The notes under the pieces: generated by a model | What the model was told of the DNA's origin: nothing | What the model saw: only the letters and a program-made list of their open reading frames with translations | Database searches by the model: none | Translations under genes and position numbers: made by a program | Shown here: positions 1 to 64,000 of the stretch, one piece after another | How positions within the stretch are numbered: the first letter of the stretch is position 1 | Layout: every line of letters starts with the position of its first letter | NCBI GenBank assembly: GCA_032718475.1 | Contig: JAUCBJ010007602.1 | Coordinates: forward strand, 13,783 to 77,782 | Length of the DNA: 64,000 nucleotides | Origin: Nemertoderma westbladi | Lineage: Eukaryota; Animalia; Xenacoelomorpha | Direction of reading: 5' to 3'

Positions 1-1774
1 GTTTCTGGCGGTGGATCCATTCGGTCTGCTCGGCGTACCAACGGGTTAGTCGCATAGGATCCTGTGGAACGGAGGGGGTAGTAGTCACCGCTGGTTGGCG
101 AAGAGGTGCCGGGGCTTTCGACAGAGGGATTCCGAGGAGATCGTTGGGAGTCGGCGCAGCGCTGGGACCCTTTTCAACCAGTATCACTGAACGGGACCAT
201 TGAGTGCTGGTACTCGGAATCTCCGAAGACCAGTCTTCGCCACCCGGGAAAGGATATGGGGATAACCTTTGGCATATGTCGCCGAAGTCGTTTAACGCGA
301 AGGTAGTAACTAACTCCCTTGCAGGGCTACCGGAGCCGAGTGGTGTGGTAATGCCCGCTTCCGTCGCAGGTTCGGCAGAGGCAACCCGTTTGGCTGCCGG
401 TTGGTAAGCGGCTTCTGGCTCGAGTTGTCGCTTCGGGGTGGAGAGTAGAACGCCCTCATGTAGCCATAGTTCTTCCCCTTCCGAAGAAATCAGAGGCTCT
501 TCCGCCCCGAGAAGATCGGTAATTGTAGGGATGTCGTAGGGTCCGTTCTCATCCCAGGAATCGATAACGGCGAGCGTTTTCATCTCTCCCGGTGTGATGT
601 TCTCGACCGCTTTGAACGCGTGCTTTATAACCTCGTTCCAGTCGTAGTCGACAAAGGAAAGAGGAACCGCCGTAATGAGGTTATTGAGGGTTTTACAGAT
701 AAACTTAGCGACGGTGTATGATTCCATAACGACGTAGATGTAGTTCCGTCGATCCGGATTTTCCCACCTTTGGTGTATCGTCCACTTTCTCTCAACGTCC
801 TTCCATCGACCCTCTCGCTCGCTCTTTATTTCCAATCCCGGGTATCCACCATATATCTTATTATAGTCCTGGAATTTCTGAGGTTTAAAGTCGATGCCGC
901 CGTTTAGCACAGCGAGGTAGCCGATCCCGGATTTCGTTTGTCTAACCTCGCGGAATCCTCGCATGAATTCGGCGGATCGTAACCAGGCTAGAAGTGTCTG
1001 GGTGTTGATGCAATGACTAATGGCATTGAGATCTCCTTTGCGGTCTCTTCCTAAAGGAGCGTTCGCGTAGTCGTTCCGGACATCCGCTTTTATATCCGAC
1101 CCGATTTTAATGACGTCGAAGTCGAAGAGGATCTTTTGGAATTCTGGAGGTAGCAACCAGATCGCTCCGGCTGCCTGCACTTCCTGTCTGGGTGTCGGAA
1201 ATATTCGACACACCAATACCAAACCGTCCAGGGTTCCGAGGACGACGACCAAGGATCGACCATATTCTTTCGCCCCGTACTTCTCCTGGTAGTCGTCGTG
1301 ATTCTGGATGATCGATATTCGTTCCTCTCGTAGCGTCGCCGTACACTCCGCTAGGTTTCCCCAGTGGGCGAGGTACGTACTCTTGTCGTCGACGAAACTT
1401 TGACATCGCGCCAACGTCATCGCTTTCGAGGTGGGCGTCGCGTTTCCCTCGTTGTCGTATATCAAACATCGGGATCTGTAGATGCTTTGCCGAAACGTTT
1501 CCCAATACGACAACTCATCCCCTCCGGTAGCCTTTGCGTTCCGAGTTCTTTTCAGTCTCGTACTAGCATCGGCCAACCGGAGGGCTCGTAGATTCCGGGA
1601 ATCCGGTCCCTCTCGCCCGGAGAATTTGACGACTCACACATTCTCGTTTATCAGGGTGCTCCAATTTGTATCAAAGTTAGGGGCTCCGGGTTGTGGATAT
1701 TCCAGTAGATCTATCGTATTACGTAATTCGCCGATAATTTGGCGATTTGGGTCCATATTTACAATTATGTCCAT
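1..1774 (-). pseudogene. DEDDy-type 3'-5' exonuclease-like accessory ORF of element 1 (one in-frame stop; open to the window edge; absent from the ORF track)
   Basis: Manual translation: ATG at 1774, TGA at 1636-1634, then open to position 1. Contains LIYDNEG (ExoI), LPPEFQKILFDFDVIKIGSDIKAD (ExoII), KSGIGYL..GIDFK and YIYVVMES (ExoIII-like), collinear with the 45397-49122 protein. Confidence 0.8.
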
Positions 1775-2305
1775 TGCAAAATTATATCAGTTAATTATAA
1801 ATCCAGAAAGTCTGAAACTATAGTGATTGCAGAATAATTCAGTTTATTTTTAATTCAGTTTATTAAATAACATTGCTATATAGGCATCTATCATCTTATT
1901 GCTAATACATTCAGCATTTACAGTTACTATAGCTATACATTAATATCCAACCAGTTTTTTGACTTTTTATGTCCTCTTCTTTTTTCCAATTCTTTTCTTT
2001 TTACATTTTTATACTTTTTTTTGTCTTTTTTCATTTCTCATTATTATTTCATCACATTTCATTTATTTCAACACATTTCATCATTTATTTCCACATTTAT
2101 TTCACATTTCATTTATTTCCACATCATCATTGGGGTTATAGCCCCCCGGCTATCATCATTTGTTATAAGCGCAGCACCAGGGTGCGCATCATTACATTTT
2201 CATCATCATACGCGTCATCATTCGGTTTATAGTAATGTCGTCTGTTTCTTTTCATTTTTTCCAACTACATTCAATCATCTTCTTTGGGAAATTTTCGTTG
2301 TGGAA

Positions 2306-2705
2306 GGGGTGTTACGCGGCAATCTGGGATCTACAGCTGGGCTAGTTACACCGCCTACGCCCCAACCTGCACACGTAACGGACAATGAAGACGCTGGAAG
2401 TGAAGTCACGTGGAATGCACCAGGGACCCACCAGAATAACACTCCCAACAACATAAAGCTCAGCCGACGAAGTCATGTGGGATGGGGTTACGCAACATTC
2501 TGTGATCTACAGCTGGACTAGTTACACCGCCTACGCCCCAAAATCCACGCAACGGTCCCACCAGAATAATGCGACTGAGAACATAAAACCCTCTATCGTC
2601 GAAGTCATGTGGATGCACCATGGACCCACCAGAATAACGGGATAGAGGGGGTGTTGCGCGGCAATCCGGGATCTACAGCTGGACTAGTTACACCGCCTAT
2701 GCCCC
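2306..2705 (-). repeat. Three ~58-bp dispersed repeats in the spacer between integrase and the exonuclease ORF
   Basis: GGGGTGTTACGCGGCAATCTGGGATCTACAGCTGGGCTAGTTACACCGCCTACGCCCC and variants at about 2306, 2482 and 2647. Confidence 0.85.
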
Positions 2706-2999
2706 GAACTGCGCATGCAACGGACAACATAACATACTACAATAAATACAATGAATTCCACTTCAAATCTTTACCATTTCCAATAATCCAATGTCGTTGG
2801 TCCCGATGACCAAAATCAGGGTAAACGATAAATAAACGACCCTGCGTCAGTTGAAACATCTGCAGGGTGACGCTGGACTCCACATAACACACGAGGAAAC
2901 ACAAATACCATTGCGTGGTTACAGTTGGTTTAAGGGGGGTCCATTTTCATTGTCGATAAATCACAGTTTAAAGGAGTTTGTCAACAGGATTAGAAGGGT

Positions 3000-5900
3000 T
3001 TACACGGGTTTAGCATTGTCACCAATGTCTGCAGCAGGATCCTGAGTAGGGAACTTATCACCTCTCGTAGAGTAACCGCTGTCATTGCCTTCGAGAAGGC
3101 ACAGCCTCTGGATAGGGCGTTGGTAGTGGCCCTTTGCCGTTCGTATCGTCACAGTCCTCGCAAGTCCGTCTTTGCTTGGTTGTATTGCCACGACTCGCGC
3201 CACAGGCCAGTGGATGCGGTCTTTGAGGTCTTCTTTGACCAGCACCATGTCGCCAACTTCGACATTCCTGTAGGTGTTGTTCCACTTCCTCCTGGTCCGG
3301 AGGGTTATGAGGTACTCCTGGGCCCAGATTCTCCACCAATGCGCTGCCAACGCTTGGGCCTTCTTCCAGTTAGTATGTCTTGCGATATCGTCGGAATCCG
3401 GAAACATCGTCTCTGGGAGAATATGGGTTTTGGGTCTTCCCAGTAGGTGGTTAGGAGTGAGGGACTCAACCGAGGCGTTCGCCATCCGGGTATTACGGCA
3501 GATTATTCCATACTCTCCCATTAATGGTGTCAATGTTATCCACGTCATTATTATCATCAAAAACATTACTAGCCACCAAAGCATGGGCGAGCACCAATGT
3601 CCGTCTTTGAACTTGGCCTGGTCAAGGACGTCCATACAATATTGATCCTCCTCGGACGGGTTTTCGTCTTTTCAGCGAACTCTTGGGTCTCTAGATTAAA
3701 GTATTTAGTCATCTCTTGCTGGGTTTTCTCGGTCTCAAGAAACAAATCCTCGTCAAGGTCTGTAGCTGAACAATAACGCACGGATGTTGCATTCTCTTTA
3801 ATCTGACATTTAGGAAGGTATGTATAGGTGTCAGTAGTCTCTTCCTTGATGCCGCAGAGTGTCCATCCCATTATTGTTCGTTCAGCGTAAAAGCCATTAT
3901 CCTGCTTTATAGATCAGGCGACGTCTCCGGTGGGTATGTGTAATTCCGGTGTATCAAGTCCGATCAGTAGGGTGATGCAGTTTACATCCAACGGAAGGCA
4001 CCTAAGGTCTACATCGTCTCGGTCCAATTGTATGAGGGGGGCGTACTCGGCTGATTGTCGGAACCGCACTCGGAGGTCTGTGTGTACCAAGGCGTTCTTG
4101 ATGGTCAGCTTAACCGTCTCGTAGCCCTTCATTACTTCTTCCATCTGGAGCTGCACCTCCCCGGATTCTACCTCTCTGTGGTCGGTAATAGTTTGTATGG
4201 GCCGTTTGCAAGGTTCATAGTCTAGGCCGAGTTGCTCGAGGAAATCCCGGTCGATGATGGTTCCGTCCGACCCGTTATCAAGGAACGCGAGCGTTGTCAA
4301 GGATTTACCGACCCCTTGAATTCTTACTGGGATTACTTTGGCGAAGACCATGTAACGGCGATTTATAAGGTTGATCATGGCCGAGATATTTGTCACTTGT
4401 GATGCATCGGTGGAGGTTTTAAATGGGTTGGTTTCTCTCCGTTGGGTCGTCCGGGTTCCTTTAGAAACGTGGTTTGTTTCTCCTCTTCGTTTGGCTTCAA
4501 TCCGAAAGGGGAGGGTGGTGAAGTCAAAGTTCGCGGGGATGTGGAGGAGCATGTGATGACGTAGGTCGTTACAGACCACACAGCATGATCTTTGGTCGCA
4601 ATCCCGAACATAGTGACCTGTTCCAAGACACCGGAAGCATCCTCGGTGTTTCATTATCGCCTCGAAGCGTGGGACGAGTTCGGCAAACTGGAACTTCCTG
4701 CAGAATTCCACTTTATGTTTCTCTCCGCAGAAGAAACATATAGGGGAGGCTGTGGTGCCTTCCCTTTCGGGTGCCCAATTCGCTAGGTAGCATGCCCATT
4801 CTTCTGCTAAGGTCGGTTCCTCGTAATCCTCATCATCCGAGTCCTCGGCCATACTGACGGCCATCGTACTCACAGGAGTAGGGCAGAATCTTGGGTTTGG
4901 AGTGGGTGCCCTGGTAATTGCTCTCCATCCCATCCAATTTGGAGAGACTCTGTTTGGAGAACATGGGGTCGTTCATGGCCTCTGATATATCTTCTATGAA
5001 TGCCGACATTTCGAGGAAACTGGGATCTCGATCTGGGTGTCTGCGTCGGAGATCTACGCATTTATACGCCCACTTACTTTGCAGCCATCCGGGGAACTTT
5101 CGGGCGATCTGTCGGAGGTTTAGAATGTTGTTTACTTGTTCCTCCTTATTTAATGGTCTTAGAGTGTAGTAGGCATCCTTCATGGAATCTGAGAATTCCT
5201 AGATATTTTGTGGGTCCCCTAGGGATCCCGCGTCCTGTATCAGTTTCTCGAGAGTTTTATTAATTATAGTCCCGATATTTCCGTATCTTTTATCTAGAGT
5301 TTTCCATGCGTCATAGTATGCCTCATGAGCTCCTCCCTCGAAGCATGCGATAATCCGACGTGGTTTGTCGCCCAGGTATTGGGATAAATATACTAACTTT
5401 TGTGCATCGGCTATGTCCGTTGATCCAATCTGCACGAAAAACTGTTTCTTGAATCTGAGGTAATCGACGGGATCTCCTTCGAAGGTGCGGATCTCCATCT
5501 TGGGCATGGCCAGTCGGTTCTCTAATGCCCGGATGATGCCAACGTCGTCTGAACCGGAATGACTAGGAGGGTTATAATTATCGGCACTCTCTCCCATACA
5601 CGATGGATCGATGATAGGTGGAGTTTTAATGATGACGCGGCTACGGATTTGTGGTGCAGATGTAAACGGGTTGTTGGATTGGGGAGTGGCGATCCGTTCC
5701 GAGTCCTTTTCAGGCTCGTACTTGGGGACGCTCGGGACCGTGGGATTAGCTGGGATATAAGGTTCCTCATTCTTCAACGTAACCGGTGGGGGATGGAATA
5801 CCGGTGCTTGTGCCGATAACGTAGACTGTATGATAGGCAGGAACTCGGGTTTCGGGGGTTTCACCGTCGGTGTCGTTAATGACCTCTCTAATTCTGGTAT

Positions 5901-6855
5901 CGGTATTGGTTCATAGTTCAAATCTATATCCCTTTCCCAGTCCTCGTATAGTTGAATATCTCGTTCTATAACTGTGGCTTCGTATTCCGCGAGTTTCGCA
6001 ATATCCGCATTCTTTTTGTGTATGAGAATCGCTTGGGCCTCGGTGTGTTGTTTATGCATTTATGCTTCCCATTTACGTTGTTCGATCTCTTGTTGGGCCT
6101 CTCGTCCACGTTGTTCAGCTTCCTGTTCACGTTGTTCGGTCTGCCATTTGGCCTCTCGCCTATGTTGTTCAGCTTCCTGTTCACGTTGTTCGGCCTGCCG
6201 TTTGGCCGCTTGCTCGGCCTCTTGTTTTTGCATTTCGGCGGCTAATACATCTTGCTCGGTTCGCAGTTGAACATACTCATCTTCCATCCGAGCTTTGAGG
6301 GCTAATGCCTTCTGTTCTCGTAGCTGATCTCGGAGTGGCTTACCCCCTTGAGAACTGCGCGCTGAGCCGGATATCTCGCTCCTAGCGCTGGAGTGCTGGT
6401 GTCTTGAGGACCCCGTTCTCTTTCGATGAATTGTGGTCCTGGTGTTGGAGGTTCGCACTGATTCTGCGTCTGTTCTTTCAGCTCTCTTGTAGTACTGTTC
6501 CTCGTAGCCTCTCACGAAGCTGAGGGTCCTCCGGTATTGTTTGCGGAATTCGTCTAGGCGTGCAACGTGTTCTTCCAATTTGGGGTAGTTTACCTGGTCG
6601 GTGGCGGGGATGAGTTCTCGGTACGCCTGTATCATTCTCTCATATTGTTGTAAGATACTTCGGATATTCTGAAGCTGAGTTTGTATCTCGTTGAGAGGGG
6701 TTTCGACTCCATTGAGTTGTTTCTCTATACGTTGATACGCTCGAGTGACTCCGCCCTAGTCGACGGGCCATGTTCTTGACGTTCGGTACCTCGTCGGCTT
6801 CCGAGTCTGTGTGGTGGTCCATCTCATCGGTATCGGATACGTTATTCGTCGTCAA
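3000..6855 (-). pseudogene. Disrupted gag-pro polyprotein of element 1 with only the integrase C-terminus left; RT, RNase H and integrase core missing
   Basis: Fragments: coiled-coil region (6060-6635); FEGDPVDYLRFKKQF (5199-6059); CFFCGEKHKVEFC, CFRCLGTGHYVRDC, CVVCNDLRHHMLLH and FLDNGSD protease (3914-4933); LTPNHLLG..WWRIWAQEYL..WPVARV..DGLARTV..RPIQRL (DUF5641-like, 3000-3480). Fragments are separated by stops and frameshifts. Confidence 0.88.
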
Positions 6856-7043
6856 TGTAGCGCCTCGTCGATAGCTAGATGTGCGATGTCGTAAAATAGT
6901 TCGTCGTAGGTATTGTACTCAGCCTGGACCACCCGAACGGTAATCCTGAATCGTCCGACGTTCGTTCCTTGTACTTCAACCTCGATGTGCCAGATTCCTG
7001 GCTCAACTTGGATTATATCAATGGGTGTGATCGATACTTCCAT
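6852..7043 (-). CDS. Small 63-aa ORF directly upstream of gag in element 1, function unknown
   Basis: ATG-initiated, protein-like composition, stop codon overlaps the start of the gag frame. Confidence 0.3.
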   Translation of the reverse strand: MEVSITPIDIIQVEPGIWHIEVEVQGTNVGRFRITVRVVQAEYNTYDELFYDIAHLAIDEALH

Positions 7044-7549
7044 TCCCTGTTAACAACTCTCCAAATATGTGATCTGCCGACTACGAGTTGGTTAGATCGA
7101 GTTTGTTGATTAATTAAACCACGACTTTGTCTTAACTCAAATACCAGAGTTTCCTCGTAGTGGGTGCTGGTAAGCACAGAGAGAGTTTGAAGAGTATTGT
7201 AGGATTCCCAACTTCCACCAGTTGAAGTTGGCCGCGTTTTATTCTCAATTTTGTTGCCGTTATTCCCGACACCATGGGGGAAAAACGCCGATGCTGGAGG
7301 CGGAACTTTACAGACCACGGAATCCCGGCCAGTCACCGGATATTGATTGTGGAGAAGGAATAATTTCTTAGATGCAAGATTGCGGTTGAGAAAAAGCTGC
7401 ATTGGTTGGATATATTCTTTAATGTAGTTAATCTCACTGAACCCTGATTAAGAATAAATTGGGCTTCCCCAAATCAATATACACCAAATTATTCACAATA
7501 ATAATACACGACAATATAAATCCCTACAGTAAATTATTTAATTACCCAC

Positions 7550-8742
7550 TGTTCGCTCAGATTTTAGCCTAACTAATGTTCCCCAGATTTTCCCTCGGTC
7601 CTAGTCTTGGTGCCGTAGTGTCGGTGTCGGTCGACCCTGTCGCGTGTCCGTCCCACCCCTCCAGAACCCCGAAGGGATCGATCATCGAGAACCAGTACGG
7701 CTTGGCTAAGGGTCGGTCCAGTCGGTAGACTCTGTCGCGTATCCGTACCACCCCTCTCGAACCCCGAAGGGATCGGTCATCGAGAACCAGTACGGCTTGG
7801 CTAGGAGTCTGTTGTGTCGGTGGACCCGTTTGCGTGTCTGTCCCACCCCTCACGAGCCCCGAAGGGAACGATCATTGAGAACCAGTACGGCTTGGCTAGG
7901 GGTCCGTCGGTTCATCGCAGAGACCCAACCACCTAGGCTTTCCGAGACCTTATTCAGGCTCGTAGTCGTTTCGGCAGCCGAGAAACTGCTCCGAACAGTC
8001 GGTAGGCCAGTAGAGTCCAGTCCTCTGTCTTTCAACCCCGTCGCGTGTCCGTCCCACCCCTCACGAACCCCAAAGGGAACGATCATCGAGAACCAGTACG
8101 GCTTGGCTAAGGGGTCTGTCGTCGGTTCCCATCGCAAATCCCTGGCACAAGCAGCAGACTTTCCGATGTCCTTTTCAGGCTCGTAATAACTGCTGTTGAC
8201 CAGAGACCGCTAAGGGCAGTCCTCGTCAAACCCTTCCTCTGTTAGTCGGCCGCCCTTTCGCGTGTCCGTCCCACCCCTCGCGAACCCCGAAGGGATCGGT
8301 CATCGAGAACCAGTACGGCTTGGCTAAGGGGGCTGTCGTTTCCCGTCGCAAATCCCTGACACAAGCAGCAGACTTTCCGATGTCCTTTTCAGGCTCGTAA
8401 TAACTGCTGTTGGCCAGGGACCACTAAGGGCAGTCCTTGTCCTTTAGACCTAGCGAGTTACCAAATCCACCTCTACAGGCAGCAGGAAGTTGGCTAAGCC
8501 TAATAGTAGTCAGGTAAACCTGAATACTGCTTAACTTTGCCTCCCACCCCTGGCCCTTATAAATATGAAATGAGTCCCGTACCCAGTAAGTCGCCCCAAT
8601 ATTCGCCCATAAATCGCCCCCAGTTCATAGAGTGTGCCCAAAACCCGTGGTCCCGCACCCAGTAGTGATATCGGAATAATCATTTTAAATAAATACAAAA
8701 AATATTCAACTCGCGTTATGAAAAGTTGAAATACCGCGAACA
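7550..8742 (-). repeat. 5' LTR of element 1 (1193 bp)
   Basis: Terminal inverted repeats TGTTCGC...GCGAACA (TG...CA), TATA-like TATTTATAA at 8565-8557 on the minus strand, satellite resumes at 8743. The partner LTR is outside the window. Confidence 0.75.
7639..8330 (-). repeat. Five ~70-bp repeats within the LTR of element 1
   Basis: GCGTGTCCGTCCCACCCCTC..AACCCCGAAGGGATCG.TCATCGAGAACCAGTACGGCTTGGCTA at about 7642, 7737, 7832, 8043 and 8260. Confidence 0.9.
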
Positions 8743-9998
8743 CCGGTCACAGGGTCACGCTCACTCCTTGTGGGCCTTTATTAAATCTACCCGGACGCGG
8801 GTTCAAGCTCACTCAAGTGGGCTTTTATTAAAGCTACCCGGGCATGGGGTCATGCTCACTCTTCGTGGGCCTTTATTAAATCTACCTGGGCACAGGGTCA
8901 AGCTCACTCCTTGTGGGCCTTTATTAAATCTACCCAGGCGCGGGGTCACACTCACTCCTTGTGGGCCTTTATTAAATCTATCCGGGCGCGGGGTCAAGCT
9001 CACTCAAGTGGGCCTTTATTAAATCTACCCAGGCGCGGGGTCACGCTCATTCCTTGTGGGCCTTTATTAAATCTACCCGGACGCGGGTTCAAGCTCACTC
9101 AAGTGGGCTTTTATTAAAGCTACCCGGGCATGGGGTCATGCTCACTCTTCGTGGGCCTTTATTAAATCTACCTGGGCACAGGGTCAAGCTCACTCCTTGT
9201 GGGCCTTTATTAAATCTACCCAGGCGCGGGGTCACACTCACTCCTTGTGGGCCTTTATTAAATCTATCCGGGCGCGGGGTCAAGCTCACTCAAGTGGGCC
9301 TTTATTAAATCTACCCAGGCGCGGGGTCACGCTCATTCCTTGTGGGCCTTTATTAAATCTATCCAGGCGCGGGGTCAAGCTCACTCAAGTGGGCCTTTAT
9401 TAAATCTACCCAGGCGCGGGGTCAAGCTCACTCTTTGTGGGCTTTATTAAATCTACCCGGGTGCAGGGTCACGCTCACTCTTTGTGGGCTTTATTAAATC
9501 TACCCGGGTGCGGGGTCAAGCTCACTCTTTGTGTGCTTTATTAAATCTACCCGGGCGTGGGGTCACACTCACTCCTTGTAGGCCTTTATTAAATCTACCC
9601 GGGTGCGGGGCGGGGTCACGCTCACTCCTTGTGGGGCTTTATTAAATCTATCCGGGCGCGGGGTCAAGCTCACTCAAGTGGGCCTTTATTAAATCTACCC
9701 AGGCGCGGGGTCAAGCTCACTCTTTGTGGGCTTTATTAAATCTACCCGGGCGCAGGGTCACGCTCACTCTTTGTGGGCTTTATTAAATCTACCCGGGCGC
9801 GGGCTCAAGCTCACTCTTTGTGTGCTTTATTAAATCTACCCGGGCGCAGGGTCACGCTCACTCTTTGTGGGCTTTATTAAATCTACCCGGTCGCGGGGTC
9901 AAGCTCACTCTTTGTGTGCTTTATTAAATCTACCCGGGCGCGGGGTCAAGCTCACTCAAGTGGGCCTTTATTAAATCTACCCGGGCGCTGGGTAACGC
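8743..9998. repeat. 47-48-bp GC-rich satellite, array 1
   Basis: Unit approximately GGGCCTTTATTAAATCTACCCGGGCGCGGGGTCACGCTCACTCCTTGT; identical ORFs at 8809 and 9095 show a 286-bp (6-mer) higher-order repeat. Confidence 0.95.
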
Positions 9999-11647
9999 TT
10001 CGAAGCAGTCATCATCAACATCACTGACTAGTCAGATGTCTAGTAAGATATAATCCCCCAGTAAACCCTTAAATAAAGTTTATAGTACTAAAAAATGCCT
10101 AATATGAATAAAATTTATAAAACACAACTAAATAACAATATAAATTTATGTATAGATAAGTAATTAATATAACAGATAATGCCAAAAAACTCAGTCGACC
10201 GTATGTGCTTTTTACTCATTCGGCACTTCTAACACATCCTAGACTATCATATCCTATACTCTATCCTCCGATCATACCCTATCATATCTTACTCTATCCT
10301 ACCCTATCATATCATGTCCTACCCTATCCTCCTAACCTACCCTACCCTATCCTAACCCTATCCTATCTAACCCTATTCTAATCTAACTATATCCTTGTCC
10401 CATCCCTTCCTCTGAAATATCTATCCACACTACCCTGATGAGCATCCGTTCACTAACAATGCTATTAGGCTACCCTCCTTTACCTATATATATGTTATAT
10501 TCATATTTATATATATACTGATATATATATTACAATAATTATTATGTGTGCATTTATTATAATGTATATGTTTATATGGGTAATAATAAACAATCATAAA
10601 TAGACTTAATTCCGTCAACCAATCTATTACCTGGCCCTAGTATCGGATCTATTATTGTTGATATATTTACGTAGAAATCAATTTTGGCTCTTATGCTGCA
10701 GTTTCTCTATATGAGATCCAAGTAATTAATTGTTATTATTGGACGGATCCAATTGTTGTTGGACGGATCCAATTGTTGTATGTTGGACGGATCCAATTGT
10801 TGTTGGACGGATCAAATTGTTGTTAGACGGATCCAATTGTTGGATGTTAGACGGATCCAATTGTTGGATGTTGGACGGATCCAATTGTTGTTGGACGGAT
10901 CAAATTGTTGTTAGACGGATCCAATTGTTGGATGTTGGACGGATACAATTGTTGGATGTTGGACGGATCCAATTGTTGTTGGACGGATCAAATTGTTGTT
11001 AGACGGATCCAATTGTTGGATGTTGGACGGATCCAATTGTTGGATGTTGGACGGATCCAATTGTTGGATGTTGGACGGATCCAATTGTTGGATGTTGGAC
11101 GGATCCAATTGTTGGATGTCCTTATTTCTCACATGTGTTTGTGTGTTTGTTTGTACACGTACAACTTCATGCATAATGTTGATGGAATTGCATGAAACTT
11201 TGATGATAGGTTCATTATCGGACCTAGTTGCGTATGCTAGGTTTTGGATGTGTCGGACCTGTAGGTTGCTTAGAAACAGTGAAATTAATTATAGAATGAA
11301 AGATCATAATCGTAGAATTCACTCAATCAAAATTATATTGGACATACTTTCTGCAAAATGTTGCCTAGTGGTCAGCTGCTGATGATTGTTGCATTGAATA
11401 GATTACTGTAGATGATGTAAATACAAGTTTGTCACCATCTGTGAACCAACTGCCCGATACAAATTCCTCTTATTTCCTCCACTAGAGGATCGCGAATCTC
11501 CCGCCCACCCCTTTCTTTCACTCTTTGATCTTCTCTTCATTTCTTCCTTTTTCTACGACTGATATATATTTTTCCGCACCCGAGATGGGAAGCCTTTTAC
11601 GTATTTTAAATATAAATGTATTTAATGGGGTTTTCATAAATGTTCTG
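9999..11647. repeat. ~1.65-kb block (copy 1) with (CCTAT)n-like microsatellite and a 20-24-bp GGACGGATCCAATTGTT minisatellite
   Basis: Near-identical to 14279-14348 plus 23927-25426; the minisatellite spans about 10735-11118. Confidence 0.9.
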
Positions 11648-14280
11648 CCCAGGCGCGGGGTCACGTCCACTCCTTGAGGGCCTTTATTAAATCGATCCGG
11701 GCGTGGGGTCACGCTCATTCTTTGTGGGCCTTTATTAAATCTACCCGGGCGCGGGGTCGCGCTCACTCCATGTGGGCCTTTATTAAATCTACCCGGTCGC
11801 GTGGTCACCCTCACTCTTTGTGGGCTTTATTAAATCTACCCGAGCGCGGGGTCACGCTCCCTCCCTATGGGCTTTATTAAATCTACCTGGGCGCGGGGTC
11901 ACACTCACCCTTTGTGGGCTTTATTAAATCTACCCGGGCGCAGGGTCACGCTCACTCTTTGTGGGCCTTTACGAAGTCTACCCGGGCACGGGGTCACGCT
12001 CAATCTATGTGGGCCTTTATTAAATCTACCTGGGCGCGGGGTCATGCTCACCCTTAGTGGGCTTTATTAAATCTACACGGGCGTGGGGTCACGCGCACTC
12101 TTTGTGGGCTTTATTAAATCTACCCAGGCGCGGGGTCACGTTCACTCCTTGTGGGCCTTTATTAAATCGACCCGGGCACGGGGTCACGCTCACTCTTTGT
12201 GGGCCTTTATTAAATCTACCTGAGCGTGTGGTCGCGCTTACTCCATGTGGGTCTTTATTAAATCTACCCAGTCGTGGGGTCACCCTCACTCTTTGTGGGC
12301 TTTATCAAATCTACCCGATCGCGGGGTCACGTTCACTCCTTGTGGGCCTTTATTAAATCTACCCGGGCGTGGGGTCAGGCTCACCCTTAGCGGGCTTTAT
12401 TTTATTCTTCCAGGGCGCGGGATCAAGCTCACTCTTTGTGGGCCTTTATTAAATCTACCTGGGCACGGGGTCAAGCTCACTCTTTGTAGGCTTTATTAAA
12501 TCTACCTGGGCACGGGGTCAAGCTCACTCTTTGTAGGCTTTATTAAATCTACCCAGGTGCAGGGTCACACACTCTTTGTGGGCTTTATTAAATCTACCCG
12601 GGCGCGGGGTCAAGCTTACTCTTTGTGGGCTTTATTAAATCTACCCGGACATGGGGTCACACTCACTCCTTGTGGGCCTTTATTGAATCTACCCGGGCGC
12701 GGGGTCAAGCTTACTCTTTGTGGGCCTTTATTAAATCTACCCGGGCGCGGGTCATGCTCACTCCATGTGGGTCTTTATTAAATCTACCCGGGCGCGGGGT
12801 CACGCTCACCCTTAGTGGGCTTTATTAAATCTACCCAGTCGCGGGGTCACGTTCACTCTTTGTAGGCCTTTACGAAATCTACCTGGGCGCGGGGTCACAC
12901 TCACTCCATGTGGGCCTTTATTAAATCCACCCGTGCGCGGGGTCACGGTCACCCTTAGTGGGCTTATTCAATCTACACGGGCGTGGGGTCACGCTCACTC
13001 CCTGTGGGCTTTATTAAATCTACCTCGGCGCGGGGTCACGCTCACTCTTTGTGGGCTTTATTAAATCTACCCAGGCACGGGGTCATGTCCACTCCTTGTG
13101 GGCCTTTATTAAATCGATCCGGGCGTGGGGTCACGCTCATTCTTTGTGGGCCTTTATTAAATCTACCTGAGTGTGTGGTCGCGCTTACTCCATGTGGGTC
13201 TTTATTAAATCTACCCGGTCGCGGGGTCACCCTCACTCTTTATGGGCTTTATTAAATCTACCCAGGCACGGGGTCATGTCCACTCCTTGTGGGCCTTTAT
13301 TAAATCGATCCGGGCGTGGGGTCACGCTCATTCTTTGTGGGCCTTTATTAAATCTACCTGAGCGTGTGGTCACGCTTACTCCCTGTGGGCTTTATTAAAT
13401 CTACCCGGGCGTGGGGTCACACTCACCTTTTGTGGGCTTTATTAAATCTACCCGGGCGCGGGATCACGCTCACTCTTTGTGGGCCTTTACGAAGTCTACC
13501 CGGGCGAGGGGTCACGCTCACTCCATGTGGGCCTTTATTAAATCTACCCGGGCGCGGGGTCATGCTCACCCTTAGTGGGCTTTATTAAATCTACACGGGC
13601 GTGGGGTCACGCTCACTCCCTGTGGGCTTTATTAAATCTACCCGGGCGCGGGATCACGCTCACTCTTTGTGGGCCTTTACGAAGTCTACCCGGGCGAGGG
13701 GTCACGCTCACTCCATGTGGGCCTTTATTAAATCTACCCGGGCGTGGGGTCATGCTCACCCTTAGTGGGCTTTATTAAATCTACCCAGGCGCAGTATCAC
13801 GCTCACTCTTTGTGGGCCTTTACGAAGTCTACCCGGGCGAGGGGTCACGCTCACTCCATGTGGGCCTTTATTAAATCTACACGGGCGTGGGGTCACGCTC
13901 ACTCCCTGTGGGCTTTATTAAATCTACCCCGGCGCGGGATCACGCTCACTCTTTGTGGGCCTTTACGAAGTCTACCCGGGCGAGGGGTCACGCTCACTCC
14001 ATGTGGGCCTTTATTAAATCTACCCGGGCGCGGGGTCATGCTCACCCTTAGTGGGCTTTATTAAATCTACCCGGGCGCGGTATCACGCTCACTCTTTGTG
14101 GGCCTTTACGAAGTCTACCCGGGCGAGGGGTCACGCTCACTCCATGTGGGCCTTTATTAAATCTACCCGGGCGCGGGGTCATGCTCACCCTTAGTGGGCT
14201 TTATTAAATCTACCCGAACGCAGGGTCACGTTCACTCCTTGTGGGCCTTTATTAAATCTACCCGGGCGTGGGGTCACGCT
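11648..14280. repeat. 47-48-bp satellite, array 2
   Basis: Same unit as array 1, with ~190-bp (4-mer) sub-repeats at 13.4-14.2 kb; ends in the same GCTTCGAAGCAGTCATC junction as array 1. Confidence 0.95.
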
Positions 14281-14348
14281 TCGAAGCAGTCATCATCAAC
14301 ATCACTGACTAGTCAGATGTCTAGTAAGATATAATCCCCCAGTAAACC

Positions 14349-14612
14349 TGTGGGCTTCCCCTTTCCAGGGTAATGGATATATATAAAAATCAATAACAAT
14401 GAATGACTGAATGTATGAATAATGTAATCCCTGAATCCGGTATCATATAACTGAATGTCAGTACAATGCAATACAGCAATAATATATATATATATAGATC
14501 TATAACGGACCGGTACCGTACTGCAATACAATGCAATAACTGAATGTCTAATCATCTCCCTATATCATAATAAAAATGTATGTACTGTATGATAAAAATA
14601 TATAACCTTACA
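14349..14612 (-). repeat. 3' LTR of the Gypsy element
   Basis: TGTGGGCTTCC...CCTTACA; preceded on the minus strand by the purine tract AAGGGGGAG. Confidence 0.95.
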
Positions 14613-15069
14613 TAACTCCCCCTTACAAATGCGGAGCACATTCCTAATACTACAATTCTCAATATGGTTACTAATAATGATAATGAACATACATATCTGT
14701 AAGGTTGTCAAAAAAAATGCACTATATTTTTTTACAATTAAATTAAATATTTATATATAAGTAAATGGGAGATTACCATAAAATAATGCGTAAGCAATAT
14801 ATATAAGCTTAGAGATACCATCATTAATGTTGCGATCTTGCGAACATTATAGATTATTAATTAATACATTCATTTCACAGTAACATTGTAAATATAATTC
14901 TTGCAGACAAATACTATTTGTACATACAATATGTGAAAAAATAATATAGAACATTTATTTTTTTTTAAATCTTTCAAGAAAAATAGTTTCACACTTATAT
15001 AATAGTAAACAAAAATATACATTAATTTCAATATCAATAAATGTTCAATGAATAAATTGCATTGATAAT

Positions 15070-18025
15070 TTAAACAAACTTGACTCTGCGTTTTACAACT
15101 GACGGTTTGGGAGACAAGAAGTTTCGAGCTAATTCTGTAGCATGTGTTAATTTACGTGTTTGGTGCTGATCCCTAAAATATGAGTCCGAATATTTTACAC
15201 ATTTATCCTTTGTAACAAAACCACACTTATTTATGGCAAGGTAATTGACTGGAACTTCATTAGGAAAACAATGTCTCTTATTAATTACTGAATCATATGG
15301 TAATATTAACGCTGGCCAATAACTATCGGATAAAGGTGCACAAACAACCTTATGTTTTAAAATCTTTGGAGCATGTCTTTTGCAAGTATGTGTTTCTCTC
15401 GATTCACTTGTCCCGATCCCAGTTTTCGATAGAGATCCCGGTACAATCATCTTTTGGTTAGTTATTTCAGTTTGCGAATTTTGTGAACTTTCATGGGTAT
15501 TCCAATTGTTGTTATCATCTATTTGTAAGAAAGCAGGTTTAACCCGGTCCATTGATATTTTCGTTGGAATACCTTTGACGCTTATTGAGACAGTTTTATC
15601 ATTCCGTTCAATTACTTCATAAGGGCCTGTATATCGATAAACTAGACTTCCTTTTTTACGATCATTTCTAATCCACACATGTGAAATGTCTTTCATATAT
15701 TTTGGAACATATGTTGAAGTCGAATTGTGTTTCCGATCAGGTGCTACAAACGACCTTATTGTAGACATTAATTTCTCCATATATGCAGGAACTTTGAGAG
15801 TCTTTGTTTGGTTATCCGGGATTATAAATTGTCCAGGTAGATCTACAACTCCACCTAAAACCATTTCGGAAGGGCTATAACCTTTTTTTGTAATTGAAGT
15901 TCTTAAACCCAATGGTAATGCCTGTGACCAACTTTTATCTGCAGCGTGTGCCCGCAAAGCATTTTTCATAGTGCGATGCATTCGTTCAACAGCACCATTA
16001 CTTTGTGGGTGATATGTTGTTGTTCTCTTGCGTTGAATACCCAACTGCCTCATTAATTCTTCCCATACCTTTGACTCAAACTGGCTTCCTCGGTCTGAAA
16101 TTAAGTTACGTGGTACTCCAAAAATGCTGATCCATCCAGAAATAAGGGCATTTACAACAGTTTCGGCATCAATACTTTTTACTGGAATGGCTACTGGCCA
16201 ACATGTATATCTATCAATGACAGTCACTAAATAATTATAACCATTGGAAGGTATAAATTCTCCAACAATGTCAATATGAATAGTCTGAAATCTATCAGTG
16301 TTTTCAATATTTCCAATTTCAGTTTTAATGTGCCGTGTAACTTTAGCCTTTTGACATCGTATGCATTGTCGGCACCATTTCCGAACATCCTTACGCATAC
16401 TAGGCCAAATGTACCTTTCGGCAATTAGCTTGTATGTTTTGTTGAAACCCAAATGTGCTAAATTGTGATGATGTTGGAATAATTTAAATCGCATTTCATA
16501 TGGGATGTATGGTCTTAAATGTCCTTTCGTATTATCACACATAATGACTTTATCATCAGTCTTCAATTCATGAAGTGGTAATGTAGTTTTTTCGAAAAAA
16601 CTTATTAGAGAAGGGTCAGATAATTGCATATCAGCTATTGATGAATCAATGTCAACCATAATTGCTGCAGTTTGTGTTGTCCATGATAACGTATCTGCAA
16701 CTATGTTTGAATTTCCAGAAATATGCTGGATTGAGGTAGTGAATTCTGAAATGTATGATATCCACCTTGTCTGCTGTGGGGATGGATTTTTCATATTTAG
16801 TATATGTATTAGAGGTTTGTGATCTGTTTTGATTATTATATTGGAACCGAGTAACCAAGAGAAGTGTTTTAGGGATAAATATATTGCCAATAACTCTCTG
16901 TCAAAGACTGATTTCTTTTGTTCTCGCGGTGTAAACTTAGCCGAAAAAAATGCTAATGGAAAACGTTCATCATTAATAACTTGGTGAACCACAGCACCCG
17001 CTGCTGTATTTGATGCTTCTGTAGTAAGTTCTATTTTTGATTCAGGCTTATTACATGGAAAGGATAATGTGACACTCTCCAAAATTGCAAATTTGAGTTT
17101 CTCAAATGCTGCTGAAGCTACATCTGTCCATATAAGAAAATTGTTTTTTGACTTCTTATTGTAGTTCCGGGTGAGATCTGTTAGGGGTGATGCAATATCC
17201 GAGAATTTCGGTATGAATTTATGGTAAAATCCTGCCATACCTAATAGTCGTTTTAATTGTTTGATACTTTCTGGTTTTTGGTAGTTTATGATCGCTTCTA
17301 ACTTTTCTGGCAATGGTTTGATACCATCTTTTGATATTTCTGCACCCAAAAATTCCACTTTATCATAGAAAAATTTACACTTTTCAATCCTCAAATGTAG
17401 ACCATATTCTGCAAGTCGATTGAAAATTATTTTCAAATGTTCTAGGTGTTCCTTAGGTGTCTTACTTCCTACCAATACATCATCTACATAACACCAGATG
17501 AAAGTCAACCCATAAAGGGCTACATCCATTATCCTCTGAAATGTTTGCGATGCATTGCGCAACCCATACGGCATTCTTCGAAAAATGAAAAGACCAAATG
17601 GGGTAGAGATTGCAGTTTTAATTTGGTCTTCTTCCGCAACTGGTACTTGCATATATGCCGATGCTAAATCTAGTTTAGAGAAAATATTGCATCCATGCAA
17701 AGCAGCTGGTAAGTCATTCAAATTTGGCATTGGATATCTGTCTGGGACTGTATGTTTATTTAATTCTCTATAATCACCGCAACTGCGGTAAGGTGTTGTT
17801 TTTGAATGGGGTTGAGGTGCAACATGTAATGGTGATGCATATGGTGATTCACTGCGAAAGCATATATCCTGTTGGAGCCATTTATTGAAAGCTTCTTTAG
17901 CAGCTTCCAATCTGTCCCCAAATAATCGCCTTGGTTTGCAATATGTTGGCATACCACTTGTTATGATGTGATGTTTAATATTATGTTTTACTTCTTCTTC
18001 TGCACTTACTGGTTTAAATACATCT
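15070..18025 (-). pseudogene. Gypsy pol, RT-RNase H-integrase portion (split from protease by the LINE insertion)
   Basis: KLDLASAY, MPYGLRNASQTFQR and YVDD (RT); TEASN..ERELLA-like DRELLAI..TDHKPL (RNase H); HHNLAH..CIRC, HIDIVG, SDRGSQF, NGAVER (integrase); GPY motif. Confidence 0.93.
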
Positions 18026-21000
18026 CGGACGCGGGCCCCGAAGATCAACTGTCCCGTCTGTCAACGAGGAACAAACTCTCGGAGTAAGATCGTCCAATGC
18101 GAGAGTTGTGACACATTTGTACATTTAAAATGTTACCGCAGCAAACGCAGTAATTTATTCTCCACCAGAAACAATCTTGAACCAAGTTTTCTCTGCAATA
18201 GCTGTATTTTTACAGAACTTCCCTTTCATGATACAATTTTAGAATCAGAAACCGACGATTCATTTCTCACATCGCCTCTGCAAACTCCAAGTGATGCTGA
18301 GAGTGAAACTTTTAATTTTTTTAAGAAAAAAGGTCTGCATTTTTTGCACTTAAACGCACGATCTCTGCTTCCAAAACTTTCCGAAATTCGTATTTTAATC
18401 AATAAATCCAACCCAGCAGTTTTAACAATCTCTGAAACTTGGCTCGATGATAGTGTTTCTGATGGAGAAATTTATATTGACAATTACGTAGTTTTACGTA
18501 AGGATAGGGACAGACACGGTGGTGGTGTCTGTACTTACATTCGATGTGATTTAGCTTTTAATCGTAGGGAAGATTTAGAGACTTGTGACGAAGTTTTACT
18601 GGTGGAACTTTTACTTCCTAAAACTAAACCTATTTTAATCGGTACTTTATATCGGCCCCCTAAACAATCAGATTTTTTGCAAAATTTTGAAAATACAATT
18701 TTATGTAATCTTAGGTCAGACTGTGAAATATATTTCTTAGGTGATTTTAATATCTGTTACCATCACAAAGCATCCCCCATCTGTAAACAGTACCAAAGTA
18801 TTTTAAATTTGTTTGGTTTAAAACAAATTATTCGAGATTCTACCAGAATTACCAGTAAAACTTCTACTTTACTAGATCACATCCTTTGTAATAATACCGA
18901 TATTATTTCTCAATCTGGGGTTTTACCTATAGGTCTAAGCGATCATTTTATAGTTTTTTGCACAAGAAAGACACAAAAATCTTTTTTCGGGGATCATAAA
19001 ACAGTAACAGTTAGGTCTATGAAAAATTACAGCAAGGAACGCTTTTTAAGTTTGTTAGTTAATTCTGACTGGGAACCCTGTTTTAAGGCCGCTGACATTA
19101 ACCTTGCGTACACTGTTTTTAAAGATATATTTTTAAAGGCACTTAATACTGTAGCACCAATTAAAAAAATTAGTCTTAAACAACGCACTGAGCCCTGGAT
19201 GACCTCGGGTATTCTTAGTAATATCAGAGAAAGAGATAACTATTTGTATAAATTTAGGAAATACCGTGTTTTAGCTGATTATAATAATTACTGCAAATAT
19301 AGAAACCTTGTCCAACGGGAAATAAAAAAAGCTAAATCTGAATATTTGTACAACAAAATAAGTGAGAATAAAGATAATCCAAAAAGTCTATGGTCTACCC
19401 TAAAATCTTTAGGTTATAAAAACCTTAAATCTAAATCGAATATTGTTCTGCAAGATAACGGTGAGCTGATTCATGATCATACTCTAGTTAGTAATTTATT
19501 TAATAATTATTTTACTAATGTTGCCTCTAATTTAGTTAAGAAATTACCGTTATCAAGTAATAAATATAGTATAGGGTCCGAAACTCTAAATAATTTTTAT
19601 TTAGAAAAGTTACAAAATTCAGAAAAGTTATTTTTAAAACCCGTTTCTGAGGATTTCGTTTTTAAAAATCTACTTAGCCTATCAGCCTCAAAAAGTACCG
19701 GTCTAGATCTAATACCTGCCCGTTTTCTTAAGGATGGTGCTGAAGTACTTAAAGTGCCTATTACTTTTATTATTAATTACTCGATCGTAGATAATGTAGT
19801 ACCAGACGAACTGAAATTAGCTAAGGTTGTTCCTCTGTATAAAAAGAATAGTAAAGTAGAACCCTGTAATTACAGACCTGTTAGTATCTTAAGTATTGTA
19901 TCTAAAATTCTAGAACGTTCTGTTTTTCTACAGCTGGAGGCACATCTTAGTAGGCTAAATCTGATCTATGAACTTCAGTCCGGATTTCGTAAATCATATT
20001 CTACAGACACCTGCCTTATTAACTTAACTGATACAATTAGATGTAATAACGCAAAGGGTTTATATACTGGTATGGTAATGTTGGACCTACAAAAGGCTTT
20101 CGATACTGTAGATCACGAAATTCTGCTTGGTAAGTTAGGCCTGATGGGTGTAGGTTCTATAGACTGGTTCAAGTCCTACCTGTCAGACAGAGGTCAAACT
20201 GTAGTCATTAGCAAATCGCTGTCTACTGTACAAGAGATTACCTGTGGTGTACTGCAAGGTAGTATATTAGGTCCTCTGCTTTTTGTATGCTATGTAAATG
20301 ATATGATAAGTAGTATAGATCCCGATTTTAAACTCATTTTATATGCCGACGACAGTGCTCTTATCTTCTCTCATAAAGATCCTATCCATATTTCCCAAAA
20401 GTTAAGTGCAGTTCTAGAATCCTGTAATGAGTGGTTGGTTGATAATAAGCTATCCATTCACTACGGTAAAACTGAAAGTATTTTGTTTGGTTCCAAAAGA
20501 AAGTTAAAGAAGGTAACTAAGTTTGAAGTCACTAGTAATGGACATAAGATTGAAAATAAAAAGGAAGTTAAATATTTAGGCGCCACATTGGATAACTGCT
20601 TATCAGGAGAAAGTACAGTGAAAAATATTTTCTCGAAAGTTAACAGTAGGCTTAGGTTTCTATACAGAAATAAAAATAGTTTAAATACCGACTCCCGCAA
20701 GTTACTTTGCTCTTCTTTAATACAGTGTCACATGGACTATGCGTGCTCTTCTTGGTATGAAGGCTTAACCAAACAGCTTAAATGTAAATTACAAGTAGCT
20801 CAGAATAAAGTAGTACGATTTATTAAAGACTACAAACCTAGGCACCACCTAACTCCAGATGACTTTTCTGAATCTGGACTACTTAACTTAGATAGTAGAG
20901 TTAAGCAGCTACGCCTTAACCATGTGTATAAAGTGTATAATGGTAAATGTCCCAATTACCTAAAACAAAAATTCAACAGAGTACGCGATACACACTCTTA

Positions 21001-21211
21001 CAGTACCAGAGCTAGTGCTTCAAACTTCTACCTCCCGAATTGTAAATCCTTTGAATCTGATACTTTCTTTTTTAACGGCATAAAAAATTGGAACGCTCTG
21101 CCTAATGAAATTAAAAACCTAGATAATCAACATTATTTTAAATCTGCAGTTAAATCTCATCTCCGTGTGCAATGTAAAAATAGGTACAATAGTTCTACAG
21201 TAAGTTATTAG
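18026..21211 (+). CDS. LINE ORF2: PHD finger, APE endonuclease, reverse transcriptase (no start codon; 5'-truncated)
   Basis: The frame is open from 18026: CPVC..CESC..HLKC..CNSC (C4HC3); HLNARSL, ISETWL, GDFN, LDHI, SDH (APE); [28 protein letters not shown] (RT). Confidence 0.92.
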
Positions 21212-21545
21212 TTTATTAATTATTTACTATTTATACTGTAATTACGTTTTATAATAAATTGTTCTGTACATTACATCTTTATCGTTGAGTCGGGCATTGT
21301 CACGCTCTCGGTAAAGTTGTACATGTACATAGTGTAATTACGTTTTATATTGGTTTTAGGTTAGCGTAGTGTAATATTGTATTTGTAACCAAGTAACATA
21401 AAGGACCCCCTTGGAAATAAGCTGCAAAGCTTTAGGGGTAATCCTATATGTTATGTTGGACAATACCTTTATACCGGTACATTGTTTGGTGTATTTGTTA
21501 TTGTTTTTACATAATGTATAAATAAATCTATCTATCTATCTATCT
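18026..21545 (+). mobile_element. 5'-truncated non-LTR retrotransposon (CR1/L2-group LINE) inserted antisense into Gypsy pol
   Basis: Interrupts ...ISNCKD|VFKPV... of pol; AATAAA followed by an (ATCT)5 tail at 21526-21545; ATCT also at 18022-18025. Confidence 0.93.
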
Positions 21546-21996
21546 TTGCAGTTTGAGATTAGTTTAGTCACCTGTGGTAAATATAACTCATTACCAATCT
21601 TGATATGGTTTATACAAAAGTTATCACCATAATTTGTTTTAGGTTGAGTTTTACAAAATTGGCGAGTGTATATAATATCTTTCGATTGAATTAATCTATC
21701 ATTTGCACAATCAATCAGCATATTATAATGTTTCATAAAATCTTTTCCCAATAATGGTTCTGTCACTTCAGCTATAAAGAAAGTCCAATTAAATGTTTGG
21801 TTTGGAAACTCTTGAATTGTAAATGAAAGGTTTTTTCTAGCTATAATTTTTATTGGAGTTCCATTAGCAGCCTTTAAATTAAAATCTGGAGGAGAATAAC
21901 AATCAGAAGTGGCATAACTTAATGGTAAGCAACTGTACCATGTACCACTATCTGCTAAGAAATGACCTATTGGGTGTGCGGTGACATAAATTGAAT
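21546..21996 (-). pseudogene. Gypsy protease portion of pol
   Basis: Manual translation HFLADSGTWYSCLP...LKAANGTPI...EPLLGKDFM; continues into 15070-18025 once the LINE is removed. Confidence 0.85.
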
Positions 21997-23175
21997 TTAC
22001 TCCGACGGATTCCGCATTCCCGTCGGAGAATGGGAGTTTTCCGAATGAGGTATACTATCTCGACTATATTGATGTGGGATACCTGCACTACCTTCTCTAG
22101 AATGATTAGAGTCACCACTTCGATAATAAGTTGGTTGATTTATTCTCCATGAACAATACTCTGGACCTGCACACTTAGTTGCCTTTTGTCCAAATCTCCA
22201 GTGGTACCAACAATGTTTTCCAGCTGGATTACAAGAACGTGAACTTGATCGTGGTCTACTATAATTTCTGATTGAAGAATTTGATGGACTTCGTTGACCA
22301 TAATAATTGTTACTCCTACTTCTTGTAGGTGACCTGCCTCGATGATTTTGTGTTTGAAGACTTTCTACAGCTTGGGTTAACTTATTTATTTGTCTTACCA
22401 TATCATCTCTCCATGGGTTTGTAACTGCATTATCTGCGGCTACCTGTACAGCTGATACACCTTGATGAGTACTTAGTTGAATATTCTCCATCATCCTATC
22501 TGCTATTTCAGCTAACTTAGTTAATGACACACCCTCTAGAGACACTAATGATAACCTTATGGGTTCAGGTAAAATTTCTAGAAATCTTATTTTAACAATG
22601 TTTTCATTGTTGGGTGCTAACCTTTGAAGTTTACGGAGGGCAACTGATGGTTTGGTGTCCCCTAAATAATGTTCTTTAAGTAATTGTTTCAGTCGCCTGT
22701 CTGCACTATCATCAAAGTGGGTTATTAGACTTTCCTTGATTATGTTAAAATTATCAGTAACACATGCACCACTTTCAAATAATACATTGGTAGGTATTGC
22801 AGAAAGTAAGCTTGCCTTTTTAACATTTTCATTACAGTTATCCAAAATTTGTTCAATTTGATCAAACCACACACGGGTATCCTTCTCATAGAAAATTGGC
22901 AGTTTTATAGGCCTACTACTTGTATCTGGATCAGTATGTGCTGATGAAACATTGTGTAACGGTATATTCGACTGAGGTTGAGGAATGTGAACTTGAGTTT
23001 GGTGGATATGACTTAATGCCAATTTTACAGCATTTTGGTTTTCCATTTTTAATATCTCTATTATTTCACTTTTTGTTTTCTTTGATGTATTATCTGGATG
23101 GTAATCTGGATCCCCTTCATTTAAAATCTCCAGTGCCATTTCTAAAGTTGATTTGTTTATGTGATCGTAATTCAT
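21997..23175 (-). CDS. Gypsy gag (392 aa)
   Basis: KLPIFYEKDTRVWFDQIE, LGDTKPS..L, and a CWYHWRFGQKATKC..C zinc motif typical of invertebrate Gypsy gag. Confidence 0.9.
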   Translation of the reverse strand: MNYDHINKSTLEMALEILNEGDPDYHPDNTSKKTKSEIIEILKMENQNAVKLALSHIHQTQVHIPQPQSNIPLHNVSSAHTDPDTSSRPIKLPIFYEKDTRVWFDQIEQILDNCNENVKKASLLSAIPTNVLFESGACVTDNFNIIKESLITHFDDSADRRLKQLLKEHYLGDTKPSVALRKLQRLAPNNENIVKIRFLEILPEPIRLSLVSLEGVSLTKLAEIADRMMENIQLSTHQGVSAVQVAADNAVTNPWRDDMVRQINKLTQAVESLQTQNHRGRSPTRSRSNNYYGQRSPSNSSIRNYSRPRSSSRSCNPAGKHCWYHWRFGQKATKCAGPEYCSWRINQPTYYRSGDSNHSREGSAGIPHQYSRDSIPHSENSHSPTGMRNPSE

Positions 23176-23636
23176 TTTTCTTTTTTATCTTTGTCAGGTT
23201 GTAGGGCAGTAGGTAGGCAGTTAGGGTAGGTTTCCCAACTGGTGGTAGGCCAGTATGCAGTAGGCAGATTGTTGTATCAGCCCCTGTCCGTATATATCAT
23301 AATGCAACAGCAGGCTGGCAGGCCTATTACAATATCATAATACAGCAATATTACAATCAAAATTTCGCTTTTTTTTTCGAGTATTTTTTTTAGCGGCCTA
23401 CCGGTACTGCGGTAGTTTGAATATTTTATTGACTGATTGAGTCAGTAGGCAGGTAGGCCTAATACCGGGTAGCTATTATACGGTATACGTCACTGTAGCA
23501 TTCAGTCGTCTTACCATACACAATGCAGCAATGTATAATTGTAGTTTTACAGGTTCCGAATGCAATTTTCCAAGTTTAGTTGTGTTGACCATTGTTCAGT
23601 AGTTCCTCTACATTTCATCGCTCGCATCCTGTCGCA

Positions 23637-23653
23637 TCTCGTCTGGGTCACCA
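23637..23653 (-). promoter_or_regulatory. Primer-binding site of the Gypsy element, tRNA-Trp-like
   Basis: TGGTGACCCAGACGAGA, 4 nt downstream of the 5' LTR; resembles the complement of the eukaryotic tRNA-Trp 3' end (TGGTGACCCCGACGTGA, recalled). Confidence 0.75.
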
Positions 23654-23657
23654 TTTG

Positions 23658-23921
23658 TGTGGGCTTCCCCTTTCCTGGGTAATGGATATATATAAAAATC
23701 AATAACAATGAATGACTGAATGTATGAATAATGTAATCCCTGAATCCGGTATCATATAACTGAATGTCAGTACAATGCAATACAGCAATAATATATATAT
23801 ATATAGATCTATAACGGACCGGTACCGTACTGCAATACAATGCAATAACTGAATGTCTAATCATTTCCCTATATCATAATAAAAATGTATGTACTGTATG
23901 ATAAAAATATATAACCTTACA
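23658..23921 (-). repeat. 5' LTR of the Gypsy element
   Basis: Direct repeat of 14349-14612. Confidence 0.95.
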
Positions 23922-23926
23922 AAACC

Positions 23927-25426
23927 CTTAAATAAAGTTTATAGTACTAAAAAAATTCCTAATATGAATAAAATTTATAAACACAACTAAATAACAATAT
24001 AAATTTATGTATAGATAATTAATTAATATAACAGATGATGCCAAAAAAATCGCAGTCGACCGTATTTGCTTTTTACTCATTCGACACTTCTAACACATCA
24101 TAGACTATCCTATCTTATACTCTATCCTCCGATCATAACCTATCCTATCCTATCCTATACTCTATCCTCCTATCATAACCTATCCTATCCTATCCTATCC
24201 TCTATCCTCCTATCATACCCTATCCTATCCTATACTCTATCCTCCTATCATACCCTATCCTATCCTATACTCTATCCTCCGATCATATCCTATACTCTAT
24301 CCTCCTAACCTACCCTACCCTATCCTAACCCTATCCTATCTAACCCTATTCTAATCTAACTATATCCTTGTCCCATCCCTTCCTCTGAAATATCCATCCA
24401 CACTAACCTGATGAGCATCCGTTCACTAACAATGCTATTAGGCTACCCTCCTTTACCTATATATATGTTACATTCATATTTATATATATACTGATATATA
24501 TTACAATAATTATTATGTGTGCATTTATTATAATGTATATGTTTATATGGGTAATAATAAACAATCATAAATAGATTTAATTCCGTCAACCAATCTATTA
24601 CCTGGGCCTAGTATCGGATCTATTATTGTTGATATATTTAGGTCGAAATCAATTTTGGCTCTTATGCTGCAGTTTCTCTATATGAGATCCAAGTAATTAA
24701 TTGTTATTATTGGACGGATCCAATTGTTGTTAGACGGATCCAATTGTTGTTAGACGGATCCAATTGTTGGATGTTGGACGGATCCAATTGTTGGATGTTG
24801 GACGGATCCAATTGTTGGATGTTGGACGGATGCAATTGTTGGATGTTGGACGGATCCAATTGTTGGATGTTGGACGGATCCAATTGTTGGATGTCCTTAT
24901 TTCTCACATGTGTTTGTGTGTTTGTTTGTACACGCACAACTTCATTCATAATGTTGATGGAATTGCATGAAACTTTGATGATAGGTTCATTATCGGACCT
25001 AGTTGTGTATGCTAGGTTTTGGATGTGTCGGACCTGTAGGTTGCTTAGCAACAGTGAAATTAATTATAGAATGACAGATCATAATCGTAGAATTCACTCA
25101 ATCAAAATTATATTGGACACACTTTCTGCAAAATGTAGCCTAGTGGTCAGCTGCTGATGATTGTTGCATTGAATAGATTACTGTAGATGATGTAAATACG
25201 TTTATCACTAATATGTTTGTCACTATCTGTGAACCAACTGCCCGATCCAAATTCCTCCACTAGAGGATCGCGAATCTCCCGCCCACCCATTTTCTTTCAC
25301 TCTTTGATCTTCTCTTCATTTCTTCCGTTTTCTACGACTGATATATATTTTTCCGCACCCGAGATGGGAAGCCTTTTACGTATTTTAAATGTAAATGTAT
25401 TTAATGGGGTTTTCATAAATGTTCTG
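23927..25426. repeat. ~1.65-kb block (copy 2, right part)
   Basis: Continues the 10068-11647 sequence after the Gypsy TSD; microsatellite and minisatellite copy numbers differ from copy 1. Confidence 0.9.
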
Positions 25427-27915
25427 GGTTGTCTAATTATTTAATTTTAAAAGGTAAAATCTCACAGAAATGTTGGTAAACGATGTCGCAAGAGATGATG
25501 AGATCTACCATTGCCAAATCCGTGCCACTAAAGGTTATTCAGTTAAGAAGGAGAGAACGAACCCGTATAAGCGAACCGAGTGAGGTAATCATATTAACTC
25601 TCTGGTATTCGCATATTCCAAAAGGGAATTTGTGATACTTCAGTTTCACTTACTATTTCATAAGGTAGACAATTATTGTTGTGTTTCCAACTAACCAATG
25701 ACGAAGTTTCTTAGAGGGCAGCATGTTCCCACCATGATGGCACTACTACAGTGGTGCTCCCATTTCATTCCCCCACTGTGATATCCTGTCAAATCAGAAA
25801 CATCCTGTTACAATGAAACTTCATAAGGCGAACCATCAAAGCGCGACCTGTTCATTGGGTAAGTAAATTACGAAAGAGTTATCAAAAATACAAATATACT
25901 CTGTCACACATAGAACACATTCTTTGATGAAAGTTGATTTCAATCCGGTATAGGCTTTATATATTAATGTTAATTTCCTTGTGGACAATTTCACATTAAA
26001 AGCTAAGGTTTCGCGTGTTTGATATTTATTTAATTACGCGTATGCTATTTAGTTACACACCGAATAAAAGTTACAGCATGTGTAAAATATTTAATCATTT
26101 ACTCGCTATCAGTCACCAGAAAAGTTACATTGAACGTCAATATATTAGTGTGAATGAAGAATGTATGTAGGTTATTCCTAAAACTTTTACTTGATCAAAA
26201 ATTATACATCAGTTGATATGGTTTTTTAATTAGTTCAGTTTTCCCATATGGATTAAATATTGAATAAAATACTGAAACAGGAAATTTGTGGGTGTTTTAT
26301 ATATAGCATAACTTGATAAAATGTATATATTAATTTAATAATAATTAAATTAAATAATAAATTTATATCTATTATTTTGCTTAGTTAACACCGCGAGTGT
26401 GAAAATTGTTATGAACGTAAAGTTCAATAGAATATTAAACAAATGAGTTAAAAAGCAGCTATTTCAGGTTATCAATTAAATTTGGAATACTTTGATCATA
26501 AGAAATTGTTTATTATTTTTATTATTTCGTATAAAATATATTTAATACACTGTATTTATTTGTACATTACTAAGCTTACAAAGCTTACTAAGCTTACAAA
26601 ATAAGCAAGGTATTTTCCTATTTATTAACTTCACAAAAAATAATGCACAAAAATATAAACAGTTGTAGTTATTGTGTGTACTATTACTACTAACTACTGT
26701 AAATCAAATAAGTAAGTATTAGTTAGACTGTAAAATAATTTTATTACAAAATTTTAACAAAACTCAACGCCGTTAGTATTAACAGCGAGTTGTTATTTAG
26801 CATTTTACAACTTTAGAGGACATTACAGTATCGTATTGGCCTGTACATTTAGTATTGTATTTGGTGTTTTAATGTTATTGTTTTGGTGTTGTAATGTCGC
26901 TTTTTTATGTGATATCCAATGACGGCGAGCTGTAAAGTTACGACGTCATTGGCTACAACGTAAACAATAGGTGGTATTTATTATTAATTGCCTGACAGCC
27001 AGATAGGCCTACTGCATTACCTACCGGTAGCTATTAATAACCAGTAGCTATAAACTATTAACATGGCTCCAAACGCCACCATAAATATAAGCTAACTTAT
27101 TTATAACATAATTTATGTCATTTTTACATTTATTTATACAGCAACTAATTTAAGTTGTGCAGTTTCTATCACGTATAATATACATACAATCATTTCATAA
27201 TGTTACAATTTTGGAATAAAACTACATACATACTTGTTGCAAAGTACTTTACAGCGTTCTGATCCTCGTGGCTTTATTTTCACTCACTCACTACGTTCGT
27301 TCGTGTAACAAAAGCTACTTTACACACAAATATGTAAATAGTTATAAACCGAAATAAAATATAATCCCTCCCTAGACAACTAATACAACGTAACATAGAC
27401 AATGTAGCAGCGGTAGTGTAGTACTGCTCTATACACCCCACTCATTGGTTTACTAACTTGCTTTTGAAATTGAAGATGTTTTAGAACATCACCTATGCTA
27501 TATCAAATTATAAAATTTTCTAGAAGAACATTTTCTAGAAGATCTTCTTTCTAAGAGATAGGGACATTTTATGATTTTCAAACAGGCATTTCCTGTTGGA
27601 AACTACTACTACAATGGGCCTGTTGCAGCTGTGTATACTCGTGCTGAAGCGGGGTTTATGACTATGGATCCAATGTATTTTAAAACGGTGTTCTTGAAAC
27701 ATAAAACTATGAAAGATGTTATCGAGATTTTTCACAAAACGAATAGGCTGCTATAATTGAGATGATCGACCTTGAGCCACAACTCGTTAACTTTATCACT
27801 ACACTGTTACTTTGGAATTACATAATAGTATGATAACGCACACCAAATCAACCGACTCTATAGGGTTCGAACCCCTTATTTACCTAGGTTTAAGACTTCC
27901 GTTTACAATTAGCTG

Positions 27916-27961
27916 AGTGTGTTGTGTCTAAGACCATGCTTGGTCTTAGACACAACACACT
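27916..27961. repeat. Perfect 21-bp inverted repeat with a 4-nt loop
   Basis: AGTGTGTTGTGTCTAAGACCA-TGCT-TGGTCTTAGACACAACACACT. Confidence 0.9.
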
Positions 27962-28012
27962 GAAAGCCAACTATTTTTCATTTCTTCATTTCCTCATATT
28001 TCTTCATCCGTC

Positions 28013-28101
28013 GGTCCAGGTAGCTCAGTGGTTTTAGACACAACACATCTGGATCTGAAGATAACCGCAAATTTGAAACCTAGGCACCGGGTTCGAGCCC
28101 T
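28013..28101 (+). mobile_element. tRNA-derived SINE-like remnant
   Basis: A-box-like TAGCTCAGTGG (28021) and B-box-like GGTTCGAGCCC (28090); no cloverleaf. Confidence 0.45.
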
Positions 28102-29228
28102 AATAATAGTTGATATTTTTCGCCCTGAAAAGCTTTGATACCTTCAAAATTTGATTTTAGAACAAGGAGTTATTGATATATTAATCGAAATATAAAGGCT
28201 GGTCAAACATCAATATTATATCCTCTTATGCAAAATAGGCTAATAAACTATAAGGAATACCTCTAATCACGCCGTCCTATCACGAGTGATCAGGGAAACA
28301 CCATGATCGGTTTAGTCATAATAATTAGTCATAATGACACTGGGTCAAGAATAGACTCGTGATTGTAGACATTATTTCCAAACTAGAAGTAGAGTGATTC
28401 CCAAGATATTGCACAAAATGAACAGGACTCAAACAAACTATACAGTTTGTGATGTATAAATACCTTACAGAAGATTTAAAAATATGATCATTTGACCCTG
28501 ACATACAGTAGTTGGTGAAAAGTAAAAACACTTTCATAGTAATAGTGCAGTGATAATGTTATTGAGGTGTGGCTCAAGGTCGGATCATCTCAATTATAAC
28601 AGCCTAAGGTATTCTTTTTGTGAAAATTCTGGATAACATTATCACTCCACTCTTACTTTGGAAGCGTGACTTTGGTCGATTGAAACTCTAATTTTGGGTT
28701 TAGCTGGCCGTCATGTTATATGCAATACTCTGAAATTAATAGTTTTACTCCTAATCTGAAGGTGTCTAAGTAGTATATTTTGCATTGAATTCACATCTCT
28801 TTGGAGGTCGTGGGTTCAAACCCGCATAGGCCAGTGCAGTTTTAGTTTCGGCACGAATGCTTTGAAGGGACTAGCCAGTGCACAAATCTGCCTTGCATCC
28901 TTAAATTGTAGCATTTAATATATAACATTTAATATAATAGTTACTGTTTAACATGAAATTTATTAATAAAAAATAAATAATTAAATTAAATTTTTTTTAA
29001 TTGAATTGTAATTGTTTGGTTTAATTTAAATAAATTATATGGAATATATTAAGAGTAAATTGTGTTATTGATGACAGATAATTATCTAATTATGATTTCG
29101 TATAATGGATGATCGATTGATTGTAAATACAAAGTAAATTATAATAAAACATATTTTATTACAACTGAAAGCGCCGAGGTTTGTAATAATAAAACAGGTC
29201 AATATTGATCTCATTGATAGCGAATATC

Positions 29229-31448
29229 ATGAATGGATTCGATTTCACCGGTTCTTTACTGGTGGTATTTGGAAGTGCCAACATACTCAGTGTATATTAT
29301 GTCATATTCACAAATAAATTTCTTCAAAAAACGCCAAATTATTTCGTCGCGAATTTAGTCAGTGTTGACTTATTACAACTGGCCATTCTTATGGTTTTGC
29401 TTTGGTTTCCATTAACAAACCAATCAATCTGCATTCTCAAGTTGCTCAGCTACACTACTGTCTTGGCGATGGTATATGCCTTGCTCTTTATTGCTATGGA
29501 CAGATGGTACTATATAACTAAACCCTTACGTTATCGTCTACATATCACGAAGATCAAGGCTTTAGGTCTCATTGCCTTAATGTGGTTGGCTTATATCTGC
29601 CAATTTGTTGTTATACTATCAATACATGACAATGCTAACACGGAAGCTATTGTCATCATTGCTGAGTGTACCAATGCTATCCCCAACTGGCTAGCCTGTT
29701 GTCTGATTGCTCAGACATTTATCATCTACCTGACTATAGCTAGCCTCTACGTTATTATATTCAAACTAGCCTATCGAGAACAGAAACGTCGCGGTCGATT
29801 TTCAAAGACTCAAAGTTTGACTTTGACACCAATTTATAAGCGATCCAGACAAAACTCAACTGTGTCGTTAAGTGAACAAGGAAGAACTTTGGAAAGTTTT
29901 CGAAAGTTTCGACGTAATTTCTCTGATAATTTCAATGCCATGCGGCAGAGTGGAAGCCAAGTAATACATTCAGATGAAGTGCCAGAGAACATAACTCAAC
30001 TTGCACGCAGTTGTGAAAACGTATCAGTACTAGATACTGCCTCTTCTAATACCACTTCTATGTCTCAGGCCGATAACGGAAAAGCTAATAATGGCAAGGT
30101 GTGTTATACCAAAACAAGAAATGTTTGGTATAATGCAATTATGAATACAACAGGAAATGAGGTTGGTTTACTGAAGCGTCGTATTTCATTGCCATTTATG
30201 TCCATGGCACAAAAGTATCGAGAAAAACGAAGGAATTCCCTGCAAATTCCAAAGCTTGTTGTTGAAATGGTAACATTTTACGACTGTAGTACCGAGACCT
30301 CAAAAACATGTGATACTGACACTACTGACAATCATGATGAGACTCACTATTTAGGGAACAATCTGTCAACAATAATGAGTGAAGAAAATTCATCATTGTC
30401 TCTTTGTCCAATGAATGATTCAGTTTCAAATGAGTCATTGTTAAGACCAAATCAATCTACATCCAAAGAAACTCAGGACGAGCGCCTATTAACTCCGAAT
30501 TCTGGAAGCAGATTAATTATCCCAAATCAGCAAACTGCATCGAAATCTTTCCTAGTCGGCTCATATTGTAAGACTGACCAAATACAATGTGCTATAAGTA
30601 AATCTATTCCCAACTCTGAAATAATGCCGGATAATTTAGAATCTTTTTCAGTAGTTCCTCCAATGTCAACTGTTTGTAACGAAGCATCAATTGAATGTCT
30701 ACAAAGGATAACAGAAGATGCTTGTGATATTCCAACAAGGGAAACTCAGGGATTTGAGGCTCGAATCATACAAGACCAAAGACACACAGATGAGGTAGAT
30801 GGCAAGAAATCGGAAATGCACCAAGACCCGAGTAGAGAAAAAACGCCATCCGTGGTGAATGATGCCACTAAAGATACTGCACAAGGTGCTCAGTCCCAGA
30901 CTCGAGAACAGTTGACGCATAAAGTTGATAATTTAGCATCTACCGCGGAATTTAAAATAAATTCGTATTTATCTCCAAGGATTCATCAAAGGCGAAGGAG
31001 CCTTTCGCTTCCAGAAGCTACCTCGCTTGTGAATATCGAACGTTGCCATACGCTGAATATACCACATACAGGAAGTGGAGGGCTCAATGGTAGATGGCGT
31101 TCGGTCCCTTCAATTGATCAAATTTCATCAAGAGAATTGAAACGCACCTCGGATATACTAAAAAGATCTATTGATTATGTCATTATTCATATAAAACTGT
31201 TGTTTGGGTATTTCGCAGTAACTTTGAGTTCCTTTATTCTTACAATGTTTTTAATCGGTAGATCCGTATCCATTTACATGGGACATGGAATGGCACATGA
31301 TTTAATCCTCACGGATATTTTTAATTTATTTTTAGCCACTAATTGTGTAGTCGACCCTTTAGTATTTACATTCAGTAGCAATGAGTTTAGAAGAGCATAC
31401 AGAAGGTGGTTTCGTAGACTCTGTAGAAACAGACGGTTTACTTGGTAA
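29229..31448 (+). CDS. Intronless class A (rhodopsin-like) GPCR with a very long third intracellular loop (739 aa from the ATG at 29229)
   Basis: Five N-terminal and two C-terminal hydrophobic helices; TPNYFVANLVSVD (TM2), IAMDRWYYITKPLRY (DRY-like), NCVVDPLVFTFSSNEFRRAY (NPxxY-like plus helix 8). Confidence 0.88.
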   Translation: MNGFDFTGSLLVVFGSANILSVYYVIFTNKFLQKTPNYFVANLVSVDLLQLAILMVLLWFPLTNQSICILKLLSYTTVLAMVYALLFIAMDRWYYITKPLRYRLHITKIKALGLIALMWLAYICQFVVILSIHDNANTEAIVIIAECTNAIPNWLACCLIAQTFIIYLTIASLYVIIFKLAYREQKRRGRFSKTQSLTLTPIYKRSRQNSTVSLSEQGRTLESFRKFRRNFSDNFNAMRQSGSQVIHSDEVPENITQLARSCENVSVLDTASSNTTSMSQADNGKANNGKVCYTKTRNVWYNAIMNTTGNEVGLLKRRISLPFMSMAQKYREKRRNSLQIPKLVVEMVTFYDCSTETSKTCDTDTTDNHDETHYLGNNLSTIMSEENSSLSLCPMNDSVSNESLLRPNQSTSKETQDERLLTPNSGSRLIIPNQQTASKSFLVGSYCKTDQIQCAISKSIPNSEIMPDNLESFSVVPPMSTVCNEASIECLQRITEDACDIPTRETQGFEARIIQDQRHTDEVDGKKSEMHQDPSREKTPSVVNDATKDTAQGAQSQTREQLTHKVDNLASTAEFKINSYLSPRIHQRRRSLSLPEATSLVNIERCHTLNIPHTGSGGLNGRWRSVPSIDQISSRELKRTSDILKRSIDYVIIHIKLLFGYFAVTLSSFILTMFLIGRSVSIYMGHGMAHDLILTDIFNLFLATNCVVDPLVFTFSSNEFRRAYRRWFRRLCRNRRFTW

Positions 31449-32175
31449 TTTAGATTCAAGCCGCTGGAAATATATATTGCTTGAGTATATACAAACATAT
31501 TGACAATGTAGAAGAACCACTTATCACATTGAAAATGCAAATAAAGTGAAGAATAATTGTGTTATTGTGACCGTATTTAATTAACAATCAAATATATATA
31601 TTTCGAAAAGACCCCAGTGACGAGTTGATTTTCCAAGGGACTCTGGGTGTATGTCCAAATGTATATATGTATATATATACATATGTATAATATTCATCAT
31701 GTATGATGAATATTACCATTTATTAAATAAATTCATGACAATTATTATTTCTCTAGAAAGAAAAGTTTGATATAATATATGCAGTATTGCATCTGAAGTC
31801 GGTTTTAGACAGCACATCGATTTCATTTTGTTTCACTTAGAATGAAATTAAATGTAAGAGGGTAATGCTAAATGCATTGCGATCGTGAATAATCGATGTC
31901 CTGATCGATTCGTGGTTTATCACAACGTTGTCTTTGCGCATGGAATCGAAGTAAAACCATCTCAGTTTCTGTGTCTAGATCGTCGGTATTGTGTAGATTG
32001 ATTGGGTGTCCAGTAGTTATGAAATCCATATACGTATCATTAGTAGTAGAAGCATATTTCACCTTATATGCTAACAAAAATGCAATGTCCTCCTATAAAA
32101 AAAGGAATAAGCATGGTTCTATTTGGTCATTTTTCCTTACCATATTAAACTTTTGCTTCTGTACAGCTAGCTATA

Positions 32176-33067
32176 CACCATGTCCCGTAATATAGTGTCA
32201 TTTTCTGATGACATGGACACCCCCCCCCCCCCAGATTTTTCTACAAATCTTTATCATATTGCTTGAACTTTGAAACACAACTAGTTCAACTCGCCGTGGT
32301 TGTTACCATGAAGCCGGAATTTTCGATATTGCCATTAAATTTTTTTATAAGCGTTTTAAAAAAGTGTCTTTTGCGAAATCGCACCCTCCGTATCGTGGAC
32401 ATTCTTCACTTTAGTCGTAATTTTTTCATATCATTAGAAAGCTTGCCTTGCAAGGATTCGAAATATGTAACAATATATGAATTTCGTTGAGAAACAGCTG
32501 AGAAATAGGCGTTCAAAGATTTCAAGAATTATCGTTCGCTGCAGGCCATTTATTCTATTTAATAAATACACAAAATTGTAGAATGTGTTATTTATTTTAT
32601 AAGTTGGTTGGCAACAGCGGTATTCCTATCCAATATATCTATTGTGTAGCTATTCATTCTTAAACAAAATGTTCCAGAACATCGTGTATTTATTAAATAG
32701 AATAAATGGCCTCCAGCGAACGATAATTCTTGCAATCTTTGAACTCCTATATTTCAGCTGTTTCTCAACGAAATTCAGGTATTGTTACAAAATTCGAATC
32801 CTTGCAACGCAATCTTTCTAATAATATGATAAAATTACGACTAACGCGAAGAATGGCCATGATACAGAGGGTGCGATTTCGCAAAAGACACTTTTTTAAA
32901 ACGCTTATAAAATATTTTTTAAGGCTAAATCGAAAATTCCGGCTTCATGGGGTCATCGACGGTGAGTGGAACTAGTTGTGTTTCAAATTTCAAGCAATAT
33001 GATAAAGATTTGTAGAAAAATAATCTCCGTCTCTTCAGAAAATGACACTATATTACGGGACATGGTG
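32176..33067. mobile_element. Non-autonomous Tc1/mariner-like foldback MITE (892 bp)
   Basis: TA|CACCATGTCCCGTAATATAGTGTCATTTTCTGA...TCAGAAAATGACACTATATTACGGGACATGGTG|TA; imperfect arms of about 390 bp. Confidence 0.9.
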
Positions 33068-33149
33068 TAATACCTGTCATGCACATACAGCTATCTTATA
33101 CCTTAGTATACATGAAAGGGAAGCCTGTTTGCGGCAGCATCGTACAGAG

Positions 33150-33700
33150 GGTTTGCACTAATGAGCTGTATGCTGAAGGTGTATACCGCCATAATGGATT
33201 CACGTTTATACGATTGGGCTGAGTCGCGAGGCTTTTCCCCAATGAACAATATGTGTTCAGAAAAGAACATTCAGAACAGGAGCTGCAAAATGTATTTTCA
33301 ATCATATTGTAAATGCACTCAGTGTGCCCATGGTTTGACCGATTGTGATTTGGTGTCAGTACAAAATTTTTTCTTTGCAAAATTTTGTTCTTTTATATCT
33401 TTAAATTTTATATTAGTTGTGATTGGTAGGCGTATTTCGGAGGAAATTATGCAAATTGTTGGAGTATTGCAGGGTGACAGCTTTCATCTCCCTTATTTGC
33501 TATTTTTGGTGCTGACCTGCCAGCCATCTTGATTGTAAAATTCACGCTTTTGTTTACTTGTACGCCTACAAAAATGAGAAGGCGCAAAATGTTCTTGCTA
33601 AATTAGCCGAGTATTGTGAGGTGAATGACCTTAAAGTCAACGAAACCAAAACTGAAGCAGTCAAGTTTCTTAGAGGTGGACGGCTATCTGCTTGTTATAA
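33150..33700 (+). pseudogene. Old fragmented non-LTR reverse transcriptase remnant
   Basis: LMSCMLKVYTAIMDSRLYDWAE, GVLQGDS and YCEVNDLKVNETKT..KFLRGGR in shifted frames. Confidence 0.6.
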
Positions 33701-34428
33701 AGTTAACACGAACTGAAATCCAGTAATGATAAGTATACTCTCTATAGCTGAGTAGGGGCACTTACTCCACTCGGTGGTACTCGTCTCATCCCGACCTATA
33801 TATAATCATGGCCCTCTACCCAATATGTATATAACATGCGAATAAATCAGTATGCGTACAGGCGTATCAGCTACAGGATTGTCATACTCGTGCGTATACG
33901 AGATTTAATGAGGGATCTCATGCAACTGGTATCATTCTGAGAAATGGATGGGTTCCAGTATCCTAGCGAGGCATCTATAACACCAACTCTTCTGGGAAAA
34001 AGTCAGTATATCCTATAGCTGATTGGAGCACTCATAGATTGATGTAAATTAATCTTCAAAACCCCATACAAATATCATGGACCTCTACCACTGCATTATA
34101 TGGTCGAGAAGCCAAATCCTTGATATCTCAGTCAATACTGTATAAATATTTCAAACACCATTCCAGAAATGGATTTCATTGGCTCAATTTTCATTCAATA
34201 GTCATTCATTATATTGGGTTATGCCCCATAATCATTTCATTCCGGTGTAGAATTTATCTATTATACTAGCAGGCAATACCCGAGGCGGATTACCCGGTAT
34301 TTCCCACTACCGGTATAGGCCTACTTGCGTACCGGTACTTGTATAGGCCTACCGGCGTACTGGTATCTGGGACCATTTATTTGCATTATGCGTTATTTGC
34401 ATGGAGCCCTACTGTTACCTCCCAGTGG

Positions 34429-37400
34429 TGTTTCCTAAACAACGTTATGTATATATGTTTCCCAAACAACGTTATGTATATGTGTCTCCTAAACAACGTT
34501 ATGTATATATGTCTCCTAAACAACGTTATGTATATGTCTCCTAAACAACGTTATGTATATGTGTCTCCTAAACAACGTTATGTATATGTGTCTCCTAAAC
34601 AACGTTATGTATATATGTCTCCTAAACAACGTTATGTATATGTCTCATAAACAACGTTATGTATATGTGTCTCCTAAACAACGTTATGTATATATGTTTC
34701 CTAAACAACGTTATGTATATGTGTCTCCTAAACAACGTTATGTATATATGTCTCCTAAACAACGTTATGTATATATGTCTCCTAAACAACGTTATGTATA
34801 TATGTCTCCTAAACAACGTTATGTATATATGTGTCTCCTAAACAACGTTATGTATATATGTCTCCTAAACAACGTTATGTATATATGTCTCCTAAACAAC
34901 GTTATGTATATATGTATCCTAAACAACGTTATGTATATGTCTCCTAAACAACGTTATGTATATGTGTCTCGTAAACAACGTTATGTATATATGTCTCCTA
35001 AACAACGTTATGTATATGTGTCTCCTAAACAACGTTATGTATATGTGTCTCCTAAACAACGTTATGTATATATATGTCTCCTAAACAACGTTATGTATAT
35101 ATATGTCTCCTAAACAACGTTATGTATATATGTCTCCTAAACAACGTTATGTATATATGTCTCCTAAACAACGTTATGTATATGTCTCCTAAACAACGTT
35201 ATGTATATATGTGTCTCCTAAACAACGTTATGTATATATGTGTCTCCTAAACAACGTTATGTATATATGTGTCTCCTAAACAACGTTATGTATATATGTG
35301 TCTCCTAAACAACGTTATGTATATATGTGTCTCCTAAACAACGTTATGTATATATGTCTCCTAAACAACGTTATGTATATGTGTCTCCTAAACAACGTTA
35401 TGTATATATGTATCCTAAACAACGTTATGTATATGTCTCCTAAACAACGTTATGTATATGTGTCTCGTAAACAACGTTATGTATATATGTCTCCTAAACA
35501 ACGTTATGTATATATGTCTCGTAAACAACGTTATGTATATGTGTCTCCTAAACAACGTTATGTATATATGTATCCTAAACAACGTTATGTATATGTCTCC
35601 TAAACAACGTTATGTATATGTGTCTCGTAAACAACGTTATGTATATATGTCTCCTAAACAACGTTATGTATATATGTCTCGTAAACAACGTTATGTATAT
35701 GTGTCTCCTAAACAACGTTATGTATATGTGTCTCCTAAACAACGTTATGTATATGTGTCTCCTAAACAACGTTATGTATATATGTCTCCTAAACAACGTT
35801 ATGTATATGTCTCCTAAACAACGTTATGTATATGTGTCTCCTAAACAACGTTATGTATATATGTTTCCTAAACAACGTTATGTATATGTGTCTCCTAAAC
35901 AACGTTATGTATATATGTATCCTAAACAACGTTATGTATATGTCTCCTAAACAACGTTATGTATATGTGTCTCGTAAACAACGTTATGTATATGTGTCTC
36001 CTAAACAACGTTATGTATATATGTCTCCTAAACAACGTTATGTATATGTGTCTCCTAAACAACGTTATGTATATATGTATCCTAAACAACGTTATGTATA
36101 TGTCTCCTAAACAACGTTATGTATATGTGTCTCGTAAACAACGTTATGTATATATGTCTCCTAAACAACGTTATGTATATGTGTCTCCTAAACAACGTTA
36201 TGTATATGTGTCTCCTAAACAACGTTATGTATATATGTCTCCTAAACAACGTTATGTATATGTGTCTCCTAAACAACGTTATGTATATATATGTCTCCTA
36301 AACAACGTTATGTATATATGTCTCCTAAACAACGTTATGTATATATGTGTCTCCTAAACAACGTTATGTATATATGTGTCTCCTAAACAACGTTATGTAT
36401 ATATGTGTCTCCTAAACAACGTTATGTATATATATGTCTCCTAAACAACGTTATGTATATATGTCTTCTAAACAACGTTATGTATATGTCTCCTAAACAA
36501 CGTTATGTATATATGTGTCTCCTAAACAACGTTATGTATATATGTGTCTCCTAAACAACGTTATGTATATATGTGTCTCCTAAACAACGTTATGTATATA
36601 TGTGTCTCCTAAACAACGTTATGTATATATGTGTCTCCTAAACAACGTTATGTATATATGTCTCCTAAACAACGTTATGTATATGTGTCTCCTAAACAAC
36701 GTTATGTATATATGTATCCTAAACAACGTTATGTATATGTCTCCTAAACAACGTTATGTATATGTGTCTCGTAAACAACGTTATGTATATATGTCTCCTA
36801 AACAACGTTATGTATATGTGTCTCCTAAACAACGTTATGTATATGTGTCTCCTAAACAACGTTATGTATATATGTCTCCTAAACAACGTTATGTATATGT
36901 CTCCTAAACAACGTTATGTATATGTGTCTCCTAAACAACGTTATGTATATATGTTTCCTAAACAACGTTATGTATATGTGTCTCCTAAACAACGTTATGT
37001 ATATATGTCTCCTAAACAACGTTATGTATATATGTCTCCTAAACAACGTTATGTATATATGTCTCCTAAACAACGTTATGTATATATGTGTCTCCTAAAC
37101 AACGTTATGTATATATGTCTCCTAAACAACGTTATGTATATATGTCTCCTAAACAACGTTATGTATATATGTATCCTAAACAACGTTATATATATGTCTC
37201 CTAAACAACGTTATGTATATGTGTCTCGTAAACAACGTTATGTATATATGTCTCCTAAACAACGTTATGTATATGTGTCTCCTAAACAACGTTATGTATA
37301 TGTGTCTCCTAAACAACGTTATGTATATATATGTCTCCTAAACAACGTTATGTATATATGTCTCCTAAACAACGTTATGTATATGTCTCCTAAACAACGT

Positions 37401-40400
37401 TATGTATATATGTGTCTCCTAAACAACGTTATGTATATATGTGTCTCCTAAACAACGTTATGTATATATGTGTCTCCTAAACAACGTTATGTATATATGT
37501 GTCTCCTAAACAACGTTATGTATATATGTGTCTCCTAAACAACGTTATGTATATATGTGTCTCCTAAACAACGTTATGTATATATGTGTCTCCTAAACAA
37601 CGTTATGTATATATGTCTCCTAAACAACGTTATGTATATGTCTCCTAAACAACGTTATGTATATGTGTCTCCTAAACAACGTTATGTATATATGTTTCCT
37701 AAACAACGTTATGTATATGTGTCTCCTAAACAACGTTATGTATATATGTCTCCTAAACAACGTTATGTATATATGTCTCCTAAACAACGTTATGTATATA
37801 TGTCTCCTAAACAACGTTATGTATATATGTGTCTCCTAAACAACGTTATGTATATATGTCTCCTAAACAACGTTATGTATATATGTCTCCTAAACAACGT
37901 TATGTATATATGTATCCTAAACAACGTTATGTATATGTGTGTCCTAAACAACGTTATGTATATGTGTCTCCTAAACAACGTTATGTATATGTGTCTACTA
38001 AACAACGTTATGTATATGTGTCTACTAAACAACGTTATGTATATATGTCTACTAAACAACGTTATGTATATGTGTGTCCTAAACAACGTTATGTATATGT
38101 GTCTCCTAAACAACGTTATGTATATGTGTCTCCTAAACAACGTTATGTATATATGTATCCTAAACAACGTTATGTATATATGTGTCTCCTAAACAACGTT
38201 ATGTATATATGTCTCCTAAACAACGTTATGTATATATGTGTCTCCTAAACAACGTTATGTATATATGTGTCTCCTAAACAACGTTATGTATATGTGTCTC
38301 CTAAACAACGTTATGTATATATGTCTCCTAAACAACGTTATGTATATGTGTCTCCTAAACAACGTTATGTATATATGTATCCTAAACAACGTTATGTATA
38401 TGTCTCCTAAACAACGTTATGTATATGTGTCTCGTAAACAACGTTATTAATATATGTCTCCTAAACAACGTTATGTATATATGTCTCGTAAACAACGTTA
38501 TGTATATGTGTCTCCTAAACAACGTTATGTATATATGTATCCTAAACAACGTTATGTATATGTCTCCTAAACAACGTTATGTATATGTGTCTCGTAAACA
38601 ACGTTATGTATATATGTCTCCTAAACAACGTTATGTATATATGTCTCGTAAACAACGTTATGTATATGTGTCTCCTAAACAACGTTATGTATATGTGTCT
38701 CCTAAACAACGTTATGTATATGTGTCTCCTAAACAACGTTATGTATATATGTCTCCTAAACAACGTTATGTATATGTCTCCTAAACAACGTTATGTATAT
38801 GTGTCTCCTAAACAACGTTATATATATATGTTTCCTAAACAACGTTATGTATATGTGTCTCCTAAACAACGTTATGTATATATGTATCCTAAACAACGTT
38901 ATGTATATGTCTCCTAAACAACGTTATGTATATGTGTCTCGTAAACAACGTTATGTATATGTGTCTCCTAAACAACGTTATGTATATATGTCTCCTAAAC
39001 AACGTTATGTATATGTGTCTCCTAAACAACGTTATGTATATATGTATCCTAAACAACGTTATGTATATGTCTCCTAAACAACGTTATGTATATGTGTCTC
39101 GTAAACAACGTTATGTATATATGTCTCCTAAACAACGTTATGTATATGTGTCTCCTAAACAACGTTATGTATATGTGTCTCCTAAACAACGTTATGTATA
39201 TATGTCTCCTAAACAACGTTATGTATATGTGTCTCCTAAACAACGTTATGTATATATATGTCTCCTAAACAACGTTATGTATATATGTCTCCTAAACAAC
39301 GTTATGTATATATGTGTCTCCTAAACAACGTTATGTATATATGTGTCTCCTAAACAACGTTATGTATATATGTGTCTCCTAAACAACGTTATGTATATAT
39401 ATGTCTCCTAAACAGCGTTATGTATATATGTCTCCTAAACAACGTTATGTATATGTCTCCTAAACAACGTTATGTATATATGTGTCTCCTAAACAACGTT
39501 ATGTATATATGTGTCTCCTAAACAACGTTATGTATATATGTGTCTCCTAAACAACGTTATGTATATATGTGTCTCCTAAACAACGTTATGTATATATGTG
39601 TCTCCTAAACAACGTTATGTATATATGTCTCCTAAACAACGTTATGTATATGTGTCTCCTAAACAACGTTATGTATATATGTATCCTAAACAACGTTATG
39701 TATATGTCTCCTAAACAACGTTATGTATATGTGTCTCGTAAACAACGTTATGTATATATGTCTCCTAAACAACGTTATGTATATGTGTCTCCTAAACAAC
39801 GTTATGTATATGTGTCTCCTAAACAACGTTATGTATATATGTCTCCTAAACAACGTTATGTATATGTCTCCTAAACAACGTTATGTATATGTGTCTCCTA
39901 AACAACGTTATGTATATATGTTTCCTAAACAACGTTATGTATATGTGTCTCCTAAACAACGTTATGTATATATGTATCCTAAACAACGTTATGTATATGT
40001 CTCCTAAACAACGTTATGTATATGTGTCTCGTAAACAACGTTATGTATATGTGTCTCCTAAACAACGTTATGTATATATGTCTCCTAAACAACGTTATGT
40101 ATATGTGTCTCCTAAACAACGTTATGTATATATGTATCCTAAACAACGTTATGTATATGTCTCCTAAACAACGTTATGTATATGTGTCTCGTAAACAACG
40201 TTATGTATATATGTCTCCTAAACAACGTTATGTATATGTGTCTCCTAAACAACGTTATGTATATGTGTCTCCTAAACAACGTTATGTATATATGTCTCCT
40301 AAACAACGTTATGTATATGTGTCTCCTAAACAACGTTATGTATATATATGTCTCCTAAACAACGTTATGTATATATGTCTCCTAAACAACGTTATGTATA

Positions 40401-42779
40401 TATGTGTCTCCTAAACAACGTTATGTATATATGTGTCTCCTAAACAACGTTATGTATATATGTGTCTCCTAAACAACGTTATGTATATATATGTCTCCTA
40501 AACAACGTTATGTATATATGTCTCCTAAACAACGTTATGTATATGTCTCCTAAACAACGTTATGTATATATGTGTCTCCTAAACAACGTTATGTATATAT
40601 GTGTCTCCTAAACAACGTTATGTATATATGTGTCTCCTAAACAACGTTATGTATATATGTGTCTCCTAAACAACGTTATGTATATATGTGTCTCCTAAAC
40701 AACGTTATGTATATATGTCTCCTAAACAACGTTATGTATATGTGTCTCCTAAACAACGTTATGTATATATGTATCCTAAACAACGTTATGTATATGTCTC
40801 CTAAACAACGTTATGTATATGTGTCTCGTAAACAACGTTATGTATATATGTCTCCTAAACAACGTTATGTATATGTGTCTCCTAAACAACGTTATGTATA
40901 TGTGTCTCCTAAACAACGTTATGTATATATGTCTCCTAAACAACGTTATGTATATGTCTCCTAAACAACGTTATGTATATGTGTCTCCTAAACAACGTTA
41001 TGTATATATGTTTCCTAAACAACGTTATGTATATGTGTCTCCTAAACAACGTTATGTATATATGTCTCCTAAACAACGTTATGTATATATGTCTCCTAAA
41101 CAACGTTATGTATATATGTCTCCTAAACAACGTTATGTATATATGTGTCTCCTAAACAACGTTATGTATATATGTCTCCTAAACAACGTTATGTATATAT
41201 GTCTCCTAAACAACGTTATGTATATATGTATCCTAAACAACGTTATATATATGTCTCCTAAACAACGTTATGTATATGTGTCTCGTAAACAACGTTATGT
41301 ATATATGTCTCCTAAACAACGTTATGTATATGTGTCTCCTAAACAACGTTATGTATATGTGTCTCCTAAACAACGTTATGTATATATATGTCTCCTAAAC
41401 AACGTTATGTATATATGTCTCCTAAACAACGTTATGTATATGTCTCCTAAACAACGTTATGTATATATGTGTCTCCTAAACAACGTTATGTATATATGTG
41501 TCTCCTAAACAACGTTATGTATATATGTGTCTCCTAAACAACGTTATGTATATATGTGTCTCCTAAACAACGTTATGTATATATGTGTCTCCTAAACAAC
41601 GTTATGTATATATGTGTCTCCTAAACAACGTTATGTATATATGTGTCTCCTAAACAACGTTATGTATATATGTCTCCTAAACAACGTTATGTATATGTCT
41701 CCTAAACAACGTTATGTATATGTGTCTCCTAAACAACGTTATGTATATATGTTTCCTAAACAACGTTATGTATATGTGTCTCCTAAACAACGTTATGTAT
41801 ATATGTCTCCTAAACAACGTTATGTATATATGTCTCCTAAACAACGTTATGTATATATGTCTCCTAAACAACGTTATGTATATATGTGTCTCCTAAACAA
41901 CGTTATGTATATATGTCTCCTAAACAACGTTATGTATATATGTCTCCTAAACAACGTTATGTATATATGTATCCTAAACAACGTTATGTATATGTGTGTC
42001 CTAAACAACGTTATGTATATGTGTCTCCTAAACAACGTTATGTATATGTGTCTACTAAACAACGTTATGTATATGTGTCTACTAAACAACGTTATGTATA
42101 TATGTCTACTAAACAACGTTATGTATATGTGTGTCCTAAACAACGTTATGTATATGTGTCTCCTAAACAACGTTATGTATATGTGTCTCCTAAACAACGT
42201 TATGTATATATGTATCCTAAACAACGTTATGTATATATGTGTCTCCTAAACAACGTTATGTATATATGTCTCCTAAACAACGTTATGTATATATGTGTCT
42301 CCTAAACAACGTTATGTATATATGTGTCTCCTAAACAACGTTATGTATATGTGTCTCCTAAACAACGTTATGTATATATGTCTCCTAAACAACGTTATGT
42401 ATATGTGTCTCCTAAACAACGTTATGTATATATGTATCCTAAACAACGTTATGTATATGTCTCCTAAACAACGTTATGTATATGTGTCTCGTAAACAACG
42501 TTATGTATATATGTCTCCTAAACAACGTTATGTATATATGTCTCGTAAACAACGTTATGTATATGTGTCTCCTAAACAACGTTATGTATATATGTATCCT
42601 AAACAACGTTATGTATATGTCTCCTAAACAACGTTATGTATATGTGTCTCGTAAACAACGTTATGTATATATGTCTCCTAAACAACGTTATGTATATATG
42701 TCTCGTAAACAACGTTATGTATATGTGTCTCCTAAACAACGTTATGTATATGTGTCTCCTAAACAACGTTATGTATATG
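34429..42779. repeat. 25/27/29-bp AT-rich satellite (about 8.35 kb, roughly 310 units)
   Basis: Unit TCTCCTAAACAACGTTATGTATAT(A/G)TG; length variants differ by TA/TG dinucleotides. Confidence 0.98.
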
Positions 42780-43806
42780 TAATTGAAGAGATACGCCTAT
42801 TCCTACTATTGGAAGAGACGGTAACAATACCTGCAATATCCTACTGTAAAGTTTGTAAATCAAATCATAAATCCGACCTTCTCACCAAAACAGTAAACTC
42901 TAAGTAAGCGAATATATTGCAGTATCGATCTCTTATAACCGGTGAGGCAGAAAACAGTCTACGAGCAGACAAACTTCGATAAAACAAATCCCGCGCAGCG
43001 AATCCTAAAATCAGGCTGACTCACTGACGGACTAAGAGGCTCGTATACTTTGCCGCGGTGTGATTTATATGGTTGAGCAAAGGGGCGCTAGCTAGGTATA
43101 GAGCAGATATTTGGAGATGTCTAACTAGCGGGCAAAGCACAGTACGGACTAAGTTAATTTTATATATTTCGAGGTGTAAATAATTTCTAACGCGCGTGTG
43201 TTAATTCTGAACGGTCAAAAACAGTTTTGCTCCTTCACATATATAATTACTGGGTACGGTGTGCATTTACGAATATTCTAATTTTGTAACTTGTAGGTCC
43301 AATACTCACGAATGATAAGGTCCCTTCCCCTCTTGCGTATTTCCAGGACTCAAATTCAGGCATAAGGTTAATACTACGCCCAGAATTCGGCAATTTTAGG
43401 TACCAGGTCCCTGATACTAAGAAGAGATGTGTTAGTTTACTACTGTAGGCGTACGGGTACTAATAGCTATCCTGGCTCCTATCTAGAATTCTAGTCACCC
43501 AGGTAGTCCGGGTAACTTCCTATTAGGGCGTTGGCGGGGACACGGTAGATGTTAGTATATCCCTGATAGCCTCAATTTATTTGCGCCTAGTGTAAACTGC
43601 CCTACCGCCTGAACGGTACAATCCCAATTCAGGTGAAAACACAGCAACCCCCCTAGCCTACAAGTTCTGATGTAATGGACACTGTTGTACGGCAAATAGT
43701 CGCACACACACCTGTACTTAGCAAGAGTTAAGCGTACAGTTTGCTGCACCCTAACCAATGTGTATGCCTTGTACCGGTGTGCCTACGTCCTATCTGCGTA
43801 CTAGTA
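42780..43806 (-). repeat. Putative 3' LTR of element 2A (about 1027 bp; TA...TA ends)
   Basis: The left end TAATTGAAGAG is shared by three copies. The right end is inferred from the adjacent PPT and an imperfect inverted repeat (TAATTG / CTAGTA). Confidence 0.65.
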
Positions 43807-43838
43807 TCTGCTCTCTCTCCCTCCCCCGTAGGAATGTG
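43807..43838 (-). promoter_or_regulatory. Polypurine tract (43807-43827) preceded by an 11-mer complementary to the PBS (43828-43838)
   Basis: The minus strand reads CACATTCCTAC-GGGGGAGGGAGAGAGAGCAGA-TACTAG; the same arrangement occurs at 62449-62481. Confidence 0.7.
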
Positions 43839-44485
43839 AAGGTCTACTGTGGGTTTTCCTGAATCAAGACAGTACAGTCCCTATGATGTAATTTTAGGCT
43901 TGCAGCGTGTCACTACGTCTACCTCTTGATCTTTTGGTCTTATACTTAGGTAGCAAGGATCGAACGCTGTCTAACCTTTCAGGCGATGGGCGAATAACTC
44001 TAAGATGGTATTGCGGGTTGTCTCTCGTCTACATTCCCGTGATGTTCCCGTTCATTGCTGCGGCCCGATCTCTAGCCGGCCATCCTGTCCCTGAGTTTGT
44101 TCACCGTAGTGAATTCATAGTAAAACAGAAAAGCTGAGAGAATATTCTGACTTTATTACAGAAGACACAATTATAATACAATGTAATCTGAGAATAAACT
44201 AAGCACGACAGAATAAATCTGAGAAGTATAGATTGAAAATTGAAGATAGTGTGAGTGATAACTAATGAACGAATCGCACCTTTATATACTAAATTTGTGC
44301 TGCAATCAATCGAGAAAATTCTCGATTGTTCTATGGGTTCTAACAAGGTTTTAAAGATAGCTTATTGGTCCAGCTAATATATAACTTGCACGACATTGGT
44401 TACAATCAAATAACTACAGCCTTATTGGTACAGACAAATGCAATTAATTTGTAGCGGTTAATTTAAATGAGTTGAAATTCTGCAC

Positions 44486-44573
44486 AAAAAATAATTCGCA
44501 CTTACTAGGATTCGAACTCGATACCTACTACACATATAATTTCCAACGCTCTACCAACTGAGCTACTGAACCA
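44486..44573 (-). ncRNA. tRNA-like Pol III cassette inside element 2A (degenerate; not a functional tRNA)
   Basis: TAGCTCAGTTGGTAGAGC (A box and D-arm), GAGTTCGAATCC (B box), then TTTTTT; acceptor and anticodon stems do not pair; identical copy at about 63119-63206. Confidence 0.55.
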
Positions 44574-45396
44574 CTTGACCGATAGATACACAATAGATAG
44601 AACCAATACTAATGAGAACTCAAAGCAATCTTTACAAAGTTAATTCGAATAAAATAAAATTTTGAAAATCCACGGCATTTAGGGAATATAATTCTATACC
44701 GCTCCATGAAAACAGGATATTATCGTGCATAAAAATATACGGTTTTCACCAATAATCAATCAAACTATAGAATACTTAGGGCGTACTTACATATTTACAA
44801 TTAAATTTCAAACAATACTTCCTTTCTACGTAATGATTCGATACAAAATAATTACAAATTCAAACTTTACGTATTTAAGGCTTTACTAAGTAAGTACAAT
44901 ATAAATCTAAATTAAATTCACCAATATAAATCTATTGCATCTCAATATTGCATAAATTTAAACAATTACAAATACAAATAAATGAAAACAATAAGAAAGG
45001 CTCGCGAGTCTTCCATCTACTATTGCATCCCAAATATTGCATAAATTCAAGTAATTACAAATACTTTCGTACCTAAATGTAGATTGCATAAGTTTGGAAT
45101 AATTACAAATATGAGTCTTTCTGAGCACAAAATTTTCCATCTATAAAACTTTCTATTTCACTGTAAATACAAATACTGCTTATAAAATATAAATTGCATA
45201 ATATTCGGAACTCTTTAGGTAAGTTCGGAATAATCACAAATATAAAATATAAATTCTTACAAATATAAATCTTTCAAATATAAGTTCCTTCTAAATATAA
45301 ACACTTAAATTTTCTAAATATAAAACATATAATTCAAAATAAATCACTAATCATAAGAAAGGCCCACGAGTCTTCCGTCCACCCTTGCCCTCCCTT

Positions 45397-48300
45397 TTAT
45401 CGCTTAGTAGATCGAGCCCTGCCGCGTCCTCGAAAACTGCGCACAGGTGACTTTGCTCGCGATATGGGACTTGTGGGGCGAGTCACTGGTTTACTTGGGA
45501 CGTTGAGGGACGGTGCGACTATTTCCTCGCAAATTCGTCTATTTGGCATCCCAAAACCTCGACCAATTCCTCGTGACCGATCAGTTGTCGCTACAGTTGG
45601 TAGAACGTCTGGGAACTCGCGAAAGGCGGACGACGCAGACCCAAGAGTAGCTTGCGCCCCCTGTTGATCAGCTGGTGTATGTCCCGATCCTCCTACCGGT
45701 TCTCTTGGAAGTGATACCGTATCCCGAGTAACTCGAATAGTCGGCTCAACTCCCTTGCGTTCTTCTACATTAATAATTTTCTTTAATTGTTGGCCCACTT
45801 TCTGGACCCGTATGATCCTACCCTGTCCGTCCTCCCGAGGGTGACGTGCAGACGGCGCAACCGGAGTGGCTGATATATTCGTCGCCTCTAGGACCTCCTC
45901 TTCCTCGAATACGCTCGCTCGTATACGTTTGTGGTAAAACGCGGCTCGGTACGCCCATGCGACGGTTAACCAAGCTCCCTTGTTCCGCTTTTCAGTTCGG
46001 AAACGATCGAATTCACCATACGTAATCCGATTAACGACTTTCTGAAAATTCCACGTGTTTTTGTTATCTGGGTGAATCTGTAACAGATACTCGCGCACCA
46101 CTCGGAATCCGCTGTCGTGGGGCAAAATATCAACAACCTCGATAAGTTCGTCATATTGGGGCATAGCGGAGATATATCCTTCCGACATCATCGTCTGAGG
46201 GTTTACCGCCCAAAATCCGAGATGCGCTCTCATCGGAAACCGTCTTCTCTGTGCCGATACATGTTCGTCGGCTAAATCTTCCCACTCATCAAATAACTTC
46301 CTCACAAGTTTTACAGATTCGTGTTCATAAGGTATATCTCTCAGTTGGCATTCAGATGCTCGATGTCCCTTTATATTGCAGTAAGTACATTGAGCCATAA
46401 ATCTCCAGCAAGTATAAAAGGTATGAGACCCTTGATCCCCACACCATCCACAGATTAGCTGAGTCGTAGTAATGTGCTTTCCACTGCACTTTGCCATATG
46501 ATGTCCAGCGACGCCACATTTACTACACATCGTATTGGCAGGGTACCACACTCGTTCGTATATAAGATCTCCAATCGGTCGAGCGCTTCCTCCCATACTA
46601 TAATCGTAATCATCTGGGTCTATGGGTTGGTAGGTTTCTGAAGGTTGTAGGCAAACTATAGCATCTGTTGCTTCAAGTTGTCGAATCTCCGTCTGAGATT
46701 TCTTCGGGAGGTTCCTTTCAATCTCAAGAAGTTCCTCTAAAGGATCGTCGGCGATCGTAGTAGTTACTTCGAATTCATCACCAAGGTGACCGATAGGCGC
46801 GCGCGTCTGCCGTGATTCATCCGTAATTTCCACGATACGTTCTCCTTCATAGGGTAACAATGTAAACATAGATGGTCTTTCGATAAGAGATCCCGCACAG
46901 CGAAGATACACGTCTCGAAATATGCTAAATCCTGCTCGAGTAAAGGCATTACACTGAGCGTCGGAGTTGTAGAAGGGTTCAAGGAATCGTCTAAACACGT
47001 CGGTACGAATTCTCCCTTCCATGTAGAACGTATGATCTTCTCCGAGACAAAGTGGATGTCTTTTGAGAGTCCGAGACACAATGTCGGCGATTAGGCAAAC
47101 ATTCACTGACGACTCTATCGCTAAATAATATTGTAAGACCGCTCTTGGAGGTGACGTAATAGCCCAATACACGCATCCTCTCCATTTAAGCTGTGATTCA
47201 AACTCACTCATATCTGGAGTATCACCTTCTCCATAAGTTTCAATATACTTGTTCCTTTTACCTTCCTTATAATCCCAATTGAATAACAGGTAGGAAATGT
47301 ATCCAGTTCCAGTCTTCTGAGTATTATACTCACGAAAATATCCCTGTTCTATAGACCACAGAATAAGAGGTCGAGTGTCGACGTATGGTGTCGGTAGTCG
47401 GTCATCGCTGTCCGTCATGCCGGCGAAGTCGCTAATTAAATCCTCCCTTACTCCTGATCCAACCTTTACAACAGTTTTATCTAAAATCATGTTTCTTACC
47501 ATCTTCGGTAACATTCTAGCGTCAATATTACAAGCTTGGTCCATCTTCTTTACTATATCGGTGATAAGATGGTGTCGCTTTGTATTCGCTGGAGGTATCG
47601 GCATTCGTTTGTCGCTCCTCTGTCTACTGAAAACGTGCAGAACTCCGTCCGCCGCTCTAATCTGTATAGTCTTAGAAGTCAAACTTTGCTGATGACTGCC
47701 GCCCTCGTTATCGTAAAACATATAACCGTTTTCCTGAAACGATCTAAACGTCCTAGTCCATTCATCCAACAATTCTTCCGAAGGTTGCCAAATCTTCTCT
47801 ATATCCTTATCCTCATCGAAACGAATAACCTTACCTCGCCAATCTGCGGCAATATCCGTATCCGACTCGAAGGTTCCGATTCCAATCCATAAACGAATCG
47901 TCTTGGTTAGATATCCTTTCAGATTACTCGGAGCTATGTCGGCACCAGCTCTATCCAGTTCCTTAAAATCTTGGATATGAGGTGGAACGTTGTTCACGAC
48001 CTTTTGAGTAATATGTCTACGTAAATCATATATCTTACTCATATCGCTGAAAACAACTGCAGGAAGAAACTCCAAGTTTGAAATGATTTCTGGATGATCC
48101 ACGATGGGTATTTCGTACGTCGTATCCTGTCGGACTGGTATACTAATAGGGAAATTGAGTGTCGTACTCAATGGTTTCGTAGCTGAAGTACTATACGGTT
48201 GCATTTCTCTTGGCCTCTCCGGGGATGCAATCTGTAATCTCTGAATAACGTTTTGAGCAAAGTTTATGCTCTCGAAAACTTCCGGTGTCATCTCCTTAGC

Positions 48301-49122
48301 TGAAGTTTGATCGTGTGACGTCCAATGGCAAGGTAGGCTCGCGAGTCTTCCACCCCATTCTTCCATCTCACCTTTCTCGAAAGCCTTGTAGGCTCTGTAT
48401 AGGCTAAGAGCTTCTTTCTTTTCGCGGGTTGACTGATTCGCCTCGTCCAGCGTAAGTTCAAATACATCGGGTTCAACAACCTTAGGTGGGTAAATGACAG
48501 TTTCTCCCGCCTTTGGTCCGGTCATAGCAAATGAATGATATGGATTCGATAAAGGATACCCTCCTTCCTGGTAGCGTAGTTGTTGATGATTCGAACACCT
48601 CGCCAATATCGGTTCGGGATTTTCCTTATTCAAACGCATCGGAATCGCATTTCGTTGTTCGCGCATACAAGAACCGCATTGATAATAAAGTTTATAAACT
48701 GAAAATGCTTCCTTGGTTTCTCTATCGTCCCCTCGAGTTCGTCTGTAAAGATGCATTCCATCGAATTCATCGCGTACCGCGGGCATAGGTTCGTGCGCCT
48801 TTAGGTATTGCATGGTATGATACAAACGACTAATTTCAGTATCGGGGTCTTCGCTAATGTCTCCCGTATCACACAAAGCATCGTACGGGTAAAGTTCGTT
48901 GAAGGTTTGGCGCAAACTTTCGATTCTTTCGTTTAATGCGTTTTGCCTTCTCTTTAATACATTCGAGTCATATTTAGTTCTCGCGAGTTTCGCTGTACTT
49001 TCCGATAATTCTTTTATACCAAATATAGTGTAATCCTTGGCTCCAAATCTTTCGAATGGCGCTGCTGCCTCCTCTTGGATATCATATCCCCATCTCGGCT
49101 CTCCTTGTATCCCTTTCTCCAT
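45397..49122 (-). CDS. 1241-aa accessory protein: DEDDy-type (WRN/EXD/Mut-7-like) 3'-5' exonuclease domain plus three CCHC zinc knuckles
   Basis: MFYDNEG (ExoI, 47704-47712), TIQI, LPKMVRNMILDKTVVKVGSGVREDL (ExoII), YVDT, GTGYISYLLFNWDYK, QYYLAIES (ExoIII-like); CSKCGVAGHHMAKC, CGWCGDQGSHTFYTC, CTYCNIKGHRASEC. Confidence 0.85.
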   Translation of the reverse strand: MEKGIQGEPRWGYDIQEEAAAPFERFGAKDYTIFGIKELSESTAKLARTKYDSNVLKRRQNALNERIESLRQTFNELYPYDALCDTGDISEDPDTEISRLYHTMQYLKAHEPMPAVRDEFDGMHLYRRTRGDDRETKEAFSVYKLYYQCGSCMREQRNAIPMRLNKENPEPILARCSNHQQLRYQEGGYPLSNPYHSFAMTGPKAGETVIYPPKVVEPDVFELTLDEANQSTREKKEALSLYRAYKAFEKGEMEEWGGRLASLPCHWTSHDQTSAKEMTPEVFESINFAQNVIQRLQIASPERPREMQPYSTSATKPLSTTLNFPISIPVRQDTTYEIPIVDHPEIISNLEFLPAVVFSDMSKIYDLRRHITQKVVNNVPPHIQDFKELDRAGADIAPSNLKGYLTKTIRLWIGIGTFESDTDIAADWRGKVIRFDEDKDIEKIWQPSEELLDEWTRTFRSFQENGYMFYDNEGGSHQQSLTSKTIQIRAADGVLHVFSRQRSDKRMPIPPANTKRHHLITDIVKKMDQACNIDARMLPKMVRNMILDKTVVKVGSGVREDLISDFAGMTDSDDRLPTPYVDTRPLILWSIEQGYFREYNTQKTGTGYISYLLFNWDYKEGKRNKYIETYGEGDTPDMSEFESQLKWRGCVYWAITSPPRAVLQYYLAIESSVNVCLIADIVSRTLKRHPLCLGEDHTFYMEGRIRTDVFRRFLEPFYNSDAQCNAFTRAGFSIFRDVYLRCAGSLIERPSMFTLLPYEGERIVEITDESRQTRAPIGHLGDEFEVTTTIADDPLEELLEIERNLPKKSQTEIRQLEATDAIVCLQPSETYQPIDPDDYDYSMGGSARPIGDLIYERVWYPANTMCSKCGVAGHHMAKCSGKHITTTQLICGWCGDQGSHTFYTCWRFMAQCTYCNIKGHRASECQLRDIPYEHESVKLVRKLFDEWEDLADEHVSAQRRRFPMRAHLGFWAVNPQTMMSEGYISAMPQYDELIEVVDILPHDSGFRVVREYLLQIHPDNKNTWNFQKVVNRITYGEFDRFRTEKRNKGAWLTVAWAYRAAFYHKRIRASVFEEEEVLEATNISATPVAPSARHPREDGQGRIIRVQKVGQQLKKIINVEERKGVEPTIRVTRDTVSLPREPVGGSGHTPADQQGAQATLGSASSAFREFPDVLPTVATTDRSRGIGRGFGMPNRRICEEIVAPSLNVPSKPVTRPTSPISRAKSPVRSFRGRGRARSTKR

Positions 49123-49779
49123 AATTAGGGTGTAGTTACATAATCATTACTACTAGAGGGAATACAACAGAGTTTGTAGTTAGTTGTGAGGAGACGTGAG
49201 AGTTTCGTCTGCCCTTTGGGCTCGACAACGCTCTAACCTCCTACCCATAGCCTAAGATCTAGGGTTTCTTTAATGACACGCTGCTTCTTATCTAAAATTT
49301 TTGCCGAAATAAAAACGAATTTGGGCTAAACTGGCCGTGAGTCTAAAATACTCACTTTTTGATCCCAAACTATTATCAGAAAATAAGCAGTCAAGAATTA
49401 GTAATAAATATAGGGGAGTCTATTTTGACGTAACTTATTGAAACAAGACCGTGTAAAATTTTATTAAAATTTTAAGAAAGGCTCGCAAGTCTTCCTCTCT
49501 TGTTTCTCTAATTTTAAGTTCCACCCGACTGTACCCTGAAATCTATTCACTGGAGAAATTTTTAAAAATTTTTCAAATCCAAATGGATTGTCTAAAATTT
49601 CGAAAATGTCTCAATATTGTGAGTTCCAAGTAGAATTCCATTTCTTATACCTACAAATCCCGCTCCTATGTGACACATAAGGGTACTACCCTCAATGTTC
49701 ACATATAAAGACAATGGAATTCTACCGCTGTCCTTACTACGGTGTACAGGTACGTGGAAATCTATTTGTAAACTTCTAA

Positions 49780-52700
49780 TTATTTACTTGTATTAGGTGG
49801 AGATTTGTAGTCTCCAGACTCGTTACGAGTTTCTTCAAGAAGTACGAGACGTTGAGTCGGTCTGTCTACTGTACGACCGTCAATTGTCCGTACTGTCACA
49901 GTTCTTGTCACTCCATCCATAGATGGATGTGTGGCTAAAATGACACCTGTTATCCAGAAGCGTCTTTTTAGATTCACTTCTGCCAACAGCACGTGATCTC
50001 CCGGCTTTAATGCGCGGGTGTTATTGTACCATGTTGTTCTGGCAGAAATAGAGGGCAAATAATGGTTTTGCCATATTTCCCAGAATTTGTTAGCCAGTAG
50101 TTGCGTGATTTTCCACGCTTTTCTACCGTAACTGTCGCTTTCTATTGGAATAGAAATCGGCGTTAATGTCGTCGGTGCCTGCATAAGCAGGTGTGCCGGT
50201 GTTAAAGCAAACTGGGATTGTTTGTCATCGGGTACTAATACTATTGGTCTAGTATTTAGTATTGCCTCGATTTCAACAAACAATGTTGTCAGTTGGTCGT
50301 CTGTTAATATGTGGTTTACTGGAATGACCTTTGCCATTGCCGTCTTTATAGATCTAATCAATCTCTCCCAGACTCCGCCTCTCCAAGGACTATCTGGAGG
50401 ATTAAACTTCCAAACAATCTTGTGAGGTTGAAGTTCGTTCGAGATTTGATCATGATCTAATTTCTTAAAGGCTCTAGCAATCTCATTCCGAGCACCAACA
50501 AAGTTTGTCCCTTGGTCTGAGTACAAGCATTTTACTAGTCCGCGTCTAGCGATAAATCGCCGCAGTGCTAGTATAAACGCGTTGGTGGAAAGATCCATCA
50601 CACGTTCAATGTGAACTGCCCTACTGGACATACATGTGAAAATCAGTCCCCAGCGTTTTACTAGTATGCGTCCACGTTTCGTATGTATGGGACCAAAGCA
50701 ATCAATTCCAGTCTCTGTAAAAGGTGGCCTGAATGCTTGAAGTCGTGCTTGTGGTAGTTCACTCATTTCTTGGGTACCTATTCTAGAATGTACCTTTTTA
50801 CAAATAATACACGTACGTGTCACTGAACTTAATGCTTTACTGGGTCTAATTAATACAAATCTAGTACGTAAGTAGGAAAGACAGTGGTGTCTTCCAGCGT
50901 GTTTCAGATGTAAATGTGCGTCCAGTATCATTGCACGTTGTAGTTCGTGATGTTGCGGTATTATTATTGGGTACCTAAAGTTTGTGTTAAAGTCAATGTT
51001 TTGAAGCCGAGATTTATGACAAATCAAGCCATTATAAATAATCGGACTCCAACTCAGTATTGGTGACGACTTGATTGGTTGACCTTGATTTATAGATGTG
51101 AATTCGCGCGCGAAATATCGCAGTTGGTAATGGCGAATTAATTTAATCTCACACCTGTCAATCTCAGCCAATGTAAGTCGACGTGTAAAGTCACGTTTGC
51201 CTTTAACATATTGTACAAAACGTACAATCCACGCTAACTTTCGGCAAGCGTTTGACCAAGAGTCTGTTAAGTTTACAATGCGGTCGACGTAAGTATTTGT
51301 GACGTCATCAGGTAAGTCAATGGAGATTTTGGAAGGTTTTAAATTACTAGAAGGGCCCACGGGTCCGCCGGTAGGTATTCCCTTGTTGACTGTTGATCCG
51401 TCGGGGTCTACAAGTAATTTGTCCTTCTTTGTCTTCTTACCTTGATTGTCGGTACTTTGTAAGTCGATCGTTAATGGTGGTTTGAACTCTATGGGGTCAG
51501 CAGGTTTCGGTAAACTTATTTTCCTGCCGACATTAATCCCAGGTCTCACCATAGGTTGTAAGTTCGGTATGTCTCTTGAGCGCAAAGTAACACCTGTATT
51601 TACATTAGCGTAGGTACTACCCACATCTGCAATACATGAGGTTTCACCATGCTTATGGTTGCTCAAGTGTGTCAAAATTGGTAGTTTGTCAATACAAGGC
51701 CGCTCCAATAGGGAAACTGCGGCTTTATTGTTAGTCAATACATTACTAGTGTCTAGTCGACTGTCTAGTAATGTGTCTGGCGATACGTCTGGTAACGTAT
51801 CTAGTTGTTTGTCAATAGAAGGCCGCTCCAATAGGGAAACTGCGGCTTTACTGTTAGTCAATACATTACTAGTGTCTAGTCGACTGTCTAGTAATGTGTC
51901 TGGCGATACGTCTGGTAACGTATCTAGTTGTTTGTCAATAGAAGGCCGCTCCAATAGGGAAACTGCGGCTTTATTGTTAGTCAATACATTACTAGTGTCT
52001 AGTCGACTGTCTAGTAATGTGTCTGGCGATACGTCTGGTAACGTATCTAGTTGTTTGTCAATAGAAGGCCGCTCCAATAGGGAAACTGCGGCTTTATTGT
52101 TAGTCAATGTGTTACTAGCGTCTGGTGGAACATTTTGTGATATGTCTGGCAAAACGTCTGGTTGACCGTCTAGTAACGTGTCTGGTTGACCGTCTGGTGA
52201 TATGTCTGGTGTAGAAAGGCTCGCAAGTCTTCCTCTCTTGACCTTTGAAGTTATATCCTTCCATTTCGCCTTCGGTTTTTTCTTGAGTTTTGCCGCCGTC
52301 CTTTTCTTTGTATCGACGGGCATTGTTGATGTCGTTGGGGTAGGTAGACTCGCAAGCCTATCATCTGTCGTCGATGGAATCTCTAGCTGACTCGTCTTCT
52401 CCCCAAGTTCTAAACTCACCTTGTGGATTAGCTGCTCCTTGTGACTTATCATACTAGTTACACGTCTGTTATGTTTTGTCGACTGTAGTGTAGTATGGTT
52501 CACGTCGTGTGAAAAGGAATGAATTGAATTTATAGTTAATAAACTACATGTACTCTGTACATCGTCTTCCTCGTCACTTACGTCTAGTGTGCGCACAGGC
52601 GCTCGAGTATACCACCCTATCGGCGTTCTGCAGGCGTATGCGTTTCCTGCTACAACTGCCGATGGTCTGGTTTCCCACACCTGATGTAGGTTGAATTGGT

Positions 52701-55405
52701 CCGTCCCGATCAGCATTGCTACCGATCTATAATTGACAGGACATTCGGGTACACCAAGGTGTCTGAAATACTTACGGTCCTCCAGAGATTGTTCCGGCAC
52801 TGGACCTAGTAGGTTACTAAAGTCCTTCGTGGCCGCAAAGGTTAGATCTCTAAAGGGCAACAAAGACCTCTCCCTCTCGCTATGCTGCGATTTTGGAAGA
52901 AGAGAGTCTAAGTCCAACTTAACTCGTGTCACTGGTATTGCACGCTGGCCGTGCATACTACTTACTGTATAACTGACGTGTTTACCTTGTCTTAGATCCG
53001 TCACGACGTCAGCTATCTTTTCGTCCACGTAGCTATGGGATGAGGCTGAATCTAGAATCGCATAGATCCTCTTGCTCCCTTTTGTGCCAGTAACCTTAAT
53101 CGGGATTACACTGAATCCCTTCAGTTGATCCGTAGTCAGGAGCGCGATCGACGGTTGTTCGTCTCCATTGGAATATTCGTCATCGTCTTCTGATTCTTCG
53201 TCCGACGATCCGGATTGTTCTGAGAAGCAATCCTCAATATGTGTCACGAAGGTCGGAGTCGTTTTCGATTCTCGTTTTCGGTAGGCCGCATCGCATCTCG
53301 CTGCTGCTTCCGGGTGTTCCCTGGCGAAGCGTTTCGTCGGCGTGTGGCTGTCTGTGTGGAGCAGACCGTCATGGTTGCGTCCACAGGATGGACAAGTGTC
53401 GGTATTTGGGCAATCCTTGCGCACGTGTCCGTGTCGCGTACACCGCCAACAAGAGTCCAGTGGCCGTATCTGCAGCCGTCGTTCTTCCGAGTTCAACTCG
53501 CGAAATTGTCGACAACCTCGTAACTTGTGACCAATATACCGCTTACCTAGATGTTCGCAGTATTGGCAGCCGTTGAAGTCGGTGCTGAGTTGCTGTCTCG
53601 TCTGTTTCGTCCCAATGGGCGCAGATACTCTATTACCGTCTGAGAATTGTCGTGATTCCGTCGGTGCGGCGTAAGTGGCCGTCTTTGTGGATGTTGTCTG
53701 GGGTTTTTGTCGGTTGGAGGATGGCAGTGTGATCCCTTCTGCCACGATGTGCTGGTCGGTATAGTTAGATCGAGTTTCTACTACCGCCTCCCTGGATATT
53801 AAAAGGTACACATCTTCTAATTTTAGGAATCCTCCTCGCTCCTCTCGCTGGTATTCGACCTTCCTCCACTCCCGACGAAGTCGATGGTGGAGTCGTCCTA
53901 TTATCTTTAATAGAACTGTAGGGGTATTCCCGTAATCAAGTTGTCCAATTGATCTTAAGGTAGTGATAGCGTTCTTGATCTCGTCAGCCAGTTTTAGTAA
54001 GTCGACGGGTTTAGTGATAGCCCCTCCCTTACAGAGTTCCTCTATTACTGACCTGGCCATACTCACTGTACCTCCGTATATCGAAGTTAAACGATCGTAC
54101 GCTAGTTCGAAAGCGTCCGGTACACCAACGAAGGTCTCCGCCAAACGTTTAGGTTCTCCTGACAACGTTTGGAGCAAGTAATTGAACTTCTCCCGTGATG
54201 TAAAGGCGCACACGGCGATCTGGGATTCGATATAGTCTACGAAGGTATGCCAGTGTTTTGAGCTACCGGAAAACTTCGGTGGTTGTTGTACCGGCAATCC
54301 CTGTCTGGCTGCGAATTTCGCTATCTCCTCGGCAACGTTCAGAGTTTCGCGTCCTTGGTTGGTGACTTGGTTGATATCCCTTCTTGGCGCTTTTCCCTGA
54401 TACGATGTGGGGTTTGAAGGTACCGGTCTTTGTGGTTCCTTCTGGTGTCTATTGTGTTCGAATTCGGAATTTCTCGAACTGTCGGTTTGAACTTCCTCCA
54501 GACGCTCCTCGATCTGAGCCAACTTATTTACAACTGGTCGCAGAATGTCGGCGAACTGTTGTGTACTAATTGCGTCCGTTGGTTGTAACGCCTTCTGTGT
54601 TGGTGTATTCTGTGGAGGATTGTCTGCAAAGGAGTTGTCTGAACGCTCGCGTTTATATTCATCGGCCGCCCCTGTTCTAAATACCTCGCGTTTCGGGTAA
54701 TCCGACTCGCTCGAAGTACTACTGTCACCTGGATACGGTGGTCGACGTGCTCGAGTCCGTTGCGCCGTTCGAATCCTAACATTCCGTTTCGGAACATCGT
54801 CCACTGATCTCCGTTGTTCGGTAGGCTCACAAGTCTTCCTCGAAGTCGTAGATTGCGATGTAAATTGGTTGAATGGTCGCGTCTCCACTGTTCTCCGTTG
54901 TTCGGTAGGCTCACAAGTCTTCCTCGAAGTCGTAGATTGCGATATAAATTGGTTGAATGGTCGCGTCTCCACTGTTCTCCGTTGTTCGGTAGGCTCACAA
55001 GTCTTCCTCGAAGTCGTAGATTGCGATGTAAATTGGTTGAATGGTCGCGTCTCCACTGTTCTCCGTTGTTCGGTAGGCTCACAAGTCTTCCTCGAAGTCG
55101 TAGATTGCGATGTAAATTGGTTGAATGGTCGCGTCTCCACTGTTCTCCGTTGTTCGGTAGGCTCACAAGTCTTCCTCGAAGTCGTAGATTGCGATGTAAA
55201 TTGGTTGAATGGTGGGCGAATGACAGCATTTGAAACAACTGGCCTTGTCGGTCGAAACGTCATTGGGTAAGCGTAGTGTGTAACGGGTTTAGGTGTCGAC
55301 GGTGGACTCACCTGTTTAGTTGTCAGTAGTGCAGGTCCAGTCAACAAACTACTACGATCCGTAATCGGTGGGTTACTTACCTTGACTTTCGGAATGGGCG
55401 ACGAC
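49780..55405 (-). CDS. Element 2A polyprotein, C-terminal part: gag core, 3 zinc knuckles, protease, repeat spacer, integrase
   Basis: PKFSGSSKHWHTF; CQYC..H..C, CWRCTRHGHVRKDC, CPSCGRNHDGLLH; AILDSAS; HLHLKH..CIIC; GIDCFGP, SDQGTNF, GGVWERLI; FWEIWQNHYL. No YxDD RT motif. Confidence 0.92.
51680..52125 (-). repeat. 114-bp (38-aa) coding tandem repeat, about 3.5 copies, in the PR-IN spacer
   Basis: TNNKAAVSLLERPSIDKQLDTLPDVSPDTLLDSRLDTSNVL repeated. Confidence 0.9.
54799..55213 (-). repeat. 84-bp (28-aa) coding tandem repeat, 5 copies, in gag
   Basis: PFNQFTSQSTTSRKTCEPTEQRRTVETR repeated. Confidence 0.95.
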
Positions 55406-58282
55406 TAGGGTGGCACTTATTTTTCGAATTTTGAAATTCCATCGGGACGCCCCCGCAACCGGTTCCAATGAGCATAAAAACAACGTGTGTAAAAGGATTT
55501 TGAAAAATATTAATATTTAGAGGTGCCGCAACGAGGTCAAAGTTTGCTTATTTTTTGCAAAAATGGAAATCTATTTTTACTTATTTATAAATGTTCCAAG
55601 TGTGAAATTTACAGTTTTAGGCTTCAACATATTCATATTTAATATATATTCATATATAACATATCTAAATAACATATTTTGACTAACATTTTTGAGTCTA
55701 TAGGTCCCCCTCTTCCCGAGTATTAGCCCCTCAATGTTAGTTTGCAGAGGTCACGGTGGACTTGCGGGCGTCCGGAAACTTCCGGCGGTGCTCCTCGACA
55801 ACCTGAAGCAGGTACTGCCTTTGTGACTCGTCCTTAGTCAGGCAGAGATTGAATTCCTGCATCATGGCGACGCCGCGCTCCGCAAAGTCGTTCACAACTT
55901 TGAGGCGGCGAACGCGGCGGGCGCCGGCCAGGTAGACCTCGTCGGTGTGCCAATCCGCGGGGTCGCTGTCGAGGAACTCGCTGTCGAGGCCCATGGCGCG
56001 GAAGAGCTTCTTCGACGAGCTTGTTACAAAGTCGGCGAGGGACTTCTTGCCGACTCCATCGCTCGTCATGTCGACGTTGATGCGCCGCGCGGGATCGTCG
56101 CTGCCCTCCTCCTCCAATGCCTTCACCATGGCTCGCTTCGTCGCCAGCGACGTGCCGTCGTCGAAGAAGGCGAGGGCGACGAGCGACTCGCTGACATACC
56201 AGAGGTGGCGGGCGAAGACCTTGGCCGTCGCCTTCGCTAAAGCCTTGTCGTGGAACGCCACGAGGCTCTTGGCGAATGCCAAGTCGTTCGCTGGAGCGGA
56301 CGCTGCGAGCGGCGCGACGAACCACGCGGGGATGTAGGCCAGCACCGCGAACACCACGAAGCGCCGCAGTCCGTTCAGCTCCTTGGCTGTCAGCTTAAAC
56401 TGGGCCCGAAACAAGTAGATCTTGAGCCCGTAGATCACTTTGGCCATCCACCGCGCATGGTGGAGGGCACCGGGGCGCTGGAAGCGCACGCCTCGTTTCG
56501 GGACACCGCCGAGGACGATGACGGCCAGCTCAAGCAGCTCGCGATAATCGTCGCGTGGCTGGGCGTTGTCGAGGTGGCGGCGGAAGGTGGCAATCAGGTC
56601 GTCGCGGCTGTCCAAGAGCGCCGGGGGCGCTTCGTCGTCGGCGCCGACTGCATCCCACGCCGCGATGTTGACGAAGGCCCAGTTCTCCTTGAAGCGCTTG
56701 AAGAGGAGCACGTCCGGACCGGATGTCCCTCCCATGCACTCCTCGTAGGCCTTGGCGGCCACCAGCTCGTAGACGTGATGGCGACACGCCAGATGAAGCA
56801 CCTCGCGGCCAAGACGCTGCTCGATGAGCGTGCAGGCCCCGTTCGACGTACCGGTATTCGATGCCGTGGTGTCGAACGACAAAGCTGCCACCCGTTGGGT
56901 TATGTCCCAGTCGTCCAAGGCGTTCATCACCGCTGTCGCCTGGGCGTCACCGCTCCCGTTCGGGAGCTTGGGTACGGCGAGGAGCTTGGCTACTCCGTCG
57001 CCGGTAACCAAAACAGGCAGGCGATCCTCGCTCGGGCCACCGTCCGCGGCCGGGACGATTTTTCCGTCCCAATGGACCGTCAAGGGGACGTCTGGTGCGA
57101 ACGCTGCTTTGATCTCAGCGGCCGACACCTGGCGGAACTTGATTCGCTCTTTCCTGAACGATTCGCGGTTCATCACGACAGAAGCGGGGTCCACGCCAAA
57201 GCTCCGCGCGGCCGCAGATAGGACGTGCACCGCCTGTCGGTTGGACATCTTCGTCCGGTCCATCGCGGACGAGAGACCGACGTCGACGATCTTCGTCGTC
57301 GCACGACGCTTTGGTGGAGATGGAGAGGGAGCCGCCGACGTCCCTGGCTGGGCGTCGTCGTCGGAGTTATTGTTCGAGCTGGAGCTCGACGCCAGTTGGT
57401 ACCTCTCGTCAGCCTCGCGCTTGTTCTCGTCCACCTGACGGCGCCTCTCCTCCGTTCTCGTCATTCGCCGATGTTGACGCGCTTCCAGAACGGCCTGTTG
57501 TTCGTCCGTTCCCGCCATTGTACCGCGCCGCCCCTTCTCACGCTGTGCGAGGAGAAAAGCTTTGTCCTCCTCCAGGCGGATCAGCTTCAGAGCATCACCA
57601 TGAGTGATGTCGAACAGGTCGTCGAGTTTTGCCTTGAACTTCTCCTCGTTGGCGGTCTGAGTCGCGGAGCGCCGCCTGCTGCTCTTGTTCATGTTCCGCC
57701 ATTCGTCGAAGAGCTTGAGCAGACGCTCGCGGCCGCGCTGCTCCTTCTGGACCGGGATCCGGGCACGGTGCCAGAACGGGATGATCAGCTTCAGCGTCTG
57801 GGCCGCGGCATCCGACTTCGTCAGCTTGTCGTCGAGATGCCGATGCAGGAAGTACCCAAGTGCCTGTCGAATCGACGGCAGCTTGGAGCCGTGGATGTCT
57901 TCCTCGACATGCCCCAGGAGGTATACTGCGGTCTTTGACCGTGTACGAGTAGCACTAGCCATCTGTGGGTCAGGTGGGAAACGCATTATAGGTCAACTTG
58001 TATATTTTAATGTGTACAAAATGTGTTATTTAGTTCAAATGTAAACATATTAAAGCCTAAAAGGATATATTTCACACGTGGAAAATTTATAAATAAGTAA
58101 AAATAGATTTCCATTTTTGCAAAAAATAAGCAAACTTTGACCTCGTTGCGGCACCTCTAAATATTAATATTTTTCAAAATCCTTTTACACACGTTGTTTT
58201 TATGCTCATTGGAACCGGTTGCGGGGGCGTCCCGATGGAATTTCGAAAAAAACACAAAAAATGTCAAATAAGTGCCACCCTA
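55406..58282 (-). mobile_element. hAT-superfamily (hATm-like) DNA transposon, 2877 bp, apparently intact
   Basis: TAGGGTGGCACTTATTT...AAATAAGTGCCACCCTA termini with long subterminal inverted repeats (about 200 bp); 8-bp TSD GCGACGAC (55398-55405 and 58283-58290). Confidence 0.95.
55737..57986 (-). CDS. hATm-like transposase (749 aa)
   Basis: VHWDGK, FDTTASNTG, LACRHHVYEL, HHARWMAK, RHLWY and VVNDFAERGV motifs. Confidence 0.9.
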   Translation of the reverse strand: MRFPPDPQMASATRTRSKTAVYLLGHVEEDIHGSKLPSIRQALGYFLHRHLDDKLTKSDAAAQTLKLIIPFWHRARIPVQKEQRGRERLLKLFDEWRNMNKSSRRRSATQTANEEKFKAKLDDLFDITHGDALKLIRLEEDKAFLLAQREKGRRGTMAGTDEQQAVLEARQHRRMTRTEERRRQVDENKREADERYQLASSSSSNNNSDDDAQPGTSAAPSPSPPKRRATTKIVDVGLSSAMDRTKMSNRQAVHVLSAAARSFGVDPASVVMNRESFRKERIKFRQVSAAEIKAAFAPDVPLTVHWDGKIVPAADGGPSEDRLPVLVTGDGVAKLLAVPKLPNGSGDAQATAVMNALDDWDITQRVAALSFDTTASNTGTSNGACTLIEQRLGREVLHLACRHHVYELVAAKAYEECMGGTSGPDVLLFKRFKENWAFVNIAAWDAVGADDEAPPALLDSRDDLIATFRRHLDNAQPRDDYRELLELAVIVLGGVPKRGVRFQRPGALHHARWMAKVIYGLKIYLFRAQFKLTAKELNGLRRFVVFAVLAYIPAWFVAPLAASAPANDLAFAKSLVAFHDKALAKATAKVFARHLWYVSESLVALAFFDDGTSLATKRAMVKALEEEGSDDPARRINVDMTSDGVGKKSLADFVTSSSKKLFRAMGLDSEFLDSDPADWHTDEVYLAGARRVRRLKVVNDFAERGVAMMQEFNLCLTKDESQRQYLLQVVEEHRRKFPDARKSTVTSAN

Positions 58283-59957
58283 GCGACGACGTTGCTCTTG
58301 GCGGTATAAACTCGTCCGGAATAACAAACCTGTGTTCCGTCGCACCACGGATAGGAGAAATATCACTACTACCCGCAATCGAAACAGGTTCCTTAGTCGT
58401 AACCGGTGCAAACATATGAGTTACCTGTGGGAATCGTTGACACACGTCTTTTACTAATTGTCGTTCCCGTCCGGGTGCTCCTACGCTTCCTTCCTTCTTC
58501 CGTTCCTGAATTTGGCGATGTCTTACCTCTAACTGGTCCAAATCATGTCCGTCACGAGATCTCATCGATCTATCGCGCGCCTTTTGATCCAAATCTTCCT
58601 CGGCGTTCGCTAATTCTCTCGCCTTCTTCTCGAGTTCGAAATGAAGTTTCACTGTCTTCTCTCGTTGTTCCGTTTGTTGTCGTTGCGCCTCAAACTCCGC
58701 TTGTCGTATAGCGGATTGAGCTTTTATTTGCCGTGTTTTCATTTCGGCCCGCGCTTCCGAAACTAACCTTTCTCGTTGTAATTCTGCCGCTGCCGTTTGT
58801 CGCTCCAACTCGGCCGCTGCGTTTCGTCGCTCCAACTCGGCCGCTGCCGCTGCCGTTTGTCGCTCCAACTCGGCCGCTGCCGCTGCCGTTTGTCGCTCCA
58901 ACTCGGCCGCTGCCGCTCGTCGCTCTACCTCGGCCGCTGCCGCTGCCGCTTGTCGGGCAATGTCTAACTCTAACCTTTCTACTTCAGCTGCTTCTAATTC
59001 AGCTTGTTCCTGTAGATGAGAGATTCTTGCTATATTCGCAACGCGTAGCTTCTCTTCCTCTACTGCTGCTTGCATCACTAGAAGTTGAGCTTGTTCTTCC
59101 ATTTCTTGTCGTTGTCGGTGGAATTCTTGCTGTTGTCGAGCAACTTCTGACGTGACTATACTTCCCTCGCAGATTTCGCTACGAATACTTACCAACGATT
59201 GGTCCAGTATTCCCGGTGCCGATTCGATTCGTACGGGTGAAGTTTCCCTCGTATATTCCGGCACGGTTTCCCAATCTCCGACGTCTTCGCCGCACATACG
59301 TAAGTGGTCCGTCAGGTGTTTTAATTGTCCATCCAGTCGGTACAGTTCCTGTTCTTCCTCGGGTTGTAATAATTCGTCCGAAACTGACTCACCTAACAAC
59401 TGGTCCGCTTGTTCCTGTTGTATCTGTCTAATCGTCGACTTAAACTGAATCAGTTTCTCTCTAGTGATCATTAGTTTCTCGAGGATTCTAAGTTGAGTAT
59501 CCATGTCCTGTCTCTGTCTAGCTAGATCTTGTAGGCCAACTAGATTATCTACGGACTTATATACTTTACTCTGTACTCTAACCTGGAGGGTGTAGAACTC
59601 GAATCGAGACATCGGAGCGGTCAACCCGTCTAATATGCGTTGGCCTTCTCCAATACTCCTGGTAATATGCGCCATGTATCCACCGACGCTTCTAACCACA
59701 CTTTCTGTGCTTCCTGCTGAACTTACCATTTCCGTTTCCCTATATCTAGGTTGCGGAACAGTTAGAAAGTCCTCGGTCCTGCCGTCGCCTCGTACTACGG
59801 CATCCGGTACTCCCGTTGGATGTACTGGTGACGCACACGGTGTAGGTTCGGTAGGCTCGCGAGTCTTCCCCTGTTGTCCTTCCGCTGCTGACTTATCCGC
59901 GTCACATGAGTCATAGTCGGTTTGTGTATTCTTCGTATAGTCTTGTTTGTCACTCAT
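58283..59957 (-). CDS. Element 2A polyprotein, N-terminal coiled-coil gag part
   Basis: Removing the hAT element and one TSD joins ...PPRATSS to PIPKVKVSNPP...LLTGPALL in frame, giving one ORF of about 2430 aa. Confidence 0.9.
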
Positions 59958-60753
59958 TTCGGTAGTTGTAAGTCAAGTAAAGTGAGTGTCAAAGTATCGA
60001 GTTTACCGTATTTATCTAAACGGTACTAATTACAGTCTTATAAAATTAGCCTACCGGCCGATTTTATAGCAGATGGATAAAATTAGCCTAAACGGCCAAT
60101 TTTACAGCAAATAAATGTCACGGAATAAGTATATAATAAAATTAGCCTAGCGGCCAATTTTATAACAAATAAAATCGGATAACGATATGCGTTATCAAAA
60201 GGTAAATTAAATACAATAATACGGACTAATTCAGCAATGAACAAAGAAATCATACGGAATGCATAAATACTTGAGACAGTGGAACCCACAATAATTTTAA
60301 CTAATACGGTAATGCCTAACTTATTTATGCAACTTTTCGAACTCACCCACTCCAATAATTCTCCAGAAAAACAGATTCCCAGATACAAACCGAACGTGAA
60401 CCTTTCCGTTTTTAACGTTGCGGACGAAACGCGATTTTCCCAACCAAAGTTGTTGAGTTATCTATCTCCCAAACTTGCTAAACACGGTCTTGCTCCCGTT
60501 ACAGTCTAGAAATGAGTTCTGAATCCTGAAAAAACAAAAGAGTTAGGTTTTACTTTACGAAAATTTTGTACCGGTACAATATGGTATTTAAACCCTTTTA
60601 AACACCGGTATTCAATTCCAAAATATTTTACACGCGGTTCAAATCAAATTTTATTTCAAAAAATTAGCACTTAGCTAATCAAATACAAATTTTTACCTCA
60701 AAATACAAAATTTTCAAATAACTTTAGTCCTACCGAACCGTAGTTCAGTAAAA

Positions 60754-60764
60754 CACATTCCTAC
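60754..60764 (-). promoter_or_regulatory. Putative non-tRNA primer-binding site GTAGGAATGTG
   Basis: Immediately follows the LTR end (...CTTCAATTA) on the minus strand; does not begin with TGG. Confidence 0.55.
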
Positions 60765-61424
60765 TAATTGAAGAGATACGCCTATTCCTACTATTGGAAG
60801 AGACGGTAACAATACCTGCAATATCCTACTGTAAAGTTTGTAAATCAAATCATAAATCCGACCTTCTCACCAAAACAGTAAACTCTAAGTAAGCGAATAT
60901 ATTGCAGTATCGATCTCTTATAACCGGTGAGGCAGAAAACAGTCTACGAGCAGACAAACTTCGATAAAACAAATCCCGCGCAGCGAATCCTAAAATCAGG
61001 CTGACTCACTGACGGACTAAGGGGCTCGTATACTTTGCCGCGGTGTGATTTATATGGTTGGGCAAAGGGACGCTAGCTAGGTATAGAGCAGATTTGGAGA
61101 TGTCTAACTAGCGGGCAAAGCACAGTACGGACAAAGTTAATTTTATATATTTCGAGGTGTAAATAATTTCTAACGCGCGTGTGTTAATTCTGAACGGTCA
61201 AAACAGTTTTGCTCCTTCACATATATAATTACTGGGTACGGTGTGCATTTTACGAATATTCTAATTTTGTAACTTGTAGGTCCAATACTCACGAATGGTA
61301 AGGTTCCTTCCCCTCTTGCGTATTTCCAGGACTCAAATTCAGGCATAAGGTTAATACTACGCCCAGAATTCGGCAATTTTAGGTACCAGGTCCCTGATAC
61401 TAAGAAGAGATGTGTTAGTTTACT
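60765..61424 (-). repeat. 660-bp U5-side portion of the 5' LTR of element 2A
   Basis: Direct repeat of 42780-43441, directly abutted by another LTR copy at 61425. Confidence 0.9.
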
Positions 61425-64000
61425 TAATTGAAGAGATACGCCTATTCCTACTATCGGAAGAGACGGTAACAATACCTGCAATATCCTACTGTAAAGTTTG
61501 TAAATCAAATCATAAATCCGACCTCCTCACCAAAACAGTAAACCCTAAGTAAGCGAATATATTGCAGTATCGATCTCTTATAACCGGTGAGGCAGAAAAC
61601 AGTCTACGAGCAGACAAACTTCGGTAAAACAAATCCCGCGCAGCGAATCCTAAAATCAGGCTGACTCACTGACGGACTAAGGGGCTCGTATACTTTGCCG
61701 CGGTGTGATTTATATGGTTGGGCAAAGGGACGCTAGCTAGGTATAGAGCAGATTTGGAGATGTCTAACTAGCGGGCAAAGCACAGTACGGACAAAGTTAA
61801 TTTTATATATTTCGAGGTGTAAATAATTTCTAACGCGCGTGTGTTAATTCTGAACGGTCAAAACAGTTTTGCTCCTTCACATATATAATTACTGGGTACG
61901 GTGTGCATTTTACGAATATTCTAATTTTGTAACTTGTAGGTCCAATACTCACGAATGGTAAGGTTCCTTCCCCTCTTGCGTATTTCCAGGACTCAAATTC
62001 AGGCATAAGGTTAATACTACGCCCAGAATTCGGCAATTTTAGGTACCAGGTCCCTGATACTAAGAAGAGATGTGTTAGTTTACTACTGTAGGCGTACAGG
62101 TACTAATAGCTATCCTGGCTCCTATCTAGAATTTTAGTCACCCAGGTAGTCCGGGTAACTTCCTATTAGGGCGTTGGCGGGGACACGGTAGATGTTAGTA
62201 TATCCCTGATAGCCTCAATTTATTTGCGCCTAGCGTAAACTGCCCTACCGCCTGAACGGTACAATCCCAATTCAGGTGAAAACACAGCAACCCCCTAGCC
62301 TACAAGTTCTGATGTAATGGACACTGTTGTACGGCAAATAGTCGCACACACACCTGTACTTAGCAAGAGTTAAGCGTACAGTTTGCTGCACCCTAACCAA
62401 TGTGTATGCCTTGTACCGGTGTGCCTACGTCCTATCTGCGTACTAGTATCTGCTCTCTCTCCCTCCCCCCGTAGGAATGTGAAGGTCTACTGTGGGTTTT
62501 CCTGAATCAAGACAGTACAGTCCCTATGATGTAATTTTAGGCTTACAGCGTGTCACTACGTCTACCTTTTGATCTTTTGGTCTTATACTTAGGTAGCAAG
62601 GATCGAACGCTGTCTAACCTTTCAGGCGATGGGCGAATAACTCTAAGATGGTATTGCGGGTTGTCTCTCGTCTACATTCCCGTGATGTTCCCGTTCATTG
62701 CTGCGGCCCGATCTCTAGCCGGCCATCCTGTCCCTGAGTTTGTTCACCGTAGTGAATTCATAGTAAAACAGAAAAGCTGAGAGAATATTCTGACTTTATT
62801 ACAGAAGACACAATTATAATACAATGTAATCTGAGAATAAACTAAGCACGACAGAATAAATCTGAGAAGTATAGATAAATTAGTATAAGTGTAACTAATG
62901 AACGAATCGCACCTTTATATACTAAATTTGTGCTGCAATCAATCGAGAAAATTCTCGATTGTTCTATGGGTTCTAACAAGGTTTTAAAGATAGCTTATTG
63001 GTCCAGCTAATATATAACTTGCACGACATTGGTTACAATCAAATAACTACAGCCTTATTGGTACAGACAAATGCAATTAATTTGTAGCGGTTAATTTAAA
63101 TGAGTTGAAATTCTGCACAAAAAATAATTCGCACTTACTAGGATTCGAACTCGATACCTACTACACATATAATTTCCAACGCTCTACCAACTGAGCTACT
63201 GAACCACTTGACCGATAGATACACAATAGATAGAACCAATACTAATGAGAACTCAAAGCAATCTTTACAAAGTTAATTCGAATAAAATAAAATTTTGAAA
63301 ATCCACGGCATTTAGGGAATATAATTCTATACCGCTCCATGAAAACAGGATATTATCGTGCATAAAATATACGGTTTTCACCAATAATCAATCAAACTAT
63401 AGAATACTTAGGGCGTACTTACATATTTACAATTAAGTTTCAAACAATACTTCCTTTCTACGTAATGATTCGATACAAAATAATTACAAATTCAAACTTT
63501 ACGTATTTAAGGCTTTACTAAGTAAGTACAATATAAATCTAAATTAAATTCACCAATATAAATCTATTGCATCTCAAATATTGCATAAATTCAAACAATT
63601 ACAAATACAAATAAATGAAAACAATAAGAAAGGCTCGCAAGTCTTCCATCTACTATTGCATCCCAAATATTGCATAAATTCAAGTAATTACAAATACTTT
63701 CGTACCTAAATGTAGATTGCATAAGTTTGGAATAATTACAAATATGAGTCTTTCTGAGCACAAATTTTCTGTCTATAAAACTTTCTAAATACAAAATAAC
63801 ACTTTACAAATGAAACTATAAGAAAGGCCCACGAGTCTTCCATGTACTCTTACTTTCTATTTCACTGTAAATACAAATACTGCTTATAAAATATAAATTG
63901 CATAATATTCGGAACAATATACATTGCATAAGTTCGGAATAATATAAATTGCATAAGTTCGAAATAATCACGTAAATATAAAATATAAATTCTTACTAAA
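61425..64000 (-). mobile_element. 3' end of a second copy (element 2B): LTR 61425-62448, PPT and 3' UTR; runs off the right edge
   Basis: Matches 42780-45260 with scattered substitutions and indels. Confidence 0.9.

What the first reader, a model, noticed from the sequence alone, without database searches (positions are those of the whole stretch)
1..1774. A second, highly diverged homolog of the exonuclease in a different BEL element (missed by the ORF track)
Seen: a manually translated minus frame gives YDNEG, LPPEFQKILFD..VIKIGSDIKAD, INTQTLLAW..GFRE..KSGIGYL..DFK and YVVMES. These align in order with YDNEG, LPKMVRNMILD..VVKVGSGVRED, VDTRPLILW..YFRE..KTGTGYI..DYK and YLAIES of the 45397-49122 protein. 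It sits in the same position downstream of integrase, yet the two elements have unrelated LTRs. Both copies have Glu in place of the ExoIII Asp (YxxxE). Inference: the exonuclease is an old, selected component of a whole lineage rather than a one-off capture, with a possible 'DEDEy' active-site variant.
Basis: seen in the sequence. Interest (0 to 1): 0.8.

Follow-up and report, generated by a model that had tools for sequence, protein, structure and literature searches.

The report
BEL retrotransposons carrying an exonuclease gene
Two very different BEL-type jumping genes in this genome each carry an extra, related gene for a protein predicted to be a nucleic-acid-trimming enzyme of the EXD2/WRN type; the copies show signs of selection, and it likely trims the elements' own RNA or DNA during copying.

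Summary
Window 1774-1 (minus strand) is an ORF with one in-frame stop that runs off the window edge. It is a true homolog of the 45397-49122 protein (0 of 1000 shuffles reach the score). Neither protein hits Pfam's exonuclease model, but a two-sequence profile found five unnamed relatives. Through them the family links to DEDDy exonucleases (HH probability 96.6%; PDB hits only EXD2 and WRN). The four columns that are acidic in all seven members are the four DEDD positions. The last is Glu in three members and Asp in four, so 'DEDEy' is a real position-level variant inside a D/E family; activity is untested. Copies of element 1 differ mostly at third codon positions (21 of 37 places), which indicates purifying selection. 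Both elements are BEL/Pao copies lacking reverse transcriptase. Co-descent in one BEL lineage is neither shown nor rejected: the two exonucleases are 23% identical, no closer than to the outside relatives, and the backbone trees are unresolved. DEDDy ORF3s are known from rotifer Juno/Vesta elements; my searches found none reported for BEL/Pao. New variant of a known kind.

The parts
1..1774 (-). Accessory ORF3 of element 1: ATG at 1774, one in-frame stop at 1636-1634, open at the window edge (at least 590 codons)
   Evidence: place 1636 differs from this copy in nearly all laid depth in 4 of 4 runs, so the stop looks private to this copy
668..1513 (-). DEDDy (EXD2/WRN-type) 3'-5' exonuclease domain, residues about 41-322 of P0001
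   Evidence: 84 bits to an HMM of the five outside relatives; family profile hits EXD2/WRN in PDB
1448..1456 (-). ExoI motif D60-x-E62
   Evidence: invariant in 7 of 7 rows; same register in two local MAFFT modes
1259..1444 (-). About 60-residue stretch between ExoI and the next strand, much longer than in any relative (element-1-specific insertion)
   Evidence: alignments
1082..1084 (-). ExoII D184
   Evidence: invariant in 7 of 7 rows
722..736 (-). ExoIII Y300-x-x-x-E304, Glu at the position of the canonical Asp
   Evidence: column reads EEEDDDD over the 7 rows; aligns with YAAxD of bacterial DEDDy domains
2..583 (-). Pro/Ser/Thr-rich linker after the nuclease; the Cys/His knuckle cluster seen in relatives would lie beyond the window edge (inferred)
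   Evidence: architecture of P0002 and P0125-P0127
1775..2999 (.). Spacer between the pol remnant and ORF3, with three degenerate repeats of about 80 bp; no LTR-like match elsewhere in the window
3000..6755 (-). Element 1 backbone in several broken frames: gag coiled coil and DUF1759, knuckles, aspartic protease, then only the DUF5641 end of integrase; RT, RNase H and integrase core absent
   Evidence: Pfam; tblastn of 5 complete BEL polyproteins
45397..49122 (-). Intact ORF3 of element 2: unassigned N-terminal 440 aa, exonuclease (ExoI 47715-47701, ExoIII 47127-47110), linker, Cys/His knuckle cluster and conserved tail
45380..45396 (-). Purine-rich tract followed by TG directly after the ORF3 stop of element 2 (likely polypurine tract and LTR start)
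   Evidence: sequence; the LTR start itself is inferred, the 5' LTR runs off the window
42780..45155 (-). 3' LTR of element 2 (matched part), 98.3% identical to 61425-63787
49780..55404 (-). Element 2 gag-protease-integrase frame, open for 1874 codons, with RT and most of RNase H absent and 123-bp repeats in that interval
60765..64000 (-). 5' LTR of element 2 with a 660-bp tandem duplication, cut by the window edge

Best explanation
The region is the third gene of a decayed, RT-less BEL/Pao retrotransposon copy; it encodes a predicted EXD2/WRN-type DEDDy 3'-5' exonuclease with Glu at the last acidic site, which is likely active and likely trims 3' ends of the element's own RNA or cDNA while held there by zinc knuckles. 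Shown: homology to element 2's ORF3, membership of a seven-member family, motif register, third-position bias among copies, RT-less backbones. Inferred: catalysis with the longer Glu side chain; separate expression of ORF3 (spliced or internal transcript); knuckles in element 1; action inside the element's particle with RT borrowed from a complete relative. My odds by layer: DEDDy fold 0.95; kept by selection as element cargo 0.9; catalytically active 0.7; end-processing in the particle as the main job 0.4; shared by co-descent in one BEL lineage 0.55.
For: Homology. Five relatives among 1,835,955,588 representatives at E<=0.001; 3 of 5 have a weak PF01612 hit, best E 2.4e-4, all under the curated cut-off. 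An HMM of those five alone scores P0001 84 bits and P0002 65 bits, against a best of 5.1 bits among 1002 shuffled or reversed controls; their profile matches 11 bacterial stand-alone DEDDy domains at 96.6% (E 4.9e-10) across ExoI-III. The family profile finds 3 of 177,635 PDB sequences at E<=1, all EXD2 or WRN, best 8.4e-5. 4 of 177 fully filled columns are acidic in all 7 rows, and they are the four DEDD positions; Y300 is invariant. Among copies in four runs, 21 of 37 differing places are third codon positions (p 0.003), 13 of 15 among those at >=10% depth in X1, with no indel listed. Knuckle cluster and tail are shared by P0002 and P0125-P0127. Asp/Glu exchange at ExoII is reported in rotifer ORF3s and nidoviral ExoN (PMC5408684; PMC7968707).
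Against: No activity, substrate or expression data. The window proteins alone match no exonuclease model in Pfam, PHROGs or PDB; my bacterial DEDDy HMMs gave them no score above the shuffle range. Folds were low confidence (pLDDT 35 and 47), so active-site geometry with Glu and with the 60-residue insertion is not shown. A Glu at ExoIII has no precedent in the four papers listed (listing and abstract starts only), so it could lower activity. Whether Glu is fixed among element-1 copies was not tested: no differences at all were listed within 30 bases of either end of the laid stretch, where that codon lies. The genomic context of the five relatives is unknown. Nothing here separates end-processing from counter-silencing.
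Confidence: 0.45

Rival explanations
1. Same active nuclease, different job: a counter-silencing factor that degrades or mis-trims host small RNAs or double-stranded RNA aimed at the element.
For: Host DEDD-family proteins work in silencing (mut-7, EXD1, Maelstrom; PMC5408684), and arenavirus ExoN suppresses innate immune signalling (PMC7968707). Both copies lack RT yet keep ORF3, which fits a job not tied to reverse transcription. Unchecked scan notes list other exonuclease types in the same slot.
Against: No small-RNA or expression data. RT-less copies could keep ORF3 simply because the deletion is recent.
Confidence: 0.3
2. The Glu-type proteins are pseudo-nucleases that bind RNA ends without cutting, like EXD1.
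For: The ExoIII acid is non-canonical in both window proteins; element 1 has a long insertion right after ExoI; EXD1 and Maelstrom are described as inactive DEDD derivatives (PMC5408684).
Against: D60, E62, D184 and Y300 are invariant and position 304 is always acidic at 20-28% pairwise identity; dead enzymes usually lose these residues (general knowledge).
Confidence: 0.15
3. On origin (independent of function): the two elements took the gene separately from a pool shared among retroelements, not from one BEL ancestor.
For: Element 1 and 2 exonucleases are no closer to each other (22.6%) than to P0125 (27.1% each). 77 of 120 outside BEL proteins score higher with element 1's C-terminal domain than element 2 does, and all reported hits do so for the knuckle-protease region (100 of 100, 84 of 84). 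The knuckle-protease tree separates them. N-termini and spacers differ. Such sharing is reported in rotifers (PMC5408684).
Against: Exonuclease divergence matches gag (23%) and knuckle-protease (26%) divergence. The two are sisters in the exonuclease tree (67/64) and in both C-terminal trees (88, 41), and share YDNEG and the Glu. A clade is not rejected in the protease tree (p 0.26). Long branches weaken every one of these trees, in both directions.
Confidence: 0.4
4. Each element recently captured a different host gene (EXD2, WRN or similar), or the resemblance is chance.
For: Closest solved structures are host EXD2 and WRN; host eukaryotic sequences were not in my tree.
Against: Leave-one-out scores within the family are 84-139 bits against at most 20 bits for 67 bacterial domains, and EXD2 scores 25 bits with the family profile. 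The seven share an insert absent from the bacterial domains, and four share the knuckle tail. Chance is excluded.
Confidence: 0.04

Closest known systems
DEDDy-exonuclease ORF3 of bdelloid rotifer Juno and Vesta LTR retrotransposons and Athena/Terminon retroelements (Rodriguez, Kenefick, Arkhipova 2017, PMC5408684; main text read, parts 1-3 of 5; figures and supplement not seen)
   Same: Separate ORF downstream of pol; DEDDy 3'-5' exonuclease with acidic residues kept; one Asp changed to Glu; function untested; proposed 3'-end processing or a role in silencing.
   Different: Host elements here are BEL/Pao (DUF1759, DUF5641). The Glu is at ExoIII (DEDE), not ExoII (DEED). A knuckle cluster and conserved tail follow the nuclease in element 2 and three relatives. 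Both window copies lack RT. I could not compare sequences with the rotifer ORFs, so kinship with them is untested.
EXD2 and WRN exonuclease domains (PDB 6k17, 2e6l, 2fbt)
   Same: Only PDB sequences hit by the family profile; same ExoI, LP..L.D..V.KVG..I..D and W...Q..Y...D layout.
   Different: 25 bits or less; the element family has its own insert after the GLG helix, D/E at ExoIII and a knuckle tail; it is mobile-element cargo.
DEDDy domain of Dada DNA transposons (PMC3706591; two passages read)
   Same: Transposon-encoded DEDDy exonuclease thought to process 3' ends.
   Different: Inserted inside a DDE transposase, all four residues canonical, not a retroelement ORF3.
BEL/Pao elements with env-like extra ORFs such as roo and mosquito Chuviridae-like glycoproteins (PMC13524379, PMC3118150; passages read)
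   Same: Extra ORF in a BEL/Pao element.
   Different: The cargo is a fusogen, not a nuclease; 'nuclease' occurs 0 times in PMC3118150 and 'exonuclease' 0 times in PMC13524379.

Membership tests
DEDDy 3'-5' exonuclease (EXD2/WRN type) | ExoI D-x-E | tested here: met
   D60, E62 invariant in 7 of 7 rows; full-length alignment A2 misplaced it, trimmed alignments agree
DEDDy 3'-5' exonuclease (EXD2/WRN type) | ExoII Asp | tested here: met
   D184 invariant; aligns with the Asp of bacterial domains
DEDDy 3'-5' exonuclease (EXD2/WRN type) | ExoIII Y-x-x-x-D with a canonical Asp | tested here: not met
   Tyr kept, Glu in both window proteins and P0125, Asp in 4 relatives; so filed as a variant, not a canonical member
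DEDDy 3'-5' exonuclease (EXD2/WRN type) | Profile-level homology to the family | tested here: met
   HH probability 96.6% via five relatives; PDB EXD2 E 8.4e-5; no direct Pfam PF01612 hit for either window protein
DEDDy 3'-5' exonuclease (EXD2/WRN type) | RNase H-like fold | tested here: inconclusive
   model pLDDT 46.7; Foldseek top 11 ranks are EXD2 chains but best E 0.08; wide search filled by the helical insertion
DEDDy 3'-5' exonuclease (EXD2/WRN type) | Two-metal 3'-5' exonuclease activity | not testable with these tools
   needs an assay
BEL/Pao LTR retrotransposon | Gag DUF1759, knuckles, aspartic protease, C-terminal DUF5641 in that order | tested here: met
   both elements (Pfam; protease region of element 2 by alignment); 120 best of 627 relatives of element 2's integrase all carry PF18701
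BEL/Pao LTR retrotransposon | RT and RNase H (autonomous element) | tested here: not met
   no tblastn match over the RT region of 5 complete polyproteins in either element; both are non-autonomous derivatives
BEL/Pao LTR retrotransposon | Paired LTRs around the coding region including ORF3 | tested here: inconclusive
   met for element 2 (98.3%); element 1's 3' LTR lies outside the window and no genome is held
Rotifer Juno/Vesta/Athena DEDDy ORF3 group | DEED motif and clustering with the rotifer ORFs | not tested
   long branches, low support

The most novel reading that the evidence does not exclude
An ancient branch of BEL/Pao retrotransposons encodes an active, knuckle-tethered EXD2-type exonuclease with a DEDE active site that edits reverse-transcription intermediates, a retroelement counterpart of nidoviral ExoN proofreading; RT-less families keep it and supply it to particles that borrow RT from complete relatives.
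Probability: 0.12. Interest if true: 0.85.

Novelty: new variant of a known kind. Interest (0 to 1): 0.55.

Why it matters
Exonuclease cargo in LTR retrotransposons was reported from rotifers and its function is still open. This finding extends it to BEL/Pao elements, defines an unnamed seven-member family that Pfam misses, and supplies a natural pair of Glu-type and Asp-type active sites that can be assayed side by side. It makes testable whether retroelements edit their own replication intermediates or attack host silencing RNAs, and whether DEDD nucleases tolerate Glu at ExoIII.

Tried and rejected
Word-indexed homolog searches with each exonuclease region found nothing (0 of 554 and 0 of 1947 candidates). 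Single proteins and the two-row profile found no exonuclease in PDB, Pfam or PHROGs; NCBIfam gave only a weak DnaQ hit over ExoI of element 2 (E 0.032). Phage tblastn gave two chance hits. The two-row profile over 151 bacterial genomes gave one stop-ridden match. Metagenome and viral contig scans found no relative, so the context of the relatives is unknown. My first DEDDy HMM run and the hhalign run on it used wrong reading frames for part of the bacterial set and are discarded; the corrected run (67 domains, L106 dropped for a stop, L105 and L107 not used) was not significant. A long-block motif chain failed; a short-motif version ranked the two proteins 1 and 2 of 22 window ORFs (z 1.5-3.4) but did not pick ExoIII. 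Single-sequence fold failed; the seven-row fold was weak and its searches uninformative. The Atlas gave no result. No RNA holder was listed. A clade of the three Glu-type proteins is neither shown nor rejected (p 0.48). I considered an alternative register placing ExoI at residues 108-113 of P0001 (suggested) and rejected it, because trimmed alignments put YDNE in the ExoI column. Contig depth was not used as copy number.

Full report
Observation. The minus frame from 1774 begins with ATG, has one in-frame stop at 1636-1634 and is open at the window's left edge. The motif cores are in the stated order in both this protein (P0001) and the 45397-49143 frame (P0002). BLASTP gives 28% over 103 aa, E 4e-9. 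The local score of 112 is reached by 0 of 1000 shuffles (mean 42, max 79). The two ORFs share no DNA-level match. The homology is real.

Setting. Both ORFs lie downstream of a BEL/Pao gag-protease-DUF5641 backbone on the same strand, 1.2 kb and 0.66 kb after its end. Five complete BEL polyproteins match neither element over the RT region. Element 1 also lacks the integrase core and is broken into several frames. Element 2 keeps one 1874-codon frame, has LTRs 98.3% identical, and has a purine-rich tract and TG directly after the ORF3 stop, so its ORF3 is inside the element. Element 1's 3' end is outside the window and no genome is held. Its 5' region shares no blastn match with element 2's LTR, but I did not delimit its LTR.

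Is it an exonuclease? The two proteins alone do not show it: no exonuclease hit in Pfam, PHROGs or PDB, a weak DnaQ hit in NCBIfam (E 0.032), and no score above the shuffle range with HMMs of 67 bacterial PF01612 domains. A short-motif chain ranked them 1 and 2 of 22 window ORFs but missed ExoIII. The link came from a profile search: 5 of 1,835,955,588 representatives scored E<=0.001 (P0125-P0129), all unnamed. They show clear D-x-E, D and Y-x-x-x-D/E motifs, and 3 of 5 have a weak PF01612 hit. An HMM of these five alone scores P0001 at 84 bits and P0002 at 65 bits, against 5.1 bits for the best of 1002 controls. Their profile matches 11 bacterial stand-alone DEDDy domains at 96.6% probability across all three motifs. 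The seven-row profile finds 3 of 177,635 PDB sequences at E<=1: EXD2 (8.4e-5) and two WRN domains. Folding was weak (pLDDT 35 and 47); Foldseek ranked EXD2 chains first but not significantly, and the wide search was uninformative.

Active site. Of 177 columns filled in all seven rows, nine are invariant, among them D60, E62, D184 and Y300. Exactly four are acidic in all rows: 60, 62, 184 and 304. Column 304 is Glu in both window proteins and P0125, and Asp in the other four. Element 1 has a long insertion after ExoI; a full-length alignment misplaced ExoI because of it, while trimmed alignments agree on YDNE. Retention of an acid at 20-28% identity argues for an active site (inference). Asp/Glu exchange at ExoII is reported for rotifer ORF3s (PMC5408684) and nidoviral ExoN (PMC7968707). 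I saw no report of Glu at ExoIII in the four papers listed (listing and abstract starts only). P0002 and P0125-P0127 also share a Cys/His knuckle cluster and tail; in element 1 it would lie beyond the window.

Selection. Four public runs (at most three samples, three studies; one may be the source) hold many contigs of element 1. At 1636 nearly all laid depth differs from this copy in 4 of 4 runs, so the stop looks private to it. Over 700-930, 21 of 37 differing places are third codon positions (p 0.003), 13 of 15 among those at >=10% depth in X1, and no indel is listed. These places are not independent events and include this copy's own changes. None was listed within 30 bases of either end, so the Glu codon (724-722) was not tested.

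One lineage or a shared pool? Divergence of the exonucleases (28% core, 23% overall) resembles that of gag (23%) and knuckle-protease (26%); DUF5641 is 43%. The seven domains form a clade against 11 bacterial domains (98/98), with the two window proteins sisters at only 67/64; host eukaryotic exonucleases and the rotifer ORFs were not available for the tree. They are 22.6% identical, no closer than to P0125. Against the best 120 of 627 BEL relatives, 77 of 120 score higher with element 1's C-terminal domain than element 2 does. Trees join the two backbones at SH-aLRT 88 (24 of 120 relatives) and 41 (63 of 120, quick tree in place of an unfinished careful one), and separate them on the knuckle-protease region without rejecting a clade (24 of 120, AU p 0.26). 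Both are long branches. None of the 120 polyproteins holds the domain, but a separate ORF3 would not appear there. Co-descent is about as likely as exchange (0.55 against 0.4). Recent separate capture of host genes is unlikely: within-family scores are 84-139 bits against 25 for EXD2.

Mechanism. Shown: a selected, family-level accessory gene with a DEDDy layout. Inferred: it is expressed as a separate ORF3, binds nucleic acid through the knuckles and trims 3' ends of the element's RNA or cDNA in the particle, with RT borrowed from a complete relative (0.4-0.45). Rivals are counter-silencing (0.3) and a non-cutting RNA binder (0.15). No data here separate the first two.

Known and new. DEDDy ORF3s are described in rotifer Juno, Vesta and Athena/Terminon elements (PMC5408684, main text read, parts 1-3 of 5; PMC6431247 and PMC5718144, passages) and a DEDDy domain in Dada transposases (PMC3706591, passages). 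Eight searches and passages of two papers covering BEL/Pao (PMC3118150; PMC13524379) showed no report for BEL/Pao. Repbase and GyDB entries, subscription journals, figures and supplements were not seen and may hold such families. Unchecked scan notes describe other exonuclease types in gypsy and LINE elements; they are leads only, and they suggest the theme recurs.

Verdict. New variant of a known kind, interest 0.55.

Noticed in passing
window 55406-58282: GC-rich DNA transposon inserted in element 2's gag: terminal inverted repeats (about 220 bp at 93%), 8-bp target duplication, intact 751-codon frame (55737-57992, minus) with no Pfam hit. The hAT/hATm label is recalled from the 8-bp duplication and TAG ends, not tested.
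   Followed up: partly
window 15070-18060 and 21536-23184: Gypsy-type element whose integrase ends in a weak PWWP match (E 0.005-0.016, under cut-off), where chromodomains are more usual (recalled).
   Followed up: no
window 17972-21211: LINE frame (PHD finger, endonuclease, RT; 1079 aa) on the opposite strand between the parts of the gypsy element.
   Followed up: no
window 34433-42778: 27-bp satellite of about 307 copies that abuts the end of element 2's 3' LTR.
   Followed up: no
window 8752-9999, 11652-14280, 10063-11647, 23922-25426: A 47/48-bp array split by a segment that recurs at 23922-25426 (about 93%); 14349-14616 equals 23658-23925 (99%). The arrangement does not read as one simple LTR pair.
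   Followed up: no
window 51684-52162 and 54800-55213: In-frame 123-bp and 84-bp tandem repeats inside element 2's polyprotein; the 123-bp array lies in the interval where RT is missing, and the frame stays open into integrase.
   Followed up: partly
window 47800-49122: The N-terminal 440 aa of element 2's ORF3 has no Pfam hit and holds a C-x2-C ... C-x2-H pattern; element 1 has only about 105 codons before ExoI.
   Followed up: partly
window 29193-31448: 751-codon frame with a rhodopsin-family GPCR match (E 4.6e-19), likely a host gene among the repeats.
   Followed up: no
window 32174-33069 and 27716-28639: Long inverted repeats that look like non-coding miniature transposons.
   Followed up: no
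window 7624-8441: Degenerate 95-bp repeats upstream of element 1's gag; may belong to its 5' LTR or to another element.
   Followed up: no
window 3467-3582: About 115 bp of unassigned sequence joins the post-protease region to the DUF5641 remnant in element 1; loose ends are listed at both edges, so some contigs continue differently there.
   Followed up: partly

Follow-up and report, generated by a model that had tools for sequence, protein, structure and literature searches.

What primes reverse transcription in a retrotransposon whose LTR is not followed by a tRNA site? The question is raised by a stretch of 64,000 nt from Nemertoderma westbladi (GCA_032718475.1, contig JAUCBJ010007602.1, positions 13,783 to 77,782, forward strand), referred to here as the window. 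Directly after the LTR of one of its elements stand eleven bases with an exact complement elsewhere in the same element, and an original prediction held that the element could prime itself, with a primer taken from just before its polypurine tract (PPT) and plausibly exposed by an encoded exonuclease. In our reading, to which we give a probability of roughly 0.55, the 11-mer likely lies inside the LTR and likely takes over the part of the tRNA as the element's own primer, much as in Tf1. Positions are those of the window, and features lie on its minus strand unless said otherwise.

A non-autonomous BEL/Pao element

The element with the 11-mer match is a multi-copy BEL/Pao retrotransposon. Its coding part comprises the first part of a gag-like frame (58206-59972) and a longer frame (49780-55404) with BEL/Pao gag (DUF1759), a protease-like part and integrase (Integrase_H2C2, DUF5641); the three named domains were found in these two frames by Pfam. 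BEL-type polyprotein homologues number 645 at E<=1e-30, with 32-42% identity among the 120 matches listed. RT and RNase H are absent from the copy, since full-length relatives (three of three, tblastn) match its gag, protease and integrase parts only; lacking both, the copy is non-autonomous. A domain search gave no match in the element to the chromodomain, the mark of Ty3/gypsy chromovirus polyproteins.

Gag is interrupted by an inserted DNA transposon (55429-58249, no strand assigned), whose inverted ends measure 221 bases and which contains a frame of 751 aa. We take it to be hAT-like from its motifs; Pfam gave no match. Contigs of four runs skip this insertion and connect 55397 to 58283.

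Downstream of the integrase frame lies ORF2 (45397-49143, 1248 aa), with zinc knuckles and, by eye, DEDD-like motifs. A GTGAG...TAG intron at 49153-60346 would give a spliced ORF2 message. The corresponding GT-AG joint, 60347 to 49152, is seen in contigs of run X2 and in none of the other three runs. Because X2 alone shows it, we treat this run as RNA-like, an assumption about a run recorded as "DNA?".

With Belpaoviridae the element thus shares the DUF1759 gag and the BEL-type integrase with DUF5641; unlike them, it has no RT/RNase H in this copy, a non-TGG primer site, a TA end of the LTR and the additional spliced ORF2.

A primer site with an exact complement

The primer-binding position, GTAGGAATGTG (60754-60764), starts at offset 0 from the LTR end. 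As originally noticed, it is not a tRNA site of the TGG type, there being no TGG within 4 bases of the LTR end. The window harbors no tRNA gene, and neither Rfam nor ARAGORN gave a match in the LTR. In the whole window the exact complement of the eleven bases occurs only at 43838-43828, in the 3´ LTR, and at 62481-62471, in the upstream LTR. Each copy directly precedes a purine tract, and the candidate primer ends in AC.

With offsets 0-3 allowed, second-order Markov simulations yielded a complement of at least 11 bases in 4 of 3000 cases when a 2-kb LTR was simulated and in 3 of 300 when the whole element was. The duplex energy of -18.0 kcal/mol was reached by none of 60 shuffles. When 62490-60730 is folded, the 11 pairs form at a probability of 0.97-1.0; this segment starts just upstream of the 11-mer, so the value holds for it and a longer leader falls outside its scope. 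We found no splice junction that lengthens the 11-base duplex and no GTRAG donor between the predicted transcription start and the 11-mer. The 11-base match at the primer site is a real feature: the complement originally described exists, and LTR-sized simulations seldom yield such a match by chance.

It would be surprising, then, if the match were coincidental, or a functionless fossil of an inverted copy made by aberrant reverse transcription, and we hold this to be very improbable. Local duplications do occur here, since the LTR end, together with 8 primer-site bases, recurs as a near-duplicate (60781-60806) 27 bases inside the LTR end; furthermore, a lax G-U-tolerant score of the duplex is reached by 17 of 200 shuffles. 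These points are opposed by the simulation result for the LTR, by the exact register and by recurrence of the arrangement in relatives.

Where the LTR starts

Three junctions (60765, 61425 and 42780) place the LTR end at the identical base, and all of them read CAATTA. The LTR therefore ends in TA and not in the TG...CA fashion by which BEL/Pao LTRs are recognized. An upstream copy A, nested or tandem, contributes a full LTR at 61425-63331, and its 3´ untranslated region runs off the window. A second copy of the last 660 LTR bases (60765-61424) stands directly before the primer site. The 3´ LTR of the second element copy, B, occupies about 1.9 kb (42780-44698), its start being provisional: the direct repeat spans 42780 to at least 45263 and then leaves the window, and because it runs off the edge the window cannot by itself fix the LTR start.

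The original layout is shorter. It takes the purine tract at 43807-43827 for the PPT, which leaves an LTR of 1027 bases and a primer from just outside the 3´ LTR. The 11-mer does abut this tract, which is 21 bases long, purine-rich and succeeded by a TA like the one with which the LTR ends. Moreover, one divergent contig of run X2 departs exactly at 43828, and the window contains no intact 5´ junction. The same contig rejoins at 43948, however, and the identification of the tract as PPT found no confirmation in contig depth, which has no step at 43807 in two DNA-like runs and drops, when summed, near 44735. Mean DNA-contig depth in run X4 is 91k at coordinates below the tract, 91k and 113k at those above it, and 32-41k past 44735; the respective values in run X1 are 115k, 106k and 190k, and 36-57k. 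These depths are summed over overlapping contigs and are not copy numbers, so they make the LTR start a likely boundary rather than a proven one. Promoter and poly(A) motifs point the same way, as CCAAT, TATA and AATAAA are found upstream of the tract, at a distance of 330-600 bases; a TATATAAAGG box and three CCAAT motifs (44279-44428) would direct transcription from a predicted start near 44255. A cut at the tract would, in addition, sever PPT and LTR from the template, and none of the 14 relatives described below has such a layout. We consider it improbable.

We propose instead that the LTR is probably about 1.9 kb long, starts near 44700 and includes both the 11-mer and the purine tract. 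The longer LTR is favored by the depth, by two run-X2 contigs that depart from the reference at 44698, by the promoter and poly(A) motifs and by the LTR-internal position of the complement in relatives. At 44698 TA follows TGGAGCGG (44699-44706), a candidate for the true PPT with weak likeness to the GGGGCCGG type of the relatives. The start on which our preferred reading relies is provisional, being drawn from contig depth and the two loose ends in one run.

Two other starts were weighed and appear less likely: contigs covering 44732-44870 cross 44816 unbroken, and a start at 45380 is based on one contig that skips 44871-45396. As regards appearance, the purine tract is the better-looking PPT when set beside TGGAGCGG. 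Where the depth dips, at 44120-44273, the copies differ by indels.

The signature in distant BEL elements

A metagenome scan gave 79 BEL loci, of which the 64 with at least 5 kb were screened for LTR pairs; 23 hand-picked loci were tested for pairing, leaving out the 15 shorter loci and 41 of the other 64. Viral contigs searched for BEL loci contained none. In a quick integrase tree of 53 rows the N. westbladi integrase forms a long, unplaced branch, so these relatives are distant and argue by analogy only.

In 13 loci two copies define the LTR end. Eight of them possess an LTR complement of 10-13 bases, three contiguous and five across a GT-AG junction; the two TGG-type loci have complements of only 4-5 bases, and the remaining three, with ill-defined ends, show no significant complement. 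For 10 further loci the LTR end was picked by best match, and the shuffles were therefore run likewise. In eight of these a junction-spanning complement of 11-14 bases is present, a match that 0-1 of 40 shuffles attained at each locus; the other two yielded none. Altogether 16 of the 23 relatives, or 14 after removal of two duplicates, combine an LTR-internal complement of 10-14 bases with the absence of a tRNA-type site, and in 11 of the 14 the complement spans a GT-AG splice junction. AC forms the end of the primer in 12 of the 14 and AT in two; the edge of the duplex coincides with the LTR end or is at most 4 bases away from it. Primer sites match their own LTR over at least 10 bases in 15 of 16 cases, the miss being a second element in the window; matches of this length across families occur in 12 of 240 comparisons, six of them within one trio that shares a primer site. 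Three of the 14 relatives have nearly one primer site in common.

That related families should pair their primer site with the bases before the PPT, as first envisaged, finds no support in these elements: over the 80 bases that precede the true 3´ LTR, the longest complement measures 3-6 bases in every one of the 14. The proposal of self-priming in place of a tRNA fares better. It is supported by the exact register, by the simulations and shuffles and by the 14 distant relatives, which repeat the signature in letters of their own; the part of it that lacks such support is the 3´-derived primer located before the PPT.

The second element (element 1) is a related BEL element and the closest relative at hand. 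Its non-TGG primer position (7540-7549) adjoins a 1193-base TGT...ACA LTR (the whole at 7540-8742), in which no contiguous or splice-junction complement of at least 9 bases to the primer site exists. A G-U-rich 14-mer at 8466-8453 was rejected as not significant, as 10 of 200 and 76 of 150 shuffles reach it. With no significant LTR complement, element 1 counts against a simple clade-wide rule.

It also lends some weight to the idea that the pairing is structural, for example a leader switch in packaging, translation or splicing, with priming left to a host RNA such as a tRNA half. Half-tRNA primers are known in Copia lineages, according to the part of PMC6317226 at hand, and the seeming position of the main poly(A) signal upstream of the 11-mer (see below) would suit such a role. 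Yet the letters of the primer site vary freely by family and track the element's own LTR, which a fixed host RNA would forbid, and the duplex stops no further than 4 bases from the LTR end, at a conserved AC or AT. We regard this explanation as rather unlikely.

Poly(A) signals and a model of priming

Two AATAAA signals are placed around the 11-mer. The first (44152-44157) has T-rich sequence downstream and lies 314 bases upstream of the 11-mer; the second (43576-43581) lies 246 bases downstream of it, and an X2 contig crosses it unbroken. At 44120 the X2/X4 depth ratio falls sevenfold, from about 0.25 to 0.035, which is a weak hint because RNA ends are not visible in contigs. The main poly(A) signal thus seems to be upstream of the 11-mer. 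Eleven of the 14 relatives have AATAAA or ATTAAA, and there the signal is 11-133 bases downstream of the primer, leaving a repeat for strand transfer; in this respect the N. westbladi element does not match them. If its main signal is indeed upstream, priming needs a read-through RNA or a second RNA.

A possible course of LTR-internal self-priming would be as follows. An RNA starting near the TATA box would carry the 11-mer in its leader and fold it onto the primer site. RNase H and RT would come in trans from an autonomous partner, because this copy has neither. RNase H would then cut on the 3´ side of the duplex, after the terminal AC, as in Tf1, and RT would copy the LTR as far back as the cut. 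For strand transfer the 3´ end of an RNA has to lie past the 11-mer; hence either the genome would be a minority read-through RNA, or one RNA would prime a co-packaged uncut RNA. During plus-strand synthesis the primer site would be recopied from the primer in each cycle, keeping both in step. The purine tract would in this model belong to the leader structure and not act as PPT.

The seemingly upstream poly(A) signal also keeps alive a variant in which the 11-mer copy of the 3´ LTR is the primer, 3´-derived but inside the LTR. A read-through RNA would be cut or trimmed to the duplex and would prime at its own 5´ primer site, while the leader stays intact as template up to the cap. Both LTRs bear the same 11-mer, so the window cannot tell the copies apart, and all LTR information would presumably be kept. 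Nevertheless, this variant requires the same read-through RNA as our preferred reading, and we found no precedent for it in the literature searched. The trimming enzyme is a further difficulty: in all 14 relatives with the signature the pol frame ends 73-432 bases before the LTR, and in a gap of this size no exonuclease gene fits. We deem the variant unlikely.

If LTR-internal self-priming is correct, a more far-reaching picture can be drawn, which we offer as a tentative and rather doubtful one. A large part of BEL/Pao may have swapped the tRNA for a primer cut from within the transcript of the own LTR, in most families by way of splicing of an LTR intron. In the TA-ended family of N. westbladi the primer might have come to lie beyond the main poly(A) site, so that only read-through or paired RNAs can prime; reverse transcription would thereby be tied to the choice of the 3´ end, and possibly to trimming by ORF2.

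The exonuclease question

The DEDD-like motifs of ORF2, together with DEDDy ORFs of rotifer LTR elements (described in the available part of PMC5408684), speak for a trimming enzyme and thus for priming by the 3´-LTR copy. The motifs are what remains of the "encoded exonuclease" of the original prediction; the label itself received no support from tools and to that extent weakens the variant. Searches of Pfam and PDB and profile comparison gave no match in support of it, two predicted models (pLDDT 30-34) were too poor for a fold search, and homologue searches found no relatives of ORF2. Within the window ORF2 is homologous to an ORF of element 1 at 2-1633 (E 1e-7), and by eye YDNEG and K-x-GS motifs are common to both. 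Exposure by an exonuclease of a primer from just before the PPT finds no support here, given that the 11-mer is likely inside the LTR and that no relative of the 14 is arranged alike.

In the rotifer elements Vesta and Juno, a DEDDy ORF3 follows pol and was assigned by HHpred, as stated in the accessible portion of PMC5408684. The N. westbladi element resembles them in having an extra ORF after pol with possible 3´-5´ exonuclease motifs. It differs in that the rotifer elements are non-BEL and that the label here derives from motifs recognized by eye.

Relation to known self-priming elements

Tf1 has been shown to prime itself, and the same is predicted of Tcn1 and TAR (PMC6317226, available part). 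Tf1 pairs its primer site with some 11 bases of its own LTR, and the primer is freed by a cut (PMC4600332 and PMC10085805, available parts). Like Tf1, Tf2 and Tj1 of the Tf1/sushi group, as characterized in the same portions of these two sources, the N. westbladi element has no tRNA site, can pair its primer site with 11 bases that likely belong to its own LTR, and would need a cut. The differences are threefold. Firstly, the 11-mer of Tf1 is at the 5´ end of the transcript, whereas here it is predicted about 420 bases into the transcript, downstream of AATAAA. Secondly, Tf1/sushi elements are Ty3/gypsy chromoviruses, and ours is a BEL/Pao element with an LTR ending in TA. Thirdly, in 11 of the 14 BEL relatives the complement exists only after splicing. 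The proposed mechanism is Tf1-like; the element is not a member of the Tf1/sushi group.

For the Copia elements of TAR (Houba, Osr-1) and for Tcn1, self-priming was predicted from an LTR complement of at least 10 bases starting 0-5 bases after the LTR (PMC6317226, in the part available). The N. westbladi element conforms to this rule, as do TAR and Tcn1 of plants, but belongs to another superfamily and host kingdom, and a splice-made primer is not mentioned for those elements in that part of PMC6317226.

In the literature searched, demonstrations and predictions of self-priming are so far confined to Gypsy (Tf1/sushi, Tcn1) and Copia (TAR). By title and abstract this literature, whose scope ends before subscription journals, Repbase reports and supplements, holds no report of self-priming in BEL/Pao; in the available text of a BEL/Pao review (PMC3118150) the terms PBS, primer and tRNA do not occur. 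If our interpretation is true, the BEL/Pao signature would represent a third independent origin of self-priming, this one in animals and with an internal primer that splicing often creates. BEL elements in which no tRNA site can be found would then be accounted for, they would not depend on the host tRNA supply, and the ends of BEL elements could be annotated by a sequence rule.

A last observation concerns the "pretzel" of Tf1. A second helix of the Tf1 type is not clearly enriched among the relatives (Fisher p 0.07). In the N. westbladi element the purine tract, for which a place inside the LTR is more likely, is able to pair with the end of the LTR, which is rich in pyrimidines, and this pairing has a rank of 0.016 among LTR windows.

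LTR copies and their ends

The two LTR copies of L026, one of the distant BEL loci compared (145-326 and 6694-7103), diverge immediately upstream of the primer end; one copy carries a splice-acceptor-like stretch and the other a contiguous primer. This difference between the LTRs suggests that intron loss may turn the spliced primer type into the contiguous one.

The LTR of the main element, a minus-strand BEL/Pao retrotransposon, terminates in TA at 60765, 61425 and 42780, which looks as if the DNA end had been formed from an ancestral CA and a 4-base spacer. Just inside the LTR end lies a 27-base near-duplicate of this end together with the primer site. The 660-base LTR piece 60765-61424 is a mosaic of sequence from the upstream copy A and from copy B, agreeing with copy B at 4 sites where copy A deviates and with copy A at 10 columns where copy B deviates. 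Such a pattern would be the expected outcome of recombination or of an assembly switch. Within predicted U3, visual inspection of a tRNA-like stretch (44505-44575, minus strand) picks out an A-box and a B-box motif, and a run of T comes after it; neither ARAGORN nor Rfam called it.

Coding regions and neighboring elements

Expression of the 1248-residue frame ORF2 (45397..49143) seems to depend on splicing of its message (intron 49153-60346), as with retroviral env. The splice joint was seen only in X2, a sequencing run recorded as "DNA?" and treated here as RNA-like.

ORF2 is shared with element 1, the related BEL element at the left edge (1-8742), which, like the main element, lacks RT and RNase H. 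The primer position of element 1 begins with GT but has no significant complement in its own LTR. Both BEL elements of the window adjoin repeat arrays with 47-48-base and 25-29-base units (8743-14348 and 34317-42779). A Gypsy element (14349-23925) with a weak PWWP match has 268-base LTRs that are 99% alike, and harbors on the opposite strand a non-LTR element of PHD-endonuclease-RT organization.

Follow-up and report, generated by a model that had tools for sequence, protein, structure and literature searches.

A BEL/Pao family without reverse transcriptase in Nemertoderma westbladi carries a conserved third gene that joins a predicted WRN-type exonuclease domain to three zinc knuckles

Background

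The locus considered here raises the question of what an animal LTR retrotransposon might do with a long third gene that occupies the place of env and yet encodes something other than an envelope protein. The initial annotation of this DNA, a stretch of 64,000 nucleotides from Nemertoderma westbladi that we call the window, had pointed to such a gene (henceforth ORF3) in a BEL/Pao-type element and had read it as an exonuclease fused to zinc knuckles. We examined the architecture of the element, the affinities of the encoded protein and its conservation among copies.

Architecture of the element and expression of ORF3

The principal features of the element, all on the minus strand, are the following:

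42780..45381 (-): downstream LTR-like repeat, cut at 42779 by a 27-bp satellite
45382..45398 (-): candidate polypurine tract at the ORF3 stop
45397..49122 (-): ORF3, the exonuclease-knuckle gene, 1241 aa
49153..60346 (-): GT..AG intron spanning gag-PR-IN, whose removal brings the leader next to ORF3 (joint 49152>60347, run X1)
49780..55404 (-): gag (DUF1759, knuckles), protease (LDSAS), spacer, and integrase with DUF5641
55406..58282 (-): DNA transposon within gag
58283..59957 (-): N-terminus of gag, beginning at its first ATG and reaching up to the transposon
60347..60525 (-): non-coding leader exon 2
60526..62618 (-): GT..AG leader intron (joint 60524>62618, run X1)
60765..64000 (-): upstream LTR-like repeat, running off the window

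The gag-PR-IN frame contains gag, protease and integrase of the BEL type, with Pfam matches to DUF1759 (E 5.7e-11) and DUF5641 (E 2e-20), which we take to be marks of BEL/Pao elements, and to Integrase_H2C2 (E 1e-4, below the cut-off). A low-complexity spacer of about 400 aa occupies the place of reverse transcriptase (RT) and RNase H, for which a six-frame search of 44000-64000 gave neither a Pfam match nor a YxDD-type motif. The family lacks these two enzymes and retains protease and integrase; for this reason we class the element as a non-autonomous BEL/Pao derivative, and RT would presumably be supplied by an autonomous relative. The transposon within gag has inverted ends of 221-247 nt, an 8-bp target duplication and a 751-codon frame without a Pfam match, and is presumably of hAT type. 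It is missing from other copies, in which the joint 55397>58283 was recovered in all four runs.

Direct repeats at 42780-45155 and 61425-63787 match at 98.3% (~99%) over 2379 columns (K2P 0.0094). The upstream repeat displays CCAAT boxes, a TATA box (62921-62914), an initiator-like site and AATAAA (62800-62795), and the downstream one a TATA box (44288-44281) and AATAAA (44157-44152). ORF3 had been described as lying inside the LTRs; the flanking repeats stand, but they are LTR-like, at least 2.4 kb long and without fixed true ends, and we prefer to place the gene between LTR-like repeats, given that the satellite truncates the downstream repeat and the window ends before the upstream one does. 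The downstream repeat is preceded by a purine-rich tract (45398-45382) followed by TG. None of four CA-TGG candidates in the leader was recognised as a tRNA-Arg or tRNA-Gly primer site, and priming may therefore be unusual. Searches for tRNA genes and Rfam families returned no match. A repeated 14-nt motif was considered as a hairpin or kissing loop and this reading was rejected, as its folding was no better than that of shuffles at all seven sites tested.

As the initial annotation had it, ORF3 is a single stop-free frame downstream of integrase, in the place of env; it begins 657 bp past the end of the gag-PR-IN frame and has no internal intron. The large intron has the donor GTGAGT; its acceptor, which lies 30 nt ahead of the ATG, is accompanied by CTAAC and a pyrimidine tract. 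In this copy the leader intron includes a tandem duplication of 660 bp. The spliced GT-AG joints were found in one of four runs (X1), the type of which was guessed as DNA; the low-depth run X5 was left out of the evidence. ORF3 is likely to be made from its own env-style spliced RNA. Its likeness to env ends with position and spliced leader: a hydropathy scan recovered no signal peptide or membrane-spanning segment, the maximum 19-residue value being 1.38.

A divergent WRN-type exonuclease domain

From the N-terminus, the ORF3 protein contains a region in which C149, C152, C176 and H179 form a Cys/His cluster, a predicted DEDDy-type exonuclease domain (approximately residues 440-690), a linker, three CCHC knuckles (866-925), a conserved segment (approximately 940-1000) and a basic RG-rich tail. 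The corresponding features on the DNA are:

47053..47802 (-): predicted WRN-type DEDDy exonuclease domain
47712, 47706, 47442, 47127 and 47115 (-): first codon bases of the putative active-site residues D471, E473, D561, Y666 and E670, respectively
46348..46527 (-): three zinc knuckles (CCHC motifs)

The motifs on which the exonuclease reading had been founded are all present: FYDNE with its D-x-E at 469-473, VKVGSGVREDL (the KVG..V.ED motif) at 552-562, and YYLAIE with YxxxE at 665-670. So are the three knuckles fused to the domain, at 866 (CX2CX4HX4C), 891 (CX2CX5HX4C) and 912 (CX2CX4HX4C), for which a 90-aa piece gave a Pfam zf-CCHC match of E 0.003, below the curated cut-off. A search of the ESM Atlas with ORF3 placed 24 of 30 matches in the PF01612 (DNA_pol_A_exo1) set at 0.92, with 165 shared features against the tool's guide of 170; the N-terminal 300 residues had no usable match there. 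In hhalign comparisons ORF3 and the two homologues described below aligned with 34 bacterial WRN-like proteins at 87-92%, as against at most 4.75% for 40 column shuffles. Five exonuclease domains of the PolA type scored 2.8%, and two RNase D-like proteins 0.2%, so that among these three groups the WRN type gave the best profile match. The seed protein is WRN/EXD2-like. Absolute HMM scores are low, at 5.4 bits where the highest of 1000 shuffles reached 3.7.

The motifs follow the order seen in the WRN/EXD2/Mut-7 (Nibbler) branch, namely the ExoI DxE, the L-Q-I strand, the ExoII pattern LP...L.D..V.KVG....D, and VD followed by the ExoIII pattern W...YxxxD/E. In hhalign and in one of the mixed alignments the D471/E473 pair is matched with GFDTE, and D-x-E is common to all three family proteins; in ExoII, K553, G555 and D561 are invariant in five of five mixed alignments. 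ExoIII is less stable: its register against the bacterial proteins is correct in two of the five mixed alignments and hhalign leaves it unaligned. ORF3 differs from the WRN/EXD2/Mut-7 proteins in its identity of less than 22%, two large insertions, the YxxxE motif, an additional N-terminal region of 430 aa, the knuckles, the basic tail and its location in a mobile element.

Pfam gave no exonuclease match to ORF3 or its homologues, the curated PF01612 cut-off not being reached, and PDB sequence searches with ORF3 and with a two-sequence profile gave no match. AlphaFold models from one sequence and from three sequences (bacterial rows were left out as circular) were unusable, with pLDDT of 30.2 and 34.2, and Foldseek with these low-confidence models returned no match at E 0.001. 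The earlier assignment to the WRN/EXD/Mut-7 branch is supported by ESM features, hhalign and motif order and fails the Pfam check; as the support from ESM features and hhalign is remote, we class ORF3 as a remote relative of PF01612 rather than a Pfam member. These comparisons support a divergent WRN-type DEDDy domain. We predict that it adopts the DnaQ fold and that D471, E473, D561, Y666 and E670 make up an intact two-metal site, and the protein is probably catalytically active.

Homologues and selection among copies

A second, divergent BEL/Pao element (~1-6800) lies at the edge of the window:

2..1633 (-): homologous exonuclease frame, leaving the window
3000..6755 (-): degraded gag (DUF1759), protease and DUF5641

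This copy has no RT, RNase H or integrase core. Its exonuclease frame, with an in-frame stop just before it (1634-1636), matches ORF3 in BLASTP with E 4e-9 and has no knuckles in its visible part. Two divergent BEL families within the window carry an exonuclease ORF in the same slot. A search of representative proteins gave three matches among 1.84 billion sequences, of which we kept the public protein P0002 and dropped two with knuckle-only similarity to Gag-like proteins. P0002 has the same layout of exonuclease and three knuckles and matches ORF3 with E 1e-12 over 489 columns that include the knuckles and the segment behind them; its catalytic motifs are DTE, D and YxxxD. The four acidic positions and the tyrosine are kept across the three proteins, which are pairwise 21-32% identical; at the fourth acidic position both window copies have glutamate (Y666-x3-E670 in ORF3), and P0002 has the canonical aspartate (YLRGD). 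Word-seeded protein searches found no homologue. When ORF3, P0002 or the alignment was used to scan contigs from metagenomes, viruses and prokaryotes, none was found either; tblastn gave three matches among plasmids, at E 4 only, and none among phages.

The initial annotation had proposed a dN/dS-type comparison of copies. Among the best-supported 40 of 57 variant sites, which are linked to one another, 30 are synonymous and 10 are replacements, and in the exonuclease region 23 of the 28 listed sites are synonymous (p ~1e-9). The resulting dN/dS-like ratio of 0.08-0.14 indicates purifying selection. The listed variants include no indel and no replacement at a catalytic codon, and five third-position changes in succession along the ExoI motif leave E473 intact. 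We therefore regard ORF3, with high confidence, as real, selected cargo of the exonuclease type.

Possible roles of ORF3

The mechanism we tentatively favor, though we rate it slightly below even, is counter-silencing by RNA trimming. ORF3, as the third gene of a multi-copy RT-less BEL/Pao family, would be translated from the env-style spliced RNA, and its WRN/Mut-7-type 3'-5' exonuclease, joined to the knuckles, would oppose host silencing by degrading small RNAs or cleaved element transcripts from their unprotected 3' ends. The knuckles and basic tail may bind RNA, the protein might act in trans in element-expressing cells, and candidate substrates are siRNA or piRNA precursors or slicer products. 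Separate expression and retention in a family without RT fit such a role outside the polymerase; a proofreading role is weakened by the lack of an RT of the family's own and by the position of the gene outside the polyprotein. A point against counter-silencing is that 2'-O-methylation protects mature piRNAs from enzymes of this kind. Arenavirus ExoN sets a viral precedent, being a 3'-5' exonuclease turned on host defence (PMC7968707).

The main rival is help with reverse transcription. In this reading, which we consider rather unlikely, the knuckles would place the protein on element RNA in virus-like particles, where its exonuclease would trim a primer, remove mismatched or untemplated 3' bases left by RT, or finish cDNA ends for integrase. 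The knuckles do resemble nucleocapsid, the best (weak) PDB matches of P0002 being to HIV NC at E 0.18; WRN and EXD2 act on DNA; and the unrecognised primer site leaves room for unusual priming. Processing of the 3' end of element RNA was moreover proposed by Rodriguez et al. (PMC5408684). Yet the gene is not part of the polyprotein and seems to have a spliced transcript to itself, so that its product has no obvious way into particles; the family has no RT of its own, and in most BEL/Pao elements replication proceeds without a gene of this kind (PMC8742986). Less likely still is a decoy in which the DnaQ fold merely binds RNA or silencing proteins, the Asp-to-Glu change and the large insertions having removed catalysis. 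That glutamate in both window copies and the unstable ExoIII alignment would suit it, as would EXD1 and Maelstrom, given as inactive derivatives in PMC5408684; against it stand the active-site residues conserved in three such distant proteins, the canonical YxxxD of P0002 and the catalytic codons free of listed replacements.

That the motifs arose by chance in a protein lacking the DnaQ fold is very improbable: Pfam, PDB and structure-based searches were indeed negative, but two independent methods agree on the PF01612/WRN type and the motif order persists in three distant proteins. We give even less credence to the idea that ORF3 was captured from the host not long ago, or travels as a neutral passenger, and does nothing for the element. 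Rotifer-element ORFs of such type did not depart from neutrality (PMC5408684), and P0002 could be a cellular gene; the low dN/dS-like ratio, the shared slot in two families, the intron-free frame and the dedicated splice acceptor nonetheless already largely refute this reading.

Relationship to known elements and implications

Juno/Vesta-type elements of bdelloid rotifers are Gypsy-type, encoding PR, RT, RH and IN, and not BEL/Pao. DEDDy ORF3 proteins are described from Juno, Vesta and Athena/Terminon elements in the available parts of PMC5408684 and PMC6431247. Compared by description rather than by direct sequence, they resemble ORF3 as non-env third ORFs after pol, of DEDDy type, with acidic residues kept but for one D-to-E change, no membrane segment and a function that is only predicted; they differ in the motif (DEED versus DEDE here), in that no knuckle fusion appears in those parts, and in fitting neutrality, whereas ORF3 shows purifying selection and splice joints. 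With the Belpaoviridae (PMC8742986) our element shares a gag bearing DUF1759, the protease, an integrase with DUF5641, flanking direct repeats and a third gene in the env position, and departs from them in lacking RT and RNase H, in its longer repeats (0.2-1.2 kb being usual), in having no recognised primer site and in the predicted exonuclease in place of env. The semi-autonomous plant elements RLG_Sabrina_SA and RLG_Quinta (PMC9744471, PMC11302176; available parts) are likewise high-copy and RT-less, keep some coding genes and depend on an autonomous partner, but they retain Gag or Gag-protease only, while the animal-type BEL/Pao lineage here keeps integrase and a predicted, selected accessory enzyme.

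That DEDDy cargo was known from bdelloid rotifers and not from BEL/Pao elements had been remarked at the outset, and the literature accords with this: no BEL/Pao exonuclease gene was found in the articles searched, though an earlier mention in Repbase, GyDB or supplements is conceivable. Malik in 2000 and Ganko in 2001 reportedly mentioned extra domains in nematode BEL/Pao elements. The word "exonuclease" is absent from the available parts of PMC3118150, PMC2774666, PMC9094657 and 10.1101/2025.09.22.674508; PMC10886601 was also in scope, in part.

ORF3 thus extends exonuclease cargo from rotifer LTR elements to a second LTR superfamily, adding to the rotifer case purifying selection, an env-style splice, a probable RNA-binding module and persistence without RT. 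It offers a concrete protein with which to ask whether enzymes directed at small-RNA silencing are among the products of animal retrotransposons, or alternatively whether these encode a processing activity not known to serve LTR reverse transcription. One could envisage, as a still more doubtful proposition, a division of labour whereby an RT-less, high-copy BEL/Pao family survives by borrowing RT and deploying an active Nibbler-like exonuclease, guided by its knuckles, to destroy or mis-trim siRNAs and piRNAs. If true, an animal retrotransposon would here encode an enzyme that suppresses RNA silencing, and ORF3 would belong to a broader exonuclease-knuckle family not yet described.

A third gene with exonuclease motifs and zinc knuckles

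ORF3, the third gene of the BEL/Pao-type element, occupies 45397-49122 on the minus strand, 657 bp from the preceding gag-integrase frame. It runs for 1241 codons without a stop, as the initial annotation had it, and the motifs and three CCHC knuckles reported there are present: FYDNE (residues 469-473), VKVGSGVREDL (552-562) and YYLAIE (665-670), with knuckles at residues 866, 891 and 912. No membrane segment was found in the protein. The last 61 residues (45400-45580, minus strand) form a basic tail of 16 K/R versus 3 D/E, absent from the unnamed public homologue P0002 and carrying GRG/RGRG motifs that resemble Tudor-binding sites. Deletion derivatives (46838-48983 and 45537-46810) lose the exonuclease and keep the knuckle end; their joints are 46838>48963 (sequencing run X3) and 46950>48983 (runs X1 and X2).

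A probable divergent WRN-type exonuclease family

Searches of Pfam and of PDB sequences for an exonuclease in ORF3 gave no match, and both AlphaFold models were unusable for fold assignment. In the ESM Atlas, 24 of 30 matches to residues 420-760 fell in the PF01612 set, with a score of 0.92 and 165 features in common; the remaining six were unnamed clusters. Our reference set comprised 34 bacterial stand-alone exonucleases, whose seed matches WRN (E 3e-19) and EXD2 (1e-10). Their HMM gave ORF3 a weak 5.4 bits, the highest-scoring of 1000 shuffles reaching 3.7, and the HMM's top segment in the window was a different frame, 2-1633 (7.8 bits).

This frame, preceded by an in-frame stop, comes after DUF5641 in a second BEL/Pao element, which is degraded; the integrase ends of the two elements are only 41% identical. 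YDNEG, the ExoII block and YxxxES are common to this frame and ORF3 (E 4e-9), and no knuckle was found in the frame up to the window edge. The second element also carries GC-rich 95-bp repeats upstream of its gag (7617-8441) and 70-80-bp repeats between integrase end and exonuclease frame (2299-2727). A search of 1.84 billion representative proteins returned three matches, one of them P0002 (558 aa, from one 7.5-kb ENA contig), which aligns with ORF3 over 489 columns (E 1e-12) that cover three Cys/His knuckles and the next segment as well as the exonuclease; the ExoIII of P0002 is a canonical YxxxD.

Profile-profile comparison of these three family proteins with the bacterial WRN-like set gave 87-92% (76-80% with WRN-like subsamples of five). 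The highest value among 40 shuffles was 4.75%, while PolA domains gave 2.8% and RNase D-like proteins 0.2%. Family and bacterial proteins align cleanly at ExoI and ExoII. ExoIII of ORF3 (Y666-x3-E670) aligns within the family, and was matched to the bacterial YAATD in only two of five mixed alignments because an insertion precedes it. Together, the ESM Atlas matches, the profiles and the ExoI/ExoII alignment make it likely that ORF3 holds a divergent WRN-type domain. Its catalysis is predicted.

Selection on ORF3

The initial annotation had called for dN/dS across copies. Four runs from three studies were mapped on 46300-47860, and the best 40 of 57 variable sites were considered. Thirty of the 40 are synonymous (dN/dS-like ratio 0.09-0.14, p < 1e-8, a value overstating independence since the sites are linked and support-filtered), and no indels occur among the sites listed. 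Residues 421-700 hold 23 synonymous versus 5 replacement changes among those sites. In one subfamily five consecutive third positions have changed across ExoI, leaving the protein there unchanged, and more distant contigs align to ORF3 chiefly over the exonuclease.

A BEL/Pao derivative without reverse transcriptase

The 1874-codon frame upstream of ORF3 contains DUF1759, a protease motif, an integrase zinc finger and DUF5641, in keeping with the BEL/Pao origin originally proposed. No RT or RNase H was found between protease and integrase by Pfam and motif scan; this interval holds only some 400 residues of low complexity, with repeats of 123 bp. Set against the ICTV Belpaoviridae description (PMC8742986), the element lacks the RT called for there, and the most fitting name for it is non-autonomous BEL/Pao derivative. 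The claimed position inside LTRs holds insofar as ORF3 lies between two LTR-like repeats, the upstream one extending past the window edge and the downstream one stopping at a satellite. Features of and around the element are:

42780-45155 and 61425-63787: direct repeats, 98.3% identical over 2379 columns (22 substitutions, K2P 0.0094), both with CCAAT, TATA and AATAAA signals; a purine tract lies at the ORF3 stop
34429-42778: 27-bp satellite in 307 copies, directly adjoining the downstream repeat
55406-58282: 2.9-kb DNA transposon interrupting gag, with 8-bp duplication, GC-rich (61-64%), with long inverted ends and an open 751-codon frame without Pfam match; we take it to be hATm-like
44998-63838: 14 occurrences (at most one mismatch; 0.04 expected by chance) of the near-palindromic 14-nt motif AGACTYGYGRGCCT, all within the element and 13 on the sense strand, in terminal repeats, intergenic region and ORFs in different frames, five within an 84-bp repeat; a folding test gave no support for a hairpin, and it is possibly a protein-binding site on DNA
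63205-63140 and 44570-44505, minus strand: tRNA-like stretches, one in each terminal repeat immediately upstream of the TATA region, that include A-box and B-box-like sequences; they have no ARAGORN or Rfam match and resemble the tRNA-derived LTR sequence described in PMC10886601

Elsewhere in the window are:

15070-18060, minus strand: Gypsy pol whose C-terminus weakly matches PWWP (E 0.005)
17972-21211, plus strand: LINE-type ORF, back to back with the former, with PHD finger, endonuclease and RT
29193-31448, plus strand: frame of 751 codons without interruption, matching the rhodopsin-family 7TM at residues 34-215; apparently the sole host gene

The transposon-free gag form is present in all four runs mapped. 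In X2 and X3, spacer depth is of the same order as the flanks (summed 36,000-49,000, which is no copy number) versus 67-336 for the transposon's inner bins. This contrast indicates many copies without RT; RT-bearing relatives may also exist. In the gag-integrase frame 16 of 19 variant sites are synonymous, among the sites listed (40 of 632 rows). We take the element to represent a non-autonomous family in which selection still acts on the genes that remain.

Expression

Among the four runs (15 of 50 joints listed), 60524>62618 and 49152>60347 appear only in X1. Read on the minus strand, each has GT..AG ends together with a branch-like CTAAC and a pyrimidine tract; the acceptor of 49152>60347 sits 30 nt upstream of the ORF3 ATG. 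X1 is typed as DNA by guess only; its depth climbs steeply toward the 3' end of the element, which would fit poly(A) RNA. Whether RNA or retrocopied DNA, the joints imply that splicing occurred. Translation of ORF3 is putative, as upstream ATGs are present in the spliced leader. Env genes are expressed by leader splicing of this sort; ORF3 resembles them in splice mode and differs in having no membrane segment.

Comparison and proposed role

Among described systems, the DEDDy ORF3 of the rotifer Juno and Vesta elements (PMC5408684) comes nearest. Ours is set apart from it by superfamily, motif variant, fusion to knuckles, splice evidence and selection, Rodriguez et al. reporting no departure from neutrality in the rotifer ORFs. 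No exonuclease gene in BEL/Pao elements was found in the literature searched, which lay outside Repbase, GyDB and two older nematode papers.

The ORF3 product would be a separately expressed, RNA-binding and probably active 3'-5' exonuclease. Help in replication is the main rival to the role preferred below and the less probable of the two, and the proofreading once suggested fits less well, since separate expression in a family without its own RT suits action on RNA in the cell better than work inside particles. A binding-only decoy appears more doubtful still, and a passenger gene or a wrong fold, taken jointly, the least probable. Mut-7/Nibbler is reported to trim small RNAs (PMC5622571), and the arenavirus ExoN to counter host defence (PMC7968707). 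Our tentative preference, held at just short of an even chance, is that the ORF3 exonuclease would act on RNA in the cell and thereby counter host silencing.
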